From Gammaproteobacteria bacterium (lineage in GTDB: Bacteria > Pseudomonadota > Gammaproteobacteria > Arenicellales > Poriferihabitantaceae): a stretch of DNA of 41,325 nucleotides. Positions 1-41,325 of this stretch are shown piece after piece. Position 1 is the first letter of the stretch, and every line of letters begins with the position of its first letter. The notes under the pieces are model-generated. The model made no database searches. It saw only the letters and a list, made by a program, of their open reading frames with translations, and was not told the origin of the DNA. The position numbers and the translations under genes are program-made. Location: contig WLWV01000002.1 of NCBI GenBank assembly GCA_012103395.1, positions 1-41,325 of the forward strand. Reading direction: 5' to 3'.

Positions 1-503
1 GATGGCTCAACATTCAACACCTAATCCAGAAAAACCGGCTTTGGCTTCGTTCGCTACGCTCACTTCGCCTAAGCCAAACGAACATCGCTAAAGAAATAAA
101 TTACAGACCTCAGGGTACACTACCTATCTTGTCGGTAGTAGATCTTCTCTCCTCGTCCTGGCATGCTTAATTGACCTTTGATGAATTGCTTGGGTGGATT
201 GTCGCTTTAGTGAATTGTCGTGGCTCTCATTTCCTGCCACATTAAACTTGGAGGAAGAAACCAATTAATACCAACTTCCCAACCGTTGAGCAAGCGCTTT
301 AGCCGTCTCTGCCCAGTTAGTACCCTGTTGAACCAAATCCGTGGCAGCGTTTTTTCGGTATCGTGTATGGTGAGATCGTGATTCTGTTTCACAAGGCTGC
401 TGGTAATTTTCGCACCTACGTTTTAAAGACCAATAAATTCGACGTTAGTGGCTGTTATCTGCATTGTGGTTAGGTTGTGCTCTTAAGGGGCTTGGGCCGC
501 TGT

Positions 504-1364
504 TTAGTAGGGTCTATCCCCCGCCACAGTGACACGATGCATCAATCGGCGTTGCCCCGAATAATCGTTGGTTGCATAGTGCTGAGTACATCGATTATCC
601 CAAAAAACCAAGGTGCCGGGTGACCACTGTATGCGACAGGTAAAATCGGGCCTAACGGCATGTTCGAATAGGTAATCTAACATGGGCCGACTTTCTTCTT
701 CGCTCATGTTCTCAAATCGACTGGTGAAGTACTCGTTTACAAACAACGACTTTTTATGAGTTTCCGGGTGAGTTCGTATTACTGGGTGGATAACAGGGGT
801 CGGGGTATCTGCGAATTGCGCTTTGGAATGATGGAAGCGGTCAACTCGGTGCTCTGCTTTAAGCCCGCCTAATAACGCTTTGTAGCCTGGGGACAGCGTG
901 TCGTAGGCCATATTCATGTTAGCAAATAAGGTGTCGCCGCCGCAATCTGGAAGTGTGACAGCGTAAAGTAATGAACCCATGGAAGGTTCCGCTCCCCAGC
1001 TGATATCGCTATGCCACAATCCCGTGAATCGTTTTTCATGGTTTTCTTCAGAGCGTATTGATATCACTTCTTTAACGTCATCTGTTCCACTGACAAAAGG
1101 ATTAATGTGGAGATCACCGAAATAACGCCCAATTTTAGCGAGTCGAGAAGGAGAGACATTCTGCGTTCGAAATATCACGACCATGTGATTAAGGAGCGCG
1201 CGACGGATTTCGCTTATCATACCGTCATCTATGGGTTGAGAAAAATCAACGCCAAGGATTTCTGCTCCCAGTGCGCCGTTTAAGGGACGCAGTGTGAAAC
1301 GATGGTAGTTGTGTTGGCGTTGAGATTCAGACCTAACAGCTTGAGAAAAGTCACTAGCCGGCAT
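504..1364 (-). CDS. TauD/TfdA-family Fe(II)/2-oxoglutarate-dependent dioxygenase (taurine dioxygenase-like)
   Basis: 286-aa ORF. It has the 'GLWHSDISW' HxD iron motif, the C-terminal 'WDNRCTQHYA' block with the second His, and 'RLMHRVT', all typical of TauD-family enzymes. Confidence 0.85.
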   Translation of the reverse strand: MPASDFSQAVRSESQRQHNYHRFTLRPLNGALGAEILGVDFSQPIDDGMISEIRRALLNHMVVIFRTQNVSPSRLAKIGRYFGDLHINPFVSGTDDVKEVISIRSEENHEKRFTGLWHSDISWGAEPSMGSLLYAVTLPDCGGDTLFANMNMAYDTLSPGYKALLGGLKAEHRVDRFHHSKAQFADTPTPVIHPVIRTHPETHKKSLFVNEYFTSRFENMSEEESRPMLDYLFEHAVRPDFTCRIQWSPGTLVFWDNRCTQHYATNDYSGQRRLMHRVTVAGDRPY

Positions 1365-1502
1365 CAGAGTACGTTGATTAAATTATATGACTTAAGGAGA
1401 GCCATCTTGATCCAAATCGTTGCCCTTGTAAAGAAAAGATGAGCGGTTTACGCCCCCACTAAATGTGCTTTCTGAGTCCGGCATCAATCAAACGACAAGC
1501 AT

Positions 1503-2366
1503 CTAGTCAACTAGTCCATCTGAACGCACGGGTTTCTTTTCTGCTAAATAATGTGCTTCCGTAACTTTTCCATAAAGGTCTTTTACTCGAGCCATACTAC
1601 CGATGACGCCGGGCTTTTCTGTGAACGACATAATTAGTAACAAGCGATCTTCGTCACCCGTGTTTTCGGTTACTTGATGGATCGAAAACCTGCCGAGAAA
1701 AAACTGTAAGTCCCCCGCATTCAGTTCAAGCCGTTTTACATTGGTTCTATCACCCTCCAGTACTTTCTTGACGTCGTCGTAGCACTCGTCACTTGGCGTG
1801 CGAAGATTAGGAACGTATTCGAAATGGCCCCCGGATAATGCGGGCTTGAGTAGCATTGTGATCGTGAATTCATTGGTGTCGAAGTGCCAATTAAACTGTT
1901 GCCCTGGCTTCCCGACGTTAACGATCATGTTTGATACTGGATCATCATAAATAAATAGCGCTTCTTTCCCGAGGCAGTCAGCTAGGAAACGTTTTAGCGG
2001 TTCCCAATAATAAAAGCGGCGAGAACAGGTGCTTTCATCGAAGAGGTCGGCGGTAACGAAACCGTTTGTTCGGGGAATAAAAATGTTGCGCGGATGATCT
2101 GATGGTTGGTCTTCGTCGCCATTGCCAAGATACACGTTGCACATTTTCTTTTTTGAATAGTAGGCTTGTGGTTGGCGGGTGATGGACTCGTTCTGTAGAA
2201 CAGATAAACCTTGATCACTAAAAAAATTCCGAATGACGGCGCATCCGTCCATTGCCAGTTCAGATCGGATTTGATCGATAATGGCATGACGTTTTGGGTT
2301 AGCCATTTCGTCAATGGGATATTTTTCGTGATTAACCATTTCTTCGCACCTCAGGTCACGACGCAT
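1503..2366 (-). CDS. Fe(II)/2-oxoglutarate oxygenase-like protein, subfamily unclear
   Basis: 287-aa ORF. It has 'NWHFDTNEF' (HxD) and a distal 'FSIHQV' His in a jelly-roll-like spacing. AGAGG lies 7 nt upstream of the ATG at 2366. Same strand as, and adjacent to, the TauD-like gene. Confidence 0.6.
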   Translation of the reverse strand: MRRDLRCEEMVNHEKYPIDEMANPKRHAIIDQIRSELAMDGCAVIRNFFSDQGLSVLQNESITRQPQAYYSKKKMCNVYLGNGDEDQPSDHPRNIFIPRTNGFVTADLFDESTCSRRFYYWEPLKRFLADCLGKEALFIYDDPVSNMIVNVGKPGQQFNWHFDTNEFTITMLLKPALSGGHFEYVPNLRTPSDECYDDVKKVLEGDRTNVKRLELNAGDLQFFLGRFSIHQVTENTGDEDRLLLIMSFTEKPGVIGSMARVKDLYGKVTEAHYLAEKKPVRSDGLVD

Positions 2367-2415
2367 ATTCGAACCTCTGAGTTTTTGGTGTTAAGGGATT
2401 GTTTTGCTCGGACTG

Positions 2416-3198
2416 TTATCGAGGCGCAAGTCGGATAGCGCCGTCCGCTCGAATAGTTTCACCGTTAATGTAGTTATTTTCTACGATAAATTGAGCGAGA
2501 TGGGCAATTTCGTCAGGGTGGCCGAGGCGGGGAGGGTTAGGCACATTTTCCGATAGTGATGTCACTACCTTTTCCGGCATGTTATCAAACATGGGGGTGT
2601 GAATTAATCCTGGCGCCATGGCGTTTACTCGAATTCCATGGGACGCTAAATCCCTAGCAATGGGGAGTGTCATTCCGACAATCCCTCCTTTTGATGCACT
2701 ATAGGCGGCTTGGCCCATTTGTCCCTCATAGGCGGCGATGGAAGCCGTATTGATGATTACCCCTCTGCCGCCATCTGGTGTGACGGGTGCTTGAGAAATC
2801 ATCACTTCAGCAGCTAATCTGAGTACGTTAAAAGTACCGATCAGATTGATATCGATCACTTTTCTAAACATGTCCAAGTCCAATGGCCCCTTTTTCCCAA
2901 CGGTTTTACCGGCATCCGCTACCCCCGCATAATTGCAGCAAATGTGGATCCCCCCGAAGGTGGATACGGATGCCGCAATTGCCTGTTTAACTGATGATTC
3001 ATCAGTAACGTTTACTTGTTGAAACAGGGCGCTATCGTTTGCTTGTTCATTAAGTTCCGTCGCTAATGCTTCTCCTTTTTCGTCGTTCATGTCGAAAAGT
3101 GTCACCTTCGCGCCGAGAGAGACGAATCGGCGTGCTGTTGCTTCGCCGAGGCCGGAGGCGCCGCCGGTGATGATGACGGACTTATTGCTAATTTCCAT
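2416..3198 (-). CDS. Short-chain dehydrogenase/reductase, 3-hydroxyacyl-CoA dehydrogenase type-II-like
   Basis: 260 aa. 'TGGASGLG' Rossmann motif, 'NTAS' and the 'YSASKGG' YxxxK catalytic motif. Confidence 0.85.
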   Translation of the reverse strand: MEISNKSVIITGGASGLGEATARRFVSLGAKVTLFDMNDEKGEALATELNEQANDSALFQQVNVTDESSVKQAIAASVSTFGGIHICCNYAGVADAGKTVGKKGPLDLDMFRKVIDINLIGTFNVLRLAAEVMISQAPVTPDGGRGVIINTASIAAYEGQMGQAAYSASKGGIVGMTLPIARDLASHGIRVNAMAPGLIHTPMFDNMPEKVVTSLSENVPNPPRLGHPDEIAHLAQFIVENNYINGETIRADGAIRLAPR

Positions 3199-3550
3199 GG
3201 TTTCCGTGTGGTGTTGATGTACTTAACAGCGTAATTTTAAACATAAGTATATTCAGGAAGACGATTAGCAGCAACAGACTTTGTAAAAAGTGATGACGAT
3301 GGTTACAGTAGTGGGCGGCTTACCATATCTCCTATACTGAGATCTAAGCACAACGTCGCGAAGAAAGAAAAGAGTAGGCAAAATAGAGGGGGAATCGTGA
3401 TTCATGCTGATAAGCGAGTGTTTTGGGTTTGTTCTTATTTAGGTACTTTCTAGCGTAGCAATGATGCTGAAGGGCCATAATTCCGATTCCCTTCGCTCAC
3501 CAATAGCAACATGACGATGACAGCAACACAACGATGACACAGGTATTGAT

Positions 3551-5002
3551 ATGAATGCAGAAGAATACGCAGAACTCGACGGCATTGCCCTCTCCCTAGG
3601 GATAGCAAATGGCGACTATTCCTGCGGGGAAGTCACAGAAGCGTGCATCAATGCTATTGAAAGACTTAACCCAATACTTAATGCGGTGATCATGAAGAAC
3701 TTCGAATCGGCGCGATCGAATGCGCTTGAGTTTGATCGTACTCATTTTTCTGGCCCACTGGCAGGCGTGCCTTTTTTGCTCAAGGATGTCAATGTGTTTA
3801 CTCATGATATGCCAACCACGTTCTCTTGTGCTTTTTTTCGAGATGCTTTGCCTAACTATGACAGTGAAATTGTTAAACGATGGCGTCAAGCAGGACTCAT
3901 TGTGGTGGGTAAAACCAATACCCCGGAATTCGCAGAGGATTTTGTATGCGAACCCACTTTCCGTGGCCCCACTCTTAACCCATGGAACGAGTCGGTCACA
4001 GTGGGCGGTAGCAGTGGTGGGGCAGGGGCGGCAGTTGCCTCGGGTATGGTTCCCATTGCTCATGGTACGGACCTTGGCGGTTCGATTCGCATTCCTGCCG
4101 CATGTTGTGGTGTGTTTGGGTTTAAGCCTACCTCTGGGTTAAATCCCGTGGATAGTGGTCAATCCGAATTAGCCAGCGGTTTCAATTCAGATCATGTGTT
4201 GACTCGCTCTGTTAGAGACAGTGCGGCTGCCCTTGACGCCACCTCTAGGCCTATTCTGGGTTATCGTTATCCGGTGATGAAAAAAGTACCTTCATACCTT
4301 GGATGTCTCGATCAGCCGCTAAGACCACTAAAAATTGGGGTTTGTTTGCACACCCCAATGAATAAACTGACCCCGGCGAAACAACAAGCGGCAGTCTTAA
4401 AGGTCAGCGATCTTCTGGCAGAAAACGGCCATGACATTTTGACTTATGAATATCCCAGCGATCTGGATTTTGGAAATTGGTTGGATAGTTTATGGATGTT
4501 TGACGTGGTGAATGAACTGGAAAAACGTATCAAGGAGGTTGGGCGCGAACCGGAGCCGGATGAGCTTGAAGCGATGACATCGTATATTCGGGAGCACGTG
4601 AATACTATGACCGCGATGGATCACTATCGGGCGCGGGAACTCGCGCATAGAAACAGCGTAAAAGTTATGACTTCCATGTCAGAGCTTGATTTGGTGCTGA
4701 CCCCTGCTTTGGGAAGCAACCCAGTTGCCCTTGGGGTGTTTGATAGTCGAACAGAGGCATTTGACTACCAAGTCTGGGCGGATCAGGGGGCTGAGTTTGC
4801 GCCATTCGCTTATGTTTGTAATATCACGGGGCAACCTGCTGCGTCACTGCCGGTTCAGCTTGAAACTAACCAGCATCCTTGTGGGGTACAGCTCGCCGGA
4901 CACATAGGACAGGATCATGTTGTTTTACAAGTGTCAGCACTACTGGAAAGAGCGCTTGGATGGGAAGCCTATCGGCCTCCAGCTCGAGCGGGGAGTATCT
5001 AA
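3551..5002 (+). CDS. Amidase (amidase-signature family)
   Basis: 483 aa. Contains the '[14 protein letters not shown]' and '[23 protein letters not shown]' amidase-signature block with the Ser-cisSer-Lys context. Confidence 0.9.
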
Positions 5003-5126
5003 AAAATCCGCGGGATAGACGTAGATTGTTTGGATAATATGTTTGAAAAATGCGAAAATTTCCTTTATCGAGAGTAAATGATTCTCAATACGACTAACAA
5101 ACTCGCACAAGATAGACAAACCCAAT

Positions 5127-5792
5127 ATGAGAAACCAGATGTATAAGTGTGGCTCCTACATAAAGTCATTTTTTTCGATTATCTGCGTGCTTTTGCTTAT
5201 CCAAGGGTGCGCAACGAATGAGGGTAAAAAGCCTAGAGTCGAGGTGCCCAAGCCAGTGAGCAAAATGGAGACGGATGAGTATTACCGAGTATGTCCTAAA
5301 ATGAAGGTCTCCAATGCGCCGAAAGTAGACAGCGATCGCAAGATCTTAAAGTATCGTCGCTACATTAAGGTTAATGGGGTGACATTGGCACTGGTACCAT
5401 TAAGGGGCGGTTGTTTGTCCTCTGGGTTTGGGCCGAGAAATGGAGGGTGGCACAAAGGTATCGATTTCCACCAACGTCCTGCCAAGATGGTATTCGCAGC
5501 GGCGGAGGGTGTGATTCTGGAAAAAGAGTTTTATAAGACCTACGGTAATATGATTGTGATCGATCATGGAAGAGGAGTGTATACCCGCTATGCCCACCTG
5601 AAGAACTTTGAACGAAATATCCAGATTGGTGCCAAGGTAAAGGCGGGTGCCGCACTGGGGCTTATGGGCAACACATCAACGATTAGAATTCCGGTGAATC
5701 TTCACTACGAGCTGCTGACCGGTTATTACAATAATCCTAAACGCGCATATGGTCTTAAGGCTCACAGCCCGTTTTCCTTTATTGACGGATGA
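5127..5792 (+). CDS. M23/LytM-family peptidase-domain lipoprotein, possibly catalytically degenerate
   Basis: 221 aa. Signal peptide with an 'LIQGC' lipobox. 'HKGIDF' (HxxxD) and 'YAHL' are present, but the usual HxH reads 'NLHYEL', so the first His is Asn. Confidence 0.75.
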   Translation: MRNQMYKCGSYIKSFFSIICVLLLIQGCATNEGKKPRVEVPKPVSKMETDEYYRVCPKMKVSNAPKVDSDRKILKYRRYIKVNGVTLALVPLRGGCLSSGFGPRNGGWHKGIDFHQRPAKMVFAAAEGVILEKEFYKTYGNMIVIDHGRGVYTRYAHLKNFERNIQIGAKVKAGAALGLMGNTSTIRIPVNLHYELLTGYYNNPKRAYGLKAHSPFSFIDG

Positions 5793-5807
5793 TTTTCCGG
5801 CGGGATG

Positions 5808-5833
5808 AGAAAGCCTTGGTTGGAAGGCTTTCT
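5808..5833 (+). terminator. Hairpin downstream of the M23 gene, a possible terminator without a U-tract
   Basis: 10-bp perfect stem AGAAAGCCTT / AAGGCTTTCT with loop GGTTGG, starting 16 nt after the stop. No T-run follows. Confidence 0.35.
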
Positions 5834-5955
5834 AAGCAGGGAAAACTTCAGTAGAATGCACAGGCTAATTTGCAATACTGTTGGAAACGGTTTCCGTTAA
5901 AAATAAGTTTTTATTAGCCCCTGTTTTTTAGCCCCTATTTGGAGATGGTTTTGGT

Positions 5956-6285
5956 ATGACCTACGTTGTCCTCGAAGATTGCATAAAGTGTAAACACACC
6001 GACTGTGTTGAGGTTTGTCCGGTAGATTGTTTCTACGAAGGGCCAAATTTTCTGGTTATCGACCCAGAAGAATGTATTGATTGTGCGCTTTGCGAACCAG
6101 AGTGCCCGATAGAGGCCATTGTTGCGGATCATGAAATCCCAGAGGGTCAAGAGCAGTTTCTTGAACTGAATGCGGAGCTGGCGATTGCATGGTCAGATCG
6201 GGTCATCACCGAGATGAAAGATTCCCCACCGGATGCGAAATCTTGGGAAGGTGTCGAAGGCAAGCTGAAATATCTCGAGAGATAG
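5956..6285 (+). CDS. fdxA: 7Fe ferredoxin (3Fe-4S/4Fe-4S), FdxA type
   Basis: 109 aa. '[28 protein letters not shown]' and '[12 protein letters not shown]' are the classic Azotobacter-type ferredoxin I cysteine clusters. Confidence 0.9.
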
Positions 6286-6496
6286 CCTCCTTACAATCGG
6301 TTCGCTAGCATCTGATGCGTTAGCTTTCAATGTGTCACGGCCCTCGATTTTATGGGGGCGGTATGACAGACCAGTTCATCTCGGTATGACCAACGCCTCC
6401 GACAGGCGAGTCTTAGTGGTTTTTCGATTCTTGCTATTCACCGCCGCCCCAGTCTACTTCTCCTCTTCTCCACTCTTCTCTCTATTGGCGCTCTGT

Positions 6497-7498
6497 TCAG
6501 GCATATTTAAGGGTTTGTCCAATCCCCATCTTTTTTGCTTTTTCAAGCATAGCGACACCCAATGAAATGTCGCTGGTTGAAAGTCCGCGATGCCAGAACA
6601 GGATAGTTTCATCATCTGACCCCCTTCCGGCTGTTGAGCCAACAACGATCTCACCAATTTCGCCATGAACACTTTCTGGGCTAATCTTCCCAGCGTTGAT
6701 ATGTGGGCGGAGCGCACCGAGAGGCCCCGCATTCATTTGCCCTCTGTCATCGACGAAGACTTTGTCCATAACATCCAGGAGATCTAGCTCAAGCGCACTC
6801 ATGGTTCCATAAGGGATGATCAGGGCGCCTTTTTTTACCCAACTGGTTTTCAGCAATGGCGTTGGTTCGGGAAGACGCGATGCTTCAATCATGATATCAG
6901 CCCCTTTCAGGCAGTCTTCCCAGTTGTCCGTGACAGTGACCGTTTTACCGAGATCTTGGGTGAGTTTTTTCGCAAACGCGTTTTGACTTTCGGGCCGCTT
7001 CGAATGCACTCGTATTTCGTCAAAGTCAAATAGATGGTCCATTAGTCGAACGTTCCAATAAGCGGTGCCCCTAGCACCGATATGGCCAAGTACTCGGGGG
7101 TTAGGTGGGGCGAGGTATTTACCACCCAGCGCGCTCAGTGCGCCGGTGCGCATTTCTGTGATGGCGGTGGCGTCCAAAATGGCGGTGGGCATGCCTGTTT
7201 GGGGGTTAAATAGATTTAGCAGCGCCATTTCCGATGGCAGCCCCTTTTTGTAATTATCCACATAATCGCCAACGATTTTTACACCGGCTGCTTCAAGTGG
7301 TGCGACATAACCACGCAACACATTAAAGTGACCATTAAAGGCGGGATCGGGTTTGAGATGGACCCTTGGCTCAATGACGGTTTGATGATTGCCGGCGGCT
7401 TTTAGGCCAGTTTCCACTGCAAGTAGGATTTCGTCATTCGACATTGATAGTTGCTCAATGTCAGGACCGTTAAGATAGGTGATATTGATATTCGACAT
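6497..7498 (-). CDS. Ornithine cyclodeaminase / mu-crystallin family protein
   Basis: 333 aa. 'TAITEMRTGALSALGGKYLA' and the 'LGHIGARGTAYW' Rossmann segment are typical of the OCD/ketimine-reductase family. It lies 23 nt downstream of hutU on the same strand. Confidence 0.8.
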   Translation of the reverse strand: MSNINITYLNGPDIEQLSMSNDEILLAVETGLKAAGNHQTVIEPRVHLKPDPAFNGHFNVLRGYVAPLEAAGVKIVGDYVDNYKKGLPSEMALLNLFNPQTGMPTAILDATAITEMRTGALSALGGKYLAPPNPRVLGHIGARGTAYWNVRLMDHLFDFDEIRVHSKRPESQNAFAKKLTQDLGKTVTVTDNWEDCLKGADIMIEASRLPEPTPLLKTSWVKKGALIIPYGTMSALELDLLDVMDKVFVDDRGQMNAGPLGALRPHINAGKISPESVHGEIGEIVVGSTAGRGSDDETILFWHRGLSTSDISLGVAMLEKAKKMGIGQTLKYA

Positions 7499-7521
7499 TA
7501 GATATTGACCACCGATTATGG

Positions 7522-9195
7522 TTAAAGATTAATGGCACCGAGGTTCAGACCAAACTCTCTGGCACATTGCTTTGCTTCCTGATAACCCGCATCGGCATGT
7601 CGCATCACACCTGAAGCGGGGTCATTCCATAGCACTCGGTTAAGTCGTTTATCCGCAGCGTCACTGCCGTCACACACGATGACCAGACCGGCATGTTGAG
7701 AAAACCCCATGCCAACGCCACCACCATGATGTAAGGATACCCATGTGGCTCCACCGGAGGTGGCCAGCAATGCATTAAGGAGCGCCCAGTCCGATACCGC
7801 ATCTGAACCGTCTATCATGGACTCAGTTTCTCTGTTTGGACTGGCAACTGAGCCTGAATCGAGATGATCGCGACCAATCACAATGGGTGCTTTTAGCTCG
7901 CCATTTCTCACCATTTCGTTAAAAGCCAAAGCGAGCTTATGCCGCTGTCCTAACCCTACCCAGCAAATACGGGCGGGCAATCCTTGGAAACTAATGCGTT
8001 TCTGCGCCATATCGATCCAGTTATGAAGATGGGGGTCGTCTGGGATCAGCTCCTTTACTTTTGCGTCTGTTTTGTAAATGTCTTCAGGATCACCAGAAAG
8101 TGCTACCCATCTAAATGGGCCAACTCCTCGGCAGAAAAGGGGTCGAATATATGCCGGTACGAATCCCGGAAAATCGAAAGCGTTTTCTACCCCATAGTTC
8201 ATCGCTTCTTGACGAATATTGTTACCATAGTCCACGGTGGGAATGCCTTGTTTATGAAATTCAAGCATTGCCGTTACATGTTTTGCCATGGATTTTCGGG
8301 ATTCAGCAACCACCATTTGTGGATTCGACTTTATTTCTGATTGCCACTTATCCATGGTCCAGCCAATGGGAAGGTATCCATTAACGGGATCGTGCGCAGA
8401 GGTTTGGTCAGTCACCAGATCGGGTCTGATCTTACGATTGATAAGTTCTGGGAGTACTTCTCCTCCATTTCCAAGCAATCCAACAGAGATGGCTTCACCT
8501 TTTTCGCAGGCGTTGTTAATCATCTCCAGTGCTTCGTCCAGGGTATTTGCCTTTTTATCTAGATAGCGAGTTTTGAGTCGGAAATCGATTCGGGTTTCAT
8601 CACATTCGATACATAATATGGAATACCCAGCCATAGTGGCTGCTAATGGCTGAGCACCGCCCATTCCACCAAGACCAGAAGTGAGTATCCATTTCCCCTT
8701 GGTATCGCCGCCAAAATGTTGCCTTCCAGCTTCCACGAATGTCTCATAGGTGCCTTGAACAATCCCTTGGCTACCGATATAGATCCATGACCCAGCAGTC
8801 ATCTGGCCGTACATCATTAACCCCTTTTTATCCAGCTCATTGAAGTGGTCCCAATTGGCCCAGGCAGGGACAAGATTGGAATTTGCAATTAAGACTCTTG
8901 GCGCATCTTCATGGGTTCTAAATACACCAACGGGCTTGCCTGATTGAACCAATAGGGTTTCATCATTATCGAGCTCTTTTAGGCAAGCGAGAATCTGGTC
9001 GAAAGACTCCCAGTCACGAGCCGCTCTACCGATACCACCATAAACGATTAACTCTTCGGGTTTCTCGGCTACCTCAGCATCGAGGTTGTTTTGTATCATC
9101 CGATATGCGGCTTCGGTAAGCCAACTTTTGCAAGTTAAACCCGAACCCCTTGGGGCCCGAATAAGCCGAGACTTGTCGATGCGAGTGGGTGTCAT
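7522..9195 (-). CDS. hutU: Urocanate hydratase
   Basis: 557 aa with full-length resemblance to HutU, e.g. '[27 protein letters not shown]', '[24 protein letters not shown]' and '[12 protein letters not shown]'. Confidence 0.97.
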
Positions 9196-9300
9196 TTAAT
9201 GTTCCTGCTTATTTTCTACGCTGTTTTTGGGTGTCCAGCACAAGGTGCTCCCAACAAAGATGACCTCCTAACAAGGCCGTTAAGATTCGGGCTAGGGAGG

Positions 9301-10521
9301 TCAAGGGTGTTTTTTCCAGTTGCCACCAATCATAATAGCGGTGCACGGATTGAGGCCAATGTGATAGGACAATGTTGATGGGTGGTCGGTGTCCCACATA
9401 ACGAGATCGGCTTGTTTTCCGGCCTCGATACTACCAATGCTGTCCTGCATTCCGAGCGCCTTAGCGGCTTGAATAGTGACTCCGCTAAGCGCCTCAGATG
9501 GTGTCATCCGAAACAAAGTGCAGGCCATGTTCATTGACAATAGTAATGAGGTAACCGGAGAGCTCCCGGGATTACAGTCACTTGCAATGGCCATCGGAAT
9601 GTGATGTTCGCGCAGCGCTTCGATGGGCGGAAGTTGGGTTTCTCTGAGTACATAAAAAGCCCCAGGTAAAAGAACAGCCACTGTTTTTCCATTTTGCAGT
9701 TTCCCCACGTCTGTTGATTTGAGGTACTCAAGATGATCCACAGATAGCGCGCCTCTTTGTGCTGCCATGGTCGCACCACCGAGATCACTTAATTGTTCCG
9801 CGTGGAGTTTGATCGGTAAACCGTAAGACTGTGCAACGTCAAAAACTCGATCCATCTGTTCAACGCTGAAGGCGATGCTTTCACTAAAACCGTCCACTGC
9901 ATCAACCAATCCCGCATCATAAGCGGCAGGTAGCATTTCTTCGCATACCGCACTAATGTAACCGTCTTTATCGTTATGAAACTCAGGTGGCAATGCGTGG
10001 GCGCCAAGAAAGGTTTTGCTGACCCGCACCCCAATTTCATCAGCGAACTGTTGAGCTACATGCAGCATTTTTATTTCATCGTCGCTGTTGAGGCCATACC
10101 CGGATTTGATTTCAACGGTGGTCACTCCTTCACTCATCAACTGCTTTAGTCGAGGGAGTGATTGCTCGAAAAGTACTTCCACTGAGGCCTCGCGGGTTGC
10201 CTTGACGGTGGAAACGATGCCGCCGCCGTTGTTGGCGATTTCCTCGTAGGTTGCACCTTCCAAGCGCTGTTCAAACTCCCTAGCTCGGTTTCCCGCATAA
10301 ACAAGGTGAGTATGGCAATCAATCAGTCCAGGGGTGATTAAGCGGCCTCTGCAATTTAAACTCTCCTCGGATGATCGCCAGTGGCTGGGTAGTTCGCTAC
10401 TTTTCCCTATCCATTGTATTTTGTCGTCTACCACCACGATTGAACCGTTATGAACAAGTCCGAAGGAAGCATTTCCGTTAGCGTTGACCATCGTTGCGAT
10501 GGTGGCATTAGTAAGTATCAT
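9301..10521 (-). CDS. hutI: Imidazolonepropionase
   Basis: 406 aa. 'GLIDCHTHLVYAGNRAREFEQRLEGATYEEIA' and the 'KLHAEQLS' metal-ligand blocks are typical of HutI. Confidence 0.95.
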   Translation of the reverse strand: MILTNATIATMVNANGNASFGLVHNGSIVVVDDKIQWIGKSSELPSHWRSSEESLNCRGRLITPGLIDCHTHLVYAGNRAREFEQRLEGATYEEIANNGGGIVSTVKATREASVEVLFEQSLPRLKQLMSEGVTTVEIKSGYGLNSDDEIKMLHVAQQFADEIGVRVSKTFLGAHALPPEFHNDKDGYISAVCEEMLPAAYDAGLVDAVDGFSESIAFSVEQMDRVFDVAQSYGLPIKLHAEQLSDLGGATMAAQRGALSVDHLEYLKSTDVGKLQNGKTVAVLLPGAFYVLRETQLPPIEALREHHIPMAIASDCNPGSSPVTSLLLSMNMACTLFRMTPSEALSGVTIQAAKALGMQDSIGSIEAGKQADLVMWDTDHPSTLSYHIGLNPCTAIMIGGNWKKHP

Positions 10522-10600
10522 TTGGCGTGTCTTGGTGTGACGATGATAAAACCCGGTTGGCTTTTATTTGACGGGACACTGTTTAGTGTTTCTTGTGAGG

Positions 10601-10628
10601 ATTATACTTGTATATACAAGCTGATCAA
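10601..10628 (-). promoter_or_regulatory. Sigma70-type promoter of the hutI-hutU operon
   Basis: Read on the minus strand: TTGATC (10628-10623), a 16-nt spacer, then a perfect TATAAT (10606-10601). It lies about 80 nt upstream of the hutI start. Confidence 0.6.
10607..10620. promoter_or_regulatory. HutC-type (GntR family) operator palindrome
   Basis: Perfect 14-bp palindrome CTTGTATATACAAG containing TGTA-N2-TACA. It fills the spacer of the hut promoter above. Confidence 0.65.
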
Positions 10629-10665
10629 GGGGTAAGCTTTTGAAGACAAAATTTCGATGGTGGTG

Positions 10666-10692
10666 CTAAATGTATGCCTTTAATACATTTAG
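10666..10692. promoter_or_regulatory. 10-bp perfect inverted repeat with a 7-nt spacer, either an operator or a hairpin
   Basis: CTAAATGTAT-gccttta-ATACATTTAG. It shares TGTA/TACA half-sites with the hut operator, but as TGTA-N9-TACA. It lies in the divergent hutI/PhyH intergenic region. Confidence 0.35.
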
Positions 10693-10818
10693 TATGAAAA
10701 ATCGTTCATTTGAATGCGAAATAATTCGCCATATCTGGTTTCTGATAGCAGGAATAATGGGTAAGATGTCTGTTTAGAAGATGAATGAATTGATTCCCAT
10801 TACGCAATATGAGTCACA

Positions 10819-11628
10819 ATGAACATGAGTGATGCGACGCTAACGAATGCTCAGATCGCACAATACAAAGATAAGGGCTATATCGTTCCCGATTATCGAT
10901 TGCCAAAATCGATGCTGCAAAAGATGAGGCAGCAATATGAGACGTTGCTACGGGATAACGCTGCGATACCTGCGGACTTCATGTTAGGTCCACACCTGAC
11001 AAAGCCGGGTTCCCAAGGAATTAGGGGGTCGAATGCTTGGCTTGAATTCGCTACAAATCCCGATCTAATGAATATGGCCGCTCAGCTGATCGGTGAAAAC
11101 ATCATTTTGTGGGGTACTACCATTTTTGGAAAGCCGGCGAAAAGCGGAAAGGAGACTCCTTGGCATCAGGACGGTGATTATTATCCCATTCGACCGCTTG
11201 AAACCCTGACGATCTGGATTGCGCTGGATGATGTCACCCTCGACAACGGGCCCATGCGATTTATTCCAGGCTCACATAAAGGGAAAAATCTCTATTCTCA
11301 TCATTGGCAGAAGAACCCCGATCTGACCATTAATGAAGTCTGTGATGCAAAGCATTTTGATGCATCCAAGTCTGAAGACCTGCTGTTGGAAGCGGGACAG
11401 GTATCATTCCATGACGTTTACATGATTCATGGGTCGAGTGCTAACCACACTGAACATCGAAGAGCCGCATTCATTGTTCGTTTGATGCCCGCGGACTGCC
11501 ACTATGACCATGCTTTAGGGCAGGAAATGGGAAAGAAGCACGCGGCTCATGATTATGGCTATCGCCCCTTATTCTTGGTCCGGGGACGGGATGTGAGCGA
11601 AAAAAATGATTTGCTTATTGGTCACTGA
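10819..11628 (+). CDS. Phytanoyl-CoA dioxygenase (PhyH) family Fe(II)/2OG oxygenase
   Basis: 269 aa. 'PWHQDGDYYP' (HxD), the 'HGSSANHT' distal His and 'RRAAFIVR' Arg are typical of the PhyH family. Confidence 0.8.
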   Translation: MNMSDATLTNAQIAQYKDKGYIVPDYRLPKSMLQKMRQQYETLLRDNAAIPADFMLGPHLTKPGSQGIRGSNAWLEFATNPDLMNMAAQLIGENIILWGTTIFGKPAKSGKETPWHQDGDYYPIRPLETLTIWIALDDVTLDNGPMRFIPGSHKGKNLYSHHWQKNPDLTINEVCDAKHFDASKSEDLLLEAGQVSFHDVYMIHGSSANHTEHRRAAFIVRLMPADCHYDHALGQEMGKKHAAHDYGYRPLFLVRGRDVSEKNDLLIGH

Positions 11629-11665
11629 AGGTCATTAATTATGGTTAACAGGCCCAATCACAATT

Positions 11666-11959
11666 GTGACATCACCTCATCAAGTATACGGTCCAGAAAC
11701 CAACAATCTGGTTTTGCAGTTACGTAAAAATGGAATAGACCAGGTGATTCTGGCGGGTATGGCAGCAAACCTTTGTGTTGAGTCACATTTACGCGAACTA
11801 CTGGAGCAGGGGTTTGAGGTTGCTGTGGTCAAAGACGCGACGGCCGCTGCGAAACTACCGGAAGGGGATGGATATCTTGCTGCTATTACAAACTTCCGTT
11901 ACATCGCCAATGCCGTGTGGACTACGGACGAGGCCATTGAGCACATGGGGTTGAATTAA
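11666..11959 (+). pseudogene. Isochorismatase-family cysteine hydrolase, C-terminal remnant only
   Basis: The 97-aa ORF with a GTG start covers only the C-terminal half, including 'VILAGMAANLCVESHLRE' with the nucleophile Cys. There is no room for the N-terminal half, because the PhyH stop is 37 nt upstream. Confidence 0.6.
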
Positions 11960-11974
11960 CAAGGCTCTCCCGGG

Positions 11975-12018
11975 GGGTGGGTATGGGGGCGATCAAGGGA
12001 TTGCCCCCATACCCACCC
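11975..12018. terminator. GC-rich perfect 16-bp stem-loop, a possible terminator or REP-like hairpin
   Basis: GGGTGGGTATGGGGGC, a 12-nt loop, then GCCCCCATACCCACCC. It starts 16 nt after the remnant stop. AAAAA follows on the plus strand, and there is no U-tract on either strand. Confidence 0.45.
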
Positions 12019-12083
12019 AAAAACTCATTCGATACTATTCTTCCTAACAGATTCCCACTTGGACTCTAAAACTTAAACCAACA

Positions 12084-12347
12084 ATGGGAATTCATCATGA
12101 ACTTAAACAATGTAGGGTCTATCCCAATGAAGAAGGTAAGAGATTCTGTCGCACAAATAGGGTGGCTGTGTTAGTGGCTGGTTTGACCTTCGTAGCAGGC
12201 TGTAACAATACCAATACCAGCATGTCAGGTAGTGGGGGTATAGCGTTTATCCGGGAGGCAACCCGTAATTATGGCCCGGACACCAGTGGAGATGGCGTAC
12301 CCGATGAGGTTTTGACAGCGATGTTCAGGTTCAGTGAATCAGTGTAG
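12084..12347 (+). CDS. Hypothetical small lipoprotein (weak call)
   Basis: 87-aa ORF with 'RTNRVAVLVAGLTFVAGC', a lipobox-like signal. It has no recognisable family and its 3' end overlaps the yjgA stop by 9 nt. Confidence 0.3.
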   Translation: MGIHHELKQCRVYPNEEGKRFCRTNRVAVLVAGLTFVAGCNNTNTSMSGSGGIAFIREATRNYGPDTSGDGVPDEVLTAMFRFSESV

Positions 12348-12878
12348 GATTTCCTTTAAATACTGAAAAAGTTGTCTTGCCGACTTAGGCGGCTTGTCCG
12401 CATCTTGCTCTTTTTCCGCGGCTCGGATCAATTGTCGGAGTCGTTGGCGGTCTGCACTATGTTGTTCAACGAGTTCGGCTATGAGCGTTTCTCTGTGCTG
12501 ATTGGTCCGATCCAGCAGTTGATCCCGCCATGATTCGTGTTGATGAAAAATTTTATTTGCTTGCTTTTGAGATGCATGCAACTTGGCGAAGGCCTTTTGG
12601 GCTATTTCGGCTTCATCGGGTTCCATGAATTTGGCGATAAAACCGATTTGTCTTTTCAGGGCAGAGCGCGCGAGCTTTCGCGCTGAAACCACTTCAGCCA
12701 TCAGCGGTTCTGACAATGGAAGTTGCTTGAGCTGTTTGATAGGTAATTCAATCATTTCCTTAACGAATTGCTGAATCGCAAGATGTTCCCTTTTGCGTTG
12801 GCTCTTACTGATTTCTGGTGAAGCCCAATCGTCTTCACTAGTTTGATCTGTATTCAAAGTATCACCAGAGTTGTTCAC
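12339..12878 (-). CDS. yjgA: Ribosome-associated protein YjgA/DarP (DUF615)
   Basis: 179 aa. Acidic N-terminus, 'SKSQRKRE' and C-terminal 'KPPKSARQLFQYLKEIL' closely match the E. coli YjgA architecture as I remember it. Confidence 0.85.
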   Translation of the reverse strand: MNNSGDTLNTDQTSEDDWASPEISKSQRKREHLAIQQFVKEMIELPIKQLKQLPLSEPLMAEVVSARKLARSALKRQIGFIAKFMEPDEAEIAQKAFAKLHASQKQANKIFHQHESWRDQLLDRTNQHRETLIAELVEQHSADRQRLRQLIRAAEKEQDADKPPKSARQLFQYLKEILH

Positions 12879-13164
12879 CAGTATCTTCCATTCTTCGTTT
12901 TGATATGACGTCCAATACGGACATTTTTTGCTCCCGTGACATGATCATCCACTCGCGAATTTCATCAAGGTTACGGTAGCAGCCTTGGCAAAACGGTTCG
13001 CCATTGAATTGGCAAACAGCAACACAGGGTGATGGAACCGAGGAGTCGAATTGCTTTGGGCCCGAAGATCGAGGGCCCCTGCGCCCTGTTCTGGTGCGCG
13101 AGGATCGACCTTCCATTGATCGGGTCTGTGACGCTGAGGGGGGCTTATTAGTGTCTTCGCTCAT
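12862..13164 (-). CDS. DUF1289 (YdhL-like) Cys-rich protein
   Basis: 100 aa. 'SPCVAVCQFNGEPFCQGCYRNLDEIREW' matches the four-Cys DUF1289 motif. It overlaps the yjgA start by 17 nt. Confidence 0.8.
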   Translation of the reverse strand: MSEDTNKPPSASQTRSMEGRSSRTRTGRRGPRSSGPKQFDSSVPSPCVAVCQFNGEPFCQGCYRNLDEIREWMIMSREQKMSVLDVISKRRMEDTGEQLW

Positions 13165-13189
13165 TTACTAAGAGACAAGCTGAGTTAAT

Positions 13190-14614
13190 TTAGTGAGTTT
13201 CTTGGGAAATAGGAGTGTAGTCGAAATATAGCTCCATCTTCTCTTTAATACCATCGACACCACCGTACTGATCAATCAATTTTTGCTGGTCAGAAAACGC
13301 TTTTTCGTTGACTGCTTTTGGGTCAAGCCATTCATTTAACTTTTCCCATCCGGTTTTTAGTACTTGCTCGTATCCTTTGTGGGCAGCGAGATCGGCTCTT
13401 TCTTCTGGATCGGATACCAAATCAAAAAGCTGAGGTGAATAGTCCTGATAATGGACGTACTTCCACTTCCCCCATCGAACCATATAGAAACCCGTTGGCG
13501 ACCAACCGTCATGGTATTGGCTAATGACGCATCGGTCCGGCTGGTTTTCTTTGCTAAGTGTTACCAGCGATTCACCGTCAAGAGTGTGGTCGGGTAATGG
13601 GCACTGATGATCTTCGTAGAGCATTGGCGCGATGTCCAATAATGTGACTGGTGTCGCATTGACCGTGCCCGAATCGATGCCAGGGCCGGATAGTATCATG
13701 GGTATAGACACAGAATCCTCCAGCATCAACATTTTTGTCCATGCGCCGTGATTTCCTAACATTTCTCCGTGATCGGAGGTAAACACAACCCGCGTATCCT
13801 CAGTGAGTCTTTGTTGGTCCAGCGTATTAAGAAGCTGGCCGACGATGTCGTCAACATAACTGCACAAACCATAATACGCGGCCCGAGCCACGCGAATCTT
13901 TTCCGAGTCGAAGTGCTGATCATAACCACTGGCTGCCATGATTTTCTGCACCACAGGATGAGAGGGCCGTTCTGATGAGTGATAACAAAAAGGCATGTCG
14001 ACATCTTGGGGATCATAGAGATTAAAGAAGTGATCCGGTGATCTCAGGGGATAATGAGGGCTAACTAGGGAAACAAACAGCACCCATGGTTTGTTGATAT
14101 TCTCTGGATTCGATAACCACAAACGGGCCTCGTCGGCGATGCGACCATCATACATGGAATACTCGGAGCCGCCTCCGCCGATGTTGTTGCCAAACCCGGA
14201 TGAGTCAAAAGGTAGAGGTGACTGGCGGAGTAAACCGGGTACCCAACCCTCTGAATCAGTAACATGCAAAGGCAGTAACTCAGGATCGAAACCATTATCT
14301 GTCAAGGATGTTTTGTAGTGGAGTTTGCCAATGGAAACGACACGGCTTCCATTTTTCCGTAGATGATGCCCCCAGCCCTGAGGATCACCATTATATGGTT
14401 CCGCGCTAGACCAACAACCAAGTTTGTCCACATGAAGCCCCGTTTGGAAGGCCGCTCGAGCGGGAACACACATTGGAGAAGGTGTATAAGCATGATTGAA
14501 CCTGACGCCTGCGTTGGCCAGTTTGTCGAGATTTGGGGTCTGTACTACAGGGTGGCCTGCACAACCAAGTGCCTTAGCCATGTATTCATCCGCCATGATG
14601 ATCAGGTGGTTCAT
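13190..14614 (-). CDS. Cys-type sulfatase (arylsulfatase/choline-sulfatase-like) with no signal peptide
   Basis: 474 aa. It starts directly in the first sulfatase strand, 'NHLIIMADE'. It has the 'MCVPARAAFQTG' CxPxR formylglycine motif and 'FTSDHGEMLGNHG'. Confidence 0.9.
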   Translation of the reverse strand: MNHLIIMADEYMAKALGCAGHPVVQTPNLDKLANAGVRFNHAYTPSPMCVPARAAFQTGLHVDKLGCWSSAEPYNGDPQGWGHHLRKNGSRVVSIGKLHYKTSLTDNGFDPELLPLHVTDSEGWVPGLLRQSPLPFDSSGFGNNIGGGGSEYSMYDGRIADEARLWLSNPENINKPWVLFVSLVSPHYPLRSPDHFFNLYDPQDVDMPFCYHSSERPSHPVVQKIMAASGYDQHFDSEKIRVARAAYYGLCSYVDDIVGQLLNTLDQQRLTEDTRVVFTSDHGEMLGNHGAWTKMLMLEDSVSIPMILSGPGIDSGTVNATPVTLLDIAPMLYEDHQCPLPDHTLDGESLVTLSKENQPDRCVISQYHDGWSPTGFYMVRWGKWKYVHYQDYSPQLFDLVSDPEERADLAAHKGYEQVLKTGWEKLNEWLDPKAVNEKAFSDQQKLIDQYGGVDGIKEKMELYFDYTPISQETH

Positions 14615-14832
14615 TGCTTGGGCTATTTGTTGTTGCGTTGCTAATTCGAGAGTGAAAGTGAACTGCTTGGCTGTTCTTTATCAAGCGAGCAATGAACGGC
14701 TTTTTCGTTGCAACTCTTCGCAATAGAATGGCTATTACGCGCGATTCGCGCCTCAAGTCCGTTCATTTTTCATCTCAATTGGACTCGTCCAGGTTTTTGC
14801 AGAGATTCCAAAGATTTATCACTAAGGGCCGG

Positions 14833-15255
14833 TCAATATAGAGCCCAGATAATCGACGTTGAAACGATGAGCAGCAATACCATTTGGGTAACATTAATGA
14901 TGACGCTGCGTTTATGTAATTGTCTAAATCTGGATTTTAGCTCCGCGGTATCGGATGCCAGCCAGGCATCTTTTGCGGCGTTGATTTTTGGGGTTAGTAT
15001 TTGACGGCTGTAGATAAATCCAAGTAATACGATTACCAACATGATTGTCGTGGCTGAACCCGCGAATAATGCCAGTAGTGCCGAACTGCCTGATAAGGCT
15101 ATTCCCCACAAATAGAATCGAGGAAAAAGATGGCGCAGAAACCCACGCGACTCATCTGTATCCAAGCATTGGAACACAGACGGAGTGACAATCGTGGCAA
15201 AGAACAGCATTGAGCCAAGAAGAATAGAAGAACTCAGGGCAACGATACTAAGCAT
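14833..15255 (-). CDS. DUF4149 (TMEM205-like) membrane protein
   Basis: 140 aa with four hydrophobic helices. 'LFPRFYLWG' resembles the DUF4149 signature. Confidence 0.6.
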   Translation of the reverse strand: MLSIVALSSSILLGSMLFFATIVTPSVFQCLDTDESRGFLRHLFPRFYLWGIALSGSSALLALFAGSATTIMLVIVLLGFIYSRQILTPKINAAKDAWLASDTAELKSRFRQLHKRSVIINVTQMVLLLIVSTSIIWALY

Positions 15256-15336
15256 TGTTAATTTGAGTTTTTGCTGAAGTTAGTTGGATAGTACATTAAA
15301 AAAGCGACAATGTGCTTGTTTGTGAATAGATCGGAA

Positions 15337-15735
15337 TCAGAGGTTCATTACCGATTCAAAGGCCGCGGTGTCGGCATAGACTTCGTACTTTGTAATTCGC
15401 TGATTCGCAGTAGTGAAAACGTTCACCATGCTACCTTTAATCAGATGCTGATTCGATTTTCTTTTCCATGTTCCCAGGCATTGCATGACGGCTTTTTTTT
15501 CGGTGTAGATGCGATCAACAATAGTGACTTCGACGATGTCTAGGTGGGTTTTTATGACGTGGAGAAAAGCATCGAACCCGTTGATACCCTCATACTCCCC
15601 AGCCCAGGGCAGTTGACTATTATGGGCGTGATAGATGACCTTTATTTCTGGTGATAACAGGGTCAAGAGTCCGTCGCGATCTCTGGTTTGCAGAAATCGG
15701 TAATAGTTTTCAATGACTTCCTGAGTGCTCTTCAT
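15337..15735 (-). CDS. SnoaL-like / NTF2-fold protein
   Basis: 132 aa. Its size and 'VIENYYRFLQTRDRDGLLTLLSPEI' N-terminal helix pattern are typical of SnoaL/NTF2-like proteins. Confidence 0.6.
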   Translation of the reverse strand: MKSTQEVIENYYRFLQTRDRDGLLTLLSPEIKVIYHAHNSQLPWAGEYEGINGFDAFLHVIKTHLDIVEVTIVDRIYTEKKAVMQCLGTWKRKSNQHLIKGSMVNVFTTANQRITKYEVYADTAAFESVMNL

Positions 15736-15825
15736 TGGGTCAGTTCGACTGTGTGGTTGATGTCATTACCTGTGTGTGTTGAAGGCAAGCTTCGAGAGAG
15801 ATAGTCATCGAACAAATATTTCATG

Positions 15826-16512
15826 TTAGACAAAAAATTCATCCAGAAAATTTCGAAACCAAGATTCCTGAACATGGCTTGCCTGACGTTTGATTTCATC
15901 TTGTTGCTCCCGGGTTTGCGCCCCCGGTATACCGAAAAACGCCCAGTCGGAGTCCTGCCATCGATTAAAAATGGATTCACTAATTTCAGGGTGAAACTGG
16001 AAGGCAAAAACATTGTCGCCATATTTAAAAGCTTGGTGCTTAAAGATTTCACCTCCTGCCAAGAGAGTAGCGCCTTCGGGTATGTCAAATTCCTGAAAAT
16101 GCGCCTGGGTAACGAAAAAGGAATCTGGAATCCAGTTTTTCCCCGCTTCGGTAGGTTTGATTTCATAATAGCCAAATTCACAAAGTCCGCTTTCGGCGGG
16201 TCCCACTTTGGCTCCCAGAACATGCGCAATAAGTTGGGCCCCCAAACAAATTCCAAGTACTTTCTTACCCGCCTTTAGACAAGAGTCGATCCATTGGATT
16301 TCTTTCTTTAGGTACACAAGCTCTTCCCTGTCCGTGACATTCATTGCACCACCGTAGATGATAACTCCATGGAATTCGTCGTTTACCGCGGGTAATGAAT
16401 CTCCGTTAACGGGGCGCCGGATATCGGTGTTGAAGCCCATGTCGGTAAGGTGTTGGTTTGCAATATCATCTCCGAGATTATCGTGATGATCGAGAAGGAT
16501 AATGGTGCGCAT
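15826..16512 (-). CDS. Class-I glutamine amidotransferase (GuaA-N-terminal-like)
   Basis: 228 aa. 'VLGICLGAQLIA' carries the nucleophile Cys and 'FAFQFHPE' the His/Glu dyad. Confidence 0.85.
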   Translation of the reverse strand: MRTIILLDHHDNLGDDIANQHLTDMGFNTDIRRPVNGDSLPAVNDEFHGVIIYGGAMNVTDREELVYLKKEIQWIDSCLKAGKKVLGICLGAQLIAHVLGAKVGPAESGLCEFGYYEIKPTEAGKNWIPDSFFVTQAHFQEFDIPEGATLLAGGEIFKHQAFKYGDNVFAFQFHPEISESIFNRWQDSDWAFFGIPGAQTREQQDEIKRQASHVQESWFRNFLDEFFV

Positions 16513-16539
16513 GGGGTAATCCGGGTGCGAATAAAAAAC

Positions 16540-17142
16540 TTAAGAACTGACTGTGTCTTGCCAGTCATCGAATATGTGTGCAACGCCAGTTTTATGTTGC
16601 CGAATATCCTCGAGTGTGAGTCCCTCAAGTTCGTAAGGGAGTACTAGCCACTTGTCGGTTTCATGCAGATAAAAATTCGGCACTCTACCTGTCTTATTTT
16701 TCGATGGCTTGTACCAAGGAACCGCTATACGGATATCCTTGGGTATATTTTTACGCATTCTCGTTTTGAGCATGCTGATCACTGCCTCGATGCTGTGTCC
16801 ACTGCTAAAGACGTCATCCACAATTAAGAGGCGGTCTTCGGCATTCATTGCATGAAACAAGTATTTCAATCCATGTACACGAATAGCGTCTTTGTTTTCC
16901 ACGATCTCATGATACGTTGACATCCCTTGGTAAGATGTACGAATTGAGATGTGGTCGGTAGGTACCCCGAGATGCGCGAGGCACTCCTGGACAACGATCC
17001 CCACGGAGCTGCCGCCGCGCCAAATGCCCACGATGAAATTGGGACGAAAGCCGCTTTCATAAATGCTCGCACCCAAACGAAAGCCATCAAGCATCAGGGC
17101 CTGTTCATCAACGAAATGACGGTGGTTTCTATTTTGAGTCAA
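16540..17142 (-). CDS. Type-I phosphoribosyltransferase (Gpt/HPRT-like), paralogue 1
   Basis: 'DRLLIVDDVFSSGHS' PRPP loop. Roughly half the residues are identical to the divergent paralogue at 17505. Homology starts near 'HFVDEQALML', so I favour the TTG at 17142. The maximal ORF runs to the TTG at 17220 and would translate the 35-bp repeat. Confidence 0.8.
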   Translation of the reverse strand: MTQNRNHRHFVDEQALMLDGFRLGASIYESGFRPNFIVGIWRGGSSVGIVVQECLAHLGVPTDHISIRTSYQGMSTYHEIVENKDAIRVHGLKYLFHAMNAEDRLLIVDDVFSSGHSIEAVISMLKTRMRKNIPKDIRIAVPWYKPSKNKTGRVPNFYLHETDKWLVLPYELEGLTLEDIRQHKTGVAHIFDDWQDTVSS

Positions 17143-17176
17143 AATTCTTGAGTTCAGTTGGGATAGAAATAAATTT

Positions 17177-17200
17177 AGGGAGCCTCTGAGGGAGCCTCTG
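17177..17200. repeat. 12-bp perfect tandem duplication
   Basis: AGGGAGCCTCTG occurs twice (17177-17188 and 17189-17200). It partly overlaps copy A of the 35-bp element and is single-copy in copy B. Confidence 0.9.
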
Positions 17201-17226
17201 AATAAGCTCGGGCGAATCAAGTTGAG
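17192..17226 (-). repeat. 35-bp conserved element, copy A, containing a sigmaE/AlgU-like CAACTT-N17-TCAGA
   Basis: The minus strand reads CTCAACTTGATTCGCCCGAGCTTATTCAGAGGCTC, identical at 32/35 positions to 22727-22761 on the plus strand. It lies immediately upstream of, or at the 5' end of, PRTase paralogue 1. Confidence 0.85.
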
Positions 17227-17504
17227 AGGTTCCTTAAGTAAAATCGTGTCAACGATAATCTCATTTAGGGATTATAGTATGACTTTGGGGCGCTGATGCT
17301 GGTTTTGATGAATCGGTTTTAGTGTATTCGTTTGAGTTTATGGGCCTTAAAAATGCGTGTTGGCATGGGAATAGGTCGAAAATTGGAAGATGACGCTATT
17401 CGCTATTTGACTTTTGAGCAGAGAAGCAATGCATGCTCCGTGTTGGATTATGGCAGAATAGAAATGCCTGTTTACTTAACCGTTAATCCCGACAAGACGT
17501 AAAA

Positions 17505-18068
17505 ATGTCTGAGAAACTATATTTGTCTGCCCAAGGCTTGCTAGAAGATTCCTTCCGTCTCGGGAAAAAAATCATTGAAAGCGGTTTTAAGCCTACGCTA
17601 ATTATCGCTATTTGGCGAGGTGCAGCACCTATCGGCATCGCTGTTCAGGAGATATTGAGCTATGCGGGTATAAAAGCGGATCACATTGCGATTCGAACCT
17701 CGTCCTATGAAAGTGGAATAGATCAGCGTTCCAGAACCATTCGTATCCACGGTATGAGTTATCTCGTCAGGAACGCATCCTACGAAGATCGCTTACTCAT
17801 CGTGGATGATGTTTTTGATACTGGTCATACTATCGATGCTGTTATCGACTATCTACAGTCACGGACTAGGCGCAATACGCCAAGAGATATTCGCGTGGCG
17901 GTGCCTTATTACAAGCCTGCTCGCAGTGAAGTGGAACGTGTTCCAGATTACTTCATTCATGAAACAGAGCAATGGATAAAGTTTCCTCATTCGCTGGAAG
18001 GTTTGACCGAAGCGGAAATACAGGAACATCGGCCAGATATTTACGATGTTTTGTACAACCGAAAATAG
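17505..18068 (+). CDS. Type-I phosphoribosyltransferase (Gpt/HPRT-like), paralogue 2
   Basis: 187 aa. 'DRLLIVDDVFDTGHT' PRPP loop, 'IIAIWRGAAPIGIAVQE' and 'YFIHETEQWIKFPHSLEG'. Confidence 0.85.
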   Translation: MSEKLYLSAQGLLEDSFRLGKKIIESGFKPTLIIAIWRGAAPIGIAVQEILSYAGIKADHIAIRTSSYESGIDQRSRTIRIHGMSYLVRNASYEDRLLIVDDVFDTGHTIDAVIDYLQSRTRRNTPRDIRVAVPYYKPARSEVERVPDYFIHETEQWIKFPHSLEGLTEAEIQEHRPDIYDVLYNRK

Positions 18069-18157
18069 CAGATGTGGTAGAAATTGTTGAGGCAGCAAGT
18101 ACTGCCCCAACGCTAATTCCAGTACGAGCGGATTGCTCAGCTCGTTTAGCAGTTCCC

Positions 18158-18577
18158 TTATTCGACGGTAATGGTCACAACCTCAGACTGAACTGGATTA
18201 CCATGGGGGCGATGCAACCAATCGCCGAGTAGGAGTTGCAATGTGTGTTGTCCTGGTGCCAGTTCTAATATAACTTCTGATTGTCCTTTGCCAAAATGAC
18301 GGTAGTTGTCAGAGGAGGGAACAGGTTGGCTTAGGTCGGGCAGTGGTGCGTCTATAATCAGGTGATGGTGTCCGGTGTTGTCGACATCGATGCCTGCGGG
18401 GGCGATGCCCATACCCTTCAATCCGAATTGAACATGAACCGGTGACGACACCGTTGCACCATTTGATGGAGAAATGATGTAAACACTGCTGCCTTCCGCT
18501 GATGGGGTTACTTCTTGGGCGAAAGACGCGGGGAAAAACGGGAGTGTCAGTAGCAAAGCGAGGATTTTTAGTTTCAT
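18158..18577 (-). CDS. DUF4399-domain periplasmic protein
   Basis: I trimmed the ORF to the ATG at 18577, which gives the signal peptide 'MKLKILALLLTLPFFPASFA'. 'PAGIDVDNTGHHHLIID' and 'HFGKGQSE...GQHTLQLLLGD' match the DUF4399 pattern. Confidence 0.75.
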   Translation of the reverse strand: MKLKILALLLTLPFFPASFAQEVTPSAEGSSVYIISPSNGATVSSPVHVQFGLKGMGIAPAGIDVDNTGHHHLIIDAPLPDLSQPVPSSDNYRHFGKGQSEVILELAPGQHTLQLLLGDWLHRPHGNPVQSEVVTITVE

Positions 18578-18666
18578 AGTTTGATACCTTGATTTTTTGT
18601 GAGTGAATAACCTTAACAGTTTAGAATGGCATTTTATTCCATCTGACTTGAAAAAAGCATTCGGCC

Positions 18667-18696
18667 TAGCTTGGTAGGTTATAGCTTGGTAGGTTA
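18667..18696. repeat. 15-bp perfect tandem direct repeat in the DUF4399/ECF-sigma divergent intergenic region
   Basis: TAGCTTGGTAGGTTA occurs twice. It is followed at about 18705-18718 by ACGTAT-TG-ACGTAT. Confidence 0.85.
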
Positions 18697-18782
18697 TATT
18701 GGTGAACGTATTGACGTATGTTTCTAGCGCTGACGAAAATGATACGATTAACTTCAATGGATCTCTGCCATGGCAAACCTGA

Positions 18783-19322
18783 TTGAACCAAGACGCTGAT
18801 TTGGATATAACTCCTCCCATCAGAAACACCATGATAGAGTTGTTGCCTCGGCTACGTCGTTACGCACTCACTTTGGCCAGTAATGAATTTGATGCAGATG
18901 ACCTGCTACAAGTCACCATAGAAAGGGCATTGACACGGTCTCATCAATTTCATTCTGCAGATAGCCCAGATCGATGGATGTTCACCATTATGTCTTCTGT
19001 TTGGAAAAATGACCTGCGGGCAAGGGCGATCCGGCAAGGGAAAGGGTTCGTGGACCCTGAAACTTTGAGCCATACGTCATTCGAAAGCCATCCCGAGGGC
19101 AATGTGCTGTACAGCGAAATCTTGGAAATGGTAGGAAGGCTTCCCGAAACCCAGCGGGAAGTGATCGTTCTTGTTTATGTGGAAGGTTTCAAATACAGTG
19201 AAGCGGCAAAGATTCTGAATGTTCCTATTGGCACGATTATGAGCCGCATCTCCCGTGCAAGATTGACGTTAGGGACTCAGCTTGGGTTAAACGATATGAC
19301 AGCCATGGAGGACCGATGCTAG
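18783..19322 (+). CDS. ECF-family RNA polymerase sigma factor
   Basis: Region 2 reads 'LRRYALTLASNEFDADDLLQVTIERAL' and region 4 reads 'PETQREVIVLVYVEGFKYSEAAKILNVPIGTIMSRISRAR'. The start is uncertain: TTG at 18783 or ATG at 18831. Confidence 0.85.
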   Translation: MNQDADLDITPPIRNTMIELLPRLRRYALTLASNEFDADDLLQVTIERALTRSHQFHSADSPDRWMFTIMSSVWKNDLRARAIRQGKGFVDPETLSHTSFESHPEGNVLYSEILEMVGRLPETQREVIVLVYVEGFKYSEAAKILNVPIGTIMSRISRARLTLGTQLGLNDMTAMEDRC

Positions 19323-20197
19323 TACAGGATCATCCTAAACGAGATTTGCTAATTGCTTTTGTTGACGGTGAGCTTGATGCTGACCAGGAACGGGAGATCA
19401 ACCGGCTCATTAAACTGGACCCAGACGCTGAGAAGTTTGTTGAACTATTATGGCGCTCTGCATTACCTTATTCGGAAGCTTTTGAATCGCTACTATCGTT
19501 GCCTGTGCCTAATAAAGCCAAGGATGCCATAGAGCCAGATCGAGAGAGCCTCAAAAAAACGAGTAACGATCGTTTTAGTAGTGCTTCGTATAATGCGGCC
19601 GCTGGTCAATCGAATTCGGTTCAGCCGAGTTCGAGTCAACCCAGGTTTTTTCCAAATGATCGTTTTTCGTTGCCCCTGTGGTTGGGTGTTACTGCTGGTT
19701 TTGCGACAGGGGTTTTTATGACCGTACTATTGTCTGGTTGGGTGTTTTCGTCACGACCCTCAACATTCGTCGATAGCGTGAGTCAGTATCAAAGTCTTTA
19801 CCAGCGAGAGACGGTGGTGAACGCTAGAGTAGACGTTCCAGCGCTAAAAGAAATGATGCTTCAGCAGCTGGGGAGAAACATAACCATACCGGATTTTAGT
19901 GATCAGGGGTTGGAATTTAAACGAGGTCAGTTATTGCAAATGAGCGGTAAGCCGCTTATTCAATTAGTCTATTTGGGAAGTGATGGATTGCCGTTGGCTT
20001 TGTGCATTACCCCCTCAGACACGACCGGTGGTGAGACTGTGTCAGCCCTAAGTAAGCGTGTTCCAGAGTTTGGTGAGCGACACGGTTTAAATTATGGGCA
20101 TTGGCAGAAAGCGGGCTTGGACTTCGTCATCGTGGGGGATGATTCAGTTTCCGTCTCGGCGGCAACTAGGCAGTCTATCTCTACGATGGAAATTTGA
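19316..20197 (+). CDS. Membrane-spanning anti-sigma factor (non-zinc ASD)
   Basis: The ATG overlaps the sigma stop (ATGCTAG). The N-terminal 'LLIAFVDGELDADQEREINRLIKLDPDA' is anti-sigma-like but lacks the HxxxCxxC cysteines. One TM helix, 'LPLWLGVTAGFATGVFMTVLLSGWVF', is followed by a periplasmic domain of roughly 140 aa. Confidence 0.7.
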   Translation: MLVQDHPKRDLLIAFVDGELDADQEREINRLIKLDPDAEKFVELLWRSALPYSEAFESLLSLPVPNKAKDAIEPDRESLKKTSNDRFSSASYNAAAGQSNSVQPSSSQPRFFPNDRFSLPLWLGVTAGFATGVFMTVLLSGWVFSSRPSTFVDSVSQYQSLYQRETVVNARVDVPALKEMMLQQLGRNITIPDFSDQGLEFKRGQLLQMSGKPLIQLVYLGSDGLPLALCITPSDTTGGETVSALSKRVPEFGERHGLNYGHWQKAGLDFVIVGDDSVSVSAATRQSISTMEI

Positions 20198-20246
20198 TTT
20201 TTTGTGGCCATGAAATTCCCCGACGTTAATTCAGGAGTAAATCACG

Positions 20247-20888
20247 ATGTATAAATTATATTGGGCAGAGAGCACCGGCGCATTTGTTGTGCATGCGGCA
20301 CTCAATGAGTGTGGAGCGAAATACGAATTGGTGCCCCTTGATTACGACAACAATGAACACAAGAAGGAGCCTTATACCAAGATTAATCCCACCGGCGAAA
20401 TACCTGCACTGATTTTGCCGGATGGTACGGTGTTAACAGAAACCGTTGCAATGACGTTACATCTGGCGGAAGCGTTTCCCGATGCAGGCTTATTGCCTCC
20501 TCTAGGTACAAGTGAAAGGGCAATGGCTTATCGTTGGTTGCTTTATATGGCGACGAATACATACATGCATGATTTACGCTACTATTATCCGGAACGTTAT
20601 ACAATGAATGAGGGCCAGGCTGACGGAGTAAAAACCGCAGGACTCGCACTAATGGAGCGTAGCTTGGGTACGTTGGATGACGCATTGAAGGGGCAATCCT
20701 ATCTAGCGGGAACGCAAATGAGCATCGCGGATACATACCTCGGTATGATGAGTATGTGGCATCCCGACGGCGATGCGTATATGGATAAGTTATCGAATGT
20801 TCAACGGGTGGTGAACGCCGTTAAATCCCGGCCGTCGATGACGGAAGTCTGGCATCTGAATTTCCCGGAAAGCCAGTCCAACGATTGA
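20247..20888 (+). CDS. Glutathione S-transferase family protein
   Basis: 213 aa. N-terminal thioredoxin-like 'KINPTGEIPALILPDG' and a helical C-terminal domain. AGGAG lies upstream of the ATG. Confidence 0.85.
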   Translation: MYKLYWAESTGAFVVHAALNECGAKYELVPLDYDNNEHKKEPYTKINPTGEIPALILPDGTVLTETVAMTLHLAEAFPDAGLLPPLGTSERAMAYRWLLYMATNTYMHDLRYYYPERYTMNEGQADGVKTAGLALMERSLGTLDDALKGQSYLAGTQMSIADTYLGMMSMWHPDGDAYMDKLSNVQRVVNAVKSRPSMTEVWHLNFPESQSND

Positions 20889-20900
20889 GTGCATTGCGTA

Positions 20901-22523
20901 TCAAATTTCTTGGTTGTTGCTACGTAAAATGTCGGCCGAAATTTTTTCGGCTAGCATCAAAACCGGAGCATTGATATTTCCACTGGTGATACTGGGCATA
21001 ATGGAGGCATCGACTATCCGTAGGCGTTGTACTCCATTGACCCGTCCCGATCCATCCACGACAGAAAGCTCATCTTTCCCCATTTTGCAGGTGCAGGAAG
21101 GGTGTTTGGTTGAGCCCATTGTTTGCCGTATGTATGTCTCCAACGCTTCATCGGATACGGCATCGGTTCCAGGTTCGCACTCGCTTCCCAAAAAGTCTTG
21201 AAAAGCCGGTGCGGAAAAAATGGCCCTTGATTTTGCAATGCCGGATTTCAGATCCACCAGATCCTGAGTTTCTTTTAGGTAGTTGAAAAGAATGGATGGG
21301 GCCACATTAGGATCTTTTTCTTTTAGTCGAATTTGCCCTTTACTCTTGGGTCGTAGAAGGCTAATGGTCGTTTGAAACCCATGAGTGTCGTTATAGGCTT
21401 TGCCATCTCGCCTGACCAGCAGAGGGATAAACACAATTTGTAGGTCAGGGTGTTCGACATCATCCCGGGAGTTAACATAGCCCGCGACCTCAAAATGATT
21501 TGTTGCACCTAATCCTTGTTTGGTGAACAGCCATTGAATCCCCAGCATGGCTTTGCGCCAAGGTTTGAGATAGGGCGTGGTGGTGATCGGTTGTCGCGAT
21601 TCATATTGGAGGCTCACTTCTGCGTGGTCCTGTAGATTTTCCCCAACGCCTGGGAGATCTCGGAGGACCTTGATATTCATGCTTTTTAGATGTTGGGCGG
21701 GGCCGATGCCAGATAACATCAGAATCTGAGGAGTGTTGATTGCTCCCGCGCTGAGAATGATCTCCTGGTGTGCTTTAAAAAACACAATCTCGCCGTTGTA
21801 AGATACTTCTACTTCCTGAGCGACCTGGGTATTGTTGGTTTGCCGTGTTAATCCGATACGATTCGTGTGAGCGTGGTTTAGGATTGTTAAATTGGGTCGT
21901 GATGAAATGGGGTGCAAATAGGCACTAGCGGCGCTTTCTCTTTGACCGTTCCGAATGGTTTGCTCCATTTCGGCGAAACCTTCTTGGTTTCTACCATTGG
22001 TGTCTTTCGAGATCGGATGACCGATTTGTTCACAGGCCTTAAGGAAGACGTCACACAATGGATTTGAAAACAGTGGCGACAGCACATTAACCGGGCCGCC
22101 GGCACCACGAAATTCGTTTTCCCCTTTGCTGAAGTTCTCGAGCTTTTTAAAATACGGCAAACATTGAGCATAAGACCATTCATCGTATCCCGATTCAGTT
22201 GCCCAACGATCAAAATCACGACGATGTCCGCGCACAAACGACATTGAATTGATGGAAGAGGAGCCGCCGGTCACTCTCCCCCTAGGGCAGTGAATAAGGC
22301 GGTCGCTAATGTACGGTTCTTTTTCGCCATAATATCCCCAGTCAAATCGCTGATCGGTCGCTGCATAGATAAATGCGGTGGGCATACTGATAAAAAGGCT
22401 GTTGTCCACAGGCCCCGCTTCGAGGAGTAGCACCTGATTGTTTCTGTCAGCCGAGAGCCTATTCGCGAGCACGCAGCCTGCAGATCCTGCGCCGATAATG
22501 ATAAAGTCGTATGCGGTTTCCAC
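20901..22523 (-). CDS. GMC-family FAD oxidoreductase (choline dehydrogenase-like)
   Basis: 540 aa. 'DFIIIGAGSAGCVLANRLS' ADP-binding motif, 'GRVTGGSSSINSM' and a C-terminal 'STKHPSCTCKMG' active-site block. Confidence 0.9.
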   Translation of the reverse strand: METAYDFIIIGAGSAGCVLANRLSADRNNQVLLLEAGPVDNSLFISMPTAFIYAATDQRFDWGYYGEKEPYISDRLIHCPRGRVTGGSSSINSMSFVRGHRRDFDRWATESGYDEWSYAQCLPYFKKLENFSKGENEFRGAGGPVNVLSPLFSNPLCDVFLKACEQIGHPISKDTNGRNQEGFAEMEQTIRNGQRESAASAYLHPISSRPNLTILNHAHTNRIGLTRQTNNTQVAQEVEVSYNGEIVFFKAHQEIILSAGAINTPQILMLSGIGPAQHLKSMNIKVLRDLPGVGENLQDHAEVSLQYESRQPITTTPYLKPWRKAMLGIQWLFTKQGLGATNHFEVAGYVNSRDDVEHPDLQIVFIPLLVRRDGKAYNDTHGFQTTISLLRPKSKGQIRLKEKDPNVAPSILFNYLKETQDLVDLKSGIAKSRAIFSAPAFQDFLGSECEPGTDAVSDEALETYIRQTMGSTKHPSCTCKMGKDELSVVDGSGRVNGVQRLRIVDASIMPSITSGNINAPVLMLAEKISADILRSNNQEI

Positions 22524-22726
22524 AATGTCACAAAGTTGAGGGTTGAATACGATGACAACGCTTTTATTGGCGTGCCTTCTAGTCTAAGATAATCTAGACA
22601 ATCAATGTGAGCATAAAATAAACCAGCGCTTGATTGCGAAACTTCACAATAGCCCTGTCCTAATTACACTATGGGTGTGTATAGTATGGGCGTGAGACCC
22701 GTGTCTCAATCTTGCCTATTTTACCG

Positions 22727-22761
22727 CTCAACTTGATTCGCCCAGACTTATTCAGAGGCTC
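22727..22761 (+). repeat. 35-bp conserved element, copy B, containing CAACTT-N17-TCAGA
   Basis: CTCAACTTGATTCGCCCAGACTTATTCAGAGGCTC ends 64 nt upstream of the DapA-like start. The putative -35 is at 22729-22734 and the putative -10 at 22752-22756. Confidence 0.85.
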
Positions 22762-22825
22762 TCTTATCAATACGATGAGGTCGGAGACCACTTCTAAACC
22801 ATCATCTCCAGAACCAATAAACTAA

Positions 22826-23692
22826 ATGAATAAACTGTCCGGTATTTGTACACCAATTTGCACCATTTTTACTGAAGATGGTAGTCGAATCGATGAGTCT
22901 GCACAATCTGCCCATGTGGAAACCCTAATCGAAGCCGGTGTCCACGTGATTGCGGTGTGTGGTGGTACCGGGGAGTTTTCATTTCTGTCTCGTCAGGAAC
23001 GCCTCGATTTGACTGAGCTGGTTGCAAGGAAAATTGATGGAAGAACGAAACTAATCGTCCATGTTTCTGCGGTTATGACTGAAGAAACCATTGAATATGC
23101 TAAGCATGCCCAAGGGGTAGGGGCTGATTGTTTGCTGGTGCTGCCTCCCTATTTTGAAGGACCCACCATGGCGGGTTGTTATGAACACTATGCCAAAGTC
23201 GCTGATTCTGTCGATGTGGATATCATGGCTTACAACATCCCAGTGCATTCTGGAATCGACTTATCGGTTGAGTTTTGCCAGCAGTTGATGGAGATTGACA
23301 ACATTAACTACCTGAAAGACAGTACAGGTGACTTCATCCGACTTCAGCAACTGACCACCGCAGGGATTCGATTGTTTAATGGTGCCGATCCTTTGATGTT
23401 GCACGGATTAATGGCAGATGCTGAGGGCTGTTTCTGGGGTACATCCAATGCGCTTCCAAAAGAAGCCGTTAAATTGTATGACCTTTGTCAACAGGGACTA
23501 TGGGATGATGCTATGGCATTGTGGCATCGAATTCACGGGGTTAACGATTTTATTTGGAATAACCCGTTTAATCCTTCAGTCAAGGCATTAGGTAATTTGC
23601 TTGGGCACAATCTCGGGTTATGTCGAAGACCTGTACAGCCTTTGACGGAAGAAGAAATGGGGCGGCTGAAACAGGCTGTGAGTTTCTTATAG
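22826..23692 (+). CDS. DapA/DHDPS-family lyase, likely 1-pyrroline-4-hydroxy-2-carboxylate deaminase
   Basis: 288 aa. 'VCGGTGEFSFLS', 'AYNIP' and 'NYLKDSTGD' (Schiff-base Lys). The functional guess comes from the adjacent D-amino-acid dehydrogenase and hydroxyproline epimerase genes. Confidence 0.8.
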   Translation: MNKLSGICTPICTIFTEDGSRIDESAQSAHVETLIEAGVHVIAVCGGTGEFSFLSRQERLDLTELVARKIDGRTKLIVHVSAVMTEETIEYAKHAQGVGADCLLVLPPYFEGPTMAGCYEHYAKVADSVDVDIMAYNIPVHSGIDLSVEFCQQLMEIDNINYLKDSTGDFIRLQQLTTAGIRLFNGADPLMLHGLMADAEGCFWGTSNALPKEAVKLYDLCQQGLWDDAMALWHRIHGVNDFIWNNPFNPSVKALGNLLGHNLGLCRRPVQPLTEEEMGRLKQAVSFL

Positions 23693-23732
23693 GTAGTCAT
23701 TGTGTGGTTTACATTCAAATGGGGAAGCATGA

Positions 23733-24986
23733 TTGTTAGGTGATAAGCCTCATTGCACCGTGGTCGGTGCTGGCATTGTTGGAATTACCATTGGGATTGA
23801 TCTTTTGCAGCGTGGTTTTTCGGTCACTCTGATTGATCCGAATGGCCCAGCCAGTATGACGTCTAGCGGAAACGCTGGAGGCTTTGGGGTCACTGAAGTA
23901 ATGCCTGTGGCTGGGCCTGGGATGGTGTGGCGAATACCCAGTTGGCTAATGGATCCACGAGGGCCCTTAGCTATTCGTTGGAAACACTTGCCTGCGATTT
24001 ATCCCTGGCTGGCACATTTTCTGAAAGTGAGCAAACGGGAAGAAGTGAATCGTATTGCGGGCGTTATGAGCGGGTTTCTGGCGGAGTGCATGACAGATAG
24101 CCGAAAGTTATTCGTTGATGCCGGCTTGGCACACTTATTGACGGAAAAAGGGGCGTTAACGGTCTATCGCTCACGGGCCGCATTTGTGAAAGATCGATTG
24201 GAATGGGAGGTCAAGCAGAAGCATGGTATTCGCCTTGAATATCTAAACCAGCAGCAGATCAATGAAATGGAGCCAGCCCTTGTTAACGCAAATCACGGTT
24301 GGTTTACGCCGGATTGGTGTAACACAATTGATCCTTATCGATTGGGGGTGGGATTGTTTTCTTGGTATCAGCGCTTGGGTGGGAAAAGTGTAAAAGACGA
24401 AGTCGTCAGGTTTTCCACGGAGGGTAGTTATCCCGATGGGGTGATAATGAAGTCAGGAGCTTCATTAGCGTCGGATAGAATCGTGATTGCTGCAGGCGCT
24501 TGGTCGAAATCGTTGTGCCATCAGTTGGGGGAGCGTGTTTTGCTTGAATCTGAAAGGGGGTATAACGCCACGCTTCCTGATCCAAATGTGTATCTCGATA
24601 AACAAGTTATCTTCGGAGAAGAAAAATTTGTTATCAGTAACATAGGTAACGGAATACGGATTGGTGGCGCTGCGGAGTTTGCTGGTCTGGATGCACCACC
24701 CAATTACCGGCGCAGTGAGCGACTAGTTGAGATCGCAAAAACGTATTTACCAAAACTCAATTCTCAAGGCAGTCAAAATTGGATGGGTCATAGACCATCA
24801 ACTCCAGATTCGATGCCGGTGATTAGCCCGTCGGAGAAATATCCCCATGTGTATTATGCTTTTGGTCATGGACACCTTGGTTTGACCATGGCGGCAACCA
24901 CAGCGAAATTATTAGGGCAAATGATGGTGGCTAAAAAACCAGCGTTCAACCCATTGCCGTTCCATATCAATCGATTTAGTCGTTAG
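23733..24986 (+). CDS. FAD-dependent D-amino-acid (D-hydroxyproline) dehydrogenase-like oxidoreductase
   Basis: 417 aa with a TTG start. 'VVGAGIVGITIGIDLLQRGFSVTLID' GxGxxG motif and DadA/DAO-like length. Confidence 0.8.
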   Translation: MLGDKPHCTVVGAGIVGITIGIDLLQRGFSVTLIDPNGPASMTSSGNAGGFGVTEVMPVAGPGMVWRIPSWLMDPRGPLAIRWKHLPAIYPWLAHFLKVSKREEVNRIAGVMSGFLAECMTDSRKLFVDAGLAHLLTEKGALTVYRSRAAFVKDRLEWEVKQKHGIRLEYLNQQQINEMEPALVNANHGWFTPDWCNTIDPYRLGVGLFSWYQRLGGKSVKDEVVRFSTEGSYPDGVIMKSGASLASDRIVIAAGAWSKSLCHQLGERVLLESERGYNATLPDPNVYLDKQVIFGEEKFVISNIGNGIRIGGAAEFAGLDAPPNYRRSERLVEIAKTYLPKLNSQGSQNWMGHRPSTPDSMPVISPSEKYPHVYYAFGHGHLGLTMAATTAKLLGQMMVAKKPAFNPLPFHINRFSR

Positions 24987-25046
24987 CTTTTCGTTCGATG
25001 GTCGTTTTGTCATCGTTGATTTCAGATTAGAGTTTTCGAAATAGAA

Positions 25047-26048
25047 ATGAAAAAACAGATATTTCATTGTATTGATGCACATACCTGCGGGAATCCCGTA
25101 CGTGTGGTAACTGACAACGGGCCAATGCTGAATGGTGAGACCATGACAGAAAAGCGCCAAGATTTTCTTGATCGTTATGACTGGATTAGAACTGGCTTGA
25201 TGTTCGAGCCCCGTGGGCATGATGCGATGTCTGGGTCGATTATTTATCCGCCGATAGCTCCAGATAGTGATTTATCAATCCTTTTCATCGAGGTTAGCGG
25301 GTGTTTGCCAATGTGTGGACATGGCACCATTGGAACAATAACAGTTGCCATTGAGTACGGGTTGGTTACCCCCCAAACCCCTGGTTTTCTAAGGCTCGAT
25401 ACCCCGGCAGGGTTGGTTGAAGCGCGATATACCATGGATGGCGATTATGTTGATTCGGTGGAGCTGACGAATGTTTTTTCTTTTTTGCATTCCCGCGAAA
25501 TACATATCGAAGTGCCTGAGCTTGGCAAGTTAACGCTGGATGTCAGCTATGGCGGAAACTTTTATGCAATCGTTGAACCACAGAAAAACTATCAAGGGTT
25601 GGACCATTTTACTGTGGACGAAATTCGACGATTTAGCCCTGAAATAAGAAGGCTGGTGAACGAATCTGCTGAGTTTGTTCATCCTGAGAATTCTTCGATC
25701 ACAGGGGTAAGTCATGTCATGTGGACTGATCGCCCAAAGGCCAAAGAAGCGGACGCACGTAATGCCGTTTTCTACGGAGACCGAGGAATTGACCGCTCTC
25801 CCTGTGGCACTGGTACTTCCGCTCGAATGGCGCAGCGAGTCTCCCGTGGAGAACAGGAAATAGGGCAGCGGTTCGTGCATGAGAGCATTATCGGCAGTAT
25901 GTTTACTGGCTGCGCAAGTCAACGTGTTGTTTTGGAAGGTATCCAGGGGATTATTCCCACTGTTGCGGGTTGGGCTAGAGTGACGGGGGAAAACAGAATT
26001 ATTATTGATGAGCGTGACCCATACGCCAAGGGATTCTTGCTTGGGTAG
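25047..26048 (+). CDS. Proline racemase-family 4-hydroxyproline 2-epimerase
   Basis: 333 aa. Both catalytic Cys motifs are present, 'LPMCGHGTIG' and 'DRSPCGTGTSA', which indicates a true epimerase/racemase rather than a dehydratase-type member. Confidence 0.9.
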   Translation: MKKQIFHCIDAHTCGNPVRVVTDNGPMLNGETMTEKRQDFLDRYDWIRTGLMFEPRGHDAMSGSIIYPPIAPDSDLSILFIEVSGCLPMCGHGTIGTITVAIEYGLVTPQTPGFLRLDTPAGLVEARYTMDGDYVDSVELTNVFSFLHSREIHIEVPELGKLTLDVSYGGNFYAIVEPQKNYQGLDHFTVDEIRRFSPEIRRLVNESAEFVHPENSSITGVSHVMWTDRPKAKEADARNAVFYGDRGIDRSPCGTGTSARMAQRVSRGEQEIGQRFVHESIIGSMFTGCASQRVVLEGIQGIIPTVAGWARVTGENRIIIDERDPYAKGFLLG

Positions 26049-26077
26049 AAGAGGTAAGGGAAAACAGGTGATGAATG

Positions 26078-26117
26078 AAGCCTAGTATTTCCATTGTGAT
26101 GGTTTCCATAGGCTTTT
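26078..26117 (+). terminator. Possible rho-independent terminator after the epimerase gene
   Basis: AAGCCTA (26078-26084) pairs with TAGGCTT (26109-26115), with an inner CCAT/ATGG pair, followed by TT. The loop is large, so the structure is weak. Confidence 0.3.
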
Positions 26118-26413
26118 GAGTCTGCTTTTCACGAGTTAACTGTGAGGAGCGAAACAATGATCAAAAAACTGGGATAGTCCATCGTGCGAAATAAAATTGA
26201 GATAGCTTTCGCTGCCGGGAATGGTGATTGGTGGTTCAGGTCCGCTGAAAGACAAAAGTAGGTGTGTTGGCCTTCGATTTGCTTTCCACGGCTGTTCTGT
26301 GGGGAAGGAAAACCGTTATAATAGGGACTAAGGCCAGGCGGAAAATGGATTGGTGCTTGAGAATTCCCTCCTGATGCTGTTTCTTTTTACCTCTCATATT
26401 ATTTCTATTCAGT

Positions 26414-27358
26414 GTGAATATTGCTGACCAAAAAATAGCCGTCCTCATTCCGTGCCTTAACGAAGAAGCAACAGTCACAACGGTGGTTCGAGACTTCAAA
26501 ACACAATTGCCTGAGGCAAGCATCTATGTGTTTGACAACGGCTCTGAAGACAGAACTGCGGCATTGGCTGAAGAAGCGGGCGCAACGGTAGTCACGGTGT
26601 CCAGAAGAGGGAAAGGTAATGTTGTCCGAGCTATGTTTCGCAAAATTGACGCGGACATTTATGTCATGATGGACGGTGATGCGACTTATTTGGCGACAGA
26701 TATCCATAAACTTCTGGAACCGATTGTTAACAATCAGGCAGACATGGTGGTGGGGGATCGTATTTCCTCGTCAGCGTATGACAAACAAAATACGCGACCC
26801 TTTCACAGCTCGGGAAACAAGCTTGTTAGATCGCTTATTAATGTATTATTTGGTGCCCAATGTAGTGACATTTTAAGTGGATATCGTGTATTTACTCGAT
26901 GCTTTGTTGAGAACTTTCCAACCATTAGCGAAGGGTTTGAAATTGAGACAGAGTTAACATTACATGCATTAGATCGTAAGGTCGAGTTCGTGCAAATTCC
27001 CATCGAATACAATGAACGACCCACAGGAAGTGAATCCAAGTTGAATACATTCTCAGATGGTTTTCGTATTATTAAAACCATTGCCATGGTGTTTAAAAAT
27101 TACCGGCCGCTACTTTTCTTCGGAATGCTAGCATTGGTTTTCGCTTTGACCGGACTGGTATTCGGTGCATTTCCAGTCATAGAGTATTTGCAGGAGGGGT
27201 ATGTGCACAAAGTGCCCAAAGCGATGCTTGCTGCTTCATTGGAATTGCTGGCAATGTTGTCCTTGGTTTGTGGCTTGGTGCTTGATACCTCTGTGAGGCA
27301 ACATCGGGAAATGCTTGAATTGAGAATGATCGACTATTTACGCCGCCATCCCAGATAA
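26414..27358 (+). CDS. GT2 glycosyltransferase with two C-terminal TM helices (GtrB/ArnC/DPM1-like polyprenyl-phosphate sugar synthase)
   Basis: 314 aa with a GTG start. 'IAVLIPCLNEE', 'VFDNGSEDRT' and 'DGDATY' (DxD). Two C-terminal hydrophobic helices: 'LLFFGMLALVFALTGLVFGAF' and 'AMLAASLELLAMLSLVCGLVL'. Confidence 0.85.
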   Translation: MNIADQKIAVLIPCLNEEATVTTVVRDFKTQLPEASIYVFDNGSEDRTAALAEEAGATVVTVSRRGKGNVVRAMFRKIDADIYVMMDGDATYLATDIHKLLEPIVNNQADMVVGDRISSSAYDKQNTRPFHSSGNKLVRSLINVLFGAQCSDILSGYRVFTRCFVENFPTISEGFEIETELTLHALDRKVEFVQIPIEYNERPTGSESKLNTFSDGFRIIKTIAMVFKNYRPLLFFGMLALVFALTGLVFGAFPVIEYLQEGYVHKVPKAMLAASLELLAMLSLVCGLVLDTSVRQHREMLELRMIDYLRRHPR

Positions 27359-27541
27359 GCGCGGTTGTCAGATGTTAATTCCTAGACATTGATTCGATAA
27401 GCATTCGCCGCCCATCTCATACGCGTCGCTATTCGAGGCAGTTTGAATTATCGGGCACTTTGTGGGTCTAAAGGTTATTGAAAAGTACGGTATTGAACTG
27501 TGCCTAGTAGGCCTAACCTAATGCTTAAACCCATTTTTCCC

Positions 27542-28399
27542 ATGAGACTAAATAGCCGCTGCGTTCTGAGCAATATCATATTCTGCGCGAGCCTAATGAT
27601 GATTGGTCTATGGTCGCTCCTTGTACACCCCGCTTTTGCCTTTTTTGAGAAGAAGGAAATAACCGCATATTGGCAAACCCATTCCGAGGATTCGTCAGTG
27701 GAAATTGATCACACTACTTGGGGGGAGTTGTTGGTAACGTATGTTATGCAAGAAGACGGTGTGAACTTATTTGATTATGGCGCGGTGACGAAGCGTGATC
27801 GACACCGTTTGCAACAGTACCTTGATCTAATGCAAGCGGTTAAAGTAACCGAGCTGAATAGTGCGGAACAGCAGCCTTATTGGATCAATCTATATAATGC
27901 CTTAACCGTTTGGGTGATATTGGAACACTATCCTGTGGACAGTATCCTCGATATTTCCTATCAACTCCTGACCCGGGGACCATGGAGCGAGGCGTTGGTC
28001 GAAGTGGAGCAACAGAAGCTGAGTCTTGACAATATCGAGCATGATATTTTGCGGCCAATCTTCAAAGACAATCGAATTCACTATGCGGTCAACTGCGCTT
28101 CATACAGTTGCCCTAATCTTCAGTCGGAACCCTTTACCCGAAACAATCTAGAAAGATTGTTAGAACGCTCTGCTAGCGATTACATTCGCCACAAAAGGGC
28201 TGTCCACGTTCAAGGAGGTAAGCTGGTGGTCTCTCGCATTTACGACTGGTATCGCGATGACTTCGGTGTGAACGATGAAGATATTATTGTGCATCTTCGC
28301 AAGTATGCTCATAATGATCTGGTGATTCAGTTAAAGGACATTGTTATCATTTCTGGTTATGAATACGACTGGTCATTAAATGAACCAATGTCAGATTAG
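27542..28399 (+). CDS. Secreted DUF547-domain protein
   Basis: 'YWINLYNALTVWVILEHYP' and 'YAVNCASYSCPNL' match the DUF547 signature. The ATG at 27542 gives the signal peptide 'MRLNSRCVLSNIIFCASLMMIGLWSLLVHPAFA'. The maximal ORF starts at the GTG at 27500. Confidence 0.75.
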   Translation: MRLNSRCVLSNIIFCASLMMIGLWSLLVHPAFAFFEKKEITAYWQTHSEDSSVEIDHTTWGELLVTYVMQEDGVNLFDYGAVTKRDRHRLQQYLDLMQAVKVTELNSAEQQPYWINLYNALTVWVILEHYPVDSILDISYQLLTRGPWSEALVEVEQQKLSLDNIEHDILRPIFKDNRIHYAVNCASYSCPNLQSEPFTRNNLERLLERSASDYIRHKRAVHVQGGKLVVSRIYDWYRDDFGVNDEDIIVHLRKYAHNDLVIQLKDIVIISGYEYDWSLNEPMSD

Positions 28400-28425
28400 A
28401 AGAATTTGGCAGTAAACGAGCAAAT

Positions 28426-29160
28426 ATGTACTTTAATAAGCATATTACGGTGATCATTCCCGCCTTGAACGAGGCGGCGGCAATTGGTTTGGTGATTGCG
28501 GATGTTCCAGACTGTGTTGATCATATTATTGTCGTGGATAACGGGTCTTTTGATGACACGGCAGGTATTGCGAAATCCCATGGTGCAACCGTTATCGTTG
28601 AACATCGAAAGGGTTATGGCGCGGCATGTATCGCCGGTTTAAAGGGCATAGTCAGCACCGATCTCATTGGTTTCATAGATGGTGATTATAGTGATTACCC
28701 GGGAGAGCTTACGCAAGTAATTACACCGGTGGCTCGGGGAGAAGCCGATTTGAGTATTGGGTGTCGACACAATCGGGATCAAAAAACTCCCTCAGGATTA
28801 TATTGGCATCAACGCCTTGGAAACTGGTTAGCGTGTGGTTTTGTTCGTTATGCCTACGGTTATCAGGTCACAGATTTTGGCCCCATGCGCTGTCTGAGAT
28901 GGGATGCTCTTGAGCGTTTAAATATGTGTGATCAGGATTATGGATGGACAGCAGAAATGCAAATTAAAGCCATCAAAAATGGATTCAGAATCTTAGAGGT
29001 CCCCGTGAATTACCGGCCACGGATAGGTGAGTCGAAAATCTCGGGAACCCTGAAGGGCTCCATCTTTGCGGGTTATAAGATTTTTTATTGGGCTATTCGA
29101 CTACTGTTTTCGACACAAAATCCACTATCAAATAACGAACGGTTGAAAGCCGCCCCGTAG
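28426..29160 (+). CDS. Soluble GT2 glycosyltransferase (DPM1/Ppm-catalytic-domain-like)
   Basis: 244 aa. 'ITVIIPALNEAAAI', 'VVDNGSFDDT' and 'DGDYSD' (DxD). No C-terminal TM pair. Confidence 0.85.
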   Translation: MYFNKHITVIIPALNEAAAIGLVIADVPDCVDHIIVVDNGSFDDTAGIAKSHGATVIVEHRKGYGAACIAGLKGIVSTDLIGFIDGDYSDYPGELTQVITPVARGEADLSIGCRHNRDQKTPSGLYWHQRLGNWLACGFVRYAYGYQVTDFGPMRCLRWDALERLNMCDQDYGWTAEMQIKAIKNGFRILEVPVNYRPRIGESKISGTLKGSIFAGYKIFYWAIRLLFSTQNPLSNNERLKAAP

Positions 29161-29171
29161 CCTCTTTATCC

Positions 29172-30506
29172 CTAAGGCTGCTGGGTATTGATAGGCTCAC
29201 GAGCCCAGAAAAGCCGCCATCTATCCAGCGTAAATGCAAAGATAATGAGTCCATATTCGAGTAGAGTCGCCCAATGAGCTACTTCATATGCCTGAAGGTT
29301 AGAATGAGCCATATTCAATCCAGTGAGATACGACAATGATGCTGTGGTTGCTATCGTCCAGGTCCAATAGCTCGGATGAATGACAGCAAAGGGTAGCAAC
29401 CAAATTAGATACCAAGGATTGAAAACAGGGGACAGAGCAAAGAACACACCAAATAACCAGTCACCTCTAAATACCGTGTTATGGGTTGATTCCATTGAGC
29501 CAGTTTGCCTAGTGATACGCCGATGAAACCAGTACAAATAGCCCGTCCAAAGTGTGGCAAAAATACCGAGACAAACTAATCGACTGTTCGAATCTGATAA
29601 GAACAGTTTGGCAATGGAGAAGATAGAAGCGTTGAATGTCCAACTCTGGGCGAAGCTGCTCAGCACAAACAGGTCAGTTTGGTGATGCAGTAGAAAAGGA
29701 AGATAAAGTAACGCGAAAACCAAAACGGTTATCAGCCAGTATTTGACGCCGAGTCCAAAAATAAGAAATGGCACAACGATCACCGCGAATACTTTAGCGG
29801 CTAGTGCAAGACCGGAAAAGAGCGCGGTCAAAAAAAAGTGGCGTGATCTCAGGGAAACGAGTGCCACAAAGACGAAAAATACGCCCACGATATCTGGGTG
29901 TGCGGTAAATGTGATCTCTTTTATCACTAATGGACACCAGGCATACAGCATCACGTTATTCGTGTTTGATAGGCGTAACAAACAAAGGATCAATCCCATA
30001 TCAAATAGCGAAAAGATAATTTGTAATACGGTGATATTCGCTGGGCTGATCCAACTCCCCAATGCAAAAAGGTACTGTAAAACTGGGCCGTAAATAGTGG
30101 GTATGTCAGGGTGGTTTACCCAAGTTAGTATGTCTTGGCATTCCGCTGAAAGCTGATTTGTTGCGAATAGGGTTTGCGGTGCTATTCCGTAGGGAGTTCC
30201 ATGCTCAATAAATACACATCCATCTGTTAAGTAACGAAAAAAGTCATCTTCAAGTATTGGAGAGCCAAACACGCCGATCACTCTGAATATCATCGCCCAG
30301 AGAATAAGGCAAAATAGGCTGAGGGTTTGATTGGTTTTGTGAAGGTAAAACCAGTATCCAAATATTGCCAAAGCAATCAACCAATGGATTTGCAGAAAAA
30401 AAACCACATTAATCCCAGAGTCTTCATTGGAAAGAAACTGCAGCGCTAGGTAAAAAGCAGCGCAGCAAGCCCCAATGAACCACTCGTGATGTCTTGGAAT
30501 TATCAT
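29172..30506 (-). CDS. Polytopic membrane protein, GT-C-like glycosyltransferase (DUF2029/PimE-like)
   Basis: 444 aa with 10 or more hydrophobic helices. An acidic 'SPILEDDFFRY' motif sits in the first predicted periplasmic loop, as in GT-C enzymes. It converges on the GT2 gene with an 11-nt gap. Confidence 0.55.
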   Translation of the reverse strand: MIIPRHHEWFIGACCAAFYLALQFLSNEDSGINVVFFLQIHWLIALAIFGYWFYLHKTNQTLSLFCLILWAMIFRVIGVFGSPILEDDFFRYLTDGCVFIEHGTPYGIAPQTLFATNQLSAECQDILTWVNHPDIPTIYGPVLQYLFALGSWISPANITVLQIIFSLFDMGLILCLLRLSNTNNVMLYAWCPLVIKEITFTAHPDIVGVFFVFVALVSLRSRHFFLTALFSGLALAAKVFAVIVVPFLIFGLGVKYWLITVLVFALLYLPFLLHHQTDLFVLSSFAQSWTFNASIFSIAKLFLSDSNSRLVCLGIFATLWTGYLYWFHRRITRQTGSMESTHNTVFRGDWLFGVFFALSPVFNPWYLIWLLPFAVIHPSYWTWTIATTASLSYLTGLNMAHSNLQAYEVAHWATLLEYGLIIFAFTLDRWRLFWAREPINTQQP

Positions 30507-30856
30507 TCTCCCAATAGCATCTCGTTTCGAGAGAGAGTTTTGCGTGATGAGCTAGGGTCCAGTGTTTGATGTCGTATCGAACTATTTGGCTTTTTCATAC
30601 TCGTAGAATCTGAAGACAATATTAAGGAGTCTGTGAACAAGTCACAATCGATCAATTTGAGTTCAAAATAGTGGGTCTCTTTGTTATCGGTGCCCAAAAA
30701 AATAGAGGCAGGCTTCTCAATACTCCTACCCCTAGTAGATATTGAGGGAATGTATTTTGCGTCTAGATTTGCCGATTTTGGCTCTCAGCTTGCTTCCCCC
30801 TGACTTATGCAGAGGTTCCTTGAGAACCCCGAAAGACCAAACACCGAGGATCGATC

Positions 30857-31150
30857 ATGAAACCTGTCAAACTATTACTAGCCACTTCGATACTAATGTT
30901 CTCAACTCTGGGGTTTGCGTCCGGAGGTTTGGGCACGAATACAGACAGTGACTATAACATCGGCAAAAACGCATTTAAGCATAAGTTGTATTGTCAGACG
31001 TGCCCTTTAGAAAAAAAGCAACTTGACAGTGAGGTGGTGGGCGAAATTCTCGATTCACTGTCCACCCAAGGAGAGCTTGCTTCAACACTCACTGACAAGG
31101 AAAGACTGGCAGTGATCCACTTTCTTAAAAAGCGTTTTAATATACTGTGA
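30857..31150 (+). CDS. Small secreted protein, cytochrome-c-like with a degenerate CxxC-P motif
   Basis: 97 aa. Signal peptide 'MKPVKLLLATSILMFSTLGFA'. 'GKNAFKHKLYCQTCP' resembles a c-type haem site, but Pro replaces the His. Confidence 0.5.
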   Translation: MKPVKLLLATSILMFSTLGFASGGLGTNTDSDYNIGKNAFKHKLYCQTCPLEKKQLDSEVVGEILDSLSTQGELASTLTDKERLAVIHFLKKRFNIL

Positions 31151-31283
31151 TTACCGACGCGACGGGCTTTTCTAATTGATCTTCGGCCGTTAAGAACTGC
31201 TAGCGGCCGATAGCCCAGGCTTGCCGTTCTCAGCGATCAGTTTCAGGTGCCACTTTCAGGCGATTGCTAGACTAGGTCTGTGA

Positions 31284-32522
31284 TCAGCTAAAGCGTTTCG
31301 CCACCGGGCCAATGGTAAGTCCTTGTACCACTATCGAGAAGATGACAATGATATAAGTCATGACAAGGAACGTGTCTCTTTCTATTCCGTGAGGCAGACT
31401 CAGTGCCAATGCTACCGAGATACCTCCTCGAATTCCTCCCCATGCTAGGATCTTAATCACGTGGGGGCTATATTGGATTGAGGTGGTGGCCTTTAACAGC
31501 GTAATTGGAATACCCACACTGAAGAATCTCGCAATTACAATGAGTGGAATGGCGAGCAAGCCGGCGACGAGATAAGACAGCTCGAATTGAAGAATCATGA
31601 CCTCAAGGCCAATCAGGAGGAATAGGACGACATTCAATATCTCATCTAACAGTTCCCAAAAATCATCCAGTCGCGCGCGAGTATTATCTGACATTGCGTG
31701 AGCTCGGCCATGATTTCCGATCATCAACCCAGCGACCACCACCGCAATGGGTCCCGAGGTGTGCAATTTTAATGCAAGAGAATATCCCCCCATCACTAAC
31801 GCTAAGGTTATCAGTGCTTCAACCTGATAGTTGTCGACGCTTTTGAGTAGGTAAATCCCAAGGAAGCCAAGAACGAGGCCAAACAAAACACCACCGATCG
31901 CTTCTTCGGCAAAAATTGTGACCGCACCCATATAAGACAACTGCTCTGGTTGTTGAATGATGCCGAGAATGACCACGAATACAACCACTCCAACACCGTC
32001 GTTAAACAGAGATTCCCCTGCTATCTTTGTTTCAAGGCTTTTAGCAATGCCAATTTTTTTCAAAGTTGACATCACGGCAATGGGATCGGTGGGAGAGATT
32101 AATGCTCCGAATAACAAACAATACGTGAAGGAGAAGTTGAACCCAAGTACAGACAACAGAAGGGACGTGATGTAACCAATGATGAATGTTGAGAGCAATA
32201 CGCCGGCAGTTGCGAGAATGCCGATTGTCCATTGCATTTTTGCTAAATCTTTGGTGCTTACATGCAAAGCGCCGGCAAAGAGTAAAAAACTCAACATACC
32301 GTTCATCAATGCAGCATTAAAATCGATACTGGATAGCAGGTTATTCGCATAAGTGTCAATTATTGTGACACCCAAGGCGCGTAAGGCGACTAAAGCGAGG
32401 GAGATAAACAAGGCGATAAGCATGACGCCGATGGTTGTCGGTAAACCGATAAACCGAAAATTAATGTAAGCGAATGCCGCTGACAAGGTTAGGATAATGG
32501 AGATAAGATTGATGAGATCCAT
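31284..32522 (-). CDS. Cation:proton antiporter (CPA1, NhaP-type Na+/H+ exchanger)
   Basis: 412 aa and highly hydrophobic. 'FGALISPTDPIAV' and 'GESLFNDGVGVV' are CPA1 hallmarks. Confidence 0.9.
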   Translation of the reverse strand: MDLINLISIILTLSAAFAYINFRFIGLPTTIGVMLIALFISLALVALRALGVTIIDTYANNLLSSIDFNAALMNGMLSFLLFAGALHVSTKDLAKMQWTIGILATAGVLLSTFIIGYITSLLLSVLGFNFSFTYCLLFGALISPTDPIAVMSTLKKIGIAKSLETKIAGESLFNDGVGVVVFVVILGIIQQPEQLSYMGAVTIFAEEAIGGVLFGLVLGFLGIYLLKSVDNYQVEALITLALVMGGYSLALKLHTSGPIAVVVAGLMIGNHGRAHAMSDNTRARLDDFWELLDEILNVVLFLLIGLEVMILQFELSYLVAGLLAIPLIVIARFFSVGIPITLLKATTSIQYSPHVIKILAWGGIRGGISVALALSLPHGIERDTFLVMTYIIVIFSIVVQGLTIGPVAKRFS

Positions 32523-32689
32523 GAGCGAGTAGTTCGATCTGCGGTTGAGTTTTGGAGTGTGTCTATTTTATTCTTTTTCAGGATTGTTGGGTGGATGATG
32601 TGCGGATGATTTATCCATTCCAAGAGCGAGAATGGGTGGCGGGTTTTAGGGTATATATGACCGATCTTTGTGACTAAGTTGATTTTGAT

Positions 32690-32728
32690 CTCAGTACGGC
32701 TCATCATATTGTGATGGGTCGTACTGAG
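32690..32728. other. Long imperfect hairpin between the GFA and antiporter genes
   Basis: CTCAGTACG...CGTACTGAG (9 bp) encloses CTCATCA/TGATGGG (7 bp including one G-T pair), with loop TATTG. No U-tract on either strand. Confidence 0.5.
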
Positions 32729-32878
32729 GTCAGCTGGCGTCCGTAGGGATAAAAAACAACAGCCACGATAGGAAAACCTTGTGACTATTTAGCAAGATGC
32801 GTGATCGTAGTACTGGGTAAGTGACAGCTAACCGTGAATTGAAGTTGCTAGGGTGGTTTCGATCATTGGATAGCCCCG

Positions 32879-33301
32879 TTATTTTGGGGGTGGCATCCGT
32901 TCAAAATTAGGAACTTCCGTTGACGTGATGTCCCAAGCATGGCGGTTTTTTGTGTAAACCACTACCTGGGGGGAAAACCAGCTATTGTCCTCGAAAATGC
33001 CAACAGGGATATTTACCATTCCGGGGCGTCCAGAATTTGTTCCATGGGCGCGATTACCACAAGTGGGACAAAAGCGTCGAACCAGTTGATTCCCAGCATC
33101 ACTAGTGACGGTATACTCGCCAAAGTTGCCACTGATAATCACATCGTCCTCGCGGAAAAAGGCGTTTGACATATGACCGGTTCCAGACGCCTTCTGACAA
33201 TCGGTGCAATGGCATTGAGCCGAGAGTGCTGGATTGCCGGTCACTGTGTATTTGATGTTGCCGCACTGGCATTCACCCTTTGCAAAAGTTTCCTGTGTCA
33301 T
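32879..33301 (-). CDS. GFA/CENP-V family Zn-binding protein
   Basis: Trimmed to the ATG at 33301 ('MTQETFAKGECQCGNIKY'). 'CHCTDCQKASG' and 'FCPTCG' are the GFA cysteine motifs. Confidence 0.85.
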   Translation of the reverse strand: MTQETFAKGECQCGNIKYTVTGNPALSAQCHCTDCQKASGTGHMSNAFFREDDVIISGNFGEYTVTSDAGNQLVRRFCPTCGNRAHGTNSGRPGMVNIPVGIFEDNSWFSPQVVVYTKNRHAWDITSTEVPNFERMPPPK

Positions 33302-33841
33302 TTCGATTTTTCGATACTCGTTGTTTGGGAACCAGAGATTTTGACAGCAATGGGTGACCAAAGCTATGGATGATCGAAGCTCTACCACGGGCCTCAATGC
33401 TCGGATAGAGGTATTTTCGTTAAATCCAGATCAAGAAATTGATGAACAGGTTGTTATCGAGCAAGCTTAGTCTAAAGCCATTAGACAGATGGTAGCGTTG
33501 CTATAGGGTTTGGCGATAGCCCAGCCTTTGCTATTCTGACCTATATTAAGTCTGATCTTCATTAGCTTTTCTTTAATTTGGTATTGTGGATACGTGCTTT
33601 GTTTGTAAATTCCGGCTATCTTCAATCCCAACTTAGTTTATCCAAACTCAAGCGAAGGCGTCAGAGTAATATGGGGTGTGGGTCATGTTAGAATTAGCAT
33701 GGTGAGGTACTAAATACTGGCCGCGTCATCTTGTGTGCCTAACGGTGACTCCAGAACCCATCGGCTAGTAATATACCCCAGCAATCCTGATTCCCCGTGT
33801 CTAATTGATCTCCAAATTTCCCAACCAACCAAACAACCCTT

Positions 33842-34159
33842 ATGAATTCTGAATCCGGCCCGGAGTTTTTATTTTCAAACGTTGGTGCTCCCTTTCTAAT
33901 AGGCGCCGCGGTGGGTTTCTTTGCCAAAAAAGCGATGAAATTAGTTTTGTTCTTCGGGGGATTAGCGATTGTTTTGCTATTTTTTATGGAAAGCCAAGGC
34001 ATCACGGCAGTTGATAATGAAGGATTAAAAGACGGCGCATCAATGGTTGCAGCGAAAATGAGAGAATTTGGGAACTTCCTCACGCAACGCTTGGACAACA
34101 TTACAGGTAAGGGGGTAAGTGCCGCGGTGGGTTTTGTCGCTGGATTCAAAATGGGGTAG
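33842..34159 (+). CDS. FUN14-family small membrane protein
   Basis: 105 aa. 'GAAVGFFAKKAMKLVLFFGGLAIVLLFF' and the C-terminal 'GVSAAVGFVAGFKMG' glycine-zipper helices resemble FUN14. Confidence 0.55.
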   Translation: MNSESGPEFLFSNVGAPFLIGAAVGFFAKKAMKLVLFFGGLAIVLLFFMESQGITAVDNEGLKDGASMVAAKMREFGNFLTQRLDNITGKGVSAAVGFVAGFKMG

Positions 34160-34241
34160 ACTTTCGGTATGACGTTCATGGTCATTCTCGGTTTGTCGGG
34201 CTTCTCTGATACACGGATAATAATAACTGAAAGATGGTCAT

Positions 34242-35975
34242 ATGAGTTTATACAACAAGGCGAAAATACACTTTATCGAAAGCCATCAGCATCCTATTAA
34301 CCAAGGATTGCATCACATCGTCAATATTCTGGCGATCATTGGTATTGCGTATATCTTTGTGAATATATGGGTTAGTGTTATGTGTTTGATTTTGACCCAA
34401 GTGCTGGCTATCGGTGGACATTGGATATTCGAAAAGAACAAACCGGCATTTATCGAATATCCGGGTATTGTGATTCTTGTTTCATTGATGTGGTCTTTTG
34501 ATCGCTGGTTTGGATTAAAGGACCTGATGCAAAGATATATTCTTAAAAAAACTAACGTATTTGGAGCGAACTATTTCAATATGTACAACGGATTAACTGT
34601 AATTGATGCTGATGCACATAAGCTTGAAAACCCTGCTGTCTTTTTCGATTTTATCGAGCCAAAATACAGAGACAGAGTAGGCCTGATTGTTGATAGTTTG
34701 GGCGACCAACGTGTTCGTATTGCTGACTATAATCCCGAGACCGGGAAAAATGATTTGGAACGAATCTTTCCTCAAGCGAAAGGCCTTGGAAAGGGCGGGT
34801 TTCGTAGCTTGCATCCAGAAACCACCTTAGGTGCTATTTTTAACCGGGAACGTATCCGGCAAATGGATGATGAGGGCGTTGATGTACATGTCTTGTTTGG
34901 TACTTTTAATTTGACGCTTTCCTGTCTGATCGACGTGGATATGGCGATCTCTTTGTGTCGAGCCTACAACGATTACATTTCTGCCGATTGCCAAGGGTTC
35001 GAAGGCAGAATTAAACCCGTTGGTGTTATCCCTCTCCAGGATGTAGATTTCGCCGTGACTGAGATGCGCCGCTGCGTTGAAGAGCTTGGGATGGTGAGTG
35101 TTAGTTGCTCCCCCAGCATGCCCATTCCTCACCCCAAAGCACCGGACGCTTTTCCAGAAATTCGAACCGCTAAATCCATCAGCCACCCAGACTTTCGCCC
35201 TATTCTTAAAACTGCGGTTGAGTTGGACATTGCACTGAGCCTTCATGGAGGACCGGGTTCAAACCTAATGGGTGGTATTTCTGATCATATGGATACCTTT
35301 GTGCTGACCCATATTTTCGTGCAGAGGAATCAGCAACAACACGCCATGACGAGAATGATTTTTGATGGTGCGTTCGAAGAGTTTCCCACCCTACGCGTCG
35401 GATTTATGGAAGGTGGTTGCGGTTGGCTGCCAGATCTCGCGCATTCCTGCCACGAGCATTGGGAAAAACGAATACGTGATTTTGATCCACAAAACCCGTA
35501 CCGCCCTGGTTGGGCCGAATGTACGAAGCTATTATTGGAAGAGCAGGGTGGTAAAGCCCTGTTAGGAAATGCTCGGTCGATATTTGATTTGTTGTGGACG
35601 CGCTCCAAAGATCCTAAAAAAATAGATGATCAAAGCCTATATGAGCACTATGACTTACGTCACCGTGATCCTATGGAATACTTTGAACGTGGACAGATAT
35701 TCTTGTCTTTCGAACCAGATGATCCTGCGCCATTGTATTTACCCACGGCGATGGGAGATATTGGTAAAAAGCTGGTTTGCTTTTCCGCCGATTATGGCCA
35801 TTGGGATGGTATGCATACTGGGTGCGTGGACTATGTGGCGAGTAACCCAGATTATGATCGAGACCATCTGGAAGCGCTACTATCTGGAAATTCTTTGGCG
35901 CTCTATGGTGATCGATTGAGGAATTCGATGCCGTTGCAGTCGAGCTTGTCAGAACCCTTAAGAAAGTCCACTTAG
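34242..35975 (+). CDS. Fusion protein: N-terminal DUF962/Mpo1-like membrane domain plus C-terminal amidohydrolase_2 (ACMSD/LigW-like) domain
   Basis: 577 aa. The N-terminal 100 aa or so carry 'HQHPINQGLHH' and 'GGHWIFEKNKPA' between hydrophobic helices. The remainder has 'VIDADAHK', 'RQMDDEGVDVHVLF', 'ALSLHGG', 'FMEGGCGW' and 'FSADYGHWD'. Confidence 0.75.
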   Translation: MSLYNKAKIHFIESHQHPINQGLHHIVNILAIIGIAYIFVNIWVSVMCLILTQVLAIGGHWIFEKNKPAFIEYPGIVILVSLMWSFDRWFGLKDLMQRYILKKTNVFGANYFNMYNGLTVIDADAHKLENPAVFFDFIEPKYRDRVGLIVDSLGDQRVRIADYNPETGKNDLERIFPQAKGLGKGGFRSLHPETTLGAIFNRERIRQMDDEGVDVHVLFGTFNLTLSCLIDVDMAISLCRAYNDYISADCQGFEGRIKPVGVIPLQDVDFAVTEMRRCVEELGMVSVSCSPSMPIPHPKAPDAFPEIRTAKSISHPDFRPILKTAVELDIALSLHGGPGSNLMGGISDHMDTFVLTHIFVQRNQQQHAMTRMIFDGAFEEFPTLRVGFMEGGCGWLPDLAHSCHEHWEKRIRDFDPQNPYRPGWAECTKLLLEEQGGKALLGNARSIFDLLWTRSKDPKKIDDQSLYEHYDLRHRDPMEYFERGQIFLSFEPDDPAPLYLPTAMGDIGKKLVCFSADYGHWDGMHTGCVDYVASNPDYDRDHLEALLSGNSLALYGDRLRNSMPLQSSLSEPLRKST

Positions 35976-35984
35976 TTTACGGAG

Positions 35985-37049
35985 ATGGGCAAGCCTTCGG
36001 CGTTTTCTGAACAACCAGCACTCGCTATCAAAGAAGGTAGAAACGAAGTCCGGCAACAAGGTATCAATCCAGACTTTTGGTATCCCGTTGGCTGGGCGGA
36101 TGATTACAAACCCGGGCGAATTCATGGTGTTGAGATATGGCTGCATCGTATTGCGGTATATCGGGATCGTTCGGGTAAGCTGGGTGCGTTGGAGAATGCC
36201 TGCTTGCATAAAGGTGTGGAACTTCACAAAGGAACGGTGGAGCAGAATTGCGTCACTTGCCCTTATCACGGTTGGCAGTTCAACGCTAGCGGTGAATGTA
36301 TCCGTATTCCCTATTTGCCGGAGGGGCAGCCGTGTCCAGCTTCAACCATCCGCTCTTTCCCGGTTAAGGAGAAATATGGAATCATCTGGGTTTTCCCAGG
36401 TGATGTGAACAAAGCGAAAGCGGTTTCTCTACCTGAAGTAAAGGAATATGATAATTCCGACTATTTGATGATAAAAATACCGGGTCGCTTTTTTGCGCAT
36501 TTTTCAATTTGTAACGAAAACGCCATGGACGTGTTCCACGGTCATTTACACACAGGCCTAGAAGGCTGGTTCAATCCAATATTGGTCAAGCTCGATCGTC
36601 AGGATGATCGAATAACTGCTGAATATCAGGTTTCTTACAAGGGACGAATGGCTAAGTTTCTGGGTTTGGCTGAAACCGCAACCAAGGTGGAGCATCGGTG
36701 TATGGACATTGAATATCACTATCCTCATTACCGAAGCACAATGAGTACGCTTTCTTCCTTTTACTTACTGTGCCAACCCATTGGTCCCAAAGAAACTCGC
36801 TCTTATTCCCTGTTGTTTTTGAAGCCGAATTTACCACAATGGATATGGCTTCCTGTTCGTGGGCTTTTTTCGATGCTATTGCGGAAACGGTTTAAGCGAT
36901 TTCAGGATCAGGATAAAGAGATGATGGAGAGTGAGCAACCTAATTACGATACTGATCCAACAGCGAATCGAGTCGAATTTAACCCTGCTATCGTGGCCTT
37001 ACGTCAGCTTATGGCTAAGCAGGCTGATCTGTCAGACGGCTCTAAGTGA
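35985..37049 (+). CDS. Rieske [2Fe-2S] non-haem-iron oxygenase (PaO/VanA-like), copy 1
   Basis: 354 aa. 'CLHKGVELHKG...CPYHGWQF' forms a CxH-N16-CxxH motif. 'NENAMDVFHGHLH' is the mononuclear-iron motif. Confidence 0.85.
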   Translation: MGKPSAFSEQPALAIKEGRNEVRQQGINPDFWYPVGWADDYKPGRIHGVEIWLHRIAVYRDRSGKLGALENACLHKGVELHKGTVEQNCVTCPYHGWQFNASGECIRIPYLPEGQPCPASTIRSFPVKEKYGIIWVFPGDVNKAKAVSLPEVKEYDNSDYLMIKIPGRFFAHFSICNENAMDVFHGHLHTGLEGWFNPILVKLDRQDDRITAEYQVSYKGRMAKFLGLAETATKVEHRCMDIEYHYPHYRSTMSTLSSFYLLCQPIGPKETRSYSLLFLKPNLPQWIWLPVRGLFSMLLRKRFKRFQDQDKEMMESEQPNYDTDPTANRVEFNPAIVALRQLMAKQADLSDGSK

Positions 37050-38164
37050 TTTCGAGAAATACAGAGACTATGAAATCTGATCTCGATCTGAAGCCCCAGA
37101 AGCTTAACACCAGAACCAGAACGGTTGGCCCGGACCTTAATCACTGGTATCCAGTTGGGTGGTCAGATGGATTGAAACCAGGTCAGGTCAAAAATCAGGT
37201 TTTATGGGAACAGGAGATTGCGGTTTATCGAGGTGACAATGGTGACGCTTATGCGGTTGAGGATGCCTGTTTGCATAAAGGGGTAGCGCTGCATAAGGGT
37301 GATGTTCAGGGGGATGAATTGGTATGTCCCTATCACGGGTGGCGTTTTGATGGCCAGGGGCGATGTGTGGGGATTCCGTATGTGGATGATTCGAATCGAC
37401 TCCCAAAGAAGTGTCTACGGCGTTATCCACTAAAAGAACGCTACAATCTGATTTGGGTGTTTCCGGGAGACCCAGTGCTATCAGAGAGTATGAGCTTGCC
37501 GGATGTTCCTGAATACGACGACCCGGACTGGTTGATTGTGGAAATACCCGCCCACTTTAATGTTCATTTTTCAATGGTAAATGAAAATCCTTTGGACGTT
37601 TTTCACGGCCATCTACATCGCGATCTCCAAGGCTGGTACAACCCCGTATTAGTGTCGATGGAAAACGATGAGGACACCGTTAAGGCTGAGTACGAAGTGA
37701 CCTTCAAAAATGGCTGGTTACCTCGAATACTGGGCTTGACCCGTTCAAAGGAGTCAGAAGTAAAAAAGCGAATTGGGGTTGGCTATTATTATCCGCATTG
37801 CCGAAATAATATGCCGGGAAAGTCGAATTATTACTTTATGAGACAACCGCAGGGACCGATGTCGACGCAATCATACTCGTTGTTGTGCCTGAAAATTCGT
37901 TTGCCAGTGTGGTTGGTGAGCGTTGTCCGTAAGCCCTTATCGAGAATCCTTTGGTGGTTTCTGATCAAGCCGTTTCTTGATCAGGATATTGATGTTATGG
38001 AGAGCGAGCAAGCCAATTTCCATCGAAATCCCAACAGAAGACATGTCGAAATAAACCCCGTGATCGCGGCTGCTCAGCTATTGACGGTAAAAAAATATGA
38101 TCAATATCTACAGCTACAAGATACGCGGTTACAAAAAACATCCAATAATAAAGTAAAAACCTAG
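37046..38164 (+). CDS. Rieske [2Fe-2S] non-haem-iron oxygenase (PaO/VanA-like), copy 2
   Basis: 372 aa. 'CLHKGVALHKG...CPYHGWRF' and 'NENPLDVFHGHLH'. Roughly half the residues are identical to copy 1. The GTG at 37046 overlaps the upstream stop; an alternative ATG is at 37070. Confidence 0.85.
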   Translation: MISRNTETMKSDLDLKPQKLNTRTRTVGPDLNHWYPVGWSDGLKPGQVKNQVLWEQEIAVYRGDNGDAYAVEDACLHKGVALHKGDVQGDELVCPYHGWRFDGQGRCVGIPYVDDSNRLPKKCLRRYPLKERYNLIWVFPGDPVLSESMSLPDVPEYDDPDWLIVEIPAHFNVHFSMVNENPLDVFHGHLHRDLQGWYNPVLVSMENDEDTVKAEYEVTFKNGWLPRILGLTRSKESEVKKRIGVGYYYPHCRNNMPGKSNYYFMRQPQGPMSTQSYSLLCLKIRLPVWLVSVVRKPLSRILWWFLIKPFLDQDIDVMESEQANFHRNPNRRHVEINPVIAAAQLLTVKKYDQYLQLQDTRLQKTSNNKVKT

Positions 38165-38204
38165 CTTTTCTGAACTTAGACGACTCTAATGGCTCTATCT
38201 TGAG

Positions 38205-39836
38205 CTAGGCTCCCACGAAGTGAACCTGAGTTGAGTTAGCAGCTTTAGGCTTTTTCAGTGGTTTCTCTGCTTTTGGTGGAATCATAAACCGATCCAGCTC
38301 CTCGTCACTTAGTTGGGACACCTGTGCCTCGATATCCTCGCGTATATGATCGCGATATTCGTAAAAGTGCTCAAAATGTGCACAGCAAATAATGAATCCG
38401 TGAGCGCCTGCTGGGTTCTTTTTTGATAGTTGGAGCAAGTAGCGCCAAAAAGCTCGTCGACTTGACCGGATAACCCCCTGCCGCCAGAGAACCACCAGTA
38501 AAACGAAAACTTCCCTAGGTCCAGGCCAATGAGTTTTCTCACGGCTGGGCCGACGTCCCAATATCATGGAGCTACGATAAGTTCGAGCAAGAAAGTTTTT
38601 AGGTTCATACAAAGCCTGATTGCATTCAAGGTGTTCCTTTACCAGTTCCCTTAAAGGGCGAGTGGGAATAAAGTTCATCAAATTCCCTTGAGTCAGGCTC
38701 GCGTGGTCGGTCTCTGGAATCATCCGCCCTTCCTTCTTAAGCCTGTCCATTAAATGGGTTTCTGGCAATGCCTGCAGCATATTCAGCATGGCATGGGGAA
38801 TGCCGGATTCATCGATAAAGTCGGCAATACGTTGGCCAGCACCTGCTTTCTCTCCGTCAAATCCGATGATAAAGCCACCCATAACCCGTATTCCGGCACG
38901 GTTAATTGCTTTCACCTGGTCTGTCAAGGACTGGCGTAAATTCTGGGTTTTCTTTGTCAGGACAAGGCTGTCCACATCGGGTGTTTCAATGCCTAGAAAG
39001 ACCGCGCAGAAATATGACTGACGCATTAACTCAAGAAGTTCAGGGTCTTCGGCCAGATTGACAGAAGCTTCTGTGGTTAAGGGAAACGGATAATCATATT
39101 TTTGTTGCCATTTAACAATCGCTTCTAACAAAGGCTTTACTTTGGGTTTATTACCGATGAAATTGTCATCAACGAGAAATACGCTCCGATTCCATCCAAG
39201 ATCATGTAAAGTCTGTAGTTCCTCGATAACTTGATCCGGTGTTTTTGTTCTTGGTTTACGCCCATATAGGATAATGATGTCACAGAACTCACACAAAAAT
39301 GGGCAGCCCCGAGAAAACTGAAGCGACATTTCACTGTAGTTACTAAATTTGAGTAAATCGTAACGGGGAACCGGGCTTTGTGTCATGTCCGCTTTTTCGT
39401 CATTCGCATCAAAAACACCTGAGGTCTCTCCTCTGCGTATTGCTTCAACAAATGGTGGAATCGTGATTTCCCCTTCTCCGAGTACGAGAAAGTCGGCGCC
39501 GGCATTGGAGGCGTCATCCGGCACTGAGGTATAGTAAGGGCCGCCAACGGCCACCAGTTTATTACGGCGTTTCCCTGCTTTAATAAGGTCAGTCATGGAC
39601 TCTTTTTGGACGATCATTCCAGATATCATAACAATCTCTGCCCATTCCCAATCGTCTTCTGTGAGATCGTTCGCGTTGCAGTCCACTAAGCGAAAATCCC
39701 AATTCTGAGGTAATAATGCCGCGACGGTGATAAGGCTTAGTGGTGGCAGCAGTGCTTTCTTTCCGATCATTTTTAGCAATCCTTCGTAGGACCAGTAAGA
39801 AGGAGGGAATTCTGGGTATATTAGTAAAGTTCTCAT
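38205..39836 (-). CDS. B12-binding-domain radical SAM enzyme (class B, with a DUF4070-like C-terminus)
   Basis: 543 aa. An N-terminal Rossmann-like cobalamin-binding region, the 'FSRGCPFLCEFCD' CxxxCxxC motif and a long C-terminal extension. Confidence 0.9.
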   Translation of the reverse strand: MRTLLIYPEFPPSYWSYEGLLKMIGKKALLPPLSLITVAALLPQNWDFRLVDCNANDLTEDDWEWAEIVMISGMIVQKESMTDLIKAGKRRNKLVAVGGPYYTSVPDDASNAGADFLVLGEGEITIPPFVEAIRRGETSGVFDANDEKADMTQSPVPRYDLLKFSNYSEMSLQFSRGCPFLCEFCDIIILYGRKPRTKTPDQVIEELQTLHDLGWNRSVFLVDDNFIGNKPKVKPLLEAIVKWQQKYDYPFPLTTEASVNLAEDPELLELMRQSYFCAVFLGIETPDVDSLVLTKKTQNLRQSLTDQVKAINRAGIRVMGGFIIGFDGEKAGAGQRIADFIDESGIPHAMLNMLQALPETHLMDRLKKEGRMIPETDHASLTQGNLMNFIPTRPLRELVKEHLECNQALYEPKNFLARTYRSSMILGRRPSREKTHWPGPREVFVLLVVLWRQGVIRSSRRAFWRYLLQLSKKNPAGAHGFIICCAHFEHFYEYRDHIREDIEAQVSQLSDEELDRFMIPPKAEKPLKKPKAANSTQVHFVGA

Positions 39837-40037
39837 AGTGACTCGGGTTTTTTATGCGGGCATAAGTAATCAGAGAAATGAAAGTTTGGCTCTCCAAATA
39901 AAACAGTATTGATAGTTCTTAACGCACCATATCACAGTGAAAGTCAGTTTGATCACATAATTGCCTATTATCTCGGTGTGGCGAATTAAGGCCAGTGTGC
40001 CAGGGAGTTTTTCTGAATCGAGTATTGGAATAATGGA

Positions 40038-41033
40038 TCAACTGGGTGCACTAGAGCGATGCCATGTCTTATGAGCTATCTTCCCGATGGTTTCTAAACC
40101 AAATAGACTGACGAAAATAGCCAAGGCGAACAAACGTATCAGGCGCATAATGAGTGAAAATATTATCCCAAGGCCGGGATCGATGCCAAGGACTAAGCAG
40201 ACGCCACCAATGGACCATTCGCGAACACCGATATTTCCCGGGGTAATGATAAAGGCGTGGGTAAGTCGATAGGTGGCAAGTAATAACGCGGCATTGTGTA
40301 ACTCAATAGGGCTCCCCAAGCCATCAAAGATAATGACAACGATGGTGGTTAATCCACAAAACATGAGAAATCCGATGCCAATTAGGTTTATGGACTGTTT
40401 GGTATTCTTTGCACAATCCCAGAATCCATCCAATAACTTCGCAATTTGTTCTCCAACGCGACCCGGGCAAAAACGCGTAGTGCAGAAGAATCGCAGCAAT
40501 TGGGTACCAATAGGGGCGATTAGAAAGGCGATCATTGCAAAGGACAACAAGAGTTCCATGGAGATTATTGAGGTTTCAAATTCCTCTAATAGGAGAAACC
40601 CAAGCAAGGCCGCTGTTGCAAATGTAATGAGTATGTCTAGCCACGAAATGAACAGAAAAACAGAGCCGTAGTTTGCGTACGCCAGATCGAAGTGTTGTTT
40701 AGCTAAGCGTGCACGATAAACATCGCCTGCTTGGGAGATAAAAAAGTTTAGACTTTGTCCAATTACGTTGATTCGCAACCACTTTCTGAAAAAAAAATGA
40801 TGATTGGCAAAGGACCGTATAACAAGATAAGTGCGAAATGCGAGTAAGCCGACGATTAATAAGTCAATAACGATAATAAGCGCGACATGTGAACGAGTGA
40901 GGTTTGATAGAGATTGTAATGCTTCAGGGTTCTGATTAAAGTAGCGAATAATCAGATAGATTAGCAGCAAGCTCAGCGTAATAATAAAAGTGTGTCGCAG
41001 AAGCTTTTTTTTATCGCTAAAAACGGACGTCAC
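40038..41033 (-). CDS. UPF0104 / lysylphosphatidylglycerol-synthase-TM-region-like (flippase-like) membrane protein
   Basis: 331 aa with about 8 TM helices. 'QAGDVYRARL' after TM3 and 'ITPGNIGVREW' late in the sequence are the motifs I associate with the UPF0104 family. Confidence 0.65.
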   Translation of the reverse strand: MTSVFSDKKKLLRHTFIITLSLLLIYLIIRYFNQNPEALQSLSNLTRSHVALIIVIDLLIVGLLAFRTYLVIRSFANHHFFFRKWLRINVIGQSLNFFISQAGDVYRARLAKQHFDLAYANYGSVFLFISWLDILITFATAALLGFLLLEEFETSIISMELLLSFAMIAFLIAPIGTQLLRFFCTTRFCPGRVGEQIAKLLDGFWDCAKNTKQSINLIGIGFLMFCGLTTIVVIIFDGLGSPIELHNAALLLATYRLTHAFIITPGNIGVREWSIGGVCLVLGIDPGLGIIFSLIMRLIRLFALAIFVSLFGLETIGKIAHKTWHRSSAPS

Positions 41034-41261
41034 GAGATGGTGTCATACAAAAAATGGGGTGATACGGGGAGGGGCACAATAGCTGTCATCTTGTAACAGG
41101 TGCAAAGTACGTTGAAAAAGTACTGTTTCGGATTTTTCATCTAATCCAAATAGAAGATCGCTGTCTGCGAAGCATGGCATCAAAGTTATCGCTTTATATG
41201 TAGAAGTTCAGACTTGAGCTGACAGTTACCCGTTTATCAGTAGCTGTCTGTCAGATAGAGT

Positions 41262-41325
41262 TTAGTTTACAAACTTTTCTTTCCAGATCGCTTTACCGTC
41301 GATGAGTGTTTCCATCGGCGTTCTC
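41262..41325 (-). CDS. 3' end of an unidentified gene that runs off the window
   Basis: Open frame on the minus strand ending '...METLIDGKAIWKEKFVN*' with the stop at 41262-41264. Too short to assign. Confidence 0.3.
   Translation of the reverse strand, partial: RTPMETLIDGKAIWKEKFVN

What the first reader, a model, noticed from the sequence alone, without database searches (positions are those of the whole stretch)
33842..41033. Convergent membrane-anchored oxygenase / radical-SAM locus with no assignable pathway
Six adjacent genes form two converging units.

- **Plus strand:** a FUN14 membrane protein, a DUF962/Mpo1-like::amidohydrolase_2 fusion and two tandem Rieske oxygenases. The intergenic gaps are 82 nt and 9 nt, and the last two genes overlap by 4 nt.
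- **Minus strand:** a UPF0104 (MprF-TM-like) membrane protein and a B12-binding radical SAM enzyme.

Three of the six proteins are integral or anchored membrane proteins. Four catalytic domains are of types that act on unactivated or hydrophobic carbon skeletons: class B rSAM, two Rieske mono/dioxygenases and an Mpo1-like Fe(II) dioxygenase domain. The window contains no core biosynthetic gene (PKS, NRPS, terpene cyclase, shc or bch genes) and no transporter for an aromatic substrate.

My inference is that this is a tailoring system for a membrane-resident substrate such as a lipid, isoprenoid, quinone or tetrapyrrole. I do not recognise it as any characterised pathway.
Basis: partly seen in the sequence, partly recalled or inferred. 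Interest (0 to 1): 0.7.

Follow-up and report, generated by a model that had tools for sequence, protein, structure and literature searches.

The report
Oxidative tailoring genes of an unknown amino-lipid
These genes are real and belong together: they are the oxygen- and radical-dependent "decorating" half of a gene cluster, shared by many cyanobacteria and some marine bacteria, that most likely builds an undescribed ceramide-like membrane lipid.

Summary
All six ORFs and their domain assignments are confirmed.

Three corrections apply:
- **The fusion is unique to this window.** It depends on one base in an A7 run. In 31 other loci, DUF962 and the TIM-barrel protein are separate adjacent genes.
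- **The "amidohydrolase" is probably an oxygenase.** It is closest to DitZ/PtmU3, the amidohydrolase-related dinuclear oxygenases (AROs). Its clade carries a D-x-G-H-x-D motif instead of D-x-P-H-x-D/E.
- **FUN14 is lineage-specific.**

The two converging units are linked. DUF962, ARO, SdmA/CruH-clade Rieske oxygenase(s) and an orthologous B12-radical-SAM lie within 10 kb of each other in at least 6 independent lineages (gammaproteobacteria, SAR324, cyanobacteria), in different gene orders.

Across lineages, the tailoring genes usually sit beside a trio: an α-oxoamine synthase, a GNAT-like acyltransferase and a 3β-HSD/epimerase-type reductase. These are the same enzyme types as bacterial ceramide synthesis. 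GH3 amide synthetases, other lipid hydroxylases and exporters are often nearby. In the closest relative, the trio lies just past UPF0104, beyond the window's edge.

No isoprenoid gene appears in any of the 13 annotated loci.

Best reading: oxidative and radical tailoring, plus flipping, of a fatty-acyl-derived amino-lipid. The product and each reaction are unknown. This is an uncharacterised pathway built from known enzyme families.

The parts
33842..34159 (+). FUN14-family small membrane protein (105 aa). It is peripheral: probably co-transcribed here, but it is not part of the conserved set.
   Evidence: - Pfam FUN14, E 1.9e-11.
- Two to three hydrophobic segments.
- Homologue present only in L020 and L033, at 86% identity.
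- Absent from L025, L027, L030 and L032.
34242..34556 (+). DUF962/Mpo1-like membrane domain (residues 1 to about 105 of the 577-aa ORF). Elsewhere this is a separate protein of about 105 aa. It is a candidate Fe(II) enzyme.
   Evidence: - Pfam Mpo1-like, E 6.4e-10.
- H10, H15, H24, H25, H60, E64, N20 and N28 are invariant across 32 sequences.
- Lies next to the ARO gene in 31 other loci.
34545..34555 (+). A7 homopolymer (34545-34551) followed by an out-of-frame TAA (34553-34555). This is the junction that creates the apparent fusion.
   Evidence: - Read directly from the sequence.
- L033 and L020 have one more base here and stop at the homologous TAA.
34581..35975 (+). ARO-like TIM-barrel protein (Met114 to 577), a putative dinuclear Fe2 or Mn/Fe monooxygenase. 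It belongs to a clade with a variant C-terminal motif, D-Y-G-H-W-D.
   Evidence: - Best solved relatives by sequence: DitZ 8uyr at 3.2e-21 and PtmU3 6omp at 1.3e-14, against ACMSD at 6e-12.
- D124, H126, H335, E390, D517, H520 and D522 are at least 98% conserved in 120 sequences, and DYGHWD is present in 119 of 120.
- Foldseek ranks DitZ and PtmU3 first, but decarboxylases score nearly the same.
35985..37049 (+). Rieske non-haem-iron oxygenase, Rk1 type (354 aa), of the SdmA/CruH clade.
   Evidence: - Pfam Rieske and VanA_C.
- SdmA model 192 bits, full length, against a cutoff of 600.
- Rieske cluster motif, a D-V-F-H-G-H-L-H iron site and QD..M.E.EQ are all present.
- Rk1-type orthologues at 55-59% identity in L003, L025 and L026.
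37046..38164 (+). Rieske non-haem-iron oxygenase, Rk2 type (372 aa, or 364 aa from the ATG at 37070), of the SdmA/CruH clade.
   Evidence: - SdmA model 260 bits, full length.
- Motifs as for Rk1.
- Orthologues at 63-84% identity in L020, L002, L003, L025, L026 and L032.
38205..39836 (-). Class B (B12-binding) radical SAM enzyme with a DUF4070 domain (543 aa, or 521 aa in the collection's gene call).
   Evidence: - Pfam B12-binding, Radical_SAM and DUF4070.
- CPFLCEFC at residue 178.
- No NCBIfam equivalog: the best hit is the PhpK family at 85 bits against a cutoff of 600.
- Orthologues at 56-82% identity lie on the same contigs as the ARO and Rieske hits.
40038..41033 (-). UPF0104 / LPG_synthase_TM flippase-like membrane protein (331 aa). 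It has no synthase domain.
   Evidence: - Pfam E 4.7e-20, covering residues 19-306.
- TIGR00374 flippase-like domain at 26.9 bits, below the 43.2 cutoff.
- Lies directly upstream of the orthologous rSAM in L003, L025/L034 and L033.
- Absent from the cyanobacterial clusters.

Best explanation
Window 33842-41033 is the tailoring and translocation segment of a conserved lipid biosynthetic gene cluster.

**Shown**
- A membrane DUF962 (Mpo1-like) protein, an ARO-like TIM-barrel protein, one or two Rieske oxygenases of the SdmA/CruH clade, and an orthologous B12-radical SAM enzyme travel together. They do so in gammaproteobacteria, SAR324 and many cyanobacteria.
- In most lineages these genes sit beside an alpha-oxoamine synthase, a GNAT-like acyltransferase and a 3beta-HSD/epimerase-type reductase.
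- GH3 amide synthetases, other lipid hydroxylases and exporters are often nearby.

**Inferred mechanism**
1. The synthase condenses a fatty-acyl thioester with an amino acid. The reductase and acyltransferase turn the product into a ceramide-like N-acyl amino-alcohol.
2. The B12-rSAM methylates or otherwise rearranges an unactivated carbon of the chain.
3. The Rieske pair oxidises a methyl or methylene C-H stepwise towards alcohol or acid, as SdmA and CruH do. An unlinked reductase supplies the electrons.
4. The ARO hydroxylates an aliphatic C-H at a dinuclear metal site. Its obligate partner DUF962 acts on the oxygenated product in the membrane, possibly by Mpo1-type oxidative decarboxylation of a 2-hydroxy acid.
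5. The UPF0104 protein flips the lipid to the outer leaflet.

The product, the amino-acid unit and the individual reactions are unknown.
For: **Linkage**
- An orthologous rSAM lies within 10 kb of the ARO in the window/L020/L033 lineage, L032, SAR324 L003, L025, the cyanobacterial L028 and the Nostocales L030. Gene order differs between these lineages.
- rSAM, ARO and Rieske hits share at least 9 contigs.
- DUF962 lies next to the ARO in 31 other loci.

**Scaffold genes**
- The AOS, GNAT-like and 3beta-HSD-like genes of the gamma relative L033 are 50-55% identical to those of the Nostocales cluster.
- The same trio lies directly beside Mpo1-ARO in Synechococcus PCC 7336.
- It lies beside a Rieske gene in Gloeothece PCC 7822.
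- It lies beside Rk1-Rk2 in L038.
- SAR324 has instead an acyl-AMP-ligase::citrate-synthase fusion, which is also a fatty-acyl condensing enzyme.

**Other lipid enzymes nearby**
- FA_hydroxylase.
- Asp_Arg_Hydrox.
- A GH3 distantly related to the lyso-ornithine-lipid synthetase OlsH (PMC12493201).
- MacB/FtsX, MFS and HlyD-like exporters.

**Enzyme chemistry**
- ARO ligands are invariant and the best sequence hits are DitZ and PtmU3 (PMC13154177).
- Iron ligands are intact in both Rieske proteins.
- SdmA and CruH are methyl-to-carboxyl oxidases (PMC10202945, PMC7395447).
- Mpo1 is a 2-hydroxy fatty acid dioxygenase (PMC10398889).

**Negative evidence**
No isoprenoid synthase or cyclase appears in any of the 13 annotated loci.
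Against: - The window itself has no AOS, GNAT-like or reductase gene. Its last 292 nt show no HlyD-like ORF, unlike L033. The trio's presence in this genome is therefore inferred from a relative.
- The AOS scores no higher against serine palmitoyltransferase models than against BioF and KBL.
- Homology of the GNAT-like and reductase proteins to bCerS and CerR could not be tested.
- Every characterised relative of the tailoring enzymes acts on isoprenoids: SdmA, CruH, DitZ and PtmU3. The reductase's best models are HpnA and SdmB.
- Fold comparison does not separate an oxygenase from a decarboxylase.
- The strict ARO motif has Pro where this clade has Gly.
- No reductase for the Rieske or ARO enzymes is encoded nearby.
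- No product is known.
Confidence: 0.6

Rival explanations
1. Isoprenoid tailoring. The same enzymes modify a hopanoid, carotenoid or sterol-like triterpenoid made elsewhere in the genome. A Rieske methyl-to-carboxyl oxidation would be followed by removal or conjugation of the carboxylate, as in SdmAB C-4 demethylation or CruH synechoxanthin formation. The rSAM and UPF0104 pair would play roles like HpnJ and HpnL.
For: - Both Rieske proteins align full-length to the SdmA model at 192 and 260 bits.
- JGI names close cyanobacterial homologues renierapurpurin 18,18'-hydroxylase.
- The ARO's nearest characterised relatives, DitZ and PtmU3, hydroxylate diterpenoids (PMC13154177).
- The cluster reductase scores best against HpnA (208 bits) and SdmB (151 bits).
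- An RPE65 carotenoid-cleavage-type gene follows the module in L026.
- An MMPL/Patched/sterol-sensing protein lies nearby in SAR324.
- Class B rSAMs with DUF4070 include HpnJ, HpnR and BchE.
Against: - No polyprenyl synthase, squalene or phytoene synthase, or cyclase appears in any of the 13 annotated loci.
- All scores are far below the equivalog cutoffs: SdmA 260 of 600, SdmB 151 of 600, HpnA 208 of 368, HpnJ 56 of 578.
- The SdmA-model score is a clade-wide property, 145-260 bits.
- UPF0104 does not match any HpnL model.
- The constant neighbours are fatty-acyl and amino-acid condensing enzymes.
Confidence: 0.22
2. Oxidative demethylation with a true decarboxylase. The PF04909 protein would be a non-oxidative, mononuclear-metal decarboxylase of the ACMSD/LigW/IDCase type. 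It would remove the carboxylate that the Rieske enzymes make from a methyl group, and DUF962 would serve only as a membrane anchor.
For: - Foldseek places ACMSD, gamma-resorcylate and 5-carboxyvanillate decarboxylases at almost the same E-value and TM-score as DitZ and PtmU3.
- The protein lies next to Rieske enzymes of a methyl-to-carboxyl oxidase clade.
- The strict ARO motif D-x-P-H-x-D/E is not met, because this clade has Gly in place of Pro.
Against: - By sequence, DitZ (3e-21) and PtmU3 (1e-14) clearly outrank ACMSD (6e-12).
- The N-terminal motif is D-x-H, which PMC13154177 gives as characteristic of AROs.
- H520 and D522 of the ARO-type H-x-D element are at least 98% conserved, as are H335 and E390, the candidate additional ligands of a dinuclear site.
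- PMC13154177 reports that the ARO C-terminal motif is found in no characterised PF04909 hydrolase or decarboxylase.
- DUF962 keeps five invariant His and Glu residues, which a mere anchor would not need.
Confidence: 0.1
3. Catabolism. The locus would degrade an exogenous hydrophobic or aromatic compound, using Rieske oxygenases and a PF04909 enzyme as in vanillate, dicamba or abietane pathways. The minus-strand pair would be unrelated.
For: - The nearest solved Rieske relatives include dicamba O-demethylase, KshA and carbazole dioxygenase.
- DitZ is described as a diterpenoid hydroxylase (PMC13154177). That it belongs to diterpenoid catabolism is my own recollection.
- The rest of the window is rich in amino-acid catabolic genes.
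Against: - No ring-cleavage enzyme, reductase or ferredoxin component, catabolic regulator or uptake system lies nearby.
- The cluster is commonest in photoautotrophic cyanobacteria. There it sits with biosynthetic genes (AOS, GH3, rSAM, acyltransferase) and exporters.
- The minus-strand rSAM is syntenic with the module in at least 6 lineages.
Confidence: 0.05

Closest known systems
Amidohydrolase-related dinuclear oxygenases (AROs): DitZ, PtmU3, SfbO, AibH2
   Same: - PF04909 TIM-barrel fold.
- N-terminal D-x-H motif.
- Conserved mid-barrel His and Glu.
- C-terminal D-x-x-H-x-D element.
- DitZ and PtmU3 are the best sequence and fold hits.
- Genomic association with a Rieske-domain protein.
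   Different: - The C-terminal motif has Gly, not Pro, across the whole clade, so a strict motif census would miss it.
- The Rieske neighbour is a full-length oxygenase with its own iron site, not a small Rieske ferredoxin.
- It has an obligate neighbour, a DUF962 membrane protein, that no ARO paper read here reports.
- It carries a clade-specific invariant helix, HSCHEHWEKRIRDFDP.
- Metal content and activity are untested.
SdmA/SdmB bacterial sterol C-4 demethylation
   Same: - A Rieske oxygenase of the same clade, with full-length alignment to the SdmA model.
- In relatives, a 3beta-HSD-family reductase that also matches the SdmB model.
   Different: - Scores reach 192-260 of 600 for SdmA and 151 of 600 for SdmB.
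- No oxidosqualene cyclase, CYP51 or other sterol gene lies nearby.
- The reductase sits with an AOS and an acyltransferase instead.
CruH, the renierapurpurin 18,18'-hydroxylase of synechoxanthin synthesis
   Same: - Same Rieske clade, with the H-x3-H iron motif.
- JGI gives this name to homologues at 44-46% identity.
- CruH's hydroxylase/oxidase steps convert the methyl group to a carboxylic acid (PMC7395447, PMC8342508).
   Different: - A second group, also labelled CruH, is only 30-33% identical to Rk1 and Rk2.
- The ARO-linked Rieske proteins form their own subclades.
- No cruE or other carotenoid gene lies nearby.
Yeast Mpo1 (2-hydroxy fatty acid dioxygenase of phytosphingosine catabolism)
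   Same: - Matches the Pfam Mpo1-like domain over nearly its full length.
- Membrane-embedded.
- Conserved His residues that could bind Fe(II).
- A sphingoid or fatty-acid context is plausible here too.
   Different: - About 105 aa and always paired with an ARO.
- No activity has been tested.
- The catalytic residues defined for Mpo1 could not be compared, because the papers are not held.
Bacterial ceramide synthesis (Spt, bCerS, CerR)
   Same: - The same three enzyme types sit beside the module in relatives: an alpha-oxoamine synthase, an acyltransferase and a reductase.
- The ceramide genes are often clustered on the genome (PMC11334938). PMC11087976 gives their roles.
- The flippase for bacterial sphingolipids is still unknown (PMC11087976).
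   Different: - The AOS scores below every Spt model cutoff, and slightly better against BioF.
- Homology of the other two proteins to bCerS and CerR was not tested.
- None of the trio lies inside this window.
Hopanoid side-chain genes hpnI-hpnJ-hpnK-hpnL (recalled from memory, used as a lead only)
   Same: - A B12-rSAM with DUF4070 sits next to a UPF0104/LPG_synthase_TM membrane protein.
- In L025 a GT2 glycosyltransferase lies there too.
   Different: - HpnJ model 56 bits against a cutoff of 578.
- No HpnL model hit.
- No shc or other hpn genes.

Membership tests
ARO superfamily (amidohydrolase-related dinuclear oxygenases) | N-terminal D-x-H metal-binding motif | tested here: met
   IDAD(124)AH(126). 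The VIDADAHK sequence is conserved in essentially all of 120 clade members. The motif definition comes from PMC13154177.
ARO superfamily (amidohydrolase-related dinuclear oxygenases) | C-terminal D-x-P-H-x-D/E motif | tested here: inconclusive
   The clade has D517-Y-G-H520-W-D522 in 119 of 120 sequences. Asp, His and Asp are kept, but Pro is replaced by Gly. The protein aligns with PtmU3's DYPHLE.
ARO superfamily (amidohydrolase-related dinuclear oxygenases) | Closer to characterised AROs than to PF04909 hydrolases and decarboxylases | tested here: met
   - phmmer: DitZ 3.2e-21 and PtmU3 1.3e-14, against ACMSD 6e-12.
- Foldseek gives the same top ranks but does not discriminate, at 3e-14 against 1.3e-13.
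ARO superfamily (amidohydrolase-related dinuclear oxygenases) | Dinuclear Fe2 or Mn/Fe cofactor and O2-dependent C-H oxidation | not testable with these tools
   This needs metal analysis and an enzyme assay.
SdmA (4beta-methylsterol monooxygenase, NF052579 equivalog) | Score at or above the curated equivalog cutoff of 600 bits | tested here: not met
   Rk1 scores 192 bits and Rk2 260 bits, both full length. Other clade members score 145-239 bits.
SdmA (4beta-methylsterol monooxygenase, NF052579 equivalog) | Sterol-synthesis gene context (osc, CYP51, sdmB) | tested here: not met
   None of these genes appears in the window or in the 13 annotated related loci.
Rieske non-haem-iron oxygenase, VanA/PaO-type alpha subunit | Rieske C-x-H...C-x2-H cluster motif together with a 2-His-1-carboxylate iron site | tested here: met
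   - C-x-H-x17-C-x2-H in both proteins.
- The first and last His of D-V-F-H-G-H-L-H align to the H-x4-H motif of SxtT and KshA, with a one-residue deletion.
- The QD..M.E.EQ motif is conserved.
Mpo1 / DUF962 family | Match to PF06127 above the gathering score | tested here: met
   39.5 bits against a cutoff of 24, covering profile positions 10-89 of 95.
Mpo1 / DUF962 family | Catalytic His residues and Fe(II)-dependent 2-hydroxy fatty acid dioxygenase activity | tested here: inconclusive
   H10, H15, H24, H25, H60 and E64 are invariant in 32 sequences. The residues mapped in yeast Mpo1 could not be compared because the papers are not held. Activity is not testable here.
Class B (cobalamin-dependent) radical SAM | N-terminal B12-binding domain plus a radical SAM core with CxxxCxxC | tested here: met
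   PF02310, PF04055 and PF13282 all score above their cutoffs. CPFLCEFC lies at residue 178.
HpnJ / HpnR / BchE / PhpK (named class B rSAM equivalogs) | Score at or above the curated cutoff of any named model | tested here: not met
   The best hit is the PhpK family at 85 of 600 bits. HpnR scores 61 of 650, BchE 60 of 481 and HpnJ 56 of 578.
MprF-type LPG_synthase_TM / UPF0104 flippase-like proteins | Match to PF03706 across the TM region | tested here: met
   72.7 bits against a cutoff of 33.4, covering residues 19-306. There is no C-terminal synthase domain. TIGR00374 scores 26.9 bits, below its 43.2 cutoff.
Bacterial ceramide pathway (Spt / bCerS / CerR) | AOS that scores as, or groups with, serine palmitoyltransferases | tested here: inconclusive
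   - Cluster AOS from L028: Spt models 114-170 bits against cutoffs of 500-670, and BioF 233 of 426.
- PDB search with the L033 AOS: AONS/KBL 137 bits and SPT 118 bits.
Bacterial ceramide pathway (Spt / bCerS / CerR) | Homology of the acyltransferase to bCerS and of the reductase to CerR | not tested
   No reference sequences were obtainable. Only the family level is known: a weak GNAT match at 19-25 bits and an Epimerase/3Beta_HSD match.

The most novel reading that the evidence does not exclude
The DUF962-ARO pair is a previously unrecognised two-component, membrane-associated oxygenase: a dinuclear TIM-barrel hydroxylase coupled to an Mpo1-type Fe(II) dioxygenase.

Together with SdmA/CruH-clade Rieske methyl oxidases and a B12-radical SAM, it remodels the alkyl chains of an undescribed family of ceramide-like amino-lipids. 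These lipids would be widespread in cyanobacteria and present in SAR324 and marine gammaproteobacteria.

The UPF0104 protein would be the missing flippase for such bacterial sphingoid lipids.
Probability: 0.25. Interest if true: 0.8.

Novelty: new variant of a known kind. Interest (0 to 1): 0.66.

Why it matters
**An unknown lipid in many phototrophs**
The cluster occurs in Nostocales, Leptolyngbyaceae, Coleofasciculus, Gloeothece and Synechococcus PCC 7336, among others. These organisms would then make an oxidatively tailored amino-lipid that nobody has described. That bears on membrane biology and on lipid biomarkers.

**A broader ARO family**
The finding extends the newly defined ARO oxygenase superfamily to a clade that its published sequence signature would miss. 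It also gives that clade an obligate membrane partner.

**A first bacterial context for DUF962/Mpo1**

**A candidate flippase**
UPF0104 becomes a candidate for bacterial sphingoid lipids. PMC11087976 states that no such flippase has been identified.

**Testability**
Several cultured strains carry the cluster, so all of this can be tested directly.

Tried and rejected
1. **A conserved DUF962::amidohydrolase fusion.** Rejected. The two are separate genes in 31 other loci. No fusion exists among 1.84 billion representatives. The window differs from its relatives by one base in an A-run.
2. **PF04909 domain as a decarboxylase completing a Rieske-driven demethylation.** This was my first idea. It is downgraded because the sequence rank and ligand motifs point to AROs. 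It is kept as a rival because the fold search cannot separate the two.
3. **SdmA orthology.** Rejected. The score is 260 of 600, and the whole clade scores similarly.
4. **HpnJ/HpnL identity of the minus-strand pair.** Rejected on model scores.
5. **Rieske proteins as mere electron carriers for the ARO.** Not supported, because both keep a full catalytic iron site. A dual role cannot be excluded.
6. **Trio genes just beyond the window edge.** The last 292 nt hold no HlyD-like ORF.
7. **AlphaFold of the 577-aa ORF to see DUF962 docking.** The N-terminal part scored pLDDT below 50, which is uninformative.
8. **PDB searches for the GNAT-like protein and UPF0104.** No hits.
9. **Literature.** Searches for DUF962 and for this gene combination found nothing relevant. 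The Mpo1 mechanism papers are not held. No ceramide reference sequences were found in the supplement.
10. **Promoter and terminator scan.** Fewer sites than expected by chance, which is uninformative.

Full report
**1. Observation**

The six ORFs are present exactly where stated: 33842-34159(+), 34242-35975(+), 35985-37049(+), 37046-38164(+), 38205-39836(-) and 40038-41033(-). Base composition across the region is unremarkable, with GC 0.43-0.47.

Pfam confirms FUN14, Mpo1-like with Amidohydro_2, Rieske (twice, the first also VanA_C), B12-binding with Radical_SAM and DUF4070, and LPG_synthase_TM. All score above their gathering thresholds.

The Rieske cluster motif, an iron-site motif and the rSAM CxxxCxxC are present. 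Hydropathy supports three membrane proteins.

Pfam scans of the other large ORFs in the window find only unrelated functions:
- amino-acid catabolism, including urocanase, proline-racemase-family and DAO enzymes;
- TauD, a sulfatase, two GT2 glycosyltransferases and DUF547;
- a Na/H exchanger, GFA, an ECF sigma factor and GST.

No PKS, NRPS, terpene or bch gene is present.

**2. The "fusion" is not a conserved feature**

- The public collection's gene call for this ORF is 464 aa. That corresponds to a start at Met114, my inference from its length and query coverage. All 120 best homologues are about 460-470 aa and carry PF04909 only.
- tblastn of the two halves shows that DUF962 and the TIM-barrel gene are adjacent but separate in every other locus.
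- In 31 loci DUF962 ends at its own stop codon. That stop lies 8 nt inside the next gene in SAR324 and L025, and up to 846 nt before it elsewhere.
- An exhaustive phmmer search of 1.84 billion representatives found no protein matching both halves. DUF962 hits are separate proteins of 108-137 aa.
- At the junction the window has an A7 run at 34545-34551.
- The closest relatives, L033 and L020, read ...AAC AAA AAA TAA. The window lacks one base there, so the homologous TAA (34553-34555) falls out of frame.
- The fusion is therefore a very recent 1-nt deletion or a homopolymer error.
- Either way, the tight DUF962-ARO pairing is itself strong evidence of a functional link.

**3. The "amidohydrolase" is most likely an oxygenase**

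- Against solved structures the best sequence matches are DitZ (8uyr, 3.2e-21) and PtmU3 (6omp, 1.3e-14). ACMSD-type decarboxylases follow at 6e-12.
- DitZ and PtmU3 belong to the recently defined amidohydrolase-related dinuclear oxygenases (AROs).
- AROs are characterised by an N-terminal D-x-H motif and a C-terminal D-x-P-H-x-D/E motif. They are often found beside Rieske proteins (PMC10811679, PMC13154177).
- The window protein has D124-A-H126 and D517-Y-G-H520-W-D522.
- Across 120 clade members D124, H126, H335, E390, D517, H520 and D522 are at least 98% conserved. The motif is DYGHWD in 119 of them. The clade thus keeps the ligands but carries Gly where the published signature has Pro.
- More distant paralogues have lost these residues, reading GYGRWD or AAARK.
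- An AlphaFold model reached mean pLDDT 72.7, with 70-95 in most of the barrel. Foldseek ranks DitZ and PtmU3 first, but ACMSD and other decarboxylases score almost the same.
- The fold alone therefore does not decide the question, and the decarboxylase reading is kept as a rival.

**4. The Rieske pair**

- Both proteins align full-length to NCBIfam's SdmA model (bacterial sterol C-4 methyl oxidase), at 192 and 260 bits. The equivalog cutoff is 600.
- JGI names their cyanobacterial homologues (44-46% identity) renierapurpurin 18,18'-hydroxylase, that is, CruH.
- SdmA and CruH both oxidise a methyl group on a membrane isoprenoid towards a carboxylate (PMC10202945, PMC7395447, PMC8342508).
- The first and last His of D-V-F-H-G-H-L-H align to the H-x4-H motif of SxtT and KshA, with a one-residue deletion.
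- This H-x3-H spacing and the QD..M.E.EQ motif are shared by the whole clade: Rk1, Rk2, the cyanobacterial paralogues and the CruH-like group. More distant VanA-type enzymes lack the spacing.
- Clade members score 145-260 bits full-length on the SdmA model. Outsiders reach only 70-105 bits, over the N-terminal part only.
- Rk1-type, Rk2-type and the cyanobacterial proteins form three subclades at 45-57% mutual identity.
- Both window proteins look catalytically competent. Neither is an SdmA orthologue.

**5. Synteny: the two converging units belong together**

The genome-collection scan with the fusion ORF gave 24 loci in Leptolyngbyaceae and other cyanobacteria, SAR324 and a gammaproteobacterial MAG. 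Annotated contexts show the following.

| Locus | Lineage | Arrangement |
|---|---|---|
| L025/L034 | unknown lineage | rSAM, Mpo1-like, ARO, Rk1, Rk2, SDR, peptidase M19, GH3, GT2 and an unknown gene. The orthologous rSAM (66%) and LPG_synthase_TM converge on these. |
| L003/L027 | SAR324 | LPG_synthase_TM, rSAM, a 991-aa protein, GH3, an AAA-ATPase/PDDEXK gene, Mpo1-like, ARO. The Rieske pair lies 2 kb away. |
| L032 | unnamed metagenome contig | Two rSAMs diverge from Mpo1-like, ARO and Rieske. |
| L028 | cyanobacterial | FA_hydroxylase, ARO and rSAM, with Rieske, AOS, GNAT-like, 3β-HSD-like and GH3. |
| L030 | Nostocales | Cupin_8, FA_hydroxylase, Mpo1-like, ARO, Rieske, rSAM, GNAT-like, 3β-HSD-like. 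AOS, MFS, GH3 and MacB/FtsX flank these. |
| L033 | closest gamma relative | GNAT-like and AOS diverge from 3β-HSD-like, HlyD-like, LPG_synthase_TM and rSAM. Rk2, ARO, Mpo1-like and FUN14 converge on these. |

Further points:
- The rSAM's best homologues lie on the same contigs as the ARO and Rieske hits. Examples are the contigs of 9,734, 141,145, 697,903, 51,209, 9,494,340, 401,600, 41,055, 8,687 and 8,620 bp.
- In one lineage (L026/L035) the rSAM lies about 34 kb from the ARO on the same contig.
- As a rough estimate of my own, the chance of an orthologue falling within 10 kb of another gene in a genome of about 5 Mb is about 0.004 per lineage. It was seen in at least 6 lineages, in different gene orders.
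- LPG_synthase_TM accompanies the rSAM only in the non-cyanobacterial lineages.
- FUN14 occurs only in the window's own lineage.

**6. What the module acts on**

The constant partner across lineages is a trio: an α-oxoamine synthase (AOS), a GNAT-like protein of about 370-385 aa, and a 3β-HSD/epimerase-type reductase.
- The gamma (L033) and Nostocales versions of the trio are 50-55% identical. This matches the 48-67% seen for DUF962, ARO, Rieske and rSAM.
- In Synechococcus PCC 7336 the order is Mpo1-like, ARO, AOS, GNAT-like, reductase.
- In Gloeothece PCC 7822 the order is FA_hydroxylase / Rieske, AOS, GH3, Asp_Arg_Hydrox ... GNAT-like, reductase.
- In L038 GNAT-like and AOS diverge from the reductase, Rk1 and Rk2.
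- SAR324 lacks the trio near the module. Its 991-aa protein is an acyl-AMP ligase fused to a citrate-synthase domain, another enzyme that condenses a fatty-acyl thioester with a small polar unit.

Other recurrent neighbours are lipid-type enzymes and exporters:
- FA_hydroxylase;
- Asp_Arg_Hydrox (from memory, the family of the lipid hydroxylases LpxO and OlsC);
- GH3, distantly related to the lyso-ornithine-lipid synthetase OlsH (88 bits; PMC12493201);
- MacB/FtsX with an ABC ATPase, MFS and HlyD-like proteins.

No polyprenyl, squalene or phytoene synthase or cyclase appears in any of the 13 annotated loci. The only isoprenoid-flavoured neighbours are one RPE65 gene (L026) and one MMPL/sterol-sensing protein (L027).

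The AOS, acyltransferase and reductase are the same enzyme types as bacterial ceramide synthesis, Spt, bCerS and CerR (PMC11087976, PMC11334938). Membership is not established:
- The AOS scores below all Spt cutoffs, and slightly better against BioF.
- It is equidistant from AONS/KBL and SPT structures.
- bCerS and CerR reference sequences could not be obtained.

**7. Limits for this window**

The trio is not in the window. The 292 nt beyond UPF0104 contain no HlyD-like ORF, unlike L033. Its presence in this genome is therefore inferred from a relative whose proteins are 82-91% identical (Rk2 84%, rSAM 82%, Na/H exchanger 91%).

**8. Mechanism (inferred)**

A fatty-acyl-derived N-acyl amino-alcohol is the most economical substrate.
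- The B12-rSAM would methylate or rearrange an unactivated carbon. No named equivalog matches, and the nearest solved structures score only 37-38 bits.
- The Rieske pair would oxidise methyl or methylene C-H, by analogy with SdmA and CruH.
- The ARO would hydroxylate aliphatic C-H, as DitZ, PtmU3, SfbO and AibH2 do.
- DUF962 has invariant H10, H15, H24, H25, H60 and E64 and looks like a metal enzyme. By analogy with Mpo1 (PMC10398889) it could oxidatively decarboxylate a 2-hydroxy acid.
- A chemically coherent cascade is therefore CH3 → COOH (Rieske), then α-hydroxylation (ARO), then loss of CO2 (DUF962). GH3 would amidate carboxylates where it is present.
- UPF0104 would flip the product across the membrane.
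- None of these steps has been shown.
- No reductase partner is encoded nearby.
- Whether the full-length Rieske oxygenase also feeds electrons to the ARO, as small Rieske ferredoxins do for other AROs, remains open.

**9. Novelty and verdict**

No paper found describes this gene combination. Each enzyme belongs to a known family, so this is not a new kind of system.

It is nonetheless uncharacterised and widely conserved. Cultured carriers include Tolypothrix bouteillei, Coleofasciculus chthonoplastes, Aetokthonos hydrillicola, Synechococcus PCC 7336, Gloeothece PCC 7822 and Scytonema hofmannii PCC 7110.

Two features are new:
- an ARO clade outside the published motif;
- an obligate DUF962-ARO pairing.

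Noticed in passing
window 26414-30506: The run GT2 (26414-27358), DUF547 (27500-28399), GT2 (28426-29160) and a 444-aa polytopic membrane protein (29172-30506, minus strand) is conserved in L020 and L033. In L033 the membrane protein's homologue is annotated as MptA_B-family. It could be a polyprenyl-phosphate-sugar glycosylation module. The run is not conserved with the tailoring module in other lineages.
   Followed up: partly
window 35442-35489 (ARO residues 401-416): The segment HSCHEHWEKRIRDFDP is largely invariant across the ARO-like clade. H401, H404, E405, H406, W407, E408, K409, R410, R412, D413 and D415 are at least 98% conserved. Most of it is modelled as part of a helix following the Glu390 strand. 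Its role is unknown: it could be a partner interface or a second site.
   Followed up: no
L003 3382-6357 (+): This SAR324 991-aa protein fuses an AMP-binding acyl ligase to a citrate-synthase C-terminal domain. It sits between the rSAM and GH3 genes of the cluster and resembles an alkylcitrate synthase.
   Followed up: partly
P0377, P0382 (distant ARO-like proteins): These paralogues, at 35-50% identity, have lost the metal-ligand residues (GYGRWD in place of DYGHWD; AAARK in place of DADAHK). From memory, this resembles the non-catalytic AibH1 partner of AibH2.
   Followed up: partly
L033 3-974; L035 5490-6593; L027 2088-5960: Cyclic-nucleotide-binding domains are fused to an ABC ATPase in two lineages and to an MMPL/Patched/sterol-sensing transporter in SAR324. 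All lie next to cluster genes. Lipid export may be regulated by a cyclic nucleotide.
   Followed up: no
L026 7134-9146: Two transposase genes (DDE_Tnp_1 and DDE_3) occupy the position upstream of the ARO, where DUF962 normally sits. This is the only full-length ARO locus without DUF962.
   Followed up: no
window 30857-31150 (+): A 97-aa protein with an N-terminal hydrophobic segment and a CxxC pair matches no Pfam family. It is conserved at about 70% identity in L020, and L033 has an unannotated gene of similar size at the same position.
   Followed up: no
window 504-3198 (-): A TauD-family dioxygenase, a HalD-like protein and a short-chain dehydrogenase lie in a row. Their substrate is unknown.
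   Followed up: no
window 22826-26048 (+) and 6497-10521 (-): A DHDPS-family enzyme, a DAO-family oxidase and a proline-racemase-family enzyme lie in a row and look like a hydroxyproline-catabolism set. Separately, an ornithine cyclodeaminase-family protein, urocanase and an amidohydrolase lie together. This is ordinary amino-acid catabolism.
   Followed up: no
L032 1155-4433; L025 7934-9532 and 19012-20577: Two paralogous B12-rSAM/DUF4070 genes sit in the same cluster in two lineages. In L025 the second copy is only 48% identical to the window's rSAM. This suggests two distinct radical steps in some producers.
   Followed up: no
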